Assembly (NCBI GenBank): GCA_963674735.2 | Contig: CAXXQS010000002.1 | Location: forward strand, 224,001 to 288,000 | DNA length: 64,000 bases | Origin: Myxococcota bacterium | Lineage (GTDB): Bacteria; Myxococcota_A; SURF-8 | Direction: 5' to 3' | In this document: piece by piece, positions 1-64,000 of the stretch | Layout: every line of letters begins with the position of its first letter | Position numbering within the stretch: the first letter of the stretch is position 1 | Made by a program: the position numbers and the translations under genes | The notes under the pieces: generated by a model | Told to the model about the DNA's origin: nothing | Databases searched by the model: none | Seen by the model: only the letters and a program-made list of their open reading frames with translations

Positions 1-2
1 GC

Positions 3-101
3 CTCAACGAGGATCTCGACTGCCCCACCCTCGTGGAACGCCAGCGTGAGTTGTTCAGCTACGACCCCATGGATGTCGCCGTTCCCCTCGAAGACGACTA
101 G
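3..101 (+). CDS. 3' end of an unidentified gene truncated by the window edge
   Basis: Frame 3 reads LNEDLDCPTLVERQRELFSYDPMDVAVPLEDD* with GC3-rich codons; stop TAG at 99-101. Confidence 0.45.
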   Translation, partial: LNEDLDCPTLVERQRELFSYDPMDVAVPLEDD

Positions 102-414
102 AGCCGGAGCGACGTCAAGGCCTTTCGTATCGCTGATGGCGGCGTGGGATGAATCCTTGCGGCTGACGCGCGGCGGGGAGCCGTGACAGACGCGATGATT
201 CATGGGTGGCATAGTCTCACGGTTGAAAACCGGGAGGCCTCCCGAACGTTCCGTTCGTGAGACTATGGCACACGTTCTTTATCGGGAGGCCTTCATGCCG
301 GAAATGGTTTACGAAATGGCGGACGCATCGGGAGGTTTGACGCGCGGCTTCGTCGTGACCGAACGCACGGGGCAGCCGAGTAATGGCGAAACCCGATTCG
401 CAATATAAAGCATA

Positions 415-449
415 AACGAAAACCGGCCGAAGCGTGTGCCCCGGCCGGT
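415..449 (-). terminator. Rho-independent terminator of ahcY
   Basis: ACCGGCCG/CGGCCGGT stem followed by TTTCGTTT on the minus strand, about 25 bp after the ahcY stop. Confidence 0.7.
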
Positions 450-474
450 GTGCGTGTCGGATTCGGATCGCGGA

Positions 475-1737
475 TCAGGTTCCGGCGGAATAATCGTTCA
501 GGTAGGCGACCTGCTCGGGGGTGAGCTTGTCGATCTTGAAGCCCATGGTGGCGAGCTTCAGACTGGCTACCCGATCGTCCTGCTCTTGCGGGATATCGTG
601 CACGTCGTGGCCCAGTTTCGGACCGTTTTTGGCCAGATACACCATGCTCAGGAACTGGTTGGCGAAACTCATGTCCATCACTTCGGAGGGATGCCCCTCG
701 GCGGCGGCCAGGTTCACCAGACGGCCCTGGGCCAACACGTAAATGCGACGTCCGTTGGGCATCAGGTATTCTTCGTTATTGGGACGAATTTCGCGTTTGG
801 ACTTCGCCACCTGGCCGAGTTCCTTCAGATTGATCTCGCAATCGTAGTGGCCGGTGTTGCTCACCACCGCGCCATCTTTCATGCGCTCGAAATGACGCTT
901 GACGATGACGTCCTTCATGCCGGTGGCGGTGATGAAGATGTCGCCCTCGCGCGCGGCCTGGTCCATTTTCATGACGCGGAAGCCTTCGAGCGTCGCCTTG
1001 AGCGCCTGCACGGCGTCCACTTCGGTGACGATGATGTTGGCCCCGAGGCCCTTGGCGCGCATGGCGCAACCGCGTCCGCAATGACCGTAGCCCGCCACCA
1101 CGAAGGTTTTTCCGGCCAACAGGATATTGGTGGCGCGGATGATGCCGTCGATGGACGACTGCCCGGTGCCGTACACGTTATCGAATTCCCACTTGGTGGC
1201 GGCGTCGTTCACGGCGACCACCGGGTAAAGCAGCTTGCCCGCCGCACCCATGGCCCGCAGACGATGTACGCCGGTGGTGGTTTCTTCCGTTCCACCCAAC
1301 ACGCCCGCCGCCAGCTTGGGATATTTGTTGTGGATGGTGAAAATCAGATCCGCGCCGTCATCGAGAGTAAGCGTGGGTTTGAAATCAAGCGTCCGGTCGA
1401 TGCACCAGTAGAAGTCCTTCACGCTCTGGCCATGCCAGGCATAGACCGCAAAGCCGTCTTTGGCCAGTGCCGCCGCCACGTCATCCTGGGTGCTCAGCGG
1501 GTTGCAGCCGCTCCAGGCGATACGCGCCCCGGCGGCCTTGAGCGTGCGCACCAGAACCGCCGTGTCCTTGGTGACGTGCAGACAACCCGCAATACGCATC
1601 CCCTTCAAGGGTTTGGTCTTGGCATATTTTTCCCGCAACGCCATCATCACCGGCATGCGGGATTCGGCCCATTCGATCTTTTTACGTCCCTGGGGGGCCA
1701 GTTTAAGGTCTGCTACTTTATGGCTTACCTTCGCCAT
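475..1737 (-). CDS. ahcY: Adenosylhomocysteinase (short 420-aa type)
   Basis: Motifs GCLHVT, CNPLSTQD, EETTTG, FDNVYGTGQS, GYGHCGRG, GRLVNLAAAEGHP; GGAGGA RBS. Confidence 0.97.
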   Translation of the reverse strand: MAKVSHKVADLKLAPQGRKKIEWAESRMPVMMALREKYAKTKPLKGMRIAGCLHVTKDTAVLVRTLKAAGARIAWSGCNPLSTQDDVAAALAKDGFAVYAWHGQSVKDFYWCIDRTLDFKPTLTLDDGADLIFTIHNKYPKLAAGVLGGTEETTTGVHRLRAMGAAGKLLYPVVAVNDAATKWEFDNVYGTGQSSIDGIIRATNILLAGKTFVVAGYGHCGRGCAMRAKGLGANIIVTEVDAVQALKATLEGFRVMKMDQAAREGDIFITATGMKDVIVKRHFERMKDGAVVSNTGHYDCEINLKELGQVAKSKREIRPNNEEYLMPNGRRIYVLAQGRLVNLAAAEGHPSEVMDMSFANQFLSMVYLAKNGPKLGHDVHDIPQEQDDRVASLKLATMGFKIDKLTPEQVAYLNDYSAGT

Positions 1738-1854
1738 TGTTCCTCCTCCAATCGCTCTACGCTGGTGGTCCTAAGAAGTGATGGCCGGATCCGCTGGGCC
1801 GGACCGCTCCCAATCGAGGCACAGATACCCGTCCGGGGCCGAAAAATTAAAAAA

Positions 1855-2028
1855 AGGCCCGCCATAGCCGTGTGGTCGCAGTAACTTTAGCCCGTTCGAA
1901 CTAGGTGGGTCCAACTGTGACGTTTCAGGCTGCCCTTGCGGGTCTGCTCACGACGCCAGGAAGCCGGTCCCGGGCTTTATGCTATCGAGCGTTAGTTCAA
2001 TCTGCCCATCACGAACCAAGCAGGCTTT
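1855..2028 (-). ncRNA. ssrS: Probable 6S RNA
   Basis: About 174 nt. The 5' end (AAAGCCTGCTTGGTTCGTG) pairs with the 3' end (CACACGGCTATGGCGGGCCT). It contains 6S-typical TTGAAC and CCCACCT segments, has its own sigma70 promoter and ends in a U-run. Confidence 0.78.
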
Positions 2029-2033
2029 CTCCA

Positions 2034-2062
2034 ATAGTAGCGGCTCCACCTCCCGGCGTCAA
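2034..2062 (-). promoter_or_regulatory. sigma70 promoter of the 6S RNA
   Basis: TTGACG(2062-2057)-N17-TACTAT(2039-2034); predicted start near 2027 matches the RNA 5' end. Confidence 0.75.
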
Positions 2063-2113
2063 GGGTTTTGGCATCGCCCGAATCGGGGGATTGCCGCTTT
2101 TCGTTTTTTCACG

Positions 2114-2138
2114 AAAAGGGCCCGCTGGAAAGCGGGCC
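2114..2138 (-). terminator. Rho-independent terminator
   Basis: GGCCCGCT-N4-AGCGGGCC stem followed by CTTTT, downstream of CDS 2175-3275. Confidence 0.65.
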
Positions 2139-2174
2139 GTGAGCAGAAAAAGTGAGGATGTTGAGGAGGGTGAG

Positions 2175-3275
2175 TTACTGGAGAGCCTCGTAAAATGCAT
2201 CCGACATCAGTAAGTGACGAATCAGCATCGCATGTCCCTGGTGTTGCTTACCCGCACGGCGACCGAAACCCTTCGCGCCATCCGGATCCCCCGCACCCAT
2301 ACCTTGTCCCAGCCCCATACCTTGTCCCGGCCCCATACCTTGCCCCGGACCCATGCCACGCCCCGGTCCCATACCCGGTCCCGGACCCATACCTTGCCCC
2401 GGACCCATGCCACGCCCCGGTCCCATACCCGGTCCCGGACCCATACCTTGCCCCGGACCCATGCCACGCCCCGGCTTCATACCGCGACCCGGACCTTTTT
2501 CGCAGCGAGCCTGCATGCGGTCGAGCAACACCGCCGGAATATTGGCCGCCAATTCACTGCGTTTTGCGAGGTACTCCTTTTCAGGCATCGCGCGAATGTT
2601 TTTTATCATCTCGACGAATTGCTCACGCTGCCGGTTTCCCATCTGCGCTTTACGACCGCGACCCTTTTTCCCTTTCTGGCCTCGTCCCCGCTCGATGAAA
2701 CGGTCGATGGCGAAATCGGGAGCGCCGCGCAACTGGTCGATCAGGTCCAAGGCATCTCCCGAACAACCCAGTTGCTGGAAAAGCTTGGAGCTGCCCCCGA
2801 TAACCGTCGCCATCGGGTCAAAGGCGCGCAACCGATCGACCTGCGCTCCGGTAAAGCTTTTCAACAGCCGATCGAAGGTGTCGTCGATGGACTTCTTATA
2901 GCCATGCATATTGCCGATATGAACGCCGAAAGCCTCTTGATCGGTCTCACTGGCCTCGGCCGGTTCGCGTCCGGCCTTGATGTCGCTCAGCACGGCATTC
3001 AACCGGGATTTTTCGGTTTCCTGCCACTTTTTCATTTCGGTCTCGATTTGGACTTCGATTTTGCGGATGTCGTCGATCAAAGCACGCATTTCTTTTTTCT
3101 GATCGGCACTGAGATCCAGCTCCCGAACCAACAAAGTCGCGGCCACCTCCTGCCGCAAATCCATCAATTCATCGTTTTTCAGGTTTCGCCACGGCTGCGC
3201 ATAGGCAGAGACCTCCAGCATGAGTGCGAACGCCAAAAACAAGCCCATTATCGATAAAGTAAATCTCTTCAACAT
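2175..3275 (-). CDS. Exported helical protein with Gly-Pro-Met hexapeptide repeats; weak Spy/CpxP-like character
   Basis: Sec signal peptide ending AYA; LSADQKKEM segment; AGGAGG RBS; C-terminal GPGxGM array. Confidence 0.8.
   Translation of the reverse strand: MLKRFTLSIMGLFLAFALMLEVSAYAQPWRNLKNDELMDLRQEVAATLLVRELDLSADQKKEMRALIDDIRKIEVQIETEMKKWQETEKSRLNAVLSDIKAGREPAEASETDQEAFGVHIGNMHGYKKSIDDTFDRLLKSFTGAQVDRLRAFDPMATVIGGSSKLFQQLGCSGDALDLIDQLRGAPDFAIDRFIERGRGQKGKKGRGRKAQMGNRQREQFVEMIKNIRAMPEKEYLAKRSELAANIPAVLLDRMQARCEKGPGRGMKPGRGMGPGQGMGPGPGMGPGRGMGPGQGMGPGPGMGPGRGMGPGQGMGPGQGMGLGQGMGAGDPDGAKGFGRRAGKQHQGHAMLIRHLLMSDAFYEALQ
2298..2495 (-). repeat. In-frame 18-bp tandem repeat, 11 units (GPG[R/Q/P]GM), with a 54-bp higher-order period
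   Basis: Seen directly in DNA and translation. Confidence 0.95.
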
Positions 3276-3377
3276 GTTAAGCCTCCTAACGAAGGGGTTT
3301 CGATTTCGTTTCCTTCTGCCTCAAAGACGCCCAAAGCGAAAGAATGTTACAAAAATCAAAATGTGTTCGCTTTTTTC

Positions 3378-3405
3378 TTGACTTCCCCTACGCTTTCCGT
3401 AAAAT
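3378..3405 (+). promoter_or_regulatory. sigma70 promoter of the tRNA pair
   Basis: TTGACT-N16-TAAAAT about 20 bp upstream of tRNA-Val. Confidence 0.65.
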
Positions 3406-3426
3406 CACGACTCGCTATTCGGCTCC

Positions 3427-3502
3427 AGGCGGGTAGCTCAGCGGTTAGAGCACCGGCCTTACAAGCCGGGGGTCCGCGGTTCAAATCCGCGTCCGCCTAC
3501 CA
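3427..3502 (+). tRNA. tRNA-Val (TAC)
   Basis: AGGCGGG/TCCGCCT acceptor stem, anticodon arm CCGGC-CTTACAA-GCCGG, GGTTCAAATCC T arm, encoded CCA. Confidence 0.97.
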
Positions 3503-3543
3503 AGCCTTTTCGAGTCGAGCGGTCAGTGGTTCTTTTCAAATAC

Positions 3544-3620
3544 GGGGTGGTAGTTAAGTTGGTTATAACGCCGGCCTGTCAAGCCGGAGGCCGGGGGTTC
3601 GAGTCCCCTCCACCCCGCCA
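3544..3620 (+). tRNA. tRNA-Asp (GTC)
   Basis: GGGGTGG/CCACCCC acceptor stem, anticodon arm CCGGC-CTGTCAA-GCCGG, GTTCGAGTC T loop, encoded CCA. Confidence 0.97.
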
Positions 3621-3632
3621 CTTTTTCAGCGC

Positions 3633-3661
3633 AATCCCCCGGGAATTCCCGGGGGATTTTA
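3633..3661 (+). terminator. Hairpin/terminator after tRNA-Asp
   Basis: Perfect 26-bp palindrome AATCCCCCGGGAATTCCCGGGGGATT followed by T. Confidence 0.65.
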
Positions 3662-3738
3662 AGTATTTATGGTCTTGGGGGGTTTGGGTCATCTATCCAT
3701 TTCCGTTTTTGTGCCGCTATTGTGCCGTAAACCTGCAT

Positions 3739-3930
3739 TTACTTCACCGCCCGCAGCCTTGAAACGACCTCATCCAGGCGTTCCACGGCTCGTCTCGTCA
3801 ATTCGTCGGATGTGTGCGCATAGCGCTCCGTCATCGTGATAGAGGCATGCCCAAGCAGTTCCTGAATGGTCCTCAGATGGACACCCTCTATAGAGGTCAA
3901 GCTGGCCTCGCAACTCTCAACGAGCCAGCC
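3739..3930 (-). pseudogene. C-terminal remnant of a tyrosine recombinase/integrase
   Basis: GVHLRTIQELLGHASITMTERYAH is box II with the catalytic Tyr; no upstream HxxR motif or N-terminal domain; oriented toward the tRNA-Asp 3' end. Confidence 0.85.
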
Positions 3931-4156
3931 ATTCCGCACTCCCGACAGATGATTATTTATTCTGTATTTACAGAGCGTTGAATCCCCTCCTCCATGCGGC
4001 CACTCACAAAATCGAGCCGTTGCGGTAACGCGCCGGTTCGAACACGCCTCTTTGAAAAAGGAGGGGCCGCGCATAGTAAGACATAAAGTAACAAAGGAAT
4101 TTACCGATAATCTTAGTTGTAGTGCAGTTAATTCCGAATCTTGAATTGGATGCAAC

Positions 4157-7100
4157 ATGATCGACTCAAAGCGCCATAAAGATACGTCCTACAAAGCCGT
4201 GTGGAATTGGTTCCGATATTTCATCAAATACTTCATCCCCGGCATGATCTTGGTTTCCCTTTTCCTCTACCTGGCGTTTTTCGTTCTTTTTCCACTTATC
4301 GAATCGACCAGCATCCAAAAAAAGCGCGAGATGATTCAAAATCAGGTTTCAATCGTTTATTCGATCGTGAATCATTACCACACGCGTTCCCAACAGGGGA
4401 AATTAAGCGAAGAAGAAGCGAAAAAAACGGCGATGGAGACGGTTCGAGTTCTTCGTTATGGGGCTGACAAGCGTGACTATTTTTGGATCAACGACATGAA
4501 CGGCGTCATGTTGATGCATCCCTACCGACCAAACCTCGAAAACCGGAACCTCCTTGAAATGCAGGACAAGGGCGGTAAAAAGCTATTCCGTGAATTCGTA
4601 AATGTGGCAAAAATGAAGGGAGATGGCTTCGTTGATTATTATTGGCAACACAACGACGATGCCAGCTTCATAACGAAAAAAATCTCTTATATCAGCCGAT
4701 TTGAGCCCTGGGACTGGGTTATCGGGACCGGGGTTTACATCGAGGATGTCAAAGCCGAATTGTCTATTTTAACATCCAAAATATTGAGCTACCTGTATTT
4801 CAGCATCTTTATGACGATAGCGATTTCACTATTCACAAGCATCCAAACGCTGCGATTACAGAAAAGGCGCGACGAGTATCAAGAACAAATTATCGAAATG
4901 GAACAATGGTACCGCGCCATTCTCCTCCACATCGATGAAGGAATCGTAGTCTGCAATCTTTCCGAACAGATTCTATTTATGAACGCCAAAGCAAAATCCC
5001 TCCTCGGTGTCAACGAGCAAGACACAGGCGACAAGAAATTGAACGATCTCTTCTCGATAACGACTAACGAGGGCGATAAGACGGTGGTTTTGCCGGTCGG
5101 CGAAATGAAAACGGTCGAACGAAAATACATCGTAGCTCGTCGAAAAACGAGCCGTGGCGATTTGAGTTACCTCGCGTTCAACCTGGCTCGATTGGACGCC
5201 GACCTTTTCGGTACGGAAATGGTCATCATTGCCATAAGCAACGTCACAAATCAAACGAGTGTAATGCTTGAAACGGAGGAATATGCAAAGCAATTGGATT
5301 CCATCATCGAATCCAGAACGGAACAGCTGGTTAAAGCCAACAACGACCTGAAGCTTGCCCAGCTTGCCATCAATTCCGCCGCAGACGGCATTTCATTCAT
5401 CGATGCCACAGGAAGCGTCATTTCCGCCAACGACGCCGAAGAAACCATTTTAGGGATCCCAACCGAAACGATCGTGGGTTCGATACATCCCGCGATTCAA
5501 CAGGCCCTCTCCACAGAGGAAAGTATCGCGTCCAGCCTATCCAATAGCAGCGTATGGCGAGGATCGATCACATACAAACAAAAAGACAAGGAAGACAAGC
5601 CGCTGGAACTGACCCTGACCCCGATTCCGAAACGAATCGGGGATCGGCAGACCTTCATGCTCATCGAAAAAGACGTTACCGAAAAGCGCCGGCAGGAGGA
5701 ATCGCTTTACAGACTAAAGGCCGCCTTCGAACAATCGCTGGACGGAGTAGCCATATTGGATATGGAAATGAAAATACTGTTCGCCAATCAAGCGTGGGCC
5801 GTCCTCCATAACCAACAATCCGACTCCCTCATCGGTCAAGATTACCGGAGCTTTCATACCGACGAAGAAAATGAATCGGAGATGTGCGTCTTTTTTGATG
5901 AATTGCACAAAAAGGGAAATGCAACCGGGGAAATCACCCTCCGGGGCCAGGATGGTCACGATATACCGACAAGCAGCACCGCCACCATTATCTATAACTC
6001 AGAAATGAAACCCAGCGCCATACTGGTTATCACAAAAGACGTGCGAGAACAAAAAGAATACGAAGCGGCCCTTAAACAATCCGAATTGAAATTTCGAAGC
6101 TTATTCGACTACTCCAGCGACGCTATTTTTATCCTTGAAGATGGGCAGATCGTTGATTGTAACAATAAATCCTTGGAAATGTTTCGAGTCGATTCCCATG
6201 AAAGTATGCTCGAATATTCCGTAGAAGATCTATCCTTCCCCTATCAGATTGGAGAAGAACCGGCATCCATTAAAAAGACTGAACATATCGAAGCGGCCAT
6301 TCGGAATGGAAACGAAAGCTTTGAGTGGTCTCACCGTCGGACAAACGGAGAAGTTTTTCAAGCCGATGTCCATTTGAGCCCTATTCGGATCGGCGATCGA
6401 GTTTTTGTCCAGGGAGTCATTCGTGATTTGACGGAAAAACACCGGATGGAAATGGAGCTGCGGCAGGCTCAGAAGCTCGAATCCATCGGTCAGCTTGCAG
6501 CCGGAATCGCGCACGAGATCAACACGCCGATTCAATTCATCGGCGATAGCATCTTTTACCTCGAAGATGCATGTAAGGATGTAACAAACCTGGTCGCGAG
6601 ATATAAAGGCCTTCTGGGAAATGTTGACGACGCAGAAGAAAGAAAAGCCATACGGGAGCTTGAAGAAGAAATCGATGAAGACTGCGATCTGGAATTTCAT
6701 ACCGAAGAAACGCCGAATGCGTTTGAGCGTATCAAACGCGGGACCGACCGTGTCACGGCCATCGTTCGAGCTATGAAAGAGTTCGCGCACCCCGATTCTT
6801 CCGAAATGGAATTTTCCGACCTCAATCGTCTCATCGAAACGACAGTGACGGTCGCTACAAACGAGTTTAAATACGTGGCGGAATTGAAACTCGAACTCAA
6901 CGAGGTCCCGCAGGTCTACTGTCATCGCGGAGAAATCAACCAGGTGTTGATCAACCTCATTGTCAATGCAGCGCATAGTATCAAAGACAAGAGTGAAACA
7001 TCCGATGGGATGGGGCTCATCAGGATCCGCACGGAAGAGATCGACGGTTTCGTGCAAGTCTTAATTTCAGACACGGGAATGGGAATCCCGGAAGGAATCC

Positions 7101-7279
7101 AGGAACGTATTTTCGATCCGTTTTTCACCACCAAGAAAGTGGGCGTGGGAAGCGGTCAGGGGTTGGCGATCAGTCGAAACCTCATCGTTGAAAAGCACAA
7201 AGGGAAGCTTTTTTTCACAACCAAGAAGAACGAAGGAACCACATTCCACATTCATCTCCCGTTGGAGAAATCACCATGA
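4157..7279 (+). CDS. Membrane sensor histidine kinase (single Cache_2, about 4 PAS, HisKA, HATPase)
   Basis: TM-Cache (YFWIND, MLMHP, WDWVIGTGVY)-TM; PAS repeats; H-box LAAGIAHEINTP; NLIVNA, DTGMG, FDPFFTTK, GSGQGL. Confidence 0.95.
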   Translation: MIDSKRHKDTSYKAVWNWFRYFIKYFIPGMILVSLFLYLAFFVLFPLIESTSIQKKREMIQNQVSIVYSIVNHYHTRSQQGKLSEEEAKKTAMETVRVLRYGADKRDYFWINDMNGVMLMHPYRPNLENRNLLEMQDKGGKKLFREFVNVAKMKGDGFVDYYWQHNDDASFITKKISYISRFEPWDWVIGTGVYIEDVKAELSILTSKILSYLYFSIFMTIAISLFTSIQTLRLQKRRDEYQEQIIEMEQWYRAILLHIDEGIVVCNLSEQILFMNAKAKSLLGVNEQDTGDKKLNDLFSITTNEGDKTVVLPVGEMKTVERKYIVARRKTSRGDLSYLAFNLARLDADLFGTEMVIIAISNVTNQTSVMLETEEYAKQLDSIIESRTEQLVKANNDLKLAQLAINSAADGISFIDATGSVISANDAEETILGIPTETIVGSIHPAIQQALSTEESIASSLSNSSVWRGSITYKQKDKEDKPLELTLTPIPKRIGDRQTFMLIEKDVTEKRRQEESLYRLKAAFEQSLDGVAILDMEMKILFANQAWAVLHNQQSDSLIGQDYRSFHTDEENESEMCVFFDELHKKGNATGEITLRGQDGHDIPTSSTATIIYNSEMKPSAILVITKDVREQKEYEAALKQSELKFRSLFDYSSDAIFILEDGQIVDCNNKSLEMFRVDSHESMLEYSVEDLSFPYQIGEEPASIKKTEHIEAAIRNGNESFEWSHRRTNGEVFQADVHLSPIRIGDRVFVQGVIRDLTEKHRMEMELRQAQKLESIGQLAAGIAHEINTPIQFIGDSIFYLEDACKDVTNLVARYKGLLGNVDDAEERKAIRELEEEIDEDCDLEFHTEETPNAFERIKRGTDRVTAIVRAMKEFAHPDSSEMEFSDLNRLIETTVTVATNEFKYVAELKLELNEVPQVYCHRGEINQVLINLIVNAAHSIKDKSETSDGMGLIRIRTEEIDGFVQVLISDTGMGIPEGIQERIFDPFFTTKKVGVGSGQGLAISRNLIVEKHKGKLFFTTKKNEGTTFHIHLPLEKSP

Positions 7280-8490
7280 CGGAAAAGCCGCAGATCCTTT
7301 TTGTTGATGACGAAAAGGGAATTCTGGATAGTATCAAAGTCGTTTTACGCAAATACCGGAAAATTTGGGAAGTTTTACTGGCTTCCAGCATGGAGGAAGC
7401 GCTGGAAATCGTTGAATCGAATAACATCGATATTCTCATTTCCGATTTCCGTATGCCGGGAAAATCCGGACTCGATCTTCTTGAACTGATACGGAAAGAT
7501 CATCCGAATATTATTCGTATCATTCTTACGGGACAAATAGAGACGGAACAAACCATCAGGTCCATCTCCACCGCGCAGCAATTTATCAGCAAGCCAATCC
7601 GCTCCGACGAGCTCACCTCGATCCTCGAACGTAATGTCGCGTTACTTAAGTACGTTGACAATCCTTATCTGAAAAAATCGATCGGGTTTATCGGAAATCT
7701 ACCATCCAAGACAAGCACCTACAACAAATTAACATATCTGCTTGGAAAACCGACGGCCACGATAACGGATATGGCTTCCGTCGTTGAACACGATCTGGCC
7801 ATAACGGCCAAAATCCTGCAAATTATCAACTCCTCCTTTTTCGGTTTGGTCAAAGAAGTCACCAATATCAAAACGGCCGTTACACTTCTTGGAGAAAATG
7901 TTCTTCGCAGTATCGTTCTCAGCGAAGAAGTGAAGAAAGTCCTCGGTACGGAGAAATTTCCAGACGGCTGGTCGATGAATGCGCTGCATGAGCACAGTAT
8001 AAGATCGGCGATTATGGCTTCTAAAATTGCCCGAACCCCTGCTGAAAAAGAACAGGCTTTCATTTCAGGTTTCTTGCACGATTTCGGCATTCTTATCATC
8101 GCCTGCAAGTTCCCGGACTTGTTCAAAGAGCATGACCAATTATCGAAAAAGCGCTCCTGTCCGATAAGCGATGTTGAATACGAAAAATTCGGAATATCGC
8201 ATGCCGAGATCGGCGCTTACATGTTGGGACTTTGGGGACTGCCCTTTGATATTATCGAAGCCATTGCTCACCACCACACCATCATGAACTACCCGATGGA
8301 AGAGCTAGGCCTGGTCGATTTGGTCTTTTTGGCGGATATCGCATCCAAAGTTTCTGCCGATGATCCCGGTTGGGAAAACGTTTTTGATGAGCGGTACGAA
8401 GAACGATTGAAAAAGCTATCGAATAAGGACGAAGCAATTATCGCAATTGATAAGCTTAAAAGCATCATCAGCCATGGAGTTTCCGAATGA
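7276..8490 (+). CDS. Response regulator, REC + HDOD
   Basis: VDDE/SDFRMP receiver; HDOD motifs DLAITAKILQIINSSFF, LHDFG, WGLP; ATGA overlap with the kinase. Confidence 0.92.
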   Translation: MTEKPQILFVDDEKGILDSIKVVLRKYRKIWEVLLASSMEEALEIVESNNIDILISDFRMPGKSGLDLLELIRKDHPNIIRIILTGQIETEQTIRSISTAQQFISKPIRSDELTSILERNVALLKYVDNPYLKKSIGFIGNLPSKTSTYNKLTYLLGKPTATITDMASVVEHDLAITAKILQIINSSFFGLVKEVTNIKTAVTLLGENVLRSIVLSEEVKKVLGTEKFPDGWSMNALHEHSIRSAIMASKIARTPAEKEQAFISGFLHDFGILIIACKFPDLFKEHDQLSKKRSCPISDVEYEKFGISHAEIGAYMLGLWGLPFDIIEAIAHHHTIMNYPMEELGLVDLVFLADIASKVSADDPGWENVFDERYEERLKKLSNKDEAIIAIDKLKSIISHGVSE

Positions 8491-9632
8491 AAACAACCAA
8501 GCTGGAGGTTTTGTGTGTCGATGATGAAATCGAGGTTCTCAATGGACTGAGAATGATCCTGCGTCGAAACTACAACGTTACCGTGACCGAAAGTGCGCAC
8601 CAGGCCCTGGAGTACTTGAAAACCGAAAAATACAGCATCATCCTATCGGATATGCGCATGCCGGAAATGAACGGGGCGGACTTCTTGGCCAAGGCGAAAC
8701 GAATTTCGCCGAATAGCGTCCGCATGCTGCTCACCGGCTATAGTGACCTGAACGCCGCGATCGATGCGATCAACAAAGGTCAGGTTTATCGATTTTTGAC
8801 AAAGCCCTGTCCGCCGGATCAACTGTTGAATATTTTCGATGATGCCGCCCATCAATACTCATTGATCACCGCCGAAAAGGAATTGCTGCATAAGACCTTA
8901 AAAGGCAGCGTGACGGTTCTGGCTGAAATTCTTTCGATTGTCGACCCGGAAACAGCGGACGCCGTATCCGGGCTGCGTTCGGTCCTGGTCAGCATCGCCA
9001 AGGAACTGGAGTATGCCAAGCAATGGGATCTGGAAATAGCCTATCTCATTTCCAGTATCGGTATCGTAACGATTCCATCGGAGTTGCGCCAGAAAGCGAA
9101 ATCGAATGAAGCGCTGACTGAGGATGAAGCCGATCTTATAGGTCGTGTTCCGGAGATCGGAGCCAAGCTGATTTCTCACATTCCCCGCATGGAAACGGTA
9201 GCCGAGATTGTGCGGTATCAAGCGAAAAATTTCGATGGATCGGGCTTCCCGCGCGACTCCGTAAGAGGAGACAAGATTCCTCTCGGGTCGAGAATCCTGC
9301 GTATTCTTAAAGACTACGATTTGGCGGAGAACATTCAAAAAACGGATGAGTGGTACAAACGGCTTAAAACAGATGAGACTACATACGATCCGGATGTAGT
9401 GAAGGTCTTTATTAAATATGCCAATCTTCTACCCACAAGTTTTGAACTCGTTGAGATCGATCCAAGACGCCTGCGCACTGGGGATCGCTTGATAGATCCC
9501 GTTACAACCGACAAAGGAAGGCTTCTTCTCGCTGCCGGAATGCGAATCAATCAACCCATACTGGAAAAATTGCACCATTACGCGTCGATCGTCGAACTAC
9601 AGGGACAAGTCAGGGTTGAACGCCCCAAATAG
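8487..9632 (+). CDS. Response regulator, REC + degenerate HD-GYP-like domain
   Basis: SDMRMP receiver; HD replaced by SS (SSIG); YQAKNFDGSGFP in place of HHExxDGxGYP. Confidence 0.9.
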   Translation: MKTTKLEVLCVDDEIEVLNGLRMILRRNYNVTVTESAHQALEYLKTEKYSIILSDMRMPEMNGADFLAKAKRISPNSVRMLLTGYSDLNAAIDAINKGQVYRFLTKPCPPDQLLNIFDDAAHQYSLITAEKELLHKTLKGSVTVLAEILSIVDPETADAVSGLRSVLVSIAKELEYAKQWDLEIAYLISSIGIVTIPSELRQKAKSNEALTEDEADLIGRVPEIGAKLISHIPRMETVAEIVRYQAKNFDGSGFPRDSVRGDKIPLGSRILRILKDYDLAENIQKTDEWYKRLKTDETTYDPDVVKVFIKYANLLPTSFELVEIDPRRLRTGDRLIDPVTTDKGRLLLAAGMRINQPILEKLHHYASIVELQGQVRVERPK

Positions 9633-9672
9633 AGAATGGCGAGCGTACTAAACCGAGATTTAGGAAACATGA

Positions 9673-10767
9673 ATGACCATCACAGCTAACATCGTTTTTG
9701 TCGATGACGATAACGAAATTCTTGATTCCATCAAAGTCATGCTCCGCAAGCAAACAAACTTCTGGAATATCGAGTATTTCAATGATCCCCTGGCCGCACT
9801 TGAGCGCATCAGGCACGGAGACGTCGATATCGTGGTCTCAGACATGTCGATGCCGGGAAAATCGGGATTGGATTTATTGCACGAAATCAAGAAGGATGAG
9901 GCGTCAAAATATAGCGCGGTCATCATCCTTACCGGACTCAATGATCGGAGCCTGAAGCGGGAAGCGCTGGCTGCCGGGGCGGCAGACCTGCTCAATAAGC
10001 CCATCGTCTTGGAAGATTTGCTGGCTCGGCTTGTCAATACCTTGAAAATGAAGCGCTACGAAGACGATCTTCGCGACAGCAACCTCACGCTTGATAATAT
10101 GGTAAGGGTGCGGACACTGCAACTGGAACAGTCCCGAATCGCCACGGTCATACACCTTGCCAAGGCAGGGGAATATCGAGATGAGGAAACCGGAAAACAT
10201 ATCATTCGAGTCGGCAGTTATGCGCGTTGTATTTGCGAACGCCTTGGAATGGAAAAGACGGACTGTGATGTGGTGGCGGTGGCGGCCCCCTTGCATGACA
10301 TTGGAAAAATCGGTATTCCCGACCGTATCCTTCTTAACCCGGGCAAGCTCGATGCCGAGGAATGGAAGATCATGCGTACCCATACTCAAATCGGATACAA
10401 CATATTGAACACCAATTTGATCAACATGGAACGGCTCATTCCCGATATGAAATGGAAAGACGGCGACATGTTCGATTATTATCCCGTCATTAATGCCGCT
10501 TCGGAAATCGCATTGAATCATCACGAGCGCTTGGATGGCAAGGGCTACCCCAATGGTTTAAGGGGCACGGCTATTCCCCGTAAAGCCGTCATCGTCGCCA
10601 TCAGCGACATGTACGATGCCTTAAGAAGTGAAAGACCCTACAAAAAGGGATTTTCCCATCAAAAAGCCATGGAAATCATTGCGGAAGACACGGGACATTT
10701 CGACCCGGAAGTTTGTGAGGCTTTTTTCGATCTTTCAGACGAAATCAGTTTCTTGTTTGACCTGTAA
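9673..10767 (+). CDS. Response regulator, REC + HD-GYP cyclic di-GMP phosphodiesterase (RpfG-like)
   Basis: EYRDEETGKH, HDIGK, HHERLDGKGYP and RPYK motifs intact. Confidence 0.93.
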   Translation: MTITANIVFVDDDNEILDSIKVMLRKQTNFWNIEYFNDPLAALERIRHGDVDIVVSDMSMPGKSGLDLLHEIKKDEASKYSAVIILTGLNDRSLKREALAAGAADLLNKPIVLEDLLARLVNTLKMKRYEDDLRDSNLTLDNMVRVRTLQLEQSRIATVIHLAKAGEYRDEETGKHIIRVGSYARCICERLGMEKTDCDVVAVAAPLHDIGKIGIPDRILLNPGKLDAEEWKIMRTHTQIGYNILNTNLINMERLIPDMKWKDGDMFDYYPVINAASEIALNHHERLDGKGYPNGLRGTAIPRKAVIVAISDMYDALRSERPYKKGFSHQKAMEIIAEDTGHFDPEVCEAFFDLSDEISFLFDL

Positions 10768-10886
10768 GCCTGCCTCAAATGCCAATAGCAACATCCATGC
10801 ACGTTGCCCACCCGGCTGCTTGATGTCGGATCAGACGACACACGAACACCGACCAAAACCCGGTAGATAGGCGGATCGAACCCATG

Positions 10887-10912
10887 AAAAAAACCGGCCA
10901 TCAGGCCGGGTT
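10887..10912 (-). terminator. Rho-independent terminator
   Basis: CCGGCC-N4-GGCCGG followed by T7 on the minus strand. Confidence 0.7.
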
Positions 10913-10933
10913 CGTGTGTGGAGAAGGCCGCGA

Positions 10934-11380
10934 TCACATAACACCAGCCGCGCAGTTGGCATACTCGGTGCTGCACTGGGTAGCCGCCGCCGCATCATAG
11001 TTGTCGGCATCCGGACAGGCTTCATCCCAGCAATCCAAAAAGTCCAGCACACAGTCACGCGCATTATCGCACATGTCGCCCCCGGCACCGCCGATTTCGT
11101 CACAGGCCACCGTCATCTGGTCATAGGCGGTTTTGATTTGGCAAGCTCCCTCGTCGCAGATGTTGCCTTCGACTCCGTCGCAGTCGTAGTCGGAAAAGAG
11201 ATCATCGCCGTCATCACCATCCGCATCATCACCATCGGCATCATCGCCATCGGCATCATCGCCGTCGCTGCTGTCATCCCCGTCGCTCTCATCGTCGTCA
11301 TCCCCCATGCACGCTGACAACGCCAACATCAGCGCCAAGGCCATCAGCAGCACCAACATCCATTTCCACGATTTTTTCAT
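10934..11380 (-). CDS. Small acidic lipoprotein with a DGDDA-repeat linker and a Cys-rich domain
   Basis: ATG at 11380 with GGAGGA RBS; lipobox LSAC; 10 further Cys residues. Confidence 0.85.
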   Translation of the reverse strand: MKKSWKWMLVLLMALALMLALSACMGDDDDESDGDDSSDGDDADGDDADGDDADGDDGDDLFSDYDCDGVEGNICDEGACQIKTAYDQMTVACDEIGGAGGDMCDNARDCVLDFLDCWDEACPDADNYDAAAATQCSTEYANCAAGVM

Positions 11381-11826
11381 GTCATCCTCCGCTTTTCGGG
11401 TTCCAACAGCCGATCCACCGGCACATTTCACCCCCTGAAACGTCACGGTTACATCTGCGACCGGCTTCTATCGCCCTGTAGTTTGTCTTGATGCAAATAG
11501 ATTAGCATAAATTATAGAACTATTCCATGTTTTAAAGTGCGATATAAATAAAAGCAGGTCGAATGATCGCCCTCGCCCGCCGGGAGCCGTCGGTCCGTCT
11601 TCGGCGCAGATGCAACACAGACGATTGCCGAGAACCCTTCAAGATGGGTGGTATGGGCTAAGCGAAGAGAACGGAGCTTGCCTTTGCCACCCCAAAACCA
11701 AACGGGTTGCCATATCCTGTGCTGCACCCATTCCGAATCCCGTATATGCTAAGTCCTTGAGAAACAAGCCGAAACCTGCTAGGCTGAGAGCCGTTTAGAC
11801 AGCCCAATACGGCAAAAAGGGACGGT

Positions 11827-12642
11827 ATGAACCACATCGCGATTTACGGCAAGGGCGGCAGCGGAAAATCGATGATCGCCAGCAATCTTTCGGTCCAGTT
11901 CGCTCGACTGGGACTGGCCACTACGCAAATCGGTTGCGACCCCAAACACGACTCCACCTTATGCCTGACCGGTGGACGCGCCATCCCTACCGTTATTTCA
12001 CTCATGGAGAAAAGTCGCGACCTGCTACCGCCCATCGAGCAGGTGGTGGTCGAAGGCGTGCACGGCATCCGCTGCATCGAGGCGGGCGGTCCGGAACCGG
12101 GGGTCGGCTGCGCCGGGCGCGGCATTGTTTCGGTTTTCCAGATTCTCAAGCGCCATCACTACCTCGACGACTTCGAGGCGGTGGTCTTGGACGTTCTGGG
12201 CGACGTGGTCTGCGGCGGCTTCGCCGCTCCGCTGATGCACGGTTTCGCCAGCCGGGTGCTGATCGTGGTGAGCGACAACCTGATGTCGCTTTACGCCGCC
12301 AACAACATAGCCAAGGCCGTGCGACGCTTCACGCGCAACGGTGCACGCCTGGTGGGTCTGGTGGGCAACAACCTGCACGACCCCGACGCCGAAGCCATGC
12401 TCACACGCTTCGCCGAGCGGCTGTCCACCCGGCTTTTAACCATCGTCCCCCACGATCCGTTGATCTTCGACGCCGAGCGTCGACGGCTGACCGTCTCGGA
12501 TCACGCTCCCGATTCCGCCAGCGCATCTCGTTTCCGCGAGTTGGCCCAGGAAATACGCAATCAAGATACCGTCGAACATGCAACTCCAACCCCCATGGAC
12601 GACGAAGAGCGCGAAAGCTTCTTCCGTGAACAGGGACGGTAA
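11827..12642 (+). CDS. Nitrogenase iron protein-like ATPase (NifH/BchL/BchX/CfbC family)
   Basis: YGKGGSGKS, GCDPKHDST, EAGGPEPGVGCAGRG, DVLGDVVCGGFAAP, LYAANNI; both [4Fe-4S] Cys present. Confidence 0.95.
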   Translation: MNHIAIYGKGGSGKSMIASNLSVQFARLGLATTQIGCDPKHDSTLCLTGGRAIPTVISLMEKSRDLLPPIEQVVVEGVHGIRCIEAGGPEPGVGCAGRGIVSVFQILKRHHYLDDFEAVVLDVLGDVVCGGFAAPLMHGFASRVLIVVSDNLMSLYAANNIAKAVRRFTRNGARLVGLVGNNLHDPDAEAMLTRFAERLSTRLLTIVPHDPLIFDAERRRLTVSDHAPDSASASRFRELAQEIRNQDTVEHATPTPMDDEERESFFREQGR

Positions 12643-12649
12643 GGCGGCC

Positions 12650-14758
12650 ATGGCTTCCCCGCAACGACGCGATCCCATTCCCTTGCTCGAACGCTTCGCG
12701 CTATTGGCGCAGGAACTGGAGGCGCGCGCGGTCTTTCCACAGGCCGACGGGGCACTTTTCATCTTGGTTCGTGAAACCGAACCCAAGGCCTGGTTGCGTT
12801 GGGAACCCGATGCCGACCACAACGATCCCCGCTTGGACGAATTGCCGGGACGCCTGCACAGCGCCCAACTGACACCGGCGGCGGTCGCCAAACTGGCGGC
12901 GCGCCTCGTGCACGCCGCAAAAAAAGACGCTTTCCGCTTTCTGCGCGTTGCCCATGAAGCCGAGATCCCCATCGAACTCAACCGCTGGTTTGTCGCGCGT
13001 CACCTCACCCATTATCTGGAGGAAGGCATAAGCCGGTGGGGCCCCTATCGGCTGGAACCGGTGAAAGAGGTGGGCGACGCTATCGAATTGGTCTTTTCCT
13101 CGATCGACGGAGAAACACCCCCGTTACACTTCTCCATCAGTGCATCAGAATCCGACCCCGTCGAGAAAACCGGCGCTTCAGCGGCTGCAAGTCCGCTCAC
13201 GTTACGGTGTTTGGCCGAGGATTCCGACGACGCCTCTTTTTCGCGTTCCCCCGAGCGCTACCTGCGTTACGCCCTGGCACGCAGCTTCGTTCCGGGCCAG
13301 GCCCTGCATCGTCCGACAGACGATTCCGGCCCCGAAAACGAAACCGAGAAACCGGCCTCGCCTTACAACCAGGGTTTTTTAGCCCCCGACCACCGGGATT
13401 ACATTCCGATGACCTGCTTTTTCGCCCTGAAAAAAGATCCCGGAGTGATGGATATCCTATCGAGCTTAAGCGACGACGGCTTACACCTGCGCACGCTTCA
13501 CGTGGGCAGCACGGCCTGTCTGCTGGCTCCGACCGTGGACATCCGCGACGACCGGCGCTTTGTTTCCGCCCGCTTCATGGGAAGCAGCTTCAAACCCGAC
13601 CCGGTGATGGATGCGGTCGAAATGGGCGAAATCGATGTCATCGTGGGCGACGACGCGAGCTTGAGACGCAGCCTGGAGACGCTCATCGATCTTCCCGACA
13701 TCCACGCGGTGGTCTTGATTGTGCAGTGCCTGGCCGATTTCGTCGGTTTGGATCTCGACAACATCGTGGCTGAAGCAACGGCCGCAGGTGCTCCACCCAT
13801 CATCCGTTACACCGACACCCCCGCCATCCAGCGCGAGCCATACGACCGCTTCTGGCACGAAATCTTGCAGTTGGCCGACCCCAACCTCGCACCCGACCCG
13901 AAACAAGTCAACCTGGTCGGGTTCGCCCCGCGTGGGTCCAGGGCGGATAGGGAATTGACCGCCGATCTGGCCGCATTGAACCTTACGGTCAACGCCCGCT
14001 TCATCCCCTCGCTGAAAGCCGCCGAGATACGACGCTTCGGATCGGCCGCACTCAACGTTCTGTTCAACGAGCGCATCACTCGCGATGAAATCGGCGCTCC
14101 CCTCGACGCCTACGCCGCCGCAAGCGGTCGGGACATCCTCGCACCGGTTCCCCCCATCGGTCCCGACGCGACCCAGACTTTTTACCGCGCCATTCTCACC
14201 GCCTGCGATCTGCCCGACGACGGCCGGGTCGCCGCGCTCTGGGAGCCGTTCAAAGCCGACTGGGAAAAAGGCCGCGCGAGCGCCGCACAGCACGAAATCG
14301 CCATCATCGTGGACGCGCATACCTCCCGCTACTTGCGCGAACCGGACGAACTGTACGGCATTCCACTCCCGGTACGCTTGGCGGAAATGGGCTTTGCTTT
14401 GCGTCTGGTGCTGGCCGAATGGGAGGATGCAGGCAGCTATCGCGACGCCGAGTTCGCGCTCGAATCCCTGCGGGACACCCTCCTGCAAGCAGGCGCGGAT
14501 GTGATACTCGACCGGGTGGCCGGGCCCGATGAACTGGCGGCACGCATGCGCGACTGGCCCGCCAGCCTGATCTTCAGCGATTTCCCCGGCGATCGCCGCA
14601 TCGTGGCCGCCGGTAAAACGCCTTTCTCCATCCGCGCCTTCGAGTTCGGTTTTGCCGGTGCTCTGCGCAGCCAACGCCACCTGCTGCGTCTGGCGCATAG
14701 CGGCTACGCTCGGGCTTTTGGTCCGCTTGCGCTTTCCCGAAACGAGGAGACGCCATGA
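12650..14758 (+). CDS. Nitrogenase component-1-like subunit (NifD/E, BchN/Y-like) with a long N-terminal extension
   Basis: LHVGSTAC, MGEIDVIVGDD, VQCLADFVGLD, VNLVGF, FGFAGA resemble oxidoreductase/nitrogenase component-1 motifs; start chosen at ATG 12650, just after the Fe-protein stop. Confidence 0.8.
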   Translation: MASPQRRDPIPLLERFALLAQELEARAVFPQADGALFILVRETEPKAWLRWEPDADHNDPRLDELPGRLHSAQLTPAAVAKLAARLVHAAKKDAFRFLRVAHEAEIPIELNRWFVARHLTHYLEEGISRWGPYRLEPVKEVGDAIELVFSSIDGETPPLHFSISASESDPVEKTGASAAASPLTLRCLAEDSDDASFSRSPERYLRYALARSFVPGQALHRPTDDSGPENETEKPASPYNQGFLAPDHRDYIPMTCFFALKKDPGVMDILSSLSDDGLHLRTLHVGSTACLLAPTVDIRDDRRFVSARFMGSSFKPDPVMDAVEMGEIDVIVGDDASLRRSLETLIDLPDIHAVVLIVQCLADFVGLDLDNIVAEATAAGAPPIIRYTDTPAIQREPYDRFWHEILQLADPNLAPDPKQVNLVGFAPRGSRADRELTADLAALNLTVNARFIPSLKAAEIRRFGSAALNVLFNERITRDEIGAPLDAYAAASGRDILAPVPPIGPDATQTFYRAILTACDLPDDGRVAALWEPFKADWEKGRASAAQHEIAIIVDAHTSRYLREPDELYGIPLPVRLAEMGFALRLVLAEWEDAGSYRDAEFALESLRDTLLQAGADVILDRVAGPDELAARMRDWPASLIFSDFPGDRRIVAAGKTPFSIRAFEFGFAGALRSQRHLLRLAHSGYARAFGPLALSRNEETP

Positions 14759-16053
14759 AGCTGACTCCCAGCTATCTCGACGGCGCGTATCTCGCCCTCA
14801 ACGCGCAACCGGGCCTGCGGGCATTTGTCGATGCGCCGCGCTGCGAGGTCAACCGCGCCGACAAGATCACCACCTTACATGATCGCATGAGCGACTTACT
14901 GGGTATGGGGCCCTACGACCTCAGCCGCCGCCTGTTCACCGGAACCTGGCGCTTCGGCTTGGACATCCAGGGACCCGACGAAGCCATTGCCCGCACCCTC
15001 AAGCATTTGGCCGGCGCCGACCCGCACAGTCCGATTCTGCTCTTTCGCGGACACCTGTCGCTGTTAATCAACACCGACCTCGACGGAGTCGCGCTTGAAA
15101 GCCTGGATACCGAAAAGACTCCGCCCCTGATTTCCGTGGCACACCATTCGCTCGACGACGACTGGCTCACCGGCTACCGGGCCGTCCACGACGCCGTTTT
15201 GGACTGGATGCTTCGCAACGCCTCACCCACCCCGCCAGCCGGACCGCCCCGTCCCTTGATCGGCGGTTTCGGGCTCTTGCGTCGGGAAGGGGACGAACAC
15301 GGCAACGTGGACGAGGTTCTGCGTCTGTGGCGGGCGCTCGGGCTGGAGACAGACCCGATATGGCCTTTTTCCGGCGGACCGCTCGATTCAGCCGGATTGA
15401 CCTCCGACTCGCCCCGTTTCATCTTCCCCTACAGCGGCGATTATCAAGCTCATCGTACAGCAAACGACGACGGGACCGACACGCATCTGCCCTTCCCCAT
15501 CGGCTTGTCGGCCACGGCTGCTTTGCTGCGCGGGCTAGGCAAACGTTTCGGACGCGAAACCGAAGCCGAGTCGCTGATTGCGCGGGAAACCGAAACCCTG
15601 CGGCAAGCCATCGAAACCACGGCCGTCGAGCGGCTGGCCGGACGCGGGGTCGCCGTCTTGGCCGATCCCACGCGCGCCATCGGACTTTGTGCGGCCATGC
15701 GGGATCTGGGGCTGACGGTCCCGCTCGTGTTGAGCCTGGGTGCCATCGAAGCGGACGAAGCCGAGAATGCTTTCGGCGATGCGACGGTTCTGATCAATCC
15801 CAGTTTTTCGGACGCCGTCGCGCAACTCAAAACCGCCGCCGCAACCGGGGAACTGGACTGGGTGGTGGGAGCCAGCTGGCTCCGCGATCCGGCCCGCGAG
15901 GCGGGTCTGGCCTATGTGGAATGCGGCTACCCCGCTTACACCGAACATTTTATCGGTCCCATGCCATACATGGGATACGCGGGACTTTTACGCCTGGCCG
16001 AACGTCTGGCCAACAGCCAGAGCGGCCTCCTCGATCCAAACGGGAACGCTTGA
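14755..16053 (+). CDS. Second nitrogenase component-1-like subunit (NifK/N, BchB/Z-like)
   Basis: GAYLALNAQPGLRAFVDAPRCE, LINTDLDG, FPIGLSAT, VECGYP, PYMGYAG; ATGA overlap with the previous gene; GAGGAG RBS. Confidence 0.85.
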   Translation: MKLTPSYLDGAYLALNAQPGLRAFVDAPRCEVNRADKITTLHDRMSDLLGMGPYDLSRRLFTGTWRFGLDIQGPDEAIARTLKHLAGADPHSPILLFRGHLSLLINTDLDGVALESLDTEKTPPLISVAHHSLDDDWLTGYRAVHDAVLDWMLRNASPTPPAGPPRPLIGGFGLLRREGDEHGNVDEVLRLWRALGLETDPIWPFSGGPLDSAGLTSDSPRFIFPYSGDYQAHRTANDDGTDTHLPFPIGLSATAALLRGLGKRFGRETEAESLIARETETLRQAIETTAVERLAGRGVAVLADPTRAIGLCAAMRDLGLTVPLVLSLGAIEADEAENAFGDATVLINPSFSDAVAQLKTAAATGELDWVVGASWLRDPAREAGLAYVECGYPAYTEHFIGPMPYMGYAGLLRLAERLANSQSGLLDPNGNA

Positions 16054-16066
16054 TGGAGAAGGTATC

Positions 16067-16801
16067 GTGACGGAAACCCCGCTTCCGGTCGAGGAAGTCA
16101 GCGATTACGAACGTGAAGCCCATGACTTCGCCCATCGTCACCTGGCCTTGCCCTGGCGCGCTCTGGTGGCACGGCTATCGCGTCTGGAAGCCGGTGAATC
16201 GCTCCGGGAGGACGAAGCACGCTTCGAGGTGATCGGGTGGCCCCGCCCGCTTTCGGCACATCGCTTCCACCGGGCCATGCGCTCCGGTTCCTGCCGTCGC
16301 TTGTTCGGTCCCAATCCCACGCGCCTGCTGGTGGTGCTCAACCACAAACGCACACGTGTTTTGCATGTCCTGGCCGACCGCAACGAAAACGGCGTTTTCG
16401 TCGAGCACGTCAGTCTGCGTTCGCGAAAAGAAGAACCTTGGGCAGGTGAACTGCTGCGCTTCATCCGCGAGGGACGTCCCGAGCTGGCCCAGCGTCTGGC
16501 GACCGACTGGTTGCCCGAACAGCCCGAAACCCGCGACTGGAAACTCGGCCTGCTGATCGTCACCAACTGGGATTGCTTTATGCTGCTGAAAAAGGCCTGG
16601 GACAAGGCCGGGGACGGCAAGATAACGGCTCTCCCTTTTTGGCTGATGGAAGCCCTGGTCAAAATGGAGCAGAGCGGGGCTTTACAGATCGAGCCGCCGG
16701 TGCCGGTGGAGCGCTTGCGACGCCGCCTGACGCCGCTTTTGCGCCTGCTGCTTCCCTCCATTCGTCTCAGTGGCTACGCCGCCCGCCTGTGGCCGCTTTA
16801 A
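16067..16801 (+). CDS. Hypothetical protein, fourth gene of the nitrogenase-like operon
   Basis: GTG at 16067 with GGAG RBS, 13 bp after the previous stop; native codon usage; no recognisable family. Confidence 0.7.
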   Translation: MTETPLPVEEVSDYEREAHDFAHRHLALPWRALVARLSRLEAGESLREDEARFEVIGWPRPLSAHRFHRAMRSGSCRRLFGPNPTRLLVVLNHKRTRVLHVLADRNENGVFVEHVSLRSRKEEPWAGELLRFIREGRPELAQRLATDWLPEQPETRDWKLGLLIVTNWDCFMLLKKAWDKAGDGKITALPFWLMEALVKMEQSGALQIEPPVPVERLRRRLTPLLRLLLPSIRLSGYAARLWPL

Positions 16802-16856
16802 GCTTCACCGAAACCGATACCCTGCTTCTCTTGGAATAAGCACGAAATTTTCCCAT

Positions 16857-16882
16857 AAAAAACCCCGCCGAAAACGACGGGG
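16857..16882 (-). terminator. Rho-independent terminator
   Basis: CCCCG stem followed by T6 on the minus strand after the DUF1015 gene. Confidence 0.6.
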
Positions 16883-16938
16883 CGTGTCAGAAACCAGATC
16901 ACCGACACGAAGTCGGTGGGTCGAGCTTGTCAAATCGC

Positions 16939-18174
16939 TCACTTCAAGAAGTGCACCACCAAACCCGAGCGCAGCTTGGGCTCGAACCAGGTGGACTTGG
17001 GCGGCATGATCTGCCCCGCATCGGCGATGGCCATGAGTTGCTCCATGGTGGTGGGATGCAGGGCGAAGGCCACTTCCCAGCCCTCGGACACACGTTTTTC
17101 AAGTTCCTTCAAGCCACGGATACCGCCCACGAAATCGATGCGTTTATCGGTGCGCGGATCGGCGATGCCCAAAAGCGGGTCGAGTAGATTGTGCTGCAGG
17201 ATGGAAACGTCGAGGCACCCCACCGGGTCGTTTTCATCGAAGCTGCCGGGTTTGGCCGTCAAGCGGTACCAGCGACCATCGAGGTATAGGCCGAAGTCGT
17301 GCACGCGCCCGGGCTTTGGCGCATCGGTTTCGCTCAGTTCGAAACGCTCCGCTACGGCTTTCAAAAACGCGTCTTTCGACAAACCATTGAGGTCTTTCAC
17401 CACGCGGTTGTAATCGAGGATCTTGAGCTGGTTGTGGGGGAACAAAACGGTCAGGAAGTAATTGTACTCTTCCTCGCCGGTGTGCTGCGGATTGGCGGCG
17501 CGGCGCAGGGCGCGTACACGACTCCCCGATTTCGCACGGTGATGGCCATCGGCCACATAGGTGGGATCGATGGCGGCAAAAGCGGCGATCAACTCGTCGA
17601 TCAACGCATCATCGTCGATCACCCACAGGGTGTGACGAATACCGTCCTCCGCCGTGAAATCATAAGTGGGCTCTCCCGCACTGGCACGCGCCATCAGCGT
17701 ATCAACCGCGGCACTCGCTTTGTAAGCCAAGAACACCGGACCGGCGTTGCAGTCGGTCACATCCACGTGCCTGGCACGATCGTCTTCCTTTTCCTTGCGT
17801 GTCTTTTCATGCTTTTTGATATGGTCGTCGTCGTAATCGTCCACCGCGGCGGCCACCACCAGACCGATCTGGGCATGTTCGCCCATCACCTGTTTGTACG
17901 CGTAAAGACAAGGCTTTTCATCGGGCACTAGCAAGCCGTCCTGAACGAAACGCGTGATATTGGCCGTGGCCTGGGCATACACGCGTTCGTCATACAGATC
18001 AATCGCCGGGTCGAGATCGATTTCCGGCTTGTTGACATGCAAAAAGGTGTTCGGCTTGCCTGCCGCCATACGGCGCGCTTCATCGGAATTGATGACATCG
18101 TAGGGAGGCGAAGCCACTTCGGCCGCCAGGTGCTGGGGGGGACGATAACCGGTAAACGCTTTGATTTTCGCCAT
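16939..18174 (-). CDS. DUF1015 family protein
   Basis: PPYDV, IKKHEKT, YVADGHHR, MPPKSTWFEPKLRSGL; ATG at 18174 with GGAGGA RBS. Confidence 0.92.
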   Translation of the reverse strand: MAKIKAFTGYRPPQHLAAEVASPPYDVINSDEARRMAAGKPNTFLHVNKPEIDLDPAIDLYDERVYAQATANITRFVQDGLLVPDEKPCLYAYKQVMGEHAQIGLVVAAAVDDYDDDHIKKHEKTRKEKEDDRARHVDVTDCNAGPVFLAYKASAAVDTLMARASAGEPTYDFTAEDGIRHTLWVIDDDALIDELIAAFAAIDPTYVADGHHRAKSGSRVRALRRAANPQHTGEEEYNYFLTVLFPHNQLKILDYNRVVKDLNGLSKDAFLKAVAERFELSETDAPKPGRVHDFGLYLDGRWYRLTAKPGSFDENDPVGCLDVSILQHNLLDPLLGIADPRTDKRIDFVGGIRGLKELEKRVSEGWEVAFALHPTTMEQLMAIADAGQIMPPKSTWFEPKLRSGLVVHFLK

Positions 18175-18317
18175 TGGATTCCTCCGGGTGAAAGGTTGCC
18201 CGTCGTGCTGCGCGCAGAATAACGAAAGCCGCTCGGCAAGGCAAGCAAAAGGCGAACGAACCGCCAATACCACCTTCTCACCTCACTCCTTCCGACCACG
18301 CAGAGTGTCAAAAACCC

Positions 18318-18383
18318 TTGACCGCGCCTGACGCGCTGCGATATAGTGAGAAACGTTTTCAGAATTTTCAGAATGAGCTGAAA
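18318..18383 (+). promoter_or_regulatory. sigma70 promoter and probable autoregulatory operator
   Basis: TTGACC-N18-TATAGT; tandem TTTTCAGAA x2 and an inverted repeat TTTCAG-N6-CTGAAA (18366-18383) abutting the ATG. Confidence 0.6.
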
Positions 18384-18384
18384 C

Positions 18385-18900
18385 ATGACTCCCCCTCTCG
18401 ATCAGTTGGAAACTCGCTTCGCGGAAGCCATGGCTCGCTTTGCCAAAGAAGTGGGGATTGTCGGCGCGACGGAAGGCCGCTTGCTGGCGCGTTTGATTCT
18501 GGGGGATGAACCGCTTACCCAGGACGACCTGATGGCGCAGGTGGGGGCCTCACGCGGAAACGTCTCGACCGCGCTGAAAATCCTGGCCGAAGGAGGCTTC
18601 ATTCGCACCACCACCATGCGTGGCTCGCGCCGAGCCTATTACGAAGCCCAACCCAACCTCTGGCGCGTAACCATCGGCTTCGTGCTGATGCGCATCGGTC
18701 ACCAGATCGAAGTGGTGCACCAGGAATTCCTCACGCTTTTAGAAGACGGCCGCGATGTCAAACGCAATGGCGGCTCGGCCGAGGAACGCCGAAATGCCGC
18801 CCACTTGCTACGCCAAGTGGAACGCCTCACCACCTATACCGACGGTGCACGCAAGCTTCTGCAAACCGTGCGCAAACTGGTCGGACGCGACGCCGTCTAG
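18385..18900 (+). CDS. GbsR/MarR-family transcriptional regulator
   Basis: wHTH PLTQDDLMAQVGASRGNVSTALKIL ... RRAYYEA. Confidence 0.88.
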   Translation: MTPPLDQLETRFAEAMARFAKEVGIVGATEGRLLARLILGDEPLTQDDLMAQVGASRGNVSTALKILAEGGFIRTTTMRGSRRAYYEAQPNLWRVTIGFVLMRIGHQIEVVHQEFLTLLEDGRDVKRNGGSAEERRNAAHLLRQVERLTTYTDGARKLLQTVRKLVGRDAV

Positions 18901-18956
18901 GCTGCCAGCCGAACTCTCCAACGAATCTTATTTACAGGTAAGAAATGCGACCCACT

Positions 18957-20168
18957 CTATGGCGATACGGGTGATGGGCTTTTTTCGGACGGCTCCGCGT
19001 TCACGGCAGCCGATTCAGATGGCTCCACCGGCTTTTTCGGGGTCGCGTCCACACGCGGGGCCACCTCTCCCTTGGGAGCCGGTTTGGCGGTCACGTCGGG
19101 TTTCGCCGGGACGGTCGTTTTCGCTTCGGGCTTAGTTTTAAGCTTCGATTTGGGTTTCCGCAGCTTCGGCGCGGGAGGCTGTTCGGCGGGAACATCATCC
19201 ATGGTCGCTCCCGATTCGGACGGGGGAAACTCGAAGCGCTGTGATTCGGGATGCGCCTTGCGCCCGCCTTTGCTCTCGGGAAAAGGGTCGACCTTTCCAT
19301 TGAAGGCGGCCTCGGCCGACTTCTGCGCCCAGCTTGGAAGGTTTTTCTTGTCCTTCTCGTTTTTCATCCGGCCATGCACTTCGCTCAAACGCAAACGAAC
19401 CACTTCCGGATTGGGGTAGGTGGACAACGCCGACTCATAAACCTGCGCCGCCTCTTCGTTGCGTCCCATTTTGAGTAGGCAGTTGCCGACTTCGAAAGCA
19501 GCCAACCGCGCGTAGTAGCTACCGGGAAAGCGTTCCGAAACCGCTCGGTAATCGACCATGGCTTCCGCCCAGCGCTCCTGATAAACCAGCGCATCGGCGA
19601 CGCGAAAACGAATTTCAGCCGACTGGGGCGCATCGGGAAACTGCTCCAGAAAGGCGCGGCCCTGCACCGCCGCCTGTTCGAACTCATGCATCGCCAGATA
19701 GATATCCATCACCAAACGCCGGACCTCGCCGATGCGCGCATCGCGGGGAGACCGTTCTATCAGTTCTTCATAGATCGCCGCCGCCCGGTTCGGGTTGTTC
19801 AACTTGTCCCGATAAATGGCCGCCGTGCGCAGGCGGGCCGTCAAGGTCGCGGGGGCGGGATCGAGCAGTAACGCCATTTCATCATAAAGCGCCGCCGCCC
19901 GTTTGAAACGTCCCAGGTGGGTTTCGAGAATCTCTCCCGCCATGAGATAGGCATCGGCCAAAAGATTCTTTGCAGCGGGGGTTTGTTCTTCCTGTGCCTC
20001 GCTGATCGCTTTCAGAAATTCGGTCTCGGCCCGCTCATAATCCTTTTCGGCGTAATAGGTCAGTCCTTTTTTATAGAATTTCTCCGAGTTGGGAGAAACA
20101 AACAGATAGTAAGCCCCGGCAGCCAGGGCCACTAAAAGCAGGATCGGCATCCAACGCGACGTATCCAT
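18957..20168 (-). CDS. Membrane-anchored TPR protein (BamD/CpoB-like repeats) with a Pro/Lys-rich tail
   Basis: N-terminal hydrophobic anchor; TPR-like repeats (FLEQFPDAP, SERFPGS); 21 bp downstream of gyrA. Confidence 0.85.
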   Translation of the reverse strand: MDTSRWMPILLLVALAAGAYYLFVSPNSEKFYKKGLTYYAEKDYERAETEFLKAISEAQEEQTPAAKNLLADAYLMAGEILETHLGRFKRAAALYDEMALLLDPAPATLTARLRTAAIYRDKLNNPNRAAAIYEELIERSPRDARIGEVRRLVMDIYLAMHEFEQAAVQGRAFLEQFPDAPQSAEIRFRVADALVYQERWAEAMVDYRAVSERFPGSYYARLAAFEVGNCLLKMGRNEEAAQVYESALSTYPNPEVVRLRLSEVHGRMKNEKDKKNLPSWAQKSAEAAFNGKVDPFPESKGGRKAHPESQRFEFPPSESGATMDDVPAEQPPAPKLRKPKSKLKTKPEAKTTVPAKPDVTAKPAPKGEVAPRVDATPKKPVEPSESAAVNAEPSEKSPSPVSP

Positions 20169-20189
20169 GGACAGACCTTCGGCAGGCGC

Positions 20190-22739
20190 TTAGGCCTCAC
20201 CGTCCTCATCATCAGACTCGTCGGCCCCGACGGGCTTGGCCACCGAATCCAGGGAAAGCTGTTCGGGCAGGACATCGTCCAGGTCGTCGCCGTCTCCAAG
20301 GCCCTCTTCCCGATCATCGCGCTCGGCCATCTTGGCCACCACCGCCACATGATCGTCCTTGCCCAAGTTGATCAGACGCACACCCTGGGTGTTGCGGCCA
20401 ATCACGTTGAGACCGCGCATCTTCATCCGCAGAATGATGCCTTTGTTGGTGATCAACATCACGTCGTCGTCATCGGTGACCTGGTAGACGCCCACCACAT
20501 CGCCGTTGCGCTCGGTGTTCTTGATGGTAATGATACCCAAACCACCGCGTTTCTGCACCCGGTAATCCTCGGTGCGCGTGCGTTTACCGAAACCGTTTTC
20601 AGTAACGGACAGAATTGTGGCGCCCTCCGACAGCACATCCATCGCCACCACGCAGTCGTCTTTGGCCAGGCTGACGCCGCGAATTCCGCGCGACACGCGC
20701 CCGATGGGCCGCACGTCGGTTTCGGGGAAACGGATGGACTTGCCTTTCAGGGTGGAAAGCAGAATATGTTTGGTTCCGTCGGTCAGCCGCACGGAGATGA
20801 TCTCGTCCCCCTCATCCAGCTTGATGGCCTTGGTGCCGTTGCTGCGCGGGTTGGAGTAGGCATTCAACTCGGTCTTTTTCACCACGCCTCTTTTGGTGGT
20901 GAACACGACGTACCAGCCGTCTTTGTATTCGCGAATCGGCAAAATGGCGGCCGGACGTTCTCCCTGAGCCATGCGCACCAGATTGACGATGGCTTTGCCG
21001 CGTGCGGCGCGCCCGCCCTGGGGGATTTCATGCACCTTCAGCCAGTACACCACCCCATGATCGGAGAAAATCAACACCGTATCGTGGGTCGAAGCCACAA
21101 ACAGATCGGTCACGATATCTTCCTGCTTGGGCTTGACGCCGGTTTTGCCCTTCCCGCCCCGGCGCTGGTTGCGATAGAGGCTGATGGCGTTGCGCTTGAT
21201 ATAGCCGGAATGGGTACAGGTGACGACCATATCTTCTTCAACGATCAGATCCTCGATACTGAGTTCCACCGTATCGGCCAAAATCTCGGTACGCCGCGGA
21301 TCGGCGAATTTCTCGCGCGCCTGCTTGAGCTCGTCCACGATCACCTGCATGAGCAGTTTCTCGCTGGCCAGAATCGCCTTGAAACCCTCGATCAGCGCCA
21401 GGGTGTCTTTCAACTCCTGGACGATTTTGTCGCGTTCGAGACCGGTGAGGCGTTGCAGACGCATATCCAGAATGGCCTGAGCTTGGCGTTCGGAAAGCTT
21501 GAATTTTTTAATCAAGGCGGCTTTGGCTTCGGCCGGATTTTTGCTGGCGCGAATCGTTGCCACCACTTCGTCGATATTATCGAGCGCGATCTTCAAACCT
21601 TCGAGGATATGGGCGCGTTCCTCAGCTTTGTTCAACTCGAACTGCGTACGGCGCGTCACTACGTCCCGACGATGGTCGATGAAATGTTGCAGCATCTTGA
21701 CCAGGGTCAGCACGACCGGCTGGCCGTTGACCAGCGCCAGCAGGATGATTCCGAAGCTGGTTTGCATCTGGGTCATTTTGTAGAGGTTATTGAGCACCAC
21801 GCCCGCCACGGTATCGCGCTTGAGTTCCATCACGATGCGCATGCCGTCACGATCGCTTTCGTCGCGCAGATCCGAAATGCCTTCCAGCTTCTTGTCTTTG
21901 ACCAGCCGGGCAATCGATTCGATCAACTTGGATTTGTTGACCATGTAGGGAATCTCGGAGACGATGATCGATTCGCGATCATTGCGCCGGTTGCGTTCGA
22001 TGAGTGCCCGCGCCCGCAGTTTGATGACGCCACGCCCGGTTTCATAGGCTTTGAGAATGCCCTCGCGCCCATAGATAAACCCGAAGGTGGGGAAATCGGG
22101 GCCAGGAATCAATTCCATCATTTCGGGCAGGGTAAGCTTCGGATTTTCAATCAACGCAATGGCGCCGTCGATCACTTCACCCAGATTATGCGGCGGAATA
22201 TTGGTGCTCATCCCCACGGCGATGCCCGCCGCGCCGTTGATCAACAGATGCGGCACCCGTGCGGGAAAGACCAGCGGTTCACTCTCGGAACCGTCGTAGT
22301 TGGGGGCGAAATCGACCGTGTCTTTTTCGAGATCGGTGATCAGTTCTCCGGCGATTTTATCGAGACGCACTTCCGTATAACGCATGGCGGCTGCCGGATC
22401 GCCATCCACCGAACCGAAGTTGCCCTGGCCATCCACCAACGGGTAACGCAGCGAAAAGGGCTGGGCCATACGCACGATGGTGTCGTACACGGCCGAATCG
22501 CCGTGCGGGTGGTATTTACCGATTACGTTACCGACCACGCGGGCCGATTTTTTGTAGGGCTGGTTCCAATAGTTCTTCATTTCGTGCATGGCATACAAAA
22601 CGCGCCGATGCACCGGCTTGAGGCCGTCGCGAACATCCGGCAAAGCGCGCGCGATGATGACCGACATGGCGTATTCCATGTAACTGGTCTTCATCTCGTC
22701 TTCGATATTGACCGGAATCTCTTTGGGTTGAAACAACAT
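20190..22739 (-). CDS. gyrA: DNA gyrase subunit A
   Basis: [23 protein letters not shown], GyrA-box QRRGGKG. Confidence 0.98.
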
Positions 22740-22845
22740 ATTTCGTCACTCCCTCTCGAAGCGTTTGAGACCCAACTATATGTTTTTCATAACGTATTTC
22801 ATATAGGTCGCGCGGGACTCCCGCGGGGTTGGTCCGTTTCGCTTC

Positions 22846-22874
22846 AATATAGAAAATGCGGGGGCAAAAGTCAA
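22846..22874 (-). promoter_or_regulatory. sigma70 promoter of gyrA
   Basis: TTGACT-N17-TATATT with an AT-rich tract upstream (about 22900-22930). Confidence 0.65.
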
Positions 22875-23025
22875 GGGATTTCAGCGAAGGAACGTCACCC
22901 TATCTTGTTGTTATTATTTATTATTTTATGATCCATACACAAACATGAGATGGGAATGAAGACCCAGGGAAATGAAGCGGGAAAAACCCCTGCACCCGTA
23001 GTCGGAAGCCGGGGTTTTCAAATAC

Positions 23026-23056
23026 CGACGGCCGGTCCGTTGAAGACCGGCCGTCG
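23026..23056 (-). terminator. Hairpin/terminator after the A2M gene
   Basis: 12-bp perfect stem CGACGGCCGGTC/GACCGGCCGTCG; the U-tail is weak. Confidence 0.55.
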
Positions 23057-23107
23057 CAGAAAGTCCGGGAAAAGGTAGGAACGCAGGGGGTTCTCCGGAC
23101 TTGATCC

Positions 23108-26100
23108 CTATTCGGTAACGTTAAAGGCCACCGGCGCCGTGGTACTCTCCGATTCAGGCTCGTAATAGGGAGCCGCAGAGGCCGAGCCGGAACTGCCCTC
23201 CATGGGGAAACGAGCTCGCAACTGGTAGGTGAGAGACAAGGTCTCCCCGGCGGCGATGCGCTCCACATAGAGAATGAGCTGCCGTCCGGCCACTTCATAG
23301 CGTTGCAGCGCCGTATTTTGCACCTGCTCCACCAGATCGTCGGGCACCAGATCAAAGCCCGGCGGCAAGCCGATATCCACCAGCACCATCAGGACATTGG
23401 CGTCCGAGACGTTGCCGATGGCGGCCGTGGCGGTCACGATATCATCCACGGCCAGAGTGGTTTTATCGTAGCTGATGTCGATGGTGAGCGGACCGCCCGA
23501 ACCGTAAGGGTTCTCCTCGCCCGGCACCCAGTAACTCGATACGACCGAGTACATCAAGTTGCCTTCGCCACTGACCACCAGCTCAACCGCATTATCGCCT
23601 TCCACCAGGAATTCACTCAGATCGACATACTGCATCACCTCGGAGTTGTTGGCATCGACCGTCACCGTACCGCCCAGACTGCCGTTGGCATTGACGATGA
23701 TGGTGGCGTTTGATTCCTCAACCTGCGATCCCAGCGAAGCAATCATGAAACGTAGAGCCTGAATAGTACCGGCTGTTGTAGACCAATTGCCGAAACTGTC
23801 TTTTTTCGACAGCAGCCAGTCCATGATACCCGGCACCAGGTTGGTGTTCTGACCGGCACGGATGAAAGCCTGCCCCACGAGGCCGGTCGTTTCCATTTCG
23901 GCCGAACCACCCGAGCCATACATCTCGGTTTGCTCTTCCTGAGTCCAATAGATTTTGCCGTCCTCGTCCTCGACACGGGCTTCGTACAGGTCATCGAGGA
24001 CCGAGTCGAGTGCGGAATTGTCGGGATCGGCGGCCGTCAGCATCATGGCAAGAAGCGCCAGAGTGTAATTGTCGCCCGCCGCCTCGGAGCGGTTCTGTAC
24101 CGCCCAGTTGACACCCGCCGACACCGCGCCCCCGCTGAACCCGCTTTCGGCCAGGGCGTAGGTGATGTAAGCGGTGGTGCGCAGTTTGGACGATGTAAAG
24201 TTGTTGGTCGCGCCTTCGTGGATGCCGCCCGCGTCGAAGTCGTAGGAACCATCGCCGTTTTGCAGCGCCGCCAACCAATTTTGGGTACGTGTGATGATGG
24301 CCTCGTCCACGTCGTGGACCTTGCTCATGTCGCTGAATTCCAGCAACCCATAAGCGGTGAGGATGCGGTGGGCCGGAGTTTCACCGAACCACTCGAAACC
24401 GCCGCCGTCCACTTCATACGATACCAGCCGCTGATAGCCCTGACTGACATAGTCGCGCGCTTTCAACTCGATTTCGGGCGTGCTCTGGCCGGTCAGCGCC
24501 ATGTAATCGAGCACCAGCACGTTGGGGTAGGTGGCGGAGCTGGTCTGTTCGAAACAGCCCGAGGGCATCTGCAAGAGGCTATCAAGGCCTTCGATCATCT
24601 GGGAGAACAGGCCGGGGTAGATCTTCACCCACATACGCGAGGCATCGTCCACGGCCAGTTCAGGAATATTGACGGTGATGCTTTTCGATCCGTCGAGTCG
24701 TCCCGATTCGGCGTTACGCACTTCCAAACCATCGGGAATGACTTCAACCCGACGGCGAATGGCGTCACTCATCTCGCTGCCAATGGCGGTGACGGTAAAG
24801 TCGTGCCAACCCACCTTGACCACCTTGACCGGGAAATAGATACCGGTAACGGAACTGGGACCGACGGTGATGGAGCGGGTCTGACCTTCGAGGAATTCGA
24901 TCCAGTCGCCTGCCGCCGCCTCTAAATTGATGGTCTGAGGAGATTGCAGATAGTTGTAGATCGCGATGGGCACGGCCACAATGTCGTTTTGCGTCAGAGT
25001 GGCGGGAAAGTCGATGTCGACGAAAAAGTCCTGGTAAACGATCACATTGCCCACGTTCGAGCCGATCTGGCCCGCCAGTGAACTGGCCAAGGCGGTCATA
25101 CGCCAACTGGTGATCGAGTCGGCCATGGTGAAGTTGATTTCGGCTTCCCCGCTCGCATCGGTGATGACGGCCGGGTTGACGTAAAGCGTTTCAGGGAAGT
25201 AGGAACGCACGCGCGGACCGTCCTCTTCTTCACCGTCATCGCTGGAGGGCTGAGCGTCGCCGTCGGGCGCATCACCATCGGCCATGTCACCATCGCCGAT
25301 GCCTTCGCCCGGGGCGTTGGGTTCGCCGTCGAGGGCATCATCGTCAAAACCGCCCTCGCCATCCCATTCGTCGCGTCCGTCACCTTTAGCGTAAAAGTCC
25401 TTGCTGACTTCCAAGTCGTCGGCAGAACCTTTCCGTTCATCCATCCCGTTGGAACGCAGGGTCAGCCGATATTCGCCGTATTCCATCGTATAAGCGTGGC
25501 CCCAGGGATCATAGAGTGGATTGGAACCACTATTGCGCTGCTCGATCCAGGCCTTGATGCCCTGTTCGCCGGTGATGAAGCCCGAATCATACAGCCAGTT
25601 CAGATGGTCGATAACCGCCTGCAGATCCTCTGAAACGCGCGTGGTGGCCGTGGCCTGCGCAGTGGAATCCACGTTGGCGAAGGTATCCACATTGACTCCG
25701 TAAGCGGCATCGGTACCGGCGGAAGCCAAGAAGGCACCGGCATACGCCTCACGTTCTTCCGCCTCATCGGAATTTTCGGGTTCCGGTTCGAGAATGTCGG
25801 CGGCATCGAAGCCGTGAATCTCGTAGCGTGGCGCAAGCAATTCCTCTTCCAACTCGAAATAGATTTTCTCCATGCCCGGTTTCATGTCCTGCAGGGCGAA
25901 GACGGCCTCGTCCACCACCTGCACGCCCAATACCGACTGCACGCCGTTTTGTTCGTTGTCTTTCACACGCAGGCTGATGGTGGCGTCTTCGGCGGGGAGA
26001 TAGGTGCTTTTGTCGGGAATGATCTCGACCGTCAGCGAGTTGGCCAGTTCAACGAAGATCAACTTGCGGTCGCGAATGATCTCACCGGCCGCGCCGAGAT

Positions 26101-28027
26101 AATAGGCCATCAATTCGACAGATCCCGACAGGGTGGCATCGAGATCGATGGCGTAACTACCTTTGCCCTCGACCAACGAAACCGTGTGCATCAGCATGGT
26201 CTGGCCATCCTTGATGACATCCAGGTAAATGCGGTCGGGCAGGTCGACGGCATCCCAACCGTCATTGGTGGCGAACAAGCCGATTTCCACCGTTTCGCCC
26301 ACTTTGTAGAGCGCCTTGTCGGTGCGTAACATCACGTATTCACGTTGGGTTTCGCTGGCGAAACTGAAAGTTTTCGAGGCCGTGTCGCCGCTGCCGGTCT
26401 GAGCGGCTACGGCGATATCGAGGCTTTCACTCTGGGGAGTAAACTCGAAGATAGCCAAGCCCCAAAGCCCGGTATCGATGTTGCTCTCATTGCCGTCGAT
26501 GGTAAGGGCGCAGGCCGCATCCAACGGACGCCCGAAGGGGTCGGTGGTCATGAGGTAGAAACGGTTTTCGATACCGGGAACCAGAGAACCGGTTTCCGGC
26601 ACCACCGCCAGCAGGATCGGATTTTCGACCACCAAGGCCGACGTGCTTTTAATCTGCTGATGACCGGCCGTGTCGGTTACAGCGATTTCCAGAAAAACGT
26701 AGGCTTTGTTCTCATCGAGAGCGGCCGCGACGAAATAGCTGGGCAATTCGAGATCGAAGTCGAACTCGCCTTCCTCGTTGAGCGTGCCGTTCAAGGTGGC
26801 GAAGGTTTCCATTTCCACATCGAACTTGCTGGCCGTGATGGTCACCGCACCGCCATCCACCGGCTTGCCGAAGAAGTAATCGGAGTTCACCGATCCGTGC
26901 AGGGTCTGCCCCGGTCGATAGAAGGAGCGGTCGGTGCTCAACTCCACATTGAATTTCGGCAAGGCGTAACGTTCGACAGTCACGCTCTTTTCAGCGGCAA
27001 ATTCGCCCACTTGGGCTTGCAAGGTGTAAACGCCCTCATTCAGAATGGTGGCCAGCTTGAATTCGGTCGCCGCCACGCCGTAATCGGAACTTTCGAGTTC
27101 CTGTTTGAAAACCTTGTTGCCTTTGGGGTCGATCACGAAGAAAGTAACCGGCATCCCGGCCTGCGGCTTGAGGTCGGGACGTTTGAGCGCCAGTGCGCGC
27201 AGATGGATGGTCTGGCCGGGTTGATACAGCGGTTTGTCGGTGGTCAAGAGCACTTTGGCCTCACGGGCAATCGACAGCGGGGTCAGAGCCTGTTCCTGCT
27301 GTTTCCCATCGGGCATGTCGATCAACACCTTGAGTTGCGCGTTGCCGAATCCCTGTGAAGGCAAATCGATACGCACATCAGTCATACCGAAGGCGTCGGT
27401 GACACCCGAGCCGACCGGCGATTCGTCGTCGTCCTGCACCAACACGAAATTGGCACTCGCCCCCTCCACCGGCTGACCGGAATTGGGCTCGTGTACGATG
27501 AGTTTGTAGAAAGACGTGCCCCCCTCGTACAGATTCTCCGAACCCATCAACTGGGCTTGCACGTAGCGATAGGTGGTATGCAAAGAACGTGTCCCCCAGA
27601 TTTTGCCATCCGTCCAATCGAGACGGAACTTCATCAGGAAACCGCCTTTGTCGCTGTCGGCAAAGCCTTCGGGCAAGTCGCTCAGCACCACTTCGGAATC
27701 TTGCAGAGCGTCCTTGAGCGTAAGCGCCACGGTGCTTTCGCTGAGGCTCTCACCCGCCAGGTCGGTAAGCGTGACCGTCAGATCGACCTTCACTTCGGCG
27801 GCGGTCTTCTGATGAATCGGAATCACGATCGACAAACCTTCATCGATCAGTTGAGACGACATCTCCGCCTCTTTGACGAACAGATTGCCCGATTCCAGGT
27901 TTTCGTTGGGATTGATCTGATAGGGATCAAACAGCGTTTTCTCGCCGCTGTCCCCACAGCCGGAGAGGACAAACGCCGCCCCAAGCAAAACAGTCAGCAG
28001 CCAACGGAAGGCTTGATTCGGTTTCAT
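23108..28027 (-). CDS. Alpha-2-macroglobulin/thioester-protein family lipoprotein
   Basis: Lipobox LSGC; TDKPLYQPGQ, YALPKF, VRSYFPET, ADSITSW, thioester GCFEQ, C-terminal VDIGLPPGF. Confidence 0.95.
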   Translation of the reverse strand: MKPNQAFRWLLTVLLGAAFVLSGCGDSGEKTLFDPYQINPNENLESGNLFVKEAEMSSQLIDEGLSIVIPIHQKTAAEVKVDLTVTLTDLAGESLSESTVALTLKDALQDSEVVLSDLPEGFADSDKGGFLMKFRLDWTDGKIWGTRSLHTTYRYVQAQLMGSENLYEGGTSFYKLIVHEPNSGQPVEGASANFVLVQDDDESPVGSGVTDAFGMTDVRIDLPSQGFGNAQLKVLIDMPDGKQQEQALTPLSIAREAKVLLTTDKPLYQPGQTIHLRALALKRPDLKPQAGMPVTFFVIDPKGNKVFKQELESSDYGVAATEFKLATILNEGVYTLQAQVGEFAAEKSVTVERYALPKFNVELSTDRSFYRPGQTLHGSVNSDYFFGKPVDGGAVTITASKFDVEMETFATLNGTLNEEGEFDFDLELPSYFVAAALDENKAYVFLEIAVTDTAGHQQIKSTSALVVENPILLAVVPETGSLVPGIENRFYLMTTDPFGRPLDAACALTIDGNESNIDTGLWGLAIFEFTPQSESLDIAVAAQTGSGDTASKTFSFASETQREYVMLRTDKALYKVGETVEIGLFATNDGWDAVDLPDRIYLDVIKDGQTMLMHTVSLVEGKGSYAIDLDATLSGSVELMAYYLGAAGEIIRDRKLIFVELANSLTVEIIPDKSTYLPAEDATISLRVKDNEQNGVQSVLGVQVVDEAVFALQDMKPGMEKIYFELEEELLAPRYEIHGFDAADILEPEPENSDEAEEREAYAGAFLASAGTDAAYGVNVDTFANVDSTAQATATTRVSEDLQAVIDHLNWLYDSGFITGEQGIKAWIEQRNSGSNPLYDPWGHAYTMEYGEYRLTLRSNGMDERKGSADDLEVSKDFYAKGDGRDEWDGEGGFDDDALDGEPNAPGEGIGDGDMADGDAPDGDAQPSSDDGEEEDGPRVRSYFPETLYVNPAVITDASGEAEINFTMADSITSWRMTALASSLAGQIGSNVGNVIVYQDFFVDIDFPATLTQNDIVAVPIAIYNYLQSPQTINLEAAAGDWIEFLEGQTRSITVGPSSVTGIYFPVKVVKVGWHDFTVTAIGSEMSDAIRRRVEVIPDGLEVRNAESGRLDGSKSITVNIPELAVDDASRMWVKIYPGLFSQMIEGLDSLLQMPSGCFEQTSSATYPNVLVLDYMALTGQSTPEIELKARDYVSQGYQRLVSYEVDGGGFEWFGETPAHRILTAYGLLEFSDMSKVHDVDEAIITRTQNWLAALQNGDGSYDFDAGGIHEGATNNFTSSKLRTTAYITYALAESGFSGGAVSAGVNWAVQNRSEAAGDNYTLALLAMMLTAADPDNSALDSVLDDLYEARVEDEDGKIYWTQEEQTEMYGSGGSAEMETTGLVGQAFIRAGQNTNLVPGIMDWLLSKKDSFGNWSTTAGTIQALRFMIASLGSQVEESNATIIVNANGSLGGTVTVDANNSEVMQYVDLSEFLVEGDNAVELVVSGEGNLMYSVVSSYWVPGEENPYGSGGPLTIDISYDKTTLAVDDIVTATAAIGNVSDANVLMVLVDIGLPPGFDLVPDDLVEQVQNTALQRYEVAGRQLILYVERIAAGETLSLTYQLRARFPMEGSSGSASAAPYYEPESESTTAPVAFNVTE

Positions 28028-28239
28028 GGCTTTCGCTCCTCATATTTAAAAAAGGTGATCGATTTCCTGTTATTACGGACCATTCAATCATGGTTATCCA
28101 TAGTAAGTGCTGCAAGTTCTACACCAACAGCAAAATGGCGGTCACCCCTCTCCTAGTCATGGAACCGACAGCCGTAAGTAACCGAATAGACGATTTTTTC
28201 AGGAACAGGTGGAGGCTTGGCCACAGCCCATGTCCACTC

Positions 28240-28279
28240 AAAAAACGAAAGCGGCTGTCAAGTTAGCTTGACAGCCGCT
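28240..28279 (-). terminator. Rho-independent terminator
   Basis: 13-bp perfect stem AGCGGCTGTCAAG/CTTGACAGCCGCT followed by TTCGTTTTTT. Confidence 0.8.
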
Positions 28280-28308
28280 GGCAGAATAAGCCGACACAAA
28301 ATCACGGG

Positions 28309-29622
28309 TTATTGGGAAGGCTGGATCGTCCCCAGTCCGTCACCGGATACAATAAGTGAGATATCGGTGGATGACCGGACATCGAGGCGACAAACCATCC
28401 AGTGATGTTCAATCGGAAACGGCTCCGGTTCGGCGCTTTTGTCGTAGCGGAAGGTTCCACGCAGTTCTCCGAACAACCACACTTTAACCGTCAGCGCAAC
28501 CGAATCGGAACTGCTGTAATTCTCAACCGTTATCAGATATTCACCAAGCTGCGGGTCGTTCAGGTTGATGTTCTCCGGTCCCGTTCCGTTCACATCATCG
28601 ACATCCAATTTCGGATCGTCTGCACGATTACCGCTCCTTCCCCAATCAGGCGCATTGGAAGGTCCGGGACAACCGCGCGCCGGGCATTCGGGATTGATGC
28701 CCATCTCGGTATTGCAGTTTTGCCAGCAACAGTCGTCAACGTTGTTCACGGCACCGCAACTGCGCGTATGCAACCCGCCGGGGCGGATCAGATGCAGATC
28801 GTGGTCGTTCTCCGGTTCCGACCAGGTCAACTCGACGTGAATGGCACGGTCGGGGACGGCCACCACCACGGATCGACCTACATACACACCGGTGCAGGCC
28901 GGAATATTGTTTTTCAATATCAGGCGAATGATGTATGTACCCGCCAGCTCCGCCACAAAGTGCGGACGCGCTTCACGGCTGAATATCCCCTCAATGGGAT
29001 AATCGTTTTCATCGTAAAGGACAACTCCCTCCGCCCCGGCGGGTTTTGCCTCCCATACCCATTTGTAAACGAAAAAAGCATCATTGGGATCGTAGGAGTA
29101 GGAAGCATCCAACCGCACCTCATCGAGAGGCAAGACAATGCGGTCGGGACCTAATACCGGTACCGCGCAATCATCGTAAGGAATATCGCCGTCGGGATGA
29201 TCACCATCGGGATGGTCGCCGTCGGGATGGTCGCCGTCGGGCCAATCGCCGTCGGGCCAATCGCCGTCGGGCCAATCGCCGTCGGGATGGTCGCCGTCGG
29301 GATGGTCGCCGTCGGGATGGTCGCCGTCGGGCCAATCGCCGTCGGGATGATCACCATCGGGATGATCGCCGTCGGGATGGTCGCCATCGGGATGGTCGCC
29401 ATCGGGATGATCGCCATCGGGATGATCGCCGTCGGGCCAATCGCCGTCGGGATGGTCGCCGTCGATCATATCGCCGTCATTACCAGAGCTTTCATGGTCG
29501 GCATCACCATCCATGTCTCCTTCGTCCGGCTCCTCGAATACGATGGCAGGAGAACTCCAGCAACCCACAAACACGATCAACCCAGCCAGCAGCCATCCTC
29601 TCCAAATTCCCCGGTTTGTCAT
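28309..29622 (-). CDS. Lipoprotein with DGD(H/W)P repeats, a PKD-like domain and a YfaP/DUF2135-like C-terminal domain
   Basis: ATG at 29622 with GGAGGT RBS; lipobox FVGC; LDASYSYDP (PKD-like); VELTW, DHDLHL, LDVDDVNGTGPENI (YfaP-like). Confidence 0.85.
   Translation of the reverse strand: MTNRGIWRGWLLAGLIVFVGCWSSPAIVFEEPDEGDMDGDADHESSGNDGDMIDGDHPDGDWPDGDHPDGDHPDGDHPDGDHPDGDHPDGDHPDGDWPDGDHPDGDHPDGDHPDGDWPDGDWPDGDWPDGDHPDGDHPDGDHPDGDIPYDDCAVPVLGPDRIVLPLDEVRLDASYSYDPNDAFFVYKWVWEAKPAGAEGVVLYDENDYPIEGIFSREARPHFVAELAGTYIIRLILKNNIPACTGVYVGRSVVVAVPDRAIHVELTWSEPENDHDLHLIRPGGLHTRSCGAVNNVDDCCWQNCNTEMGINPECPARGCPGPSNAPDWGRSGNRADDPKLDVDDVNGTGPENINLNDPQLGEYLITVENYSSSDSVALTVKVWLFGELRGTFRYDKSAEPEPFPIEHHWMVCRLDVRSSTDISLIVSGDGLGTIQPSQ
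29179..29478 (-). repeat. In-frame 15-bp tandem repeat: 13 DGDHP + 5 DGDWP units plus two flanking variants
   Basis: Units counted directly in the DNA (core array 29194-29463). Confidence 0.95.
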
Positions 29623-29914
29623 GGCAAACACCTCCATGCCATAGGTTGCCGACCCAACGACATTCCTCGCTGGAAAAAGGCCTATTTGGATGATCTTCGA
29701 TGGTCCGTGACTCGAATAAGTACTCTACCCGACCCGGTTGAATTAAGCAAGCAAGGGAAAAACAGGTTCGAAAAACACCGATCAAACGCAGACCCGACAG
29801 ATTAGCCACATACTCCTTTTTATCGAATCCATTCAAGTGGTATACTTCGACACTATAATCCTCACCCTGGACAACGAAAATGTGGATGTTCTTAAACCGG
29901 CAAGCTCAACAACC

Positions 29915-32059
29915 ATGAACCATCGCTCTGCCCCACAACCAGCCGAGCCTGTCCCACCCATTGAAACGCCATCCGCGTTCCAAATAAAGAGGCTTTCGCT
30001 ATTTGCACTGGCGACGACCACCCTTGCCGTCTTCCTGTGGTTTGTTTTTATGGTGGAACACGCAGCCCCATTTACCCCCGGTCTGGCTTTGAACGATGGC
30101 TGGAAAGTGCTGGATGTGGAATCCGACGGCTACGAAATGCGTTTGACGTTGAAATCGGCGGAGGCTTCCGAGGGAATGAAAGGACTGAGTCTCGCCATCA
30201 CACCGGGTGCCAATCACTATCTGATCCACGCCCTCACGAGAACTTCCTTGCCACAAGACCTTGCCGAAACCATTCGACAACATATTCATCATTGGGAAAC
30301 CAAGCGCGGCCAAGTCCTGCTGGCCGTCGAGGGAAGCGAAGCCCAAGAAGCCTTTTTCTTATTTATTATACCGGTATTGCTAATATTTTTGTTTATCGGA
30401 ACAAGCCTACTCGTCTGGATACGCGGCTTTCCCCATTACCGATCGAGCGGACTGATCGTCGTCTTTTCAGCTCTTCTCTTCACCTTGTTTTTCAGATTCC
30501 ACCCCGACGCGAGTCTCGTCCCGATCGAATGGATCACCCTGATGAGCCATGGTTGGAGCAAAACCACCATCCAGATCCTATCCGGTCTGGGCATTCACGC
30601 CGGTCCCGCCTTCAAACCGCTTTTACTGGGGTTCAGTTTCGATCAGTCTACCGTATTACAACAGATCGTCAAAACCAACCTCTGGCTCTGGGGCTTGAAC
30701 GGATTGTGGTTTTATATTCTTGCACTCCATTGGTTGCGCAAGCCCTGGCTTGCAACGGCCCTGGCCCTGCTTTACTCGATCAATGTGTTGAGTTTAAACG
30801 CCATGCTATCCGAAACGCCCGCTATGCTGTTGGCCTTTCTGTTCTGGACCGGCATAACGGCGCTATACTGGATTCGACAGAGTAACACCCACCCACGTTT
30901 AGCCCTCTTCGGCGTACTTATCCTGGTGCTCGCCACCTGGCTGACTCTCGCCATTCGGGGTGAAGTGGCGCTTTTCGGATTGGTCGCCATCGCGCTTGTG
31001 ATCCTGCATCCTCTGGCCACCTTGCCACCTTTCAAACGAGGGAATAACGGTCGGACGAACACAGGTCAATCGGAAAAGCCTTTTTGGGCCGACGCCACGA
31101 TGTGGGCCCTGCTGCTGACATTGCTAGCGGTTTACACTTTTCTTTACCACCTGCATATCCACTCTCATCGCATCACCCCTCTGCTTTTTGCCCCGGATTT
31201 ATTCGCCGGACTGAAGAGCCACTTGCATATCGTTTATCAATGGGCGCTGGATAGCCTCAATCCCACCCATGTCAGTTTTCTTCTTCTTCCCGGTCTGTTG
31301 GGACTTTACTTTCCACTCGCTCTCGTACTCGTTGCCGGATTGGGTATTTTTCACTCTCTCAAACGCCCCTCGCTTTACGCGGCACTTCCCATAGGACTCG
31401 CGCTCGCCATCAATATCTACGTGCTGGCGGCACTGGGCGATCTGCGCTATCATTTTCGTTTCCTCTCGATGCTTCTGGCTCCTCTTTTTTTGCTGGTCGT
31501 CCTCGGTTTCCACACGCTCATCACCCATTTTCGTTTTGCCGCGCTGCGTCCAGGCAAGCAACGCTTGATGCTCATCATCATTTTGCTCACTTGTGTCGTT
31601 TCTCCATCCGACCTTCTCCCCGGCAGCTCGAGCGGCGATCCACTGGAAGCAACAGGTGCACGCTACCTGAAACTGCTCGATCGAAACGAGCAGAAGGAAG
31701 CTCGCTTTATCTTGGAAGCAATGGCAACGCATCCCGATTGCTTCTTCGTCGCCAAAACAATGCGTCACAAATACAGCCACGATATGCGCCATACATTCGA
31801 TTATACGATATGGGGAAATCACCTGGGTCGGATCGTCCACCGCAACCACCTGCCCGGTAAAGCGGCATTGGGCGGCAGTTGTCTGTTATTCGTCAAAGCC
31901 CTGGACTGCTTTCGTCCCGACGCTGCTAACTGCAAGGCCGAAACGACGAGTCTGGAACCGCTTTCTGAACGACTCGTCACCTCCCGCGCCTACAGCCCGC
32001 CGGATGATTGGGGTCCGGTCGAAGCCAATCTGCATCTCGCCCTTTACCGAATTCCATGA
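29915..32059 (+). CDS. Polytopic membrane protein, possibly GT-C-fold glycosyltransferase-like
   Basis: About 12 or more hydrophobic segments; SETP and RGE motifs in loops; soluble Cys-containing C-terminus; start uncertain (29837 GTG or 29915 ATG). Confidence 0.7.
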   Translation: MNHRSAPQPAEPVPPIETPSAFQIKRLSLFALATTTLAVFLWFVFMVEHAAPFTPGLALNDGWKVLDVESDGYEMRLTLKSAEASEGMKGLSLAITPGANHYLIHALTRTSLPQDLAETIRQHIHHWETKRGQVLLAVEGSEAQEAFFLFIIPVLLIFLFIGTSLLVWIRGFPHYRSSGLIVVFSALLFTLFFRFHPDASLVPIEWITLMSHGWSKTTIQILSGLGIHAGPAFKPLLLGFSFDQSTVLQQIVKTNLWLWGLNGLWFYILALHWLRKPWLATALALLYSINVLSLNAMLSETPAMLLAFLFWTGITALYWIRQSNTHPRLALFGVLILVLATWLTLAIRGEVALFGLVAIALVILHPLATLPPFKRGNNGRTNTGQSEKPFWADATMWALLLTLLAVYTFLYHLHIHSHRITPLLFAPDLFAGLKSHLHIVYQWALDSLNPTHVSFLLLPGLLGLYFPLALVLVAGLGIFHSLKRPSLYAALPIGLALAINIYVLAALGDLRYHFRFLSMLLAPLFLLVVLGFHTLITHFRFAALRPGKQRLMLIIILLTCVVSPSDLLPGSSSGDPLEATGARYLKLLDRNEQKEARFILEAMATHPDCFFVAKTMRHKYSHDMRHTFDYTIWGNHLGRIVHRNHLPGKAALGGSCLLFVKALDCFRPDAANCKAETTSLEPLSERLVTSRAYSPPDDWGPVEANLHLALYRIP

Positions 32060-32095
32060 TTTGCCCTGCACACATAAAACGTGCAGAGGCCCACG

Positions 32096-32124
32096 TTGAC
32101 ACAGACAACGCAATCTTGTATAAT
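32096..32124 (+). promoter_or_regulatory. Perfect-consensus sigma70 promoter
   Basis: TTGACA-N17-TATAAT about 120 bp upstream of the beta-barrel gene. Confidence 0.85.
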
Positions 32125-32245
32125 CTATTAGGTAGAAAATACTGACTGGCCCTTGCATGAAAAGGGCCGCCCCCGGTTTTGTCGGCTTGGTGCACCTCAC
32201 CCTCGAATCTGCTACTGCCGCGGGGACGTAAACAAGGAGTTCACC

Positions 32246-32794
32246 ATGCGCGGTCTTCCCTGGATCGTGGCGATTTTGGCGTTTACCCTCATTCCGTCTT
32301 TCGCCGCCGCTCAGGAGGATGGAATGGAAGGCCCCAGCAACAAGCAGGTGGGCGTTGGACTGGTAGCCGGAGCCGCCTTTCCTTTCGCCAATAATGAAGA
32401 CTACGCCATTACCGAAAGCTGGGGTTTCTACGTGGATATTCCGGTTATCAGTACTTTCCACATCAGCCCGGCGACCACACTTTATCGCCTCGATCACAAG
32501 AAAAACGGCGATATTGGCAACAAGGGTATCACGGATATCTCACTCAACTTCAAATTCGTCATTCCCCTACCCGGCTGGAAAATCTGGCTGGCGGCGCTGA
32601 TGGGTATTTCCAACGGGCATTTCAAGAACGGCGATTTCATTCAGCCTCACGTTGGAGGTAATACCGGTTTCTCATATAGGGTGGTCTCCAACCTCGATAT
32701 TCTGTTATCGGCCCAGTACAAATTGATTATCGACGGCGATCAACGCAATATCAACATGATTCAAAGCATGGCGGGTTTGCAATTCAATTTCTGA
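32246..32794 (+). CDS. Small outer-membrane beta-barrel protein
   Basis: AAGGAG RBS, signal peptide, alternating beta strands, C-terminal LQFNF. Confidence 0.85.
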   Translation: MRGLPWIVAILAFTLIPSFAAAQEDGMEGPSNKQVGVGLVAGAAFPFANNEDYAITESWGFYVDIPVISTFHISPATTLYRLDHKKNGDIGNKGITDISLNFKFVIPLPGWKIWLAALMGISNGHFKNGDFIQPHVGGNTGFSYRVVSNLDILLSAQYKLIIDGDQRNINMIQSMAGLQFNF

Positions 32795-32825
32795 GATGCC
32801 GGGGCGGAAAAGCTCAACTGTTCCC

Positions 32826-32854
32826 TTGACTTTGCCCATGGCAGACGATAGGCT
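32826..32854 (+). promoter_or_regulatory. sigma70 promoter
   Basis: TTGACT-N17-TAGGCT upstream of the lipoprotein-NUDIX-OMP operon. Confidence 0.55.
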
Positions 32855-32911
32855 ACGCTTCGATTGGTAATTTTTGAGACTCGTGGAAAACGTCAACGAT
32901 AGGGTGGGCGA

Positions 32912-33373
32912 ATGAAGACATTCGGACCGATCGTGCTCGGGCTTGTCTGGTGCTTGACGGCATGCGGCGGCGGGGATTCGGGCGACTGCCTGATCTATTG
33001 CAACAGTATGGATGCCGCCGGAGCCTACGGCGAATGGACCTGTAACGCGGAAGATAAAATCGACGTCAACGGTTTTTGTTTCGAACGGATCGTCGTAACC
33101 GCGACGGACGAAAACGACGATTTGATTCCGTTATGCTACCGCGACGAAGCCGACTTGCCGGCGGGTGTTGAAATCCCGGACACCGCCCCCCCCCATCTCA
33201 TCAACAATCCCAGCAGTCTGGACTCCTGCCGTTCCCAATGCGACGCCAACAGCCAAGGCGACGCCATGGATGAGGAATTAGTGCAAGAGCTGGCCGAATC
33301 GGCCTCACTCAACAGTTTCCTACAGGCACAGCTCAATCAGCAATGTCGAGTGGAAGCGGACGAACGAAAATAA
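32912..33373 (+). CDS. Cys-rich lipoprotein
   Basis: Lipobox LTAC; 8 further Cys residues. Confidence 0.8.
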   Translation: MKTFGPIVLGLVWCLTACGGGDSGDCLIYCNSMDAAGAYGEWTCNAEDKIDVNGFCFERIVVTATDENDDLIPLCYRDEADLPAGVEIPDTAPPHLINNPSSLDSCRSQCDANSQGDAMDEELVQELAESASLNSFLQAQLNQQCRVEADERK

Positions 33374-34056
33374 TGGCGTCCTTCGATGAGAACATCCCGG
33401 TTTTGCACCGCATCGAGTTGGTGGAGGACGAGACGAACCCCGATCGCGACAGCGGTCGGGTAGCCTGGATTCGACGCCTGAAAGTGCACAACCGGTACGG
33501 CGATGGCAATTCTTCGCGGGACTACCGCCTGGATGTCGTTTCCCACCGCGGGATCGACGCGGTGGGGGTTATTCCCTATTGGATCGCCGAGGGCCAGACT
33601 TACGTATTTTTGCTGCGCTGTTTCCGTCCGGCTCTGGCCTTCCGACCCATCCAGCCGGAAAAAACGCCCTTTCTGATCGAAGTGGTGGCGGGCGTTCTGG
33701 AGGACGGCGAACATGACATAGACGGCGTCCGGCAACGTGCGGTAGCTGAAACCCGTGAGGAAGCCGGGTTTACCGTGAACGAATCGGATATCGTCATGCT
33801 GGGCGAGCCCTTTTTCAGCTCGCCGGGTGTGTTCACTGAAAAGCTATGGCTGTGTGCGGTACCGGTCAATCCGGCCGAACGTGAAGAACCGACTCGCGAC
33901 GGATCGGTGATGGAAGATTTGCTCGCACCACGGCCCATGGCTCTTACAGAAGCGTTGCAACAGTGCCGCCAGGGCGCTATCCGTGACGCCAAAACCGAAA
34001 TCGCGCTCGAACGCTTCGCGCGTTGGCTGAACACCGGCTCGGAGGTTCAACAATGA
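33373..34056 (+). CDS. NUDIX hydrolase (ADP-ribose pyrophosphatase-like)
   Basis: EVVAGVLEDGE...AETREEAG, SPGVFTEK, DAKT; TAATG overlap with the upstream gene. Confidence 0.9.
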   Translation: MASFDENIPVLHRIELVEDETNPDRDSGRVAWIRRLKVHNRYGDGNSSRDYRLDVVSHRGIDAVGVIPYWIAEGQTYVFLLRCFRPALAFRPIQPEKTPFLIEVVAGVLEDGEHDIDGVRQRAVAETREEAGFTVNESDIVMLGEPFFSSPGVFTEKLWLCAVPVNPAEREEPTRDGSVMEDLLAPRPMALTEALQQCRQGAIRDAKTEIALERFARWLNTGSEVQQ

Positions 34057-35375
34057 CACGCTGGGTAATTATGCTCACCCTTGGAGTCGTCACGCTGCTC
34101 ATGGCGACCGCGCCGGCCTTCGCCGCACGCATAACAGACATCATCGATGCCGCCGACGACAACGACGATCCCTTCGACTTCTGCCTGCTGATTGACTTCA
34201 GCCAGGAATTCGAGTGGGCCAAACTCACCCGTGAACGCAATGTGAACAACAGCATCGAGAAGCTGATGCTCTCGCATAATGAGTTCGATATCAAGTCGGT
34301 CAAGCATCAACTCGACATCACCGGCAAATTCGGCCTCTATCACGATCTCGAATTTCACTTCATCCTGCCCATAACCCTCAACCAGGAAACCGACGGAAAG
34401 ATGTCGCAGCACTGGCGGGATAAATACTGGGGGGGCTCCTATAGCCCCGACGACATAAGTGTGGGCGGACGTCCATCCTTACTGACCGATTACGTGTTTG
34501 GTTTTCCGGCCTGGAACAGCGTCCATCGCGGTTTCGGCGATATGATCATCGGGTTTTCATACGCACCGCTCTCCGAACAGCGCGATCCGGAATACCCCAA
34601 TTTCGTTGTCACTCTCGACATGCAACTCCCCTCCGGCCCCGAGCAGAACCCCAAAATGGAGCCTTCGGCCGCCAACCTGCTCAAGGGCACTGGGAACGGC
34701 ATCAACGTCGGCGAGAAATTGTTCGCGTTTATCTTCGACATCAAGATATCCAAACGAGCCGGTATCGCCGATCCTTATTTCGGCATCCATTACAAACTGC
34801 CTATCGCGTTGAGCGGTCTCATCCAAGACCCGCGCCATGAAGGCGGCATTTTGCTTGGAACAGAGCTTGTGGCTTTCGAGCGTATTCCGGACAACGAAAA
34901 CAATGAGCCGCTATGGAAAGTCGCGTTCGATCTCGGCCTTGAAACCACCTTTTTCGGACGTGGCCAAACCTTCAACGAGTTGGTCGATCCGGCAGCCTGG
35001 CGGCGTGATAAAAGCAACGACGCTAACACAAACACCACCTATTGGCCCAATGATCCGCGCCGACCGCAGGTGTTTTATTACTTCGATGGCCAAGCACCCG
35101 AATACACCTTGCCCATCGAAGACCGTTTCCTGGAGGCCCGAGGCAACGTGGGATTCTATGCGATTCTCTACCATTACCTGCAGATCCGGAGTGGGTTCAC
35201 CATCGCCCATCGAACCGAGCATTACCTCTCGCAAGCCGAAAAGATCGACAGCACCACCCTACGACCGGCCGACATGAGCGGCTATTACACCCAGATCAAC
35301 GAAGTGGGAACTCGGGTGAAAAAAGAACGCTCTCTGGTCATCGGCTACAACATTTCGATCGGTCTTACATTCTGA
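34053..35375 (+). CDS. Outer-membrane beta-barrel protein of unknown function
   Basis: Signal peptide ending AFA; GFGD motif; C-terminal IGLTF; ATGA overlap. Confidence 0.8.
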   Translation: MTRWVIMLTLGVVTLLMATAPAFAARITDIIDAADDNDDPFDFCLLIDFSQEFEWAKLTRERNVNNSIEKLMLSHNEFDIKSVKHQLDITGKFGLYHDLEFHFILPITLNQETDGKMSQHWRDKYWGGSYSPDDISVGGRPSLLTDYVFGFPAWNSVHRGFGDMIIGFSYAPLSEQRDPEYPNFVVTLDMQLPSGPEQNPKMEPSAANLLKGTGNGINVGEKLFAFIFDIKISKRAGIADPYFGIHYKLPIALSGLIQDPRHEGGILLGTELVAFERIPDNENNEPLWKVAFDLGLETTFFGRGQTFNELVDPAAWRRDKSNDANTNTTYWPNDPRRPQVFYYFDGQAPEYTLPIEDRFLEARGNVGFYAILYHYLQIRSGFTIAHRTEHYLSQAEKIDSTTLRPADMSGYYTQINEVGTRVKKERSLVIGYNISIGLTF

Positions 35376-35413
35376 TTTCCCGGTCTGTCATACCTCCGAC
35401 TGCCAGGAAGATT

Positions 35414-35442
35414 TTGACAAGCCTCCAACGCCGAACTAAACT
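35414..35442 (+). promoter_or_regulatory. sigma70 promoter
   Basis: TTGACA-N17-TAAACT. Confidence 0.6.
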
Positions 35443-35517
35443 GGATTAAATATTGTGCCGCGTTCGACATCCAATAGGATGTAGAGCTTGTTTCATCTGC
35501 CGGTGAGGGAGAAACGC

Positions 35518-36651
35518 ATGCGTGTCGGCTGGCGGTTTTCGTTCGTGCTCATGCTTTGGCTGATGGCGACATCGGTCGTCTATGGGCAGAGCGAACCCGC
35601 TGAAATCAGACTCGATTTGGATTTTCCGTCCTTCGGTTACGCCCATGAAGGCTTCGTTGAAGATCTGGTATATGGCACCGATAACGTGCTGATGGATCGC
35701 CAGATTTCCTCTCCCCTGCTATTTTCCGAACCGCTAGACAGCCCGCCATCCGCAGAACCCTTGCCGGATGTGGCGGACGAGACCCTTCAGGATGAGACGA
35801 CCACAACCACAACCGACACAGAAAAAAAAGCCTCCAAGAAGAAAGAAAAAACCGCCGAGACCGTTCAGGCCAAGAAAAGCAAAGCCCCCGCCATCGGGTT
35901 GGGGGGTGGCGTCGGCTTCACCATGACCAGCCGCACCTACATTATTGGTATCCCCTTGATTTATCGGCCGAATTTCGGGAAATGGTGGCGTCGCTTGTCG
36001 CTGGTGTTGACGCTGCCCGTTGTTTACAAAACCAAAAAAATCAGCGTCACGGTCGGTGATGAGCGCGTTTCGAAAAAAGGATCCAAGTGGGGCTTCGGGG
36101 ATTTGTCTTTCGGCCTCAACTACCTGTTTCGCTGGCGAAATCTGTTTATCCTGCCCGGCTACACCATCAAATTCCCCACCGGCGACAAAGATGCCCAGGA
36201 CAACGGGTTGAGTTTGCCGATGGGATCGGGCAGTTTCGACCACATCGTGACACTCACCGTCGGCCTGCGCTGGCGACTTTGGCGTTTGCTGTGGAATAAC
36301 GCCTATCGCTATAACGGCGATACGGAAGATTTTCAGGGGGCCAGCATCGAACAAGGCGGAAATTTCTTCTCTTCCGTCGGTCCCGAGTTCGATCCGCTAC
36401 TCAAAGACTGGTGGATCGGCGCATCGCTGGCCTATTTTTTCGTGGATGAATCCCGCCGCAACGGCGTCAGTCAACCCACCGATATCCACATGCTGAATGC
36501 GCTGCTTTACACCTATTATGCCTTTGCCGACAACTTTCGTTTCGAAGTATCGGGGGGATACCCCTTCTGGACGAAATTCAATGCAGACCTAACGGATCAT
36601 CCCGACACCGGCTCCTGGTTCGTCAATGCCGGATTCAAGTTTAACATCTGA
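35518..36651 (+). CDS. Outer-membrane channel, MetA-pathway/phenol-degradation (COG4313-like) family
   Basis: GFGDLSF, KFPTG, GSGSFD motifs; signal peptide; C-terminal beta strand. Confidence 0.75.
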   Translation: MRVGWRFSFVLMLWLMATSVVYGQSEPAEIRLDLDFPSFGYAHEGFVEDLVYGTDNVLMDRQISSPLLFSEPLDSPPSAEPLPDVADETLQDETTTTTTDTEKKASKKKEKTAETVQAKKSKAPAIGLGGGVGFTMTSRTYIIGIPLIYRPNFGKWWRRLSLVLTLPVVYKTKKISVTVGDERVSKKGSKWGFGDLSFGLNYLFRWRNLFILPGYTIKFPTGDKDAQDNGLSLPMGSGSFDHIVTLTVGLRWRLWRLLWNNAYRYNGDTEDFQGASIEQGGNFFSSVGPEFDPLLKDWWIGASLAYFFVDESRRNGVSQPTDIHMLNALLYTYYAFADNFRFEVSGGYPFWTKFNADLTDHPDTGSWFVNAGFKFNI

Positions 36652-36683
36652 GGTAGACAACTCGAGTTCGAATCCTATCCAAG

Positions 36684-36716
36684 AAAAAACGCCCCCGCTT
36701 CATAACGAGGGCGTTC
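36684..36716 (-). terminator. Rho-independent terminator
   Basis: AACGCCC stem followed by a T-run on the minus strand, between convergent genes. Confidence 0.6.
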
Positions 36717-36743
36717 GATATCCGTTAACCGGCGATTCCGGAT

Positions 36744-37466
36744 CTATTTTTCATTCCAGACTTTCCAAAGCCGCTCGAAGGTATCCATCAAGGCCGGACC
36801 GAGTTTTTCCGTATCGAGGGTAACCTCCGGTTCATTGGGCAGAACCGAGAAGGGAACACGGTGGCCACGAACCTCGATGTAACCGGAAAGAGCATCACCC
36901 GCCAGCTTCTCCCAGTCGTTCTCCTTGTAATAGAAGTCCATTTTCTCATCGGGTAGCGAGTGGAACAGGATGCTGTCTTCCTCGCCCGGACGCGCACGAC
37001 GGCGGTTTTTTCGCACCGATTCTTCATAGCTTACTTTGATATACACGATCGCCGCATTGGCCAGCACCTGGTCGGAGTGATTTTCAAGCGCTTCATACAT
37101 CCCATTTTCGCCGCCACGCGCCCACTCGATGATCAGGGTATTGCCGTTCTCCCAGTAATCCGGTTCCTTGGCCAACTTCTTTGCAATGGCCAGATTGACC
37201 TTCTTGATCATGAAGTTCCAGAACCAATCGTCCTTGAAGTAATATTTTGAATCGCTGTGCAGGCGCTCTTTCCCCGCCTTTTCCAGCATGTCGTCTTCTT
37301 CGAACTTCTCCCACAAAAACGGGAAATCGTCGATTTCCTCGAAAGGTCCTATGTGCATCTTCTCGGCGCGCTTGATAACCGGCACCGATTTGAGGTAGTC
37401 GATAACTTCACTTTTGCCCGCCGCCGGACGTCCGGTGAGAATGATAATGGGAAAACTCAGACCCAT
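36744..37466 (-). CDS. Uncharacterised P-loop kinase-like protein
   Basis: N-terminal IILTGRPAAGKS, IIEWAR, lid-like RKNRRR; AAGGAG RBS. Confidence 0.8.
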   Translation of the reverse strand: MGLSFPIIILTGRPAAGKSEVIDYLKSVPVIKRAEKMHIGPFEEIDDFPFLWEKFEEDDMLEKAGKERLHSDSKYYFKDDWFWNFMIKKVNLAIAKKLAKEPDYWENGNTLIIEWARGGENGMYEALENHSDQVLANAAIVYIKVSYEESVRKNRRRARPGEEDSILFHSLPDEKMDFYYKENDWEKLAGDALSGYIEVRGHRVPFSVLPNEPEVTLDTEKLGPALMDTFERLWKVWNEK

Positions 37467-37587
37467 GACAGCGCTCCTTTCTTTAAATCGTCCATTTCAT
37501 TTAGACGCGTATTTTCATCACTTTATTGCTTAGCATGTCCGAGCTTGGGCGGCAAGTGCTTTCGGTTAGCTTACTCTACGAATTTCG

Positions 37588-38064
37588 TTAGACATTCCGC
37601 CCCAATCGTCCCCGGATCGATCGAACTTTCGCAAGAAGGAGACCGGCAACAGGTGAAAACAGCGCTGCCGAACGTCTGATCAACTTGGCTCCAACACCCT
37701 GCGCAATCGGAACTTCCCGGCCATTTCGCCAAACCGCAGACAAAACACCGATGAGCGATTCCGGCGGCCAGGGAGCATCGCTTTCATTTAGCCAATCGCC
37801 TTTTGTGATGAGCCACTGTTGGTTTTCACGGCTCATCTTCAAATAGCGATGCAGAACGAGAGAATCATCGTCACACATCAACACGATATCACCGGGAATG
37901 ACATCAGCAGGCGTGCTTGCTTTGATGGTCACCAATGTACCGGACGGCAAGAACGGACGCATACTGTGCCCCAGTGCCCGGAACGGCATATGACGTCCGG
38001 CCGCCAATCCCTCAAAAAAGACATCGGCAGAGACGTCAAGCTTGGATTTGGGTCGTTCCGGCAT
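37588..38064 (-). CDS. S24/S26-family peptidase (Ser-His type)
   Basis: GHSMRP, GDIV, LHR, TKGD motifs; start at 38064 ATG or 38073 GTG. Confidence 0.8.
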   Translation of the reverse strand: MPERPKSKLDVSADVFFEGLAAGRHMPFRALGHSMRPFLPSGTLVTIKASTPADVIPGDIVLMCDDDSLVLHRYLKMSRENQQWLITKGDWLNESDAPWPPESLIGVLSAVWRNGREVPIAQGVGAKLIRRSAALFSPVAGLLLAKVRSIRGRLGRNV

Positions 38065-38079
38065 TGGTCGCACCGCATG

Positions 38080-38103
38080 AAAACGGCGGGCAAAGCCCGC
38101 CGA
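38080..38103 (-). terminator. Terminator of the alpha operon
   Basis: CGGCGGGC-TTT-GCCCGCCG followed by TTTT. Confidence 0.75.
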
Positions 38104-38141
38104 TCATTGAATCATTCTGTTTTCAGCCATCCACCGAAGAT

Positions 38142-38558
38142 TTATTCTTCTTCGGCGGCTTCGGTCTTGGCTTTTTTCGGGGAGGCCGTCTTCAGGGTTT
38201 CATCCTCGCCCAAAAACTCGATAATGGAAACCGGCGCTGCATCACCCGCGCGATAACCTTCTTTGATAATACGCGTGTAACCGCCCGGACGCTCCATGAA
38301 ACGCGGGCCGTAATCGGCAAACAATTTGACCACCGCGCTGCGATTGAACACTTTGCGCGCTACCAGACGACGCGAATGCAGGTCGTCACGCTTAGCCATG
38401 GTCACCAGTTTCTCGACATAAGAACGCAGTTCCTTGGCCTTGGCGTCGGTCGTGCGGATCCGGCCGTGCTGGATCAGCGACGTAGCCAGGTTACGCAGAT
38501 TCGCCTTTTTGTGGCTGCTGTTGCGTCCAATTCTTCTGCCTGCAATCCGATGTCGCAT
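38142..38558 (-). CDS. rplQ: 50S ribosomal protein L17
   Basis: [20 protein letters not shown]. Confidence 0.98.
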
Positions 38559-38630
38559 CGTTCAGATCCTTTCTTCGACTACTCCGGGCCGATACTCATT
38601 CCGATCGGCCCGCAAAAACCGCATGGCGGT

Positions 38631-39620
38631 TTACTGTTTATCCTTCGGGGGCACGAATCCGTCGAGCTTCATTCCCAACGACAGCCCCATCTCGGCCAGG
38701 ATTTCCTTGATTTCGTTCAAGGACTTTCGACCGAAATTCTTAGTTTTGAGCATCTCGGCTTCAGTGCGCTGCACCAGCTCGTAGATATAACGAATATTGG
38801 CGTTCTGCAGGCAGTTGGCGGAACGGACCGAAAGTTCCAGCTCGTCGACCGACCGCAGCAGATTCTTGTTGAATTCTTCTTCCGGCTCTTGAACTTCCGG
38901 AATTTCAGCATCGACCGTTTCATCAAAGCTGATGAAGATGTTGAGCTGCTCTTTCAGGATCTTGGCAGCGAAACCCACCGCGTCATCCGGCCTTACCGCG
39001 CCGTTGGTGCTGACTTCGAGAGTCAGTTTATCGAAATCGATGCGCTGACCGACACGCGACTGGCTGATATGATAGTTAACGTCGCGAACGGGTGAGTAAT
39101 TGGCGTCGATCGGAATCGTGTTAAGCGGAAGATCCTGCTCGTTGATGCTGCCGGCCGCCACGTAGCCGCGTCCCATCGTAACCGTCAATTCCATGTTGAA
39201 GACCCCGCCATCACCGACAGTGGCGATATGATGGTCGGGATTCATCACTTCCAAGCTGGTCGAGACGAAATCTCCGGCGGTCACTTCGCAGGGGCCCTTC
39301 TTTTCAACCATCACAACAACCCGCTCGGAGTCGCTGAGCATTTTAAGGTCGACCTGCTTCAGATTCAGGACGATCTGAGTCACGTCCTCCACCACTTCGG
39401 GAATGGTGGCGAATTCGTGCAGCACACCCTCGATTTTGACAGCCGAAATAGCCGCACCACGCAAGGAAGAAAGCAATATCCGGCGCAACGCATTACCGAT
39501 AGTCGTGCCATAGCCGCGCATGAGAGGCTCGCAGTAGAACTTGCCGAAACGCTCGGTCAACGTATCGCGGTCGAATTCGAGTTGTTTCGGTTTGATCAGA
39601 TCGTACCACTGCTTATACAT
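38631..39620 (-). CDS. rpoA: RNA polymerase alpha subunit
   Basis: [32 protein letters not shown]. Confidence 0.98.
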
Positions 39621-39657
39621 GGCTCCTCCTTGGATTGGTGGCCAGGTGCCTTACCAC

Positions 39658-40290
39658 TTATTTCGAGTAAAGCTCGACAATCAGTCGCTCGTTGATATCG
39701 AGCTGAATGTCCTCACGGGATGGCGGCTGCTTGATGCTGCCCTTGAGGGCTTTCGGGTCGAGTTCGAGCCACCCGGGGATGCCACGCCGTTCGATGCCGG
39801 CAACATTCTCTTGGAAGATCGAAAGTTTACGGCTTTTCTCGATAATCTGAATTTCGTCACCGGGACGAACCTGCATCGAGGGAATACTCACCCGATGACC
39901 ATTCATCGAAAAATGACGGTGCCGTACAAGCTGCCGAGCCTGGCTGCGCGTCGCAGCAAAACCCAAGCGGTACACCACGTTATCGAGCCGCTGTTCGAGC
40001 AAACGAAGCAGATTTTCACCGGTGATGCCCTTCTGGCGATCGGCTTTGGCGAAGTAATTGCGGAACTGCTTCTCCAGCACACCGTAAATACGACGTACCT
40101 TTTGCTTTTCGCGCAACTGCAAACCATACTCGGTTACTTTGTGGCGACCGAAACCGTGTTCCCCGGGGGGATAGGGTCGGCGTTTCTGCTCCATCACACA
40201 TTTGGTCGTAAAGCAGCGCTCGCCTTTGAGAAAGAGTTTGCCTCCTTCGCGACGGCACTGACGACATTTCGCACCTGTATACTTGGCCAA
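39658..40290 (-). CDS. rpsD: 30S ribosomal protein S4
   Basis: [25 protein letters not shown]; TTG start. Confidence 0.98.
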
Positions 40291-40321
40291 AGCTTATTCC
40301 TCCTTCATGCGTCCAGCGGTA

Positions 40322-40714
40322 TTACACACGCCGACGTTTGGGTGCGCGGCAGCCGTTGTGCGGAACCGGAGTCACGTCACGGATCAAGGTGACTTTCAAA
40401 CCAGACGCGGACAAGGCACGCAACGCGGCTTCACGCCCCGAACCCGGACCTTTCACGTAAACCGACACGTTCTGCAAACCGTGCTCCTTGGCCTTTTTGG
40501 CCGCTTCTTCGGACGCCGACTGCGCAGCAAACGGCGTGCTTTTGCGGGAGCCGCGGAAGCCGAGCGAACCGGCGCTGGACCACGCTATCGCATTACCTGA
40601 AACATCCGTAATTGTGATCAGCGTATTATTGAACGTACTTTGGATGTACGCAATGCCGGTCTGGATGTTTTTCTTGACCTTCTTCGTACGCGCCTTGCGC
40701 GATGATTTTGCCAT
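40322..40714 (-). CDS. rpsK: 30S ribosomal protein S11
   Basis: [24 protein letters not shown]. Confidence 0.98.
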
Positions 40715-40740
40715 GACTCCTCCGATTCGTCACGCGAGGG

Positions 40741-41106
40741 CTATTTTTTTCGTCCGAGAATCTTGCGCGGGCCTTTGAGGGTCCGTGCATTCGTATGAGT
40801 CCGCTGACCACGACTTGGCAGACCACGACGATGGCGCAGACCTCGGTAACAACCAAGATCCATCAGGCGCTTGATGTTCATCTGTACCTTACGGCGCAGA
40901 TCACCTTCCACCGTGTATTGACCTTCCAAAACCTTACGGATCTTCTGGACATCGTCCTCGGTCAGAGCATCCGATTTCAAGTTGGGATCCACTCCCGCCT
41001 TATCGAGAATGATCTTGGCCGAGGTCCGCCCGATGCCGTAGATATAGGTAAGCGCAATATCCATGCGCTTACGCTTCGGCAAATCTACACCCGCAATACG
41101 TGCCAC
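40741..41106 (-). CDS. rpsM: 30S ribosomal protein S13
   Basis: [20 protein letters not shown]; GTG start. Confidence 0.98.
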
Positions 41107-41145
41107 TGTTATCTCCTTTGATCGTCCTGCCTAAACCAGCGCAAG

Positions 41146-41259
41146 CTAGCCTTGGACCTGCTTATGCTTCGGATTTTCGCAGATCACGCGAACCTTGCCT
41201 TTGCGCTTGATGATCTTGCATTTATCGCACATTTTTCGTACCGACGCTCTCACCTTCAT
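41146..41259 (-). CDS. rpmJ: 50S ribosomal protein L36 (not in the ORF track)
   Basis: Translates to [37 protein letters not shown]. Confidence 0.97.
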
Positions 41260-41292
41260 CCTGCTTCTCCTTACTTAAGCGAACTCCGCACC

Positions 41293-42039
41293 TCAAGTGA
41301 GGATGCGAGGACCGCCCGCAGTAATAGCAATCGAATGCTCCCAGTGAGCCGAAAGCTTGCCATCCGCTGTCACGACGGTCCATTCATCATCGAGGACACG
41401 AACCTCGTAAGTTCCTTCATTGACCATGGGCTCAATCGCGAGCACCATGCCTTCTCGCAGCCTAGGTCCTCGACCCGCCGGGCCGTAATTCGCTACTTGC
41501 GGGTCTTCGTGCAAGGCGCGCCCGACACCATGGCCGACGAATTGCCGAACCACCGAAAAGCCACGCGCTTCCACATGTTGCTGAACGGCGTGCCCGATGT
41601 CTCCCAAACGGTTACCCGGAAGCATCTTTTCGATACCCTTGTACAGGCTATCGCGGGTGTCCTGCGACAAGCGCCGAGCCACGTCGGACACATGCTCACC
41701 AACCAGGTGCGTCTGTGCCGCATCGCCATACCAGCCACCCAAAATCACGCCCAGATCGATACCGATCAGGTCGCCGTCCTTGAGTGTTCGCGTCGCGCTT
41801 GGAATGCCGTGTACCACCTCATCGTTGATCGAGGTGCACAACGTTGCAGGAAAACCCTGGTAACCCTTGAAAGCCGGAACCCCGCCTCGGCGAAGAATCA
41901 GATCCTCGGCCACGCGATCCAGTTCAAGGGTGCTGACTCCAGGCGCGATGAGTTTCTTCAACTCATTATGGACTTCAGCTACAATTTGTCCAGCTTCAAA
42001 GATCCGGTCGATTTCCTCTGCACTACGCAGATGAATCAT
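41293..42039 (-). CDS. map: Methionine aminopeptidase type I
   Basis: SINDEVVHGIP, GHGVG, AIEPM, SAHWEH. Confidence 0.97.
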   Translation of the reverse strand: MIHLRSAEEIDRIFEAGQIVAEVHNELKKLIAPGVSTLELDRVAEDLILRRGGVPAFKGYQGFPATLCTSINDEVVHGIPSATRTLKDGDLIGIDLGVILGGWYGDAAQTHLVGEHVSDVARRLSQDTRDSLYKGIEKMLPGNRLGDIGHAVQQHVEARGFSVVRQFVGHGVGRALHEDPQVANYGPAGRGPRLREGMVLAIEPMVNEGTYEVRVLDDEWTVVTADGKLSAHWEHSIAITAGGPRILT

Positions 42040-42054
42040 TCTCTTATTCCCGGG

Positions 42055-42696
42055 TTATCCGAGGGACTTTTCGATCCGCTCGAACACCTCATCAAAAGAC
42101 CCGAGTCCGTCGATTTTGCGAGCCACACCGCGTTCGCTGTAATAATCGATCAAGGGCTTGGTCTGTTTGTGATATTCCGTCAGACGCTTCCCGATCGACT
42201 GCTCGTTGTCGTCGGAACGCTGATAGATTTCGCCGCCACACAGATCGCATACACCTTCGACCTTCGTGGGTTTGAACATCACGTGAAACTCGGCACCACA
42301 TTTTTTGCAAACCCGACGACCGGTCAGCCGCTTCATTAGTTCCTCATCCGGAACACCCAGCGTAACCACATGGTCGATGGCTTTACCCATATTTTTCAGC
42401 ACGTCACCCAATGCATCGGCCTGGGGAAGCGTGCGCGGAAATCCGTCGAGGAGAAAGCCATTCTGGCAATCGGGCAGGCTCAAGCGCTCACGCACGATCC
42501 CGACCACGACTTCATCGGGTACCAACGCACCCTTATCCATGTATTCTTTGGCTTTCGTGCCCATTTCGGTTCCTTCTTTGACCGCCGCGCGAAACATGTC
42601 GCCGGTGGAAATTTGAGGAACGTTATATCGGGCGATCACCTTTTTGGCCTGAGTCCCTTTACCGGCTCCCGGAGGGCCAAGAAAAATCAAATTCAT
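42055..42696 (-). CDS. adk: Adenylate kinase
   Basis: GPPGAGKGTQA, DGFPR, Zn-lid CxxC pairs. Confidence 0.98.
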   Translation of the reverse strand: MNLIFLGPPGAGKGTQAKKVIARYNVPQISTGDMFRAAVKEGTEMGTKAKEYMDKGALVPDEVVVGIVRERLSLPDCQNGFLLDGFPRTLPQADALGDVLKNMGKAIDHVVTLGVPDEELMKRLTGRRVCKKCGAEFHVMFKPTKVEGVCDLCGGEIYQRSDDNEQSIGKRLTEYHKQTKPLIDYYSERGVARKIDGLGSFDEVFERIEKSLG

Positions 42697-42723
42697 GCTA
42701 TTCCTCCTTAAATCTACCAGCTC

Positions 42724-44043
42724 TTATCGGGTGCGGCGGCCACGGATGCGCGGGCCTTTCGGTCCGGTAAAACCGTCATAGTGCCGCGTAATCAAATGCG
42801 ATTCAATCTGGCTGACGGTATCGAGCGCCACACCGACGACGATGAGGAGCGCGGTTCCGCCGAAATAAAAGGGGACATTCATTTGAGCCTGCAAAATCAT
42901 GGGCATGACGCAGATAACGGAGAGGTAAATCGCGCCCACGACGGTGATACGGGTCAAAACGATATCGATATACTCGGCGGTTTTCTTACCCGGACGAATG
43001 CCAGGAATATAGCCGCCGTATTTTTTCATGTTCTCCGCCACGTCCATCGGATCGAACTGAACTGCGGTATAGAAGAAGGTGAAGAACACGATCATCACAA
43101 CAAACAGCGTGTTGTAAACCCAGGAACCCGGGGTCATCGCATCTTGAACGAGCTGCACCCAGGGGTGGTCGATGAAGTTGGCCATGGTCGCCGGGAACAT
43201 GATGATCGAGCTGGCGAAGATCGGCGGAATCACGCCGGATGTGTTCAGTTTGAGCGGCAGATGGGTGGTCTGTCCACCGTACATCTTGCGTCCCACAACC
43301 CGCTTGGCATACTGCACCGGAATGCGGCGTTGAGCACGCTCGAAGAAAATGATGATCCCGATCACGACCACCATGAGGACCAGGAAGGCAACCAGGGCGA
43401 TCGGCGTTAACTGATCGCCGCGCACATAATCGATCGTCTGCTTGATCGCATTGGGAACACGAGCTACGATACCGCTGAAGATGATCAGCGAAATACCGTT
43501 ACCAATACCCTTTTCAGTAATCTGCTCGCCCAACCACATCAGGAAGGCAGTACCGGCCGTCATGGAAAGAACGGTCAGAATACGGAAACCCCAGCCCGCC
43601 ATGTCGGGATCGACCACCACTTGCGTCCCGATCTTAATCGATTCGAGCCACATGGCGATACCGAAACTCTGCACGACCGAAAGCACAACGGTGCCGTAAC
43701 GGGTAAACTGAGTAATCTTGCGGCGACCCGCTTCCCCTTCTTTTTTCAACTGCGCAAGGTAAGGCCAAACCACCGTTAACAGTTGGAAAATAATGGAGGA
43801 CGAGATGTAGGGCATGATACCGAGCGCGAAAACGGAGACCTGCTCCATCGCACCACCGGTAAACATGTTGAACAAGCCGAACAAACCGCCGGCCTGACCC
43901 ATGAATTCGCCCATAACCACGCGATTGACACCCGGCGTGGTAACAAAGATACCCAACCGGAAAACGGCAAGCAAAGAAAGCGTAAACAGGATGCGCCGCT
44001 TCAATTCCGGAATGCGAGCGATATTTGAAAATTGCGTCGCCAC
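42724..44043 (-). CDS. secY: Preprotein translocase SecY
   Basis: [23 protein letters not shown]. Confidence 0.98.
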
Positions 44044-44718
44044 TTAACCGATCTCCTCGATTTTGCCATGTGTCCGAGCGATGGCCCGACGGGCCGCGTT
44101 CGACACTTGCGAAACCTTGAACGTTTTGGCGTCTTTGAGATTTCCACGTTTGACGATACGAACGCGCGTCACATCTTCAGGCACCAAGCCAACCTTTTTA
44201 AGGCTTTCAAGGTCGATGACATCGCCTTCGACTTTTTTGGCTGCCTTCGCGGCATCCACTTCGAACGGGCGCGGTGTTTTGGCGATCAACTCGACCGTAC
44301 CGCCGGCCGCTTCGATTTTCTCGCGCGCACCCTTGGTGACCTTTTCGACCTTCACCGTCAGGGCGCGACTGATTTCGCCATCGCCCAAAATCTTCACGCC
44401 GTCTTTACCGTCACGAATCAAACCCGCTTCATCCAGCGCGTCGCGATCGATGACATCCGCCGTGACCCGTTCGAGATCCGACAACTTCACTTCAGCATAT
44501 TGCTTGCGGAAGATATTGGTGAACCCGAATTTGGGGATACGGCGATGAAGCGGCATCTGGCCACCTTCGAAACCGGGACGGGTGCCGCCGCCGGAACGGG
44601 AGTTCTGGCCTTTATGGCCTTTGGCCGCCGTTTTTCCCCAGCCGGACCCATGTCCGCGACCGATACGCTTCGCATTTTTGTTCGCACCCTTGGGCGCTTT
44701 GATATCACTCAGTTTCAT
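44044..44718 (-). CDS. rplO: 50S ribosomal protein L15 with a duplicated C-terminal domain
   Basis: GRGHGSG, GFEGGQMPL, IEAAGG, then a second degenerate copy of the domain. Confidence 0.95.
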   Translation of the reverse strand: MKLSDIKAPKGANKNAKRIGRGHGSGWGKTAAKGHKGQNSRSGGGTRPGFEGGQMPLHRRIPKFGFTNIFRKQYAEVKLSDLERVTADVIDRDALDEAGLIRDGKDGVKILGDGEISRALTVKVEKVTKGAREKIEAAGGTVELIAKTPRPFEVDAAKAAKKVEGDVIDLESLKKVGLVPEDVTRVRIVKRGNLKDAKTFKVSQVSNAARRAIARTHGKIEEIG

Positions 44719-44730
44719 GGCACCTAATCC

Positions 44731-44958
44731 TTAGGCTTTGGTTTTGGAGCGGTGATGACGCGCAGCAGTAAGCGCTTCCTCGGTCTCCTCGACCAGCACC
44801 AGATGCTTGATTTTGAACACCATCCCACGAATGTCCGGAGTATCGGGGCGCACCACACTGTGGCGGATGCGTTTAAGCCCAAGGCCCTTAAGCACCCGGC
44901 GATGCTTCTCAGGCCGACCAATCATGCTGCGGGTTTGGGTAATCTTGAGATTCGCCAT
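44731..44958 (-). CDS. rpmD: 50S ribosomal protein L30
   Basis: RSMIGR, LGLKRI, IRGM. Confidence 0.95.
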
Positions 44959-44970
44959 CTGTCCCTCTCC

Positions 44971-45483
44971 TTAACCGGCCAATTCTTCAGGGGTTTTCCC
45001 GAGACGTTTGGCGTATTCCTCCATCGTAATCAGATTCTCGAGACCGTTCAACACGGCCCGCGACACGTTGTGCGGATTACGCGTGCCAATGATTTTCGAG
45101 AGGATATTGGCCACACCTGCCGATTCCAGAATGGCACGGACGGTTCCGCCCGCGATAATCCCGGTACCAGGCGAAGCGGGCCTCAGCACCACCTTCGCCG
45201 CGCCGAAACGACCGATAATCTCATGGGGAATCGTTCCATTGACGATCGGAATACGGACCATGGAGCGCTTGGCCTGTTCGCCAGCCTTCCGGATCGCTTC
45301 CGGAACTTCGTTGGCTTTACCGGTTCCCACTCCGACCTTTCCGTTATTATCGCCTACAACCACGATCGCGCTGAAGGAAAAGCGACGACCGCCCTTCACC
45401 ACCTTCGCAACGCGGTTGATATGGATAATCCGATCCTGGAATTCTTCTTCTCCAGGGTTTTGCTTTTTGAATCTAGACTCCAC
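44971..45483 (-). CDS. rpsE: 30S ribosomal protein S5
   Basis: [24 protein letters not shown]; GTG start. Confidence 0.98.
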
Positions 45484-45510
45484 GAAAGCCTCCTTTTGCG
45501 CACATGCGTC

Positions 45511-45972
45511 TTAAAATTCGAGACCTGCTTTGCGCGCGCCCTCCGCCAGGCTTTTAACCCGACCATGGTAGCGATAGCCTCCGCGGTCGAAAACGACTTT
45601 GGAGATGTTCTTGGCTTTGCAGCGTTCGGCGATGGCCTCACCGATTTTGGCGGCAATCAACTGATTGATCGTCACCACCGGCTCAGGCTTTTCCTCTTTC
45701 TTTTTGCCCTTCTTCTTGCCACCCTCTTCCGCGGGTTTTGCTTCCGCGGGTTTGGGAGGATTCTTGCGCAAGGTTTCGATCTCGTCGCGCATACTTTGGT
45801 CATTGGACGAAGCGGCAACCAGTGTGTTTCCCGTGCTGTCGTCGATAACCTGGGCGTAAATATGTTCCAGACTTCGGAAAACACTCAAGCGCGGACGCTC
45901 AGTTGTCCCCGAAACCCTCCGGCGAATCCGCTTTTTGCGGTAAATTCGCTTTTGTTCTTTCATGTTCGGCAT
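45511..45972 (-). CDS. rplR: 50S ribosomal protein L18 with an internal insertion
   Basis: [22 protein letters not shown]. Confidence 0.96.
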
Positions 45973-46039
45973 TTCAGTACTCCCTCGATGATAAAGGGAT
46001 GAATAATCCGCAATTCACCGGTAATGTTTATGAGTCCGG

Positions 46040-46582
46040 CTACTTACCGGCCGTCTTTCCGGCCTTGCGCCGCACGTTCTCACCCGTATAGCGCACACCC
46101 TTACCCTTGTAAGGCTCCGGCGGACGCAGGCTGCGGATATTGGCCGAGACCTGTCCCAAGAGCTGCTTATCATGGCTGCTCAAGATGATATGGTTGGTCT
46201 TCGGTACGACTTCCGCCTTGACGCCCTTGGGGAGTTCGAAAAGAATCGGGTGCGAATAACCGAGGTTGAACTCGATCGCGTTACCCTTTTCTTCCGCGCG
46301 ATAGCCGACACCCACGATGTCCAGCTCCCGCTTGAATCCCGTCGAAACACCGGTGACCATGTTGCCGATCAGCGCCCTGTACAGCCCGTGAAAAGCGCGG
46401 GTCTGCTTGGCTTCGTTCGCCCGCGAACAGACAATCTGCTTGTCTTCCACAGCGACCGTGATCAACGGATTGATCTCTTGGCTCATTTCGCCCAGAGGGC
46501 CTTTTACCCGCACCAGGGTACCGTCGATTTTAATCTCGACTTTGTCCGGGATCGGGATCGGTAATTTTCCAATTCTCGACAT
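46040..46582 (-). CDS. rplF: 50S ribosomal protein L6
   Basis: MSRIGK, PEPYKGKG; start moved to ATG 46582. Confidence 0.98.
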   Translation of the reverse strand: MSRIGKLPIPIPDKVEIKIDGTLVRVKGPLGEMSQEINPLITVAVEDKQIVCSRANEAKQTRAFHGLYRALIGNMVTGVSTGFKRELDIVGVGYRAEEKGNAIEFNLGYSHPILFELPKGVKAEVVPKTNHIILSSHDKQLLGQVSANIRSLRPPEPYKGKGVRYTGENVRRKAGKTAGK

Positions 46583-46604
46583 AGCTTTATCCCTGCGCTG
46601 CCTG

Positions 46605-47003
46605 TTACCAAACGGAACAGATAAGTTCGCCGCCAACGCCCTGCTTCCGAGCTTCCCGATCCGACATCACCCCGCGGGATGTGGAGAGGATAGCGGTGCC
46701 CATGCCATTGCGCACCTTTGGAATTTTGTCGTGGCGGACATAATGGCGCAATCCCGGTCGGCTGACTCTTTTAAGACCTTCGATAACGGGTTCCCTGTTA
46801 TCGAGGTATCGCAGCCCGATCACGATTTCGTCGAAACGACCCTGTTTGGCGACATTGAAGCTTTTGATGTACCCCTCATCGCGCAAAATGTTCAGGATCC
46901 GCAATTTCATTTTAGACGAGGGGCAAGCCACCTTATCCAGCCTCGCTTTGGAAGCGTTTCGGATTCTCGTCAGCAGATCGGCGATGGGATCTGTCATGCT
47001 CAT
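46605..47003 (-). CDS. rpsH: 30S ribosomal protein S8
   Basis: DPIADLLTRIRNA, SRPGLR. Confidence 0.98.
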   Translation of the reverse strand: MSMTDPIADLLTRIRNASKARLDKVACPSSKMKLRILNILRDEGYIKSFNVAKQGRFDEIVIGLRYLDNREPVIEGLKRVSRPGLRHYVRHDKIPKVRNGMGTAILSTSRGVMSDREARKQGVGGELICSVW

Positions 47004-47054
47004 GGTCCATCCTCACTTATCTGCGGTGTCTACTCGCTTAAGCGCACCGTTAGT

Positions 47055-47240
47055 TTACCAGCTCGCCTTCGTCACGCCGGGCAGGAGCCCGAACGAAGCA
47101 TTGTTACGCAGACAGATACGGCACATTCCAAACTTGCGGTAGTACCCGCGTGACCGTCCGCAAAACGGACAGCGATTGTAAGTGCGCACCTTGAATTTCG
47201 GTTTCCGCAAAGCTTTTTCTCGCAAACATTGCTTCGCCAA
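47055..47240 (-). CDS. rpsN: 30S ribosomal protein S14, zinc-binding type
   Basis: CPFCGR...[12 protein letters not shown]; TTG start. Confidence 0.97.
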
Positions 47241-47266
47241 TGTTTCCTCCTGCTCGTCGTCCGTTC

Positions 47267-47806
47267 TCAGTGCTTGAACGGCATGCCAAAGTATTTAAGA
47301 AGCGCTCGTGATTCTTCGTCCGTCTCAGCAGTCGTGACGATGGTCACGTTGAGCCCCTTGATCTTATCGATCTTGTCGTAATCGATTTCCGGAAAAATGA
47401 TTTCTTCACGAATGCCCAGGCTGTAATTCCCGCGTCCGTCGAACGCCTTTTGCGATACGCCTTTGAAGTCGCGAACACGCGGCATGGCGATATTGACCAG
47501 GCGGTCTAGGAACTCATACATACGCGCGCCCCGCAATGTCACCTTCGCACCGATTTTCATTCCCTCGCGAAGCTTGAACTGCGCGATGGATTTCCGTGCG
47601 ATCGTAACAACCGGCGCCTGTCCGGAGATGCTGCGCAGTTCATCGACTGCACTTTCCATCACCTTCGGATTCTGAATCGCCTCACCAAGCCCCATGTTGA
47701 CCACAATTTTGACCAACCGTGGAACCTGCATCTGATTCTTGTACTCGAAATCCTTCATCATCTTGGGGATGATGTTCGTTTGGAATTCGGTGCGCAAACG
47801 TGCCAT
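47267..47806 (-). CDS. rplE: 50S ribosomal protein L5
   Basis: [24 protein letters not shown]. Confidence 0.98.
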
Positions 47807-47821
47807 CAGTACCGTCCTCCT

Positions 47822-48145
47822 TTACTCGAACACTTCGCCCGTGCGGGCGCAGCGGCGAATGACCTTGCCGTTGTCCAGCACATGACGCTTCGCCTTGGTC
47901 GGTTTTCCGTCGGCCGGCGAAATAAGACGGAGGTTCGACACGTCAATGGGGGCTTCTTTTTCGATAATGCCGCCAGTCGGGTTTTTCTGATTCGGTCGCT
48001 GGTGGCGTTTGATCATGTTGATTCGCTCAACGACGACCCGATTCTTTTCAGCGAGAACATAGAGCACTTTGCCGCGGTTGCCTTTCGAGCTACCCGCAAT
48101 GACCTCTACCGTGTCCCCTTTTTTAATATGCAGCTTGTTCGCCAT
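47822..48145 (-). CDS. rplX: 50S ribosomal protein L24
   Basis: KKGDTVEVIAG, GGIIEKEAPI. Confidence 0.98.
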   Translation of the reverse strand: MANKLHIKKGDTVEVIAGSSKGNRGKVLYVLAEKNRVVVERINMIKRHQRPNQKNPTGGIIEKEAPIDVSNLRLISPADGKPTKAKRHVLDNGKVIRRCARTGEVFE

Positions 48146-48168
48146 CGTTCACTCCTTACCCGCCGGGC

Positions 48169-48537
48169 CTACAGCACTTCGGGGGCTAGCGAAATGATTT
48201 TCATGAAGCGCTGCTGTCGCAGCTCGCGGGCCACCGGACCAAAAATGCGAGTACCGATCGGCTCTGAATTGGCATTAACCAACACAGCGGAATTCGTATC
48301 GAACTTCAGGTAAGTGCCGTTGGCGCGGACGATCTCTTTTGCAGTACGCACGACGACCGCCTTGACCACATCACCCTTTTTAACCTTGGAGTTGGGCATC
48401 GCTTCCTTAACCGAGGCCACGATGATATCGCCGACCCGGGCATATTTGCGTTTAGATCCGCCCAACACCTTGATGCACATCACTTTCTTGGCGCCGGAGT
48501 TGTCGGCAACATCCAATACGGTTTGCATCTGAATCAT
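48169..48537 (-). CDS. rplN: 50S ribosomal protein L14
   Basis: [19 protein letters not shown]. Confidence 0.98.
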
Positions 48538-48573
48538 GGCTTAACTCCACTTGCTCGCTAGTTAGACCCGTAA

Positions 48574-48831
48574 CTACATTGCCTTCTTGAGGACCTGCTT
48601 CACACGCCAGTGTTTGGTGCGCGATAACGGCCGGGTCTCCTCCAGGAGCACCTCGTCGCCGACACGACAAGCGTTGCTTTCGTCGTGCGCCTTGTAGTGC
48701 TTGCTGGTCGAAACGTATTTTTTGAAAAGAGCATGCTTGAAGCGACGCGTGACATTGACCACGACGGTCTTGTCCATTTTATCGCTTGTCACGATCCCTT
48801 GCCTGGTTTTGCGGTTCCCGCGCTCACTCAT
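48574..48831 (-). CDS. rpsQ: 30S ribosomal protein S17
   Basis: [16 protein letters not shown]. Confidence 0.98.
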
Positions 48832-48872
48832 GATCCATCACCTTTCCTATGAATCGTCCCGGCTGATAAGGA

Positions 48873-49070
48873 CTAGCCTTGTTTCAGCTCACGCTCGTGC
48901 ACGATCGTTAGAATGCGTGCAATGTCGCGCTTCAGTTCGGGGACTTTCCGATGATTCTGCAACTGGCCGGTGGCATGCTGGAAACGCAGTTTGAAATATT
49001 GTTCCCGCAGCGACTGTAATTCAGCCTGAATATCCTCATCGCTTTTCGAGCGAATATCGATGGTTTTCAT
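48873..49070 (-). CDS. rpmC: 50S ribosomal protein L29
   Basis: [19 protein letters not shown]. Confidence 0.97.
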
Positions 49071-49483
49071 AGGCCTTCCTCCTGGAATACGAAGGTCGTT
49101 CGAATGGGCAGTTTATGGGCGGCCAAACGGAAGGCCTCACGAGCCACATCCTCCTGAACCCCATCCAATTCGTACAAAACCATGCCGGGCTTGATAATGC
49201 ACACCCACTCTTCCGGACTTCCTTTTCCTTTACCCATACGGGTTTCAGCCGGTTTCCGGGTCAGCGGTTTGTCGGGGAAAACCCGGATCCACACACGACC
49301 GCCACGTTTGATGTAACGAGTCAGCGCGATACGAGCCGCCTCGATCTGGCGGGCGGTAATAAACCCGCGGGTCGTGGCCTGTAAACCGAACGAACCGAAA
49401 CTGACAGTCGATCCGCGAAGCGCGATTCCTCGGTTGCGACCTTTTTGCACCTTCCGGTGTTTGACTTTCTTCGGTGCCAGCAT
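49067..49483 (-). CDS. rplP: 50S ribosomal protein L16
   Basis: [16 protein letters not shown]. Confidence 0.98.
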
Positions 49484-49531
49484 AATTGATCCTCTTTATA
49501 CTCGATCAGAAGCGCCGTTCAACAGGGCCGT

Positions 49532-50188
49532 TTAGTACAGCATCTTGCGAATCGACTGCTTTTCCTCGAAAATCTCGCCTTTGTAAATCCACACCTTGAC
49601 ACCAATGACGCCATAGGTGGTGCGAGCCTGGGTGTATCCATAATCGATGTCGGCGCGCAGGGTGTGCAGCGGCACACGACCTTCATGATAACGCTCGACG
49701 CGGGACATCTCGGCACCGCCCAAGCGACCGCCCAGGTTGACTTTGACACCTTTGACACCGAACTTGATCGCCTGGCTGATCGCCTTTTTCATGGCACGCC
49801 GGAACGCGATACGTTTTTCAAGCTGCAACGCGATCGATTCGGCCACCAACTGCGCATCGGTCTCAGGTTTACGCACTTCGACGATGTTGACGAACACTGC
49901 GCTCGCGCTCATCTTCTCAAGCTTACGCTTCAGGTCTTCGACGCCTGCGCCGCCTTTGCCGATAACAATACCGGGACGTGCAGTGTGAATCGTCACTTTG
50001 AGCTTTCCAGGGGCACGCTCGATCATGACACGCGAAATACCTGCGGTGTAAAGCTCTTTCTTGATGAACCGGCGCACGGTGATATCCTCATGCAGCCAAT
50101 TCGCGTAATTCTTCTCGGCAAACCACTTGCTGTCCCACGTACGGTTGATGCCGATACGAAGTCCGATGGGGTTAACTTTCTGACCCAA
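49532..50188 (-). CDS. rpsC: 30S ribosomal protein S3
   Basis: [24 protein letters not shown]; TTG start. Confidence 0.98.
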
Positions 50189-50211
50189 AACGCACCTCCG
50201 CTCTTGCCGTT

Positions 50212-50544
50212 CTAAGCTTCGTCGAGAACCACGGTCACGTGGCTCGTTCGCTTATTGATTCGGGTGGCCCGTCCCATCGCACGCGGTCTGAAGCGGCGCA
50301 GCGTGGGGCCTTCATCCACCATAATGGTCTTGATATACAGGGTATCCACGTCTACGTCACCACGGACATCGGCATTGGAAACAGCCGAATGAAGCAGCTT
50401 GGCGAGCGGTTGGGATGCCCGGCGCAGGGAGAAGTTGAGCGTGTTCATCGCTTCTTCGACCTGCTTTCCACGAATCTGGTCGGCCACAAGTCGAACCTTG
50501 CGCGGCGACATCCGCAGATATCTTAGTTTCGCTTTCACTTCCAT
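50212..50544 (-). CDS. rplV: 50S ribosomal protein L22
   Basis: [16 protein letters not shown]. Confidence 0.98.
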
Positions 50545-50556
50545 GAGTCGCTCCTC

Positions 50557-50832
50557 TTAGCGCTTCGACTTTTTGTCGCCCGCGTGTCCGCGGAAGGTGC
50601 GGGTCGGGGCGAACTCGCCGAATTTATGGCCGACCATGTTTTCCGTTACAAACACCGGAATGAATTTTTTGCCGTTGTGGACAGCGAATGTCATCCCGAC
50701 ACACTCAGGAAGTACAGTCGACCGACGCGACCAGGTCTTGATGACCTTGCGGCTACTGGTTTTTTGCGCTTCCATCACCTTCTTAAGAAGGTGGTCGTCA
50801 ACGAAAGGGCCTTTTTTAATCGAACGAGGCAC
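50557..50832 (-). CDS. rpsS: 30S ribosomal protein S19
   Basis: [20 protein letters not shown]; GTG start. Confidence 0.98.
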
Positions 50833-50862
50833 GGTCTATCTCCCTTTCCAAAACCAATCGGT

Positions 50863-51690
50863 TCACTTCTTGTTTCGACGCCGCACGATCAAACGATCCG
50901 TGCGCGGGTTGTTGCGAGTACGCTTGCCCTTGGTCGGCAGGCCCCAGGGAGTCACCGGATGGCGGCCACCCGAGCTGCGGCCTTCACCACCGCCATGCGG
51001 ATGGTCGACCGGGTTCATGGCAACGCCACGGACCTTGGGACGGCGACCGAGCCAGCGGGTACGTCCAGCTTTGCCGATCTTTATATTTTCCTGCTCCTGG
51101 TTGCCGATCTCACCGACGGTGGCGCGGCAGTCCAACAGCACCTTGCGAACTTCACCCGAGGGCAAACGCAGCTGAGCGTAACGTCCCTCTTTCGCCATCA
51201 GCTGGGCCGACGTTCCCGCCGCGCGGCAGATCTGACCGCCTTTGCCCTGCTTGATCTCGATATTGTGCACGTGGGTACCGAGCGGGATATGACGCAGCGG
51301 CAGGTTGTTGCCGGGCAGGATATCCGCGGTGTCCGACGCCACGACCATGTCGCCCACTTTGATTTTCTGCGGAGCCAGGATATAGCGTTTTTCGCCATCG
51401 AGGTAATGCAGCAAAGCAATGCGCGCGGAACGATTGGGATCGTATTCGATCGTCGCCACTTTAGCGGGAACTTCGAGTTTGTTGCGTCGGAAATCGATGA
51501 CGCGGTACATACGCTTATGTCCACCTCCACGACGACGCACGCAAATGCGACCATGGTGGTTGCGGCCGGCCTTTTTCTTCAGCGGCCTCAACAGCGGGCG
51601 GTGCGGCTGATCCGTCGTGATCGTATCGAAATCCGACACGGTCATGTTACGCCTACCCGGCGAGGTGGGTTTGTATTTTTTAATGCCCAT
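50863..51690 (-). CDS. rplB: 50S ribosomal protein L2
   Basis: [21 protein letters not shown]. Confidence 0.99.
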
Positions 51691-51715
51691 CGCTGTGCTC
51701 CTCTATGCTCGTCGC

Positions 51716-52009
51716 CTATACGCCCTCAAACAGCTCGATCGTGTCACCGTCGCGCAGAGTCACAATGGCTTTTTTCCAGCCGTTCGAGCGACCCATGAAG
51801 CGACCCAAGCGCTTCCATTTTCCGGGAAGGCGAACCGTATTCACGCGTTCGACTTTGACGTCGAAAAGCTTCTCGATCGCGTGCTTGACTTCGACCTTGT
51901 TGGCGTCTTTGCGGACTTCGAAGAAAAACTGGTTAGCACTTTCCTGAATGCGCGAGCCCTTTTCAGTCAGCAGCGGCCGCACGATGATGTCGTGGATATT
52001 TTTCTTCAT
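51716..52009 (-). CDS. rplW: 50S ribosomal protein L23
   Basis: [14 protein letters not shown]. Confidence 0.98.
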
Positions 52010-52626
52010 TTCTTCAACGCTCCTTCCACCTTTTCAATCGCGGCCTTGGTGAGCAGAAGCTCATCATGGTTCAGGATGTCATGCACGTTCAACCCGGCGG
52101 CCGGAAGAACATCCACGCCGGGAATGTTGCGTGCGGACAGGCGGAGAGTCTGGCTGTCGTCGTCGATGATCAAAGGCTTATTGACACCCAGAGTTTTCAG
52201 AACGCCGGCGAAAGCCTTTGTTTTGATCGTCTCAAGGTCAAAATTGTCAATAACCAACAACTTTTCTTCACCATTGCGCAGGGATAAGGCCGAAATCATC
52301 GCACCTTTACGCACTTTCCTCGGAACCTTATAGCTGTAATCCCGCGGATGGGGACCGAACACCGTACCACCACCACGCAAGGTCGGCGATTTGATGCTAC
52401 CGCGGCGAGCGCGGCCGGTTCCTTTTTGGCGGAACAACTTGCGGGTCGAACCCGAAATCTCACCGCGATGCTTGGTGCAGTGCGTTCCAGCTCGCCGATT
52501 GGCCAACTGCATCTTCACCACTTCATAGAACAAGTTCTGGTTCACTTCCGCGCAAAAGATGTCGTCCGCCACTTCCAGCGAACCAACTTCATTTTTTGCC
52601 AGGTCGTATATTTTCAGAACGGCCAT
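52006..52626 (-). CDS. rplD: 50S ribosomal protein L4
   Basis: [17 protein letters not shown]. Confidence 0.98.
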
Positions 52627-52655
52627 CGTTTGTCTCCTTCGTTCCCCTCAGGTGC

Positions 52656-53342
52656 CTACTTGCCGGCCTTCTGGATGTACACGACACCGCTCGTCGGTCC
52701 CGGAATCGCGCCACTGACATACAACAGGTTGTTTTCAACATCAACCAGCTGAACCAAAAGGTTCTTGACCGTCACCCGCTGGGCGCCCGTGTGGCCCGGC
52801 AGTTTCGTATTCTTCAAGGTACGAGCAGGCCAGGCGCACATACCGATGGAACCGGGAACCCGATGAGCGGTCGCGCCATGCGAACCGGGGCCCCCGTGAA
52901 ATCCATGACGCTTGATGACGCCCTGGAAGCCTTTACCTTTGGAGGTACCGGTAATATTAACAATCTCTCCGATGGCAAAATCCGTTACGGTGATTTCCTG
53001 ACCAACTTCGTAGTTGTCCGGATTGTCCAGTCGAAACTCACGCAAGATTCGGAAAGAACCTTTTCCGGCAGCTTTGAAATGCCCCCACATGGGCCGGGTG
53101 ACACTGTTGCGTTTCCGCGTGCCTTTCATTTTGCCGCCCATTTTCGACTGAACTTTGGATTTCCACTGCACCGGTCTGGATTCGAATCCCAGCTGCAAAG
53201 CCGCATATCCATCCGTCTCGGCCGTCTTCTTCTGCAACACCACGCAGGGGCCCGCCTCAACCACCGTAACCGGTTGACGAGTGCCGTCGGGCGTGAAATA
53301 TTGCGTCATGCCGACTTTTTTGCCAATAATTCCAAAAGCCAT
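52656..53342 (-). CDS. rplC: 50S ribosomal protein L3
   Basis: KKVGMTQ, KGKGFQG, HRVPGSIG. Confidence 0.98.
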   Translation of the reverse strand: MAFGIIGKKVGMTQYFTPDGTRQPVTVVEAGPCVVLQKKTAETDGYAALQLGFESRPVQWKSKVQSKMGGKMKGTRKRNSVTRPMWGHFKAAGKGSFRILREFRLDNPDNYEVGQEITVTDFAIGEIVNITGTSKGKGFQGVIKRHGFHGGPGSHGATAHRVPGSIGMCAWPARTLKNTKLPGHTGAQRVTVKNLLVQLVDVENNLLYVSGAIPGPTSGVVYIQKAGK

Positions 53343-53416
53343 GGTGTCCTCTACAGTCCCCGGGTATCCGGGTTAATCACCTCGTTGCCACGTATGCGTC
53401 CGCGTCCAAGTCTCGA

Positions 53417-53725
53417 TCAAGTCTTGATTTCAACATCCACGCCAGCCGACAGATCCAACTTCATCAGCTCATCCAAGGTCTGCTGATTGGGATCGACGAT
53501 GTCGATCAGCCGGTTGTGGGTGCGAATCTCGAATTGCTCGCGAGATTTCTTGTTGACATGCGGAGAGCGCAGCACCGTGTACCGATTGATGTTGGTCGGC
53601 AGAGGGATCGGGCCCGCCACGCGAGCGCCCGTGCGCCGCACCGTATCGACGATCTCGACCGTCGATTGATCGAGCAACTTGTAATCGTAGGCCTTAAGCC
53701 GAATTCTGATCTTCTGCTGAGCCAC
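53417..53725 (-). CDS. rpsJ: 30S ribosomal protein S10
   Basis: [22 protein letters not shown]; GTG start. Confidence 0.98.
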
Positions 53726-53744
53726 GTCGATCTCCTTTTGTACC

Positions 53745-54935
<1,191 letters not shown>

Positions 54936-55026
54936 CTTAGGCCTCCTTCGTTCAGGTGTCCCGCTCTTACCGGGATGCGTTCCTTACGCTAAAAACCTCT
55001 GTATCGTATAAACTAAGCTCATGATC

Positions 55027-57117
55027 TCAATATAGCCCGAATCCCTGGGACGTCATCTGCTCCTGCAGCTTCGCCGGAACCGGGGCGTATCGTTTAAATT
55101 CCATCGTGTAGGTCGCGCGTCCTTGTGTTAGTGAGCGCGAATCGGTTGCGTAACCGAACATGTTGCGTAAAGGAGCCAAAGCATTGACGATCTGAACACC
55201 TGGCCGCATGTCCGTTCCGGTTATCTCGCCTTGACGACTATTCAAATCCGCCATGACATCTCCGATGAACTCTTCCGGCGTCACGATCTCGACCGCCATC
55301 AACGGCTCCATCAAAACCGGTACCGCCTTACCTAGCGCTTCACGAACCGCCATTCCGCAGGCTGCCTGAAATGCAAGATCCGTTGATTCAGCCTCGCGGG
55401 AAACCACGTCAAGCAGCGTGACACGAACATCGACAACCAGGTAACCCAAAAGCGGACCGGAATTCATCGCATCCAAAGACCCGCGTTGGCAGGCGTCGAG
55501 GAAGCTTTTCGGAAACTCTTTACTAGGCTTCACGCGGCTTTCGAAAACCAGTCCTTCTCCCGAATCCGCCGGTTCAACCAGCAGCTTCACTTCGGCGAAG
55601 ACGCTGCGGCCGGCTAACTGACGTTCATAGCAATGTGTCAGAGTAACAGCCCCGGTCACGGTCTCGCGATAGGCGACCTGCGGCTTGCCGACATTGCTGT
55701 GAACCTTGAACTCGCGGCGCAGTCGATCGACGATGATTTCGAGATGAAGCTCGCCCATTCCGTAGATCACCGTTTGTCCGGTATCGCTGTCTTGCTTGAC
55801 CCGAAAAGTGGGATCCTCCAGCGACAAACGCTCCATCGCACTGCCGAGCTTCGCCTCATCCTCTGTGGATTTCGGCTCAATGGCAATCGAAATAACCGGT
55901 TTGGGGAACTCGATGGACTCCAGCACCAAGGGGTTGTTTTGCGGACAAAGCGTGTCGCCCGTCGCTGCAAATTTAAGCCCAACCACCGCGGCTATATCAC
56001 CGGCCGTAACGCTTTGAATCTCTTCACGCTTGTTGGCATGCATTTTCAGAAGCTTGCCGATGCGTTCCTTCTTTTCGGTGCGCGGGTTATAAACCATCAT
56101 TCCCGGTTTAATTTCTCCCGAATACACGCGAATAAAAGCGAGATGGCCAACGAAGGGGTCCGTCCAGAGTTTGAACACCAAAGCGGTAAAAGGTTCGTCT
56201 TTGTCTGCCTTGCGCCTGATCAACTGCTCCGGCTTCTTGGGATCCTTGCCTTCAACCGGAGGTACGTCCAGCGGCGAGGGCAGGTAATCGACCACGGCAT
56301 CAAGCAAATGTTGAATGCCCTTGTTCTTGAAAGCCGATCCGCAGAACACCGGAGCGATCAGGTTATTTAGCGTCGCCCGGCGTAAGGATCTGACGATGTC
56401 CGCTTCGGAAAGCTCTTCGCCTCCGAGATAATGCTCCAGCAAGGTCTCATCGTTCTCGGCCGCCACTTCGACAAGAAGCTGACGATACCGTTGAACCTGC
56501 TCGTCCATATCGGCCGGGATGGCGACTTCCACAACCTGAGCCCCGAGGGACTCGGATTCGTAAGTATAAGCCTTGAGCTTGACCAAGTCGATCACGCCCT
56601 CGAACCGTTCGGACTCACCGATGGGAAGCTGCATCACAACGGGGTTTGCCCGTAAGCGTGATTGCATCATCTCAACTGCGCGAAAATAATCCGCTCCTAC
56701 ACGATCTAATTTGTTAATGAACGCTATGCGCGGCACCCGATAACGATCAGCCTGCCGCCATACTGTCTCCGACTGGGGTTCCACTCCGCCTACGCCGCAA
56801 AAAACGACCACGGCACCATCCAGAACCCTCAAACTCCGTTCCACCTCAACGGTAAAGTCCACATGACCCGGCGTGTCGATGATGTTGATTCGATGGTCAC
56901 CCCAGAAGCAGGTGGTTGCGGCCGATGTAATCGTAATCCCGCGCTCCTGCTCCTGTTCCATCCAGTCCATCACGGCATTGCCGTCGTGAACCTCGCCCAT
57001 CCGGTAAGAAACGCCGGTATAATATAGGATGCGTTCCGTGGTCGTGGTCTTGCCGGCATCGATGTGCGCCGCAATACCGATATTGCGTATTCGCGAAAGG
57101 TCGACTTTCTCCGCCAC
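55027..57117 (-). CDS. fusA: Elongation factor G with a divergent domain IV
   Basis: [29 protein letters not shown]; str-operon position. Confidence 0.95.
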
Positions 57118-57202
57118 GGTACACCTACTCCGTCGTCATTCACCCGGTGGAACAGGTCAATATCATTATGTCAAACGACCGAGGTCGTATACGAAACTTC
57201 CA

Positions 57203-57673
57203 CTACCAACGATAATGAGCAAAGGCTTTGTTGGCCTCGGCCATACGATGGACATCTTCACGCTTCTTGTAAGCCGCGCCGCGAGAATTGTAAGCGTCCA
57301 TCAACTCGCCCGCCAAACGCTCGCGCATGGTATCTTCGCTACGCGCTTTGGCATAGTTGATCAGCCAACGAATTGCCAGCGCTTGCCGCCGATGACCGGG
57401 AACCTCGGTCGGAACCTGGTACGTCGCACCACCGACGCGGCGGGATTTGACTTCGAGAATCGGCTTGATGTTTTCAACCGCCTTGCGCAAAACAGCGACG
57501 GGCTCATCATTGACCTTTTGAGAAGCGATATCCAACGCGCCGTACATAACCGACTCGGCGATACTTTTCTTGCCCTTGCGCATGATTCCGTTGATGAACT
57601 TAGCCACGAGTACGTCGTGGAACTTAGGATCCGGAAGAATCTGGCGCTTGGTAACAGAACCTTTTCTAGGCAT
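57203..57673 (-). CDS. rpsG: 30S ribosomal protein S7
   Basis: [24 protein letters not shown]. Confidence 0.98.
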
Positions 57674-57717
57674 TACAAACCTCGCGTAAGCTTAGTTTCG
57701 ACCTCGTCAGCCGTGAA

Positions 57718-58089
57718 TTACTTCGGGCGCTTGGCGCCGTACTTGGACCGGGACTGGCGGCGCTCGGAGACGCCGACCGCATCAAGCGTACCACGGATTA
57801 CGTGATACCGAACACCCGGAAGATCCTTCACACGGCCGCCGCGAATCAGCACCACCGAGTGCTCCTGCAGATTATGACCTTCACCGGGGATGTAAGTCGT
57901 AACTTCAAACCCGGAAGTCAGGCGGACACGCGCCACCTTGCGAAGCGCCGAGTTGGGCTTCTTGGGCGTCACGGTGTATACACGCGTGCAAACACCACGG
58001 CGTTGCGGACAGCTCGCCAGTGCAGGCGAAGCGGTCTTCCGCTTGATTTTCTTTCGGCCTTTCCGAACCAGTTGGTTAATCGTCGGCAT
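57718..58089 (-). CDS. rpsL: 30S ribosomal protein S12
   Basis: [20 protein letters not shown]. Confidence 0.99.
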
Positions 58090-58180
58090 GCAAACCTTCT
58101 CCTCAGCAAACAGCTCTCATCACACGATTTCGCCGGTTAGCGACCACTGAAAAAGTGGCATCTTCTGGCAGAGCGTGAGC

Positions 58181-58208
58181 ATTATAGGGAGCCGTGCCAG
58201 CGTGTCAA
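58181..58208 (-). promoter_or_regulatory. str operon promoter
   Basis: TTGACA-N16-TATAAT with an AT-rich UP-like tract upstream. Confidence 0.8.
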
Positions 58209-58457
58209 GTAATTAATCTAAAAAGATAATTTTACGCTTGTCAGTTTCAGCGAGTGAAGAGTGGCGGGTGGTCAATCGTGCCCCACACAGCAGGATAAAG
58301 TCGTTGAATCCATCCTACCCAACCCTCCACCCACTTGCGTTGAACCACCGTCGGCCAACACAGTTTGGGTGAACGTACCTGGCTCCCGATGCCCGGGAGC
58401 GGCGATTCGACCCCGTTTCCGGAATCCGAATCGCGTATCAAACCGAAGAAAAAGTCG

Positions 58458-62636
<4,179 letters not shown>

Positions 62637-62692
62637 AACCTTACTCCTTGAATCGAGTGAAAGTTGGACCCTTTTATGAAAGTCACCAGCGG

Positions 62693-64000
<1,308 letters not shown>

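Follow-up and report, generated by a model that had tools for sequence, protein, structure and literature searches.

The closest described systems to the operon reported here are the group VI NFL systems of Elusimicrobia, Gracilibacteria, and Myxococcales (Meheust et al., 10.1101/765248; reviewed in PMC13474568). These two sources define group VI by very divergent D/K subunits with no more than four of the six P-cluster cysteines, no FeMo-co ligands, and no NifB; its NifH clade is sibling to group V, and it is not known to have a characterised member. Radical-SAM genes number from 0 to 13 per group VI locus, with up to 13 in Elusimicrobia (10.1101/765248). Among the systems of known function, DPOR holds its cluster with three Cys from the N subunit and one Asp from B, CfbD contributes two Cys per monomer (Cys39 and Cys94, M. 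barkeri numbering), and Isr (IsrHDK, group IV-F) keeps the positions of NifD Cys88 and NifK Cys70, Cys95, and Cys153 (PMC13474568). Mar (MarHDK, group IV-C) is described as having a P-cluster and an L-cluster-like cofactor and as requiring MarB or NifB.

We analysed a four-gene operon within a 64-kb window, that is, the whole stretch of DNA under study (C2:224001-288000). The operon is predicted to encode a nitrogenase-like, ATP-driven Fe-S reductase that does not fix N2, and it adds a member to the still uncharacterised group VI without representing a novel enzyme type. The observation behind the original prediction for this locus was confirmed, and its interpretation was partly supported.

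Organization of the operon

The four genes, H, D', K', and gene 4, were confirmed as open reading frames at 11827-16801 on the + strand with the spacing first described (7, -4, and 13 bp) (Table 1). All frames are intact, with translational coupling, the K' start overlapping the D' stop by 4 bp, and each of the four genes shows a distribution of GC over the codon positions that resembles coding DNA. The D' start was placed at 12650; an alternative in-frame ATG upstream, at 12578, is unsupported by homolog alignments. In the intergenic region that precedes the operon we found no ORF of at least 80 aa on the + strand, no Rfam family at the gathering score (the sole row was STnc430, at 25.3 versus 47 bits), no sigma-70-like site, and no sigma-54-like site on the + strand. 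At the other end, 61 bp past the gene 4 stop, the minus-strand hairpin has nine pairs followed by a T-run.

Table 1. Coordinates of the operon and its flanking features (positions in the window)
Feature	Position	Strand	Length	Remarks
NFL Fe protein gene (NifH-like, 'NflH')	11827-12642	+	271 aa	PF00142
D' gene	12650-14758	+	702 aa	ATG at 12650
D' N-terminal alpha+beta domain	12650-13384	+	residues 1-245	no Pfam/NCBIfam match
D' nitrogenase component-1-like core (NifD/BchN-like position)	13385-14758	+	residues 246-702	PF00148
K' subunit gene (NifK/BchB-like position)	14755-16053	+	432 aa	PF00148
Gene 4 ('X')	16067-16801	+	244 aa	orphan; GTG start
Upstream intergenic region	11447-11826	+	380 bp	presumed promoter/leader of operon
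GC-rich hairpin	16862-16883	-		terminator-like; between convergent operon and DUF1015 gene

The HMM searches bore out the proposed combination of an Fe protein with two divergent component-1 subunits. The former matched PF00142 (3.6e-81), while PF00148 was matched by K' at 7.5e-34 and by D' at 3.5e-20, in this case over residues 308-654 only. The Fe protein has the P-loop GKGGSGKS, switch I CDPKHDS, Cys95, and switch II DVLGDVVCGGF with Cys129, all of which are invariant columns in an alignment of 10 family Fe proteins; Cys95 and Cys129 would bridge a [4Fe-4S] cluster in the homodimer. It stays under every NCBIfam cut-off, the best-scoring model being CfbC (284.6 versus 402 bits), with NifH (277.7/394.35), BchL (195.9/345.15), and BchX (190/331.2) below it.

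The N-terminal domain of D' is kept in all three paralogs of the genome and in 62 of the best 150 family representatives. Its AF2 model (pLDDT 80.2, pTM 0.77) gave no Foldseek match in the PDB at E<=0.001 (best 1.6e-2), and the best VIA Z was 5.6. These 245 residues are a family-specific add-on that possibly binds a substrate or a partner. Gene 4, whose GTG start 13 bp past the K' stop is preceded by GGAGAAGG, has GC values by codon position of 0.71/0.46/0.72, resembling those of H, D', and K'. Neither Pfam nor NCBIfam offers a family for it, and it matched itself alone in its own genome, in a search of 5.8 billion proteins, and in 20 related loci; it is probably a lineage-specific extra and not a core subunit.

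Cluster ligands and comparison with characterised systems

Only three cysteines of D'K' are conserved in the family, corresponding to three of the six P-cluster positions. Of the 119 family members, 117 have a cysteine at the position of D' C290 (13517-13519), and 117 have one at that of D' C360 (13727-13729). K' C30 (14842-14844), the cysteine of the VDAPRCE motif that had been singled out in this subunit, is shared by 26 of the 28 K' sequences, the other two having a Cys one or two places off. Three suitably spaced cysteines had been counted in D', and all of them are present, but the third, C256 (13415-13417), is Cys in just 4/119 members: it is a lineage-specific residue, and C290 and C360 are the conserved ligand candidates. 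The 3+1 ligation of the original prediction rested partly on C256; the conserved pattern suggests one interface [4Fe-4S] on three Cys, from both subunits, plus a putative fourth ligand. One further D' column has Cys in 66 of the 119 members and Ala in the window protein, no other D' column reaches 30%, and Cys 312 and 390 of K' are each Cys in a single sequence of the 28. There is no further conserved Cys column in either subunit, hence no cofactor-ligand Cys by the NifD Cys275/His442 criterion, judged by Cys.

The solved chain closest to the D' profile is MarD (PDB 9D9U/9FMG, E 6.8e-26), and the C360 region aligns with a Cys-containing stretch of it (9D9U); the C30 region of K' aligns with the GPIAC stretch of NifE (9I0G). 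We take D' C290, D' C360, and K' C30 to be the putative equivalents of NifD Cys88, NifD Cys154, and NifK Cys95, with C360 aligned to MarD and C30 to NifE, in a numbering given in part in PMC13474568.

Nitrogenase (NifHDK, VnfHDGK, or AnfHDGK) was rejected, considering that there are three family-conserved Cys and not six P-cluster Cys, that the NifH cut-off was missed and the nifD, nifK, anfK, and vnfK models gave no more than 31 bits, that neither the NifD/E nor the NifK/N clade includes D' or K', and that nifB (TIGR01290) was not found in the genome (best 22.6 bits versus a cut-off of 343.65). From these sequence features, N2 fixation by the D'K' system appears very unlikely, and the original view of a nitrogenase-like system with a non-N2 substrate stands, the Nif, Bch, and Cfb cut-offs all having been missed.

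With DPOR (BchL/ChlL plus BchNB/ChlNB) the system shares the two-component, ATP-driven reductase design, here predicted from the genes, and probably a single interface [4Fe-4S] with an asymmetric ligand set, not an all-Cys-symmetric one. It differs in that the conserved Cys number two in D' and one in K', the latter at the position of the BchB Asp. DPOR was rejected on the scores (BchL as above, BchN 14.1/419.95, BchB 29.8/490.35) and on the separate clades. COR (BchXYZ) shares with K' a Cys at the reported position of the BchZ ligand (PMC13474568), but the BchX cut-off was missed, BchZ scored 14/529, and BchY gave no match. In the D/K tree, BchY is found with BchN, and BchZ with BchB, both apart from D' and K'. 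In CfbCD, the number and order of the CfbD cysteines match the two conserved ones of D'; however, CfbD forms homodimers and has no K partner, while the present system has a separate K' with a single Cys. CfbCD was rejected on the CfbC score and the presence of two distinct PF00148 subunits, and a candidate CfbD had no supported joining to D' (70, weak). Compared with Isr, D'K' keeps equivalents of C88 and C154 in D' and of C95 in K' only. The group IV systems with known function, Mar (methylthio-alkane reductase) and Isr (isethionate reductase), were rejected on this Cys pattern and on the position, outside the D' and K' clades, of six Rhodopseudomonas D/K references, which were labelled by context and score.

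Placement in group VI

In a D/K tree of 53 rows, built with a 'quick' method from very divergent sequences, the 14 D' cores grouped into a single clade (SH-aLRT 100), as did the 14 K' (SH-aLRT 99). Sequences of the Elusimicrobia genome RBG_16_66_12 nest inside both, alongside other Myxococcota, while the NifD/E/K/N, alternative D/K, BchN/B/Y/Z, ChlN/B, and group IV references belong to neither clade. The D' family HMM gave 389 bits on the Myxococcales locus, 332 and 243 bits on two Elusimicrobia ORFs, and 209 bits on one unclassified locus; no other PF00148 ORF in the 80 NifH-bearing loci exceeded 118 bits. A profile of the three paralogs retrieved 334 representatives at E<=1e-30, and the closest relative of D' among ~15 billion proteins is 35% identical.

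Judged by its sequences, the D'K' clade is the published group VI NFL clade. The Elusimicrobia genome was taken as the group VI reference from its taxon, copy number, and radical-SAM context, the genome being unnamed in the main text of 10.1101/765248. Group VI of Elusimicrobia and Myxococcales had been set apart from this operon as something different, a distinction that the nesting of D' and K' with the Elusimicrobia paralogs contradicts. The locus also shares with group VI an Fe protein with the nucleotide motifs and both cluster Cys, highly divergent D/K subunits with part of the P-cluster Cys and neither NifB nor FeMo-co ligands, several copies per genome, and radical-SAM or B12-radical-SAM neighbours in related loci. 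It differs in its orphan fourth gene, in the D' N-terminal domain and the NifH-D' and radical-SAM-D' fusions of the family, neither of which was found in the portions of the group VI literature searched, and in its Fe protein, a separate deep branch.

This last protein and one close relative had no supported placement in the H tree, where they lay outside the Nif/group IV clade and near group V, without support. Joining the window Fe protein to the Elusimicrobia-containing group or to Nif plus group IV was not rejected by the AU test (p 0.183 and 0.217, respectively). The Fe protein of paralog B does fall in a 15-row clade with Elusimicrobia (support 97/96).

The operon had also been called stand-alone, and the genome contradicts this. 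Its six PF00148 matches are all accounted for by three D'K' pairs, two of them additional to that of the window, and there is a second NifH-like gene, although locus C has no Fe protein gene of its own. Neither DPOR nor COR genes nor other chlorophyll-type PF00148 genes were found in the genome; the reported lack of nifB/E/N, bch/chl, and cfb genes in the window holds.

Radical-SAM context and the substrate

The window was likewise correctly described as lacking radical-SAM genes (the genome has 70 PF04055 matches, none of them inside it), a difference from those group VI loci that have such neighbours, the published range per locus starting at 0. The nearest ortholog (L045) is flanked by radical-SAM and B12-radical-SAM genes, whose homologs in the window genome (59% and 64% identity, G000:C2:1562973-1565377) are on the same contig, 1.3 Mb from the operon. 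This block is adjoined by genes for a DegT-type aminotransferase and an LPG_synthase_TM membrane protein, which hint, if anything, at chemistry on sugars or lipids. The 20 related loci have 105 neighbour ORFs within 4.5 kb; PF04055 accounts for 14 of these, six of them with a B12-binding domain, and no other family for more than three; the Elusimicrobia copy has four radical-SAM ORFs upstream. Among 10 family proteins picked for unusual length, two are fusions of radical-SAM and PF00148 (P0055, P0128) and four of NifH and PF00148. The B12-radical-SAM ortholog is present in 12 of 16 genomes with D' and in 52 of 385 others, a contrast confounded by relatedness, and the two genes are not adjacent in most of the 12.

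We favour, as the likely reading, a group VI-type NFL two-component reductase with one 4Fe cluster per interface, an organic non-N2 substrate, and dispersed radical-SAM partners, in which we infer the cluster type, stoichiometry, ATP dependence, and substrate. D'K' would be a heterotetramer with a [4Fe-4S] at each D'/K' interface, held by three Cys and one putative non-Cys ligand, and would have neither a P-cluster nor a FeMo-co-type cofactor. ATP hydrolysis by the Fe protein would deliver low-potential electrons, singly, through the interface cluster to the organic substrate in D'K'. Since radical-SAM proteins are the sole recurrent family of neighbours and are sometimes fused to D', the substrate would most likely be a metabolite that radical-SAM and B12-radical-SAM enzymes act upon as well. 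The partner genes would be dispersed in the window genome, with the nearest candidates at G000:C2:1560431-1569074. The same clade and radical-SAM context have been described (10.1101/765248; PMC13474568).

For group VI, it has been proposed in the literature that D'K' reduces a porphyrinoid C=C, as DPOR, COR, and CfbCD do, and that radical-SAM enzymes tailor the same macrocycle into a cofactor. Those three are the simple-[4Fe-4S] NFL systems, and all reduce tetrapyrroles (PMC13474568); the BchZ-like Cys of K' and the position of the Fe protein near group V, itself without support, are also in line with this proposal. So is the presence of a CobN/Mg-chelatase-family gene in a genome with only two TP_methylase matches and therefore no full cobalamin pathway. 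However, neither BchN/Y nor BchB/Z is sister to D' or K', and the 25 commonest Pfam families of the 105 neighbour ORFs include none of a tetrapyrrole pathway. The partner radical-SAM proteins reach no curated NCBIfam cut-off; their nearest models include NirJ, AhbC/AhbD, and BchE, but HpnJ, BzaD, ApyD, PqqE, and MoaA are equally near. With the neighbours of the radical-SAM block also pointing, if anything, elsewhere, a tetrapyrrole substrate seems to us rather unlikely.

B12-binding radical-SAM enzymes are typical of methyl transfer to organic substrates, and their share among the neighbours argues against a role of the radical-SAM proteins as NifB/NflB-like maturases of a novel complex metallocluster, in place of a plain [4Fe-4S], in D'K'. 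Such a role would agree with the radical-SAM domains fused to D' cores and with NifB, MarB, and NflB being the radical-SAM partners of Nif, Mar, and Isr (PMC13474568; PMC11423573). Nevertheless, with two conserved Cys columns in D' and one in K', a second cluster has no evident ligands, the extra D' column offering an Ala in the window protein; nifB was not found, and up to 13 radical-SAM genes in an Elusimicrobia locus exceed the needs of a maturase (10.1101/765248). We regard this explanation as highly improbable.

That one of the three redundant copies is inactive and survives as a regulator or relic, as the extreme divergence of D', the lack of an Fe protein gene at locus C, and the orphan gene 4 might suggest, is hardly credible for an operon with intact, coupled frames and coding-like GC that retains all Fe-protein motifs and the three family-conserved cysteines.

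Operon structure and comparison with known nitrogenase-like systems

The four tightly linked genes described in the original prediction are present as claimed, with gaps of 7, -4 and 13 bp (see the table), and all four share a similar, coding-like GC pattern across codon positions. HMM searches bore out the expected families, PF00142 for the NifH-type Fe protein (H) and PF00148 for both divergent component-1 subunits (D' and K'). The start of D', an ATG at 12650, was agreed upon by the protein-database gene caller and the homolog alignments. A hairpin stands between the operon and the convergent DUF1015 gene. An RNA and riboswitch scan of the operon leader found no family above the gathering score, and pattern scans for sigma-70 and sigma-54 promoters gave no site above chance. 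The ten neighboring genes scanned (a Cache/PAS histidine kinase, three response regulators with HDOD or HD domains, DUF1015, a MarR-like protein, a TPR protein, GyrA and two unknowns) provided no clue to the pathway. The kinase and regulators, just upstream of the operon, form a block with a GC content of 0.46-0.48 (GC3, 0.56-0.59), versus 0.62-0.64 (GC3, 0.72-0.75) in the operon; gyrA is also much higher. This block could be of separate origin or could be a regulatory link, and similar histidine kinases also flank paralog locus B. Two very long ORFs are found elsewhere in the window.

Features of the operon, its paralogs and related stretches (positions without a prefix are those of the window, which lies on contig C2; C1 is another contig of the same genome)
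Feature	Location	Strand	Description
Kinase/regulator block	4157-10767		1040-aa Cache/PAS histidine kinase; three tandem response regulators (HDOD, HD_5 or HD)
Gene 1 (H)	11827-12642	+	271 aa; PF00142 at 3.6e-81 (Pfam)
Gene 2 (D')	12650-14758	+	702 aa; PF00148 at 3.5e-20, residues 308-654 only (Pfam)
Gene 3 (K')	14755-16053	+	432 aa; PF00148 at 7.5e-34 (Pfam)
Gene 4	16067-16801	+	244 aa; GTG start, GGAGAAGG ahead of GTG; no Pfam family
Hairpin	16862-16883
Very long ORF	23108-28027	-	1639 aa
Very long ORF	58458-62636	-	1392 aa
CobN/Mg-chelatase-family gene	C1:1171329-1174558		matched as two pieces, TGA within the second
Paralog B	C1:1576938-1581329		own Fe protein gene
Stretch near paralog B	C1:1584560-1589707 (L165 3564-8708)		ferredoxin-reductase-type protein (FAD_binding_6, NAD_binding_1, 2Fe-2S Fer2); amine-oxidase/CrtI-like flavoprotein; PLP decarboxylase-like protein; TetR-like ORF
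Radical-SAM array	C1:1874064-1879075		five radical-SAM matches in 5 kb
PMT_2/ArnT-like gene	C2:750711-752891 (L166 3714-5891)		membrane glycosyltransferase
Paralog C	C2:756998-760380		without Fe protein gene
Partner block	C2:1560431-1569074		homologs of the neighbors of L045 (nearest ortholog)
 unknown protein			760 aa; 26% identity to L045 counterpart
 radical-SAM protein			328 aa; 59% identity to L045 counterpart
 B12-radical-SAM protein			472 aa; 64% identity to L045 counterpart
 other genes		opposite	DegT-type aminotransferase, LPG_synthase_TM protein, third radical-SAM protein
NifH-D' ORF	L070 13783-16086		Elusimicrobia RBG_16_66_12

H remained below every NCBIfam cut-off (CfbC, 284.6 against 402; NifH, 277.7 against 394; BchL, 195.9 against 345; BchX, 190 against 331), and neither D' (at most about 14 bits) nor K' (at most 31 bits) scored higher on any NifD/K/E, BchN/B/Z or Vnf/Anf model. 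Throughout the genome, the six PF00148 matches make up three D'K' pairs, leaving no other component-1 genes, and PF00142 has two strong matches. A genome search did not find nifB (22.6 bits versus a cut-off of 343.65), and none of the 70 radical-SAM matches of the genome falls in the window. Given the missed cut-offs, the PF00148 matches and the nifB score, this genome (94% complete) has no canonical nitrogenase, DPOR or COR, and judged by its profile scores the operon is outside every CHARACTERISED system. There are only two TP_methylase matches in the genome; hence, a complete cobalamin pathway appears to be absent. A CobN/Mg-chelatase-family gene was matched as well (see the table).

Gene 4 is translationally linked to the operon and coding-like. 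A tblastn search of its own genome retrieved only itself (next match, E 0.81), no relatives were found in 20 related loci, and in an index of 5.8 billion proteins it was the only hit among 4205 candidates. Pfam and NCBIfam gave no match, and the best ESM Atlas score (0.78) was under the usable range. Modeled alone with AlphaFold2 it reached a pLDDT of 39.6, and a complex prediction with D' scored 0.00 against a mark of 0.32, a result that weighs neither way. By its distribution, gene 4 does not belong to the conserved part of the system.

Phylogenetic placement, paralogs and putative cluster ligands

We used an HMM built from 31 full-length D' proteins to score every ORF at 80 NifH-bearing loci of named organisms. 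It gave 389 bits on a Myxococcales contig, 243 bits in one unclassified bacterium, 332 and 209 bits for a pair of ORFs in Elusimicrobia bacterium RBG_16_66_12, and no more than 118 bits on every other PF00148 ORF of these loci (Nif, group IV and methanogen Cfb-type). We then placed 53 component-1 cores, all very divergent, in a quick IQ-TREE phylogeny (C20 mixture), in which references were labeled by NCBIfam score or gene context, the group IV labels being contextual. The 14 D' sequences grouped together in a single clade (SH-aLRT 100), as did the 14 K' sequences in a second (99), and Elusimicrobia sequences were nested within both; outside them were NifD/E, NifK/N, the alternative-nitrogenase D/K, BchN/ChlN/BchY, BchB/ChlB/BchZ and six Rhodopseudomonas group IV subunits. 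By this tree, the D'/K' clade matches group VI of the nitrogenase-like (NFL) enzymes, a correspondence drawn via RBG_16_66_12, a genome absent from the main text of Meheust et al. (10.1101/765248), where group VI, accompanied by radical-SAM genes, is reported from genomes of Elusimicrobia (22), Gracilibacteria (2) and Myxococcales (14). Passages of a 2026 review (PMC13474568) present it as the sole major branch of the nitrogenase superfamily without a characterized member.

A separation from the characterized clades sampled was recovered for D' and K', and H was left on a deep branch. In a more careful Fe-protein tree (52 rows), the Fe protein of paralog B groups with the Elusimicrobia copies in a clade of 15 rows (97/96), and the window H pairs only with its relative at L045 (53% identity; support, 100/99), standing apart both from the Nif and group IV set (86/99) and from group V (87/59). 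AU tests rejected neither its placement with the Elusimicrobia-containing clade (p 0.183) nor that with Nif and group IV (p 0.217). Therefore, the operon is assigned to group VI because of the placement of D' and K', not of H.

The genome (5.26 Mb in 3 contigs, nearly closed) holds three paralogous D'K' sets, that of the window (A), B and C. Judged by their divergence, they are old paralogs, with identities of 31% (A-C) and 24% (A-B) for D' and 40% and 30%, respectively, for K', and the Fe proteins of A and B are 42% identical. A full HMMER scan of 1.84 billion representatives with a profile of the three D' proteins retrieved 1467 proteins at E<=1e-3, 667 at E<=1e-10 and 334 at E<=1e-30, the closest relative of the window D' having only 35% identity. 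A word-index search with D' found only itself, due to divergence and the word filter and not to absence of homologs. Related loci were gathered from the Fe-protein alignment, K' alone as a seed giving none. Among 401 sampled Myxococcota genomes, 64 had a D' match (E<=1e-20); the weakest of these matches (approximately 1e-22 to 1e-30, in family f12) probably represent PF00148 proteins of other kinds. Recurrent clusters (2, 3, 5, 7 and 8) of antisense or short ORFs beside D' were attributed to shadow frames of the D', K' and H genes and discarded. About 3 kb from paralog B, the ferredoxin-reductase-type protein could be an electron donor candidate; an amine-oxidase family gene, also present there, recurs near two further NFL loci. 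A PMT_2/ArnT-like gene lies <6 kb from paralog C, and the same holds for two other NFL loci (L060 and L061).

Three suitably spaced Cys had been proposed in D'. At C290 and at C360, 117 of 119 D' sequences have a Cys, but at C256 only 4 do. The only further D' column with at least 30% Cys is position 682, an Ala in the window protein. In K', C30 is conserved, being Cys in 26 of 28 sequences and shifted by one or two residues in the other two; the two remaining Cys of the window K' are unique to it in this set. In HMM alignments, D' C360 corresponds to a conserved Cys-bearing stretch of MarD (9D9U) and K' C30 to the GPIAC stretch of NifE (9I0G). According to passages of the review (PMC13474568), the NifK Cys95 position is that of the Asp ligand of BchB and the Cys ligand of BchZ, and CfbD has two ligand Cys per monomer. 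The conserved set is thus reduced to two D' Cys and one K' Cys, retaining three of the six P-cluster positions, a pattern unlike that of DPOR (three Cys and an Asp), COR (3+1), CfbD2 (2+2) or Isr (1+3). It is most simply read as a single [4Fe-4S] cluster at each interface, held by the three Cys and a further ligand. Candidates for ligation or catalysis may include the invariant K' residues D43, R59, R176 and D180, among others, and the conserved D' residues D368, E579, D648, R650, E665 and R673.

The N-terminal domain of D' and natural fusions

The D' N-terminus exceeds the PF00148 core by 200-250 residues. Residues 1-245 (here, the N-domain) could be aligned in the three paralogs and 12 more loci. 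Of the 150 best representatives of the family, 124 have at least 560 aa and 62 are matched by a profile of the N-domain. AlphaFold2, run on a 15-row alignment, confidently predicted a two-lobed alpha+beta fold (pLDDT 80.2, pTM 0.77). A Foldseek search against the PDB found no convincing relative (best E 1.6e-2, TM 0.23), VIA-align against 48,161 chains gave a best Z of 5.6 (SPLUNC1, 82 residues, rmsd 3.5), under the noise guide of 7-8, and the ESM Atlas yielded no usable match. The N-domain has no conserved Cys or His. Aligned with hhalign to the N-termini of the Elusimicrobia D', whose N-terminal part is a NifH-like domain, and of one short-form D' protein, its profile obtained probabilities of 0.3% and 0.8%. 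We considered and rejected a degenerate NifH, as the model is mainly antiparallel sheet plus helix and there is no NifH, MinD or ParA among the listed fold matches.

A Pfam scan of ten family proteins picked for unusual length revealed four fusions of a NifH-like domain to PF00148 (the Elusimicrobia ORF, P0044, P0099 and P0056), the N-domain sitting between the NifH-like domain and the D' core in P0056. Two more of the ten are radical-SAM and PF00148 fusions, with the radical-SAM domain N-terminal in P0055 (976 aa) and C-terminal in P0128 (1161 aa). By HMM, 6 of the 150 representatives have a NifH-like domain. Single ORFs with a complete NifH-like domain and D' core were seen in L070 (see the table), P0044, P0056, P0099, P0100, P0120 and P0130. 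The NifH-D' ORFs look like natural fusions of an Fe protein to a catalytic subunit within the D' family and, on their domain content, the radical-SAM-D' proteins are a Rosetta-stone link between both enzyme types; together, they argue for a physical assembly of H, D' and radical-SAM proteins. In a literature search that was not exhaustive, passages of PMC13474568 and 10.1101/765248 contained no mention of the N-domain or of D' fusions, and the main text of the latter names fusions only for B12 domains and a hydrogenase.

Radical-SAM context and possible substrates

The association with radical-SAM proteins extends to gene neighborhoods of the family. We collected the ORFs within 4.5 kb of NFL genes at 20 loci from 16 genomes of the phylum, keeping those with coding-like GC and dropping those of >1100 aa. 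Radical-SAM proteins account for 14 of these 105 ORFs, six of the 14 with a B12-binding domain, and the next commonest families occur three times each. The Elusimicrobia copy is preceded by four radical-SAM ORFs, and at L045 H-D'-K' is divergent from three genes for radical-SAM proteins and one unknown gene (779 aa). In the genome studied here, the homologs of these L045 neighbors are grouped in a candidate partner block ~1.3 Mb from the window. An ortholog of its B12-radical-SAM protein (52% identity) adjoins an NFL Fe-protein gene in a groundwater MAG (L072). Orthologs with at least 47% identity are present in 16 of the 401 genomes, and D' occurs in 12 of these 16 versus 52 of the 385 others; this is suggestive only, the families being related and the genes mostly non-adjacent. 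Homologs of the 760-aa protein occur in five of the 401 genomes, all with D', a count given no weight since they belong to D'-rich families and synteny is lacking.

The operon likely encodes a group VI-type NFL reductase with an H2/(D'K')2 architecture, in which ATP-gated one-electron transfers would pass through a single interface [4Fe-4S] cluster to an organic substrate linked to radical-SAM chemistry. More tentatively, this substrate might not be a tetrapyrrole, with the N-domain and the fusions as signs of a physical complex between NFL and radical-SAM proteins. This is hinted at by the radical-SAM-D' and NifH-D' fusions, by radical SAM as the only recurrent neighbor, by the aminotransferase and LPG_synthase_TM genes at the partner block and by the weak, sub-threshold likeness of the N-domain to lipid-binding wrap folds. 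The D' enzyme would then contribute a reduction step, driven by ATP and of very low potential, to a pathway of radical-SAM tailoring that acts on a lipid, sugar-lipid or peptide-like metabolite, and the N-domain would bind or present either this shared substrate or the partner.

A tetrapyrrole, which is the guess in the literature for group VI, seems an unlikely substrate. The partner radical-SAM proteins reached no curated NCBIfam cut-off. The models nearest to those of the B12 type were HpnJ, BzaD, ApyD and BchE, and for the others NirJ/AhbC/AhbD, PqqE and MoaA. That the radical-SAM partners act as cluster maturases is quite improbable. The Fe-protein motifs of H are intact, and a decayed copy is barely credible.

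If true, the non-tetrapyrrole reading would mean a new reaction class for nitrogenase-like enzymes, and finding the substrate would establish a new ATP-driven reduction within secondary or cofactor metabolism of the anaerobic or microaerobic kind. Taken only as a sequence finding, the locus is a further case of a known unknown, adding to group VI a compact H-D'-K' operon of a type that specialists would recognize. The three Cys, the separable and unmatched N-domain, the natural NifH-D' and radical-SAM-D' fusions, the nearly closed genome with three paralogs and the candidate partner block provide handles for experiments.

The same genome also has a radical-SAM array on C1 with no adjoining NFL gene, one member of which is 31% identical to a radical-SAM neighbor of the nearest NFL ortholog.

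Follow-up and report, generated by a model that had tools for sequence, protein, structure and literature searches.

Two types of alpha-macroglobulins have been described in bacteria, ECAM with its pbpC gene and MagD, and both are structurally distinct from the animal proteins (PMC5764988, PMC9156758). The type I gene adjoins pbpC (PMC5764988) and its product is proposed to be a protease trap which protects the cell envelope (PMC5764988, PMC4498604), whereas the type II proteins trap proteases without a thioester (PMC5764988). For the animal proteins, the study by Harwood et al. 2020 (PMC7864068) identifies Asn1088 of human A2M as the counterpart of the His found in A2ML1, C3, and C4B. According to the same study, A2ML1 is a monomeric protease inhibitor which needs this His for the conjugation of glycerol and of amine-free thermolysin, and the A2M variant N1088H gained little hydroxyl conjugation. 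Thus, the His alone is not sufficient for hydroxyl reactivity. In our literature searches we found no description of the bacterial clade reported here, nor of a bacterial macroglobulin with such a His. The studies of Budd et al. 2004 and of Doan & Gettins 2008 may bear on the subject.

The window analysed here is a stretch of 64,000 nucleotides from a Myxococcota bacterium. Its open reading frame 23108..28027 on the minus strand is intact according to the open reading frame list and the translation, starts with ATG, is preceded by a GAGGAG Shine-Dalgarno sequence about 9 nt 5′ of the start codon, and encodes 1639 amino acids. The initial annotation had taken the product for a thioester protein of the A2M/C3/TEP family, and the set of Pfam domains from MG2 to A2M_recep together with the GCFEQ motif bears this out. 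The following features were assigned:

27956..28027, minus strand: signal peptide with lipobox, residues 1–24 (L-S-G-C, Cys24), judged from the motif only
27254..27955, minus strand: N-terminal extension before MG2, residues 25–258, Ig-like by sub-threshold Pfam hits (Mannosidase_ig 0.0017)
27008..27253, minus strand: MG2, residues 259–340 (Pfam PF01835, 5.5e-27)
26747..26968, minus strand: MG3, residues 354–427 (Pfam PF17791, 6.1e-08)
25892..26329, minus strand: Pfam part of the A2M bait-region domain (A2M_BRD), residues 567–712 (Pfam PF07703, 6.2e-16)
25397..25687, minus strand: pseudopilin (GspG)-like helix-plus-sheet insert in the bait region, residues ~781–877 (AF2 and VIA-align)
25208..25363, minus strand: disordered acidic low-complexity stretch, the presumed bait, residues 889–940 (AF2 and hypervariability)
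24923..25174, minus strand: A2M (MG7), residues 952–1035 (Pfam PF00207, 6.3e-17)
23750..24604, minus strand: thioester domain TED (TED_complement), residues 1142–1426 (Pfam PF07678, 5.1e-40)
24545..24559, minus strand: thioester motif G-C-F-E-Q, residues 1157–1161 with Cys1158 and Gln1161 (motif)
24218..24220, minus strand: codon CAC of His1270 at the putative thioester reactivity-determining position (profile alignment and TEP1 alignment)
23138..23389, minus strand: metazoan-type receptor-binding/MG8 domain (A2M_recep), residues 1547–1630 (Pfam PF07677, 3.9e-11)

The motifs on which the initial annotation was based are all present in the translation: GCFEQ with the Cys1158 codon at 24554–24556, the His 112 residues after the thioester Cys, which closes the segment WLAALQNGDGSYDFDAGGIH (residues 1251–1270), and YALPKF (354), RSYFPET (941), and DSITSW (970). 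An MG scaffold with a bait domain, MG7, TED, and a C-terminal MG8/RBD is the build of the alpha-2-macroglobulin/TEP superfamily, and the flexible bait region ahead of the second half of MG6 (R-x-YFPET) is recognized by its disorder and hypervariability. Given the TED_complement match and the GCFEQT motif in 119 of the 120 homologues examined, a chance match can be dismissed. The N-terminus MKPNQAFRWLLTVLLGAAFVLSGC fits a lipobox, so that the protein may indeed be a lipoprotein as had been proposed; a Cys follows the hydrophobic region in all six orthogroup members listed, and plain signal peptides are common among the other members of the family. The N-terminal extension exceeds one MG domain by ∼130 amino acids, and the alignment with C5 begins at residue 260 of our protein versus residue 127 of C5. 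Pfam hits at E ≤ 0.01 were obtained neither for an anaphylatoxin domain at the bait position nor for a C-terminal C345C/NTR domain. Since both domains are missing, the protein is not a complement orthologue.

Among the solved structures, the nearest relatives are human A2M (6.9e-66), CD109 (2.3e-62), A2ML1 (2.6e-48), and TEP1 (3.2e-45), whereas the bacterial proteins SaA2M and ECAM follow at 3.2e-14 and 1.4e-10. By these sequence matches the protein has a metazoan-like build, and human A2M, CD109, and TEP1 are much nearer to it than ECAM is. ECAM/YfhM and SaA2M (PDB 4ziq, 5a42, 4u48) are likewise bacterial lipoproteins with a CxEQ thioester and a bait region. However, our TED family profile reaches SaA2M at only 2.4e-05, the bMG10 domain has no match in this genome but matches in five of 14 control genomes, no other bacterial-MG Pfam hit was found, and A2M_recep is present, a domain that matches in none of the 14 control genomes, E. 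coli included. As also pbpC is not adjacent, the protein does not belong to type I, and the contrast which the initial annotation drew with E. coli-type A2M and its pbpC partner is beside the point. The type II protein MagD lacks CxEQ and is encoded in the six-gene mag operon, whereas here we find GCFEQ and a gene that is apparently alone.

In the neighborhood, gyrA (20190–22739, Pfam DNA_topoisoIV 6.6e-170) and a gene for a TPR protein lie downstream on the same strand, and the upstream neighbor is a repeat lipoprotein that is unrelated and has no match in Pfam. The GyrA protein finds its best matches in assorted phyla, at 59–61% identity, and so says little about the taxonomy. A terminator-like hairpin is found upstream of the macroglobulin gene at 28250–28279, and promoter-like sites are found before gyrA. 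The absence of pbpC, already remarked on in the initial annotation, extends to the whole genome, where the best PBP1c candidate scores 165.1 bits with the NCBIfam cut-off being 494.2. A tblastn search with four neighbors (P0002–P0005) against 19 related loci gave no match, clustering of the open reading frames over these 19 loci yielded no neighbor common to more than a four-locus subgroup, and near the macroglobulin gene at these loci neither a protease gene nor another partner gene was found to be conserved. The macroglobulin gene appears to stand alone.

The best functional analogy is A2ML1 (PDB 7q1y), a monomeric covalent trap whose His1084 allows hydroxyl conjugation. A2ML1 and our protein have the domain order, the TED fold, and the His at the reactivity site in common. 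A2ML1 differs in that it has CGEQ instead of CFEQ, is secreted and glycosylated, and lacks the lipid anchor, the extra N-terminal domain, and the pilin-like insert of the bait region, all three of which are seen or predicted here. In the search with the family profile, CD109 (PDB 8s3o, 9fx2) is the top match for the TED (6.8e-48), with its His placed on His1270. Both proteins would be lipid-anchored to the membrane, CD109 by a C-terminal GPI anchor and our protein by the N-terminal lipobox. CD109 is cleaved by furin, and its bait differs from the one found here. TEP1 from Anopheles (PDB 2pn5, 4d94, 4lnv), which matches over the full length, is likewise a thioester-containing protein, and a monomeric one, but it is a soluble haemolymph opsonin which is stabilized by an LRR partner, whereas no conserved partner is present at our loci. 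C4A carries Asp at the isotype site, and the switch from clade to clade between His, Asp, and other residues described below recalls the pair C4B (His) and C4A (Asp). C3 and C4A/C4B share the TED fold with our protein, and C3 and C4B share with it, by way of A2M Asn1088 as assigned in PMC7864068, the His at the acyl-imidazole position.

How securely His1270 can be placed at this position depends on the alignment. We built a family profile from 53 sequences and aligned it to PDB chains; profile position 130, which corresponds to His1270, aligns with the His of CD109 and with Asn1088 of human A2M, and the extra residue falls behind the His in this alignment. In addition, a pairwise alignment from a short-segment search puts the His of TEP1 (HKEMQGG) on His1270. 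On the contrary, plain pairwise phmmer alignments of the TED with CD109 and A2M are shifted by one residue and place Glu1271 under the His or Asn. Of the alignment check proposed in the initial annotation, the profile and the TEP1 comparison thus agree with its candidate catalytic His, and the pairwise comparisons with CD109 and A2M miss it by one residue. By sequence, His1270 occupies the site equivalent to A2ML1 His1084 and A2M Asn1088, with the one-residue pairwise ambiguity attached to this assignment. The link from His1270 to the corresponding His in A2ML1, C3, and C4B runs via A2M Asn1088, following PMC7864068.

The TED was also modeled, as had been suggested. The AF2 model is an alpha/alpha-toroid of 14 helices (mean pLDDT 91, pTM 0.91), which Foldseek finds similar to the TEDs of A2M and CD109 with an E of 1e-14 and a TMq of 0.85–0.86, to C4Adg with a TMq of 0.83, and to C3d with a TMq of 0.79. 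The loop at the His site is of low confidence, with pLDDT <50 at TED residues 132–136 and a mean of 73 over residues 121–130.

The bait region contains an insert that is modeled with pLDDT 88–96 across model residues 51–140. With VIA-align, seven of the eight top chains are major pseudopilins of the T2SS (Z 5.6–6.6, rmsd 3.3–4.5 Å over 80–90 residues). The top rows of Foldseek are pseudopilins as well, albeit with a best E of only 0.025 and none at E ≤ 0.001, the Pfam family T2SSG matches with E 0.0091 and 16.5 bits, under the cut-off of 21, and a single-sequence search of the PDB with the insert gave nothing relevant. With these middling Z scores of a model, the insert can be called pseudopilin-like. 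Its motif DPWGHAY...SNGMDERKGSADD is kept in all 31 aligned relatives. The pilin-like domain occupies the place where C3 has its anaphylatoxin. The presumed bait which follows has pLDDT <50 at model residues 155–186 and 188–191, is hypervariable in length and composition among the 31 relatives, and terminates at the conserved PRV-R-x-YFPET.

The protein belongs to a very large, uncharacterized bacterial clade that is widespread and has an invariant GCFEQT. At least 663 confirmed stretches were counted in species-representative genomes, the loci are spread over more than 15 phyla, and among the named relatives the nearest are MAGs of Myxococcota and Bradymonadales. GCFEQT is present in 119 of the 119 motif-carrying homologues longer than 1000 amino acids (120 examined), and 95 of 98 loci, from many phyla, carry the thioester motif GCFEQ. 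The residue at the reactivity site, on the other hand, varies between clades (Ala, His, Arg, Asp, and others) and is kept within clades. In 215 TEDs we counted Ala 61, His 42, Arg 34, Asp 29, gap 17, and Pro 10, and more rarely Gln 7, Ser 5, Tyr 4, Asn 3, Glu 2, and Phe 1. The sequence types of the clade include GGIAEGA, GGIREGA, YLD, and YLHQESW. As most relatives have non-catalytic residues at this site, the His is not needed for the basic function of the family. Nevertheless, every close relative examined retains the His (P0006–P0010 with 54–65% identity, and L008), as do all five genomes of the same family or order with a strong TED match (L186, L187, L189, L190, L191). A second, separate clade has the His in 15 of 15 members. 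It was gained or lost at least four to five times, and at least three of these events are forced by well-supported branches. One relative (G004) has two paralogues that differ at the site, His and Ser, which recalls isotypes. With 17 changes compared to a median of 20 among the TED columns (rank 158 of 288) the site appears to be a constrained, clade-specific position. The same comparison led us to reject the description of the site as hypervariable. A coupling of the site residue with the residue before the thioester Cys was looked for, and no clear pattern was seen.

We suggest, with roughly even confidence and as the most likely reading, that the protein is an exported, lipid-anchored alpha-macroglobulin which acts as a protease-triggered covalent trap with a reactivity broadened to hydroxyl and amino groups. 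In such a trap, a protease would cut the disordered acidic bait (residues ~889–940) beside the pseudopilin-like insert, the protein would rearrange, and the thioester between Cys1158 and Gln1161 would become exposed. His1270 would attack this thioester, and hydroxyl as well as amino groups would be acylated within a very short radius. The net function would be that the attacking protease is covalently captured and sterically blocked at the cell envelope, as by A2ML1 or ECAM, and with His1270 a wider range of proteases could be trapped. The composition of the presumed bait counts against a protease trap, as it is almost purely acidic and many proteases cut such a sequence poorly.

The initial annotation had favored another function, namely attachment to carbohydrate surfaces rather than the trapping of proteases only. 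According to PMC7864068, A2ML1 is a His-bearing protease inhibitor and A2M gained little from N1088H, and this alternative is therefore not supported by the His as such. Spelled out, this unlikely reading is that the protein tags surfaces like an opsonin or adhesin: the activated, His-assisted thioester would esterify sugar hydroxyls and covalently fix the protein or its cell to a glycan surface, be it the envelope or matrix of the cell itself or the surface of a competitor or of prey, and protease capture would not be the main outcome. The His is found at the position of C3, C4B, and TEP1, the lipid anchor would hold the reacted protein on the cell, and some members of the Myxococcota and Bradymonadales, to which the nearest named relatives belong, are predatory. 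Furthermore, the His of C3 and C4B conveys glycan conjugation (PMC9156758, PMC7864068), and insect TEPs of the same build, for which protease inhibition has not been demonstrated, are thought to be complement-like (PMC9156758). However, our protein has no ANA or C345C domain, no convertase-like partner, and no conserved neighbors, and the His of A2ML1 is compatible with protease inhibition (PMC7864068). In addition, the same study gives the acyl-imidazole a half-life of <1 s, so that a periplasm-facing lipoprotein would mostly meet water, a protease, or peptidoglycan.

A somewhat improbable, though slightly better, alternative accepts a working trap but regards His1270 as a residue which the loop tolerates and which plays no part in catalysis, and the protein would be mainly amine-reactive like ECAM and A2M. 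The residues A, R, D, P, Q, S, N, E, and Y at this site in other clades and the repeated gains or losses of the His are in line with it, as are the low AF2 confidence of the loop, the one-residue alignment ambiguity, and the barely altered reactivity of A2M N1088H (PMC7864068). Yet the His is strictly kept in the orthogroup down to 54% identity and throughout the separate His clade, and the two paralogues of G004 differ at exactly this site. Moreover, the site column is slower than the median, and thus the site is not free to drift. Very improbable is finally that no thioester forms at all, or that the role is a non-covalent structural or binding one; the type II proteins trap without a thioester (PMC5764988), and beyond this precedent nothing specific speaks for it, whereas the invariant GCFEQT, the recurrence of the motif across many phyla, and the intact open reading frame with its Shine-Dalgarno sequence speak against it.

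Taken by itself, this window gives a more modest result than the clade. Its protein is a well-formed and probably functional member of the clade by its sequence, and by analogy to A2ML1 the residue His1270 of the proposed trap likely broadens what can be caught. The clade, in turn, resembles the metazoan proteins as far as the receptor-binding-type domain and has an invariant thioester motif, and it varies at the residue that decides between amine and hydroxyl reactivity. A more far-reaching proposal would be that the clade constitutes a third, pan-bacterial type of alpha-macroglobulin nearer to the metazoan TEP/A2M/complement proteins, that its site residue was switched between clades and paralogues (His, Asp, Ala, Arg, Ser) as in C4A/C4B, and that after a proteolytic trigger the His isoforms esterify glycans on the own envelope or on a competitor or prey, being thus complement-like glycan taggers. 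As one joint claim we consider this quite unlikely. If it is true, a clade with a pilin-like domain would bear on the bacterial origin of the metazoan TEPs or the reverse. The clade also supplies new data for tracing where the complement/TEP family came from.

The gene of the macroglobulin P0001 is intact (1639 codons, ATG start, GAGGAG ~9 nt upstream), and its translation bears out what the initial annotation had described, namely the thioester motif GCFEQ, a histidine 112 residues downstream of Cys1158, the codons of both residues and the remaining motifs quoted there.

Features of the P0001 gene
23108–28027 (−): P0001, A2M/C3/TEP-like thioester lipoprotein
24554–24556 (−): codon of Cys1158 in the thioester motif GCFEQ (residues 1157–1161), from translation
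24218–24220 (−): codon (CAC) of His1270 in WLAALQNGDGSYDFDAGGIH (residues 1251–1270), from translation
25397–25687 (−): probable pseudopilin (GspG)-like domain in the bait region (residues ~781–877), from the AF2 fold and structure matches

The N-terminal signal peptide closes with L-S-G-C, which by motif alone is read as a lipobox. The gene is probably a stand-alone unit: a strong terminator-like hairpin (13-bp stem, 28250–28279 (−)) separates it from the upstream lipoprotein gene, promoter-like sites are present upstream of gyrA, and none of its four neighbours was found to recur near relatives by neighbour search and ORF clustering across related loci. The upstream gene (28309–29637 (−)) encodes a 442-aa lipobox protein combining ~20 pentapeptide repeats (DGDHP/DGDWP) with a ~280-aa Cys-rich domain at the C-terminus; this protein has no match in Pfam or NCBIfam and was not found adjoining macroglobulin relatives. 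GyrA (20190–22739 (−)) carries an unusually acidic, D/E/G-rich C-terminal tail of ~50 residues resembling the acidic DGD-type low-complexity stretches of the macroglobulin bait and the upstream lipoprotein. A 740-aa ORF (29837–32059 (+)) with many hydrophobic segments and no Pfam match is probably membrane-spanning. The segment 4001–10000 of the window, where G+C drops to 0.46–0.48 (0.53–0.64 elsewhere in the window) and AT skew is positive, may be a foreign island.

In PMC5764988 and PMC9156758 only two types of bacterial macroglobulin are described: type I (ECAM, SaA2M) has the thioester and often an adjacent PBP1c, and type II (MagD) lacks the thioester and lies within the mag operon (PMC5764988). 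PMC9156758 sets both apart in structure from the animal proteins. P0001 fits neither type. Its Pfam set comprises MG2, MG3, A2M_BRD, A2M (MG7), TED_complement (5.1e-40) and A2M_recep, whereas no NCBIfam model fits (sole match 24.9 bits, cut-off 730). Unlike type I, P0001 has the metazoan-type C-terminal domain A2M_recep, for which 14 control genomes including E. coli gave no match, and it lacks the bacterial bMG10, matched in five of these 14 and nowhere in its own genome. This genome holds a single A2M-family gene and no PBP1c above cut-off. Unlike MagD, P0001 contains GCFEQ. Over the full length, animal structures are matched far better than those of bacterial type I.

Matches of full-length P0001 to solved structures (E-value)
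Human A2M: 6.9e-66
CD109: 2.3e-62
A2ML1: 2.6e-48
TEP1: 3.2e-45
C3: 5.6e-28
SaA2M (bacterial type I): 3.2e-14
ECAM (bacterial type I): 1.4e-10

A model of the thioester domain (TED) built from 53 relatives gave the TED fold (mean pLDDT 91, pTM 0.91). Its overlay with the A2M and CD109 TEDs reaches TMq 0.85–0.86, that with C4Adg 0.83 and that with C3d 0.79. The reactivity site is situated in a 26-residue loop between helices 102–114 and 141–154 of this model, with pLDDT <50 at 132–136. Concerning the claim that His1270 occupies the position of the C3 catalytic His, the alignments differ by one residue. Pairwise phmmer alignments with CD109 and A2M open a gap before the His and set Glu1271 under the CD109 His and A2M Asn1088. 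The family profile (53 TEDs) instead opens the gap after the site, placing His1270 (profile position 130) on the CD109 His (VIH) and Asn1088, and Ile1269 on Ile or Leu; a short-segment search, likewise with the gap downstream, puts His1270 directly on the TEP1 His of HKEMQGG. The profile solution fits the family pattern, as position 1269 is Ile/Leu in 111 of 119 sequences and position 1270 is always polar or small. Harwood et al. (PMC7864068) give A2M Asn1088 as the counterpart of the hydroxyl-reactivity His in A2ML1, C3 and C4B. On these alignments, the residue pattern and the work of Harwood et al., the claim is well supported at the level of sequence, where His1270 very probably occupies the position of the C3 catalytic His.

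It does not follow from this His, as had been suggested, that P0001 attaches to carbohydrate surfaces rather than trapping proteases, since A2ML1 is a His-bearing monomeric protease inhibitor. According to the same paper, wild-type A2ML1 conjugates glycerol and inhibits amine-free thermolysin and H1084N does not, and covalent capture is essential to monomeric inhibitors, ECAM included. A trap would thus profit from a His that widens its choice of nucleophiles, and a His-assisted protease trap is the reading which we rank first, at about even chances. An inert His1270 comes second and seems doubtful; A2M N1088H is described in the same source as gaining little. Tagging of glycans or surfaces ranks third and is rather unlikely. 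That P0001 lacks a thioester is highly improbable and comes last: GCFEQT is invariant in all 119 homologues >1000 aa that had a motif (the 120th, P0011, is a 1158-aa fragment outside this count) and present in 95 of 98 loci.

Among 215 TEDs the reactivity site is A in 61, H in 42, R in 34, D in 29, a gap in 17, P in 10, Q in 7, S in 5, Y in 4, N in 3, E in 2 and F in 1. On a FastTree phylogeny of 94 TEDs it changed 17 times among 79 filled tips, and 4–5 changes involve His, at least three being forced by well-supported branches. Hypervariability is ruled out, as the column ranks 158 of 288 (17 changes, median 20). The site keeps its residue inside a clade and varies from one clade to the next: a mostly Armatimonadota clade has His in 15/15 (YLH-x-ESW), another Ala in 17/18, Planctomycetota mostly Arg and a 'YLD' group Asp. 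GGIHEGA is found in every close relative examined from P0001's own lineage: P0006–P0010 (54–65% identity), locus L008 and the five genomes of the same family or order that give strong TED matches. One of these five, the same-family genome G004, encodes two full-length paralogues (L190 and L203) that differ at the site, GGIHEGA against GGISEGA, and on their motifs resemble an isotype pair.

Two further observations concern this site. A four-residue deletion (G----SEFATV) removes it in a 13-locus clade that keeps GCFEQT (L014, L016–L020, L022–L025, L082, L088, L098; by record title Myxococcota or Deltaproteobacteria, several Anaeromyxobacteraceae or Anaeromyxobacter). L037, a Phycisphaerae MAG locus, reads RILHDEMKEKL, a His context unlike its Arg- or Gln-bearing sister sequences and presumably close to the C3 motif.

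Between the Pfam BRD (567–712) and RSYFPET (941) P0001 has ~225 residues, which in an alignment of 31 relatives divide into a conserved helical part, a D-P-W-G...S-x-G-x-D...G-T-x-D-D motif kept in 31/31, and a stretch wholly variable in length and composition (acidic in P0001, Gly-, Arg- or Ala-rich elsewhere) ending in P-R-V. AF2 predicts two helices, the first of them long, and a three-stranded sheet (pLDDT 88–96; model residues 48–143, protein ~782–877), and pLDDT is <50 for model residues 155–206 (protein 889–940). T2SS major pseudopilins are seven of the eight top VIA-align chains (middling Z of 5.6–6.6, rmsd 3.3–4.5 Å over 80–90 residues) and stand in the top Foldseek rows, where the best E is only 0.025 and none reaches 0.001. 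Pfam T2SSG matches P0001 below threshold (E 0.0091, 16.5 bits, cut-off 21) and is recorded for four macroglobulin homologues. Thus, a pilin-like domain, moderately supported, is probably located next to the presumed disordered bait, at the position where C3 carries its anaphylatoxin.

The homologue search scored 7998 candidates, 2840 of them at E ≤ 0.001. The best 120 of these (query included; 1158–1696 aa, 38–68% identity) nearly all share the Pfam set and, where named, are annotated as 'MG2 domain-containing protein', 'YfaS (alpha-2-macroglobulin family)' or hypothetical. Among species-representative genomes a relative is encoded in at least 663 of the 669 stretches that fitted the search patterns. 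As a pair of patterns drawn from one gene was used, stretches are not to be read as numbers of genes. The 80 retained loci span many phyla (Planctomycetota, Armatimonadota, Verrucomicrobiota, Myxococcota, Spirochaetota, Sumerlaeota, Cloacimonadota, Zixibacteria, Hydrogenedentota, Chloroflexota, Acidobacteriota and others). A TED match occurs in 16 of 30 relatives of P0001's genome and is patchy even within the family (2/5). Only part of the wider family has a lipobox (strict pattern 45/119), many others having plain signal peptides.

In our literature searches neither this clade nor a bacterial macroglobulin bearing the His turned up; an older mention is possible. P0001 alone is an ordinary, well-formed member, and it is the clade rather than the single gene which deserves attention, for its metazoan-like build, its clade-specific reactivity residue and its probable pilin-like bait insert.
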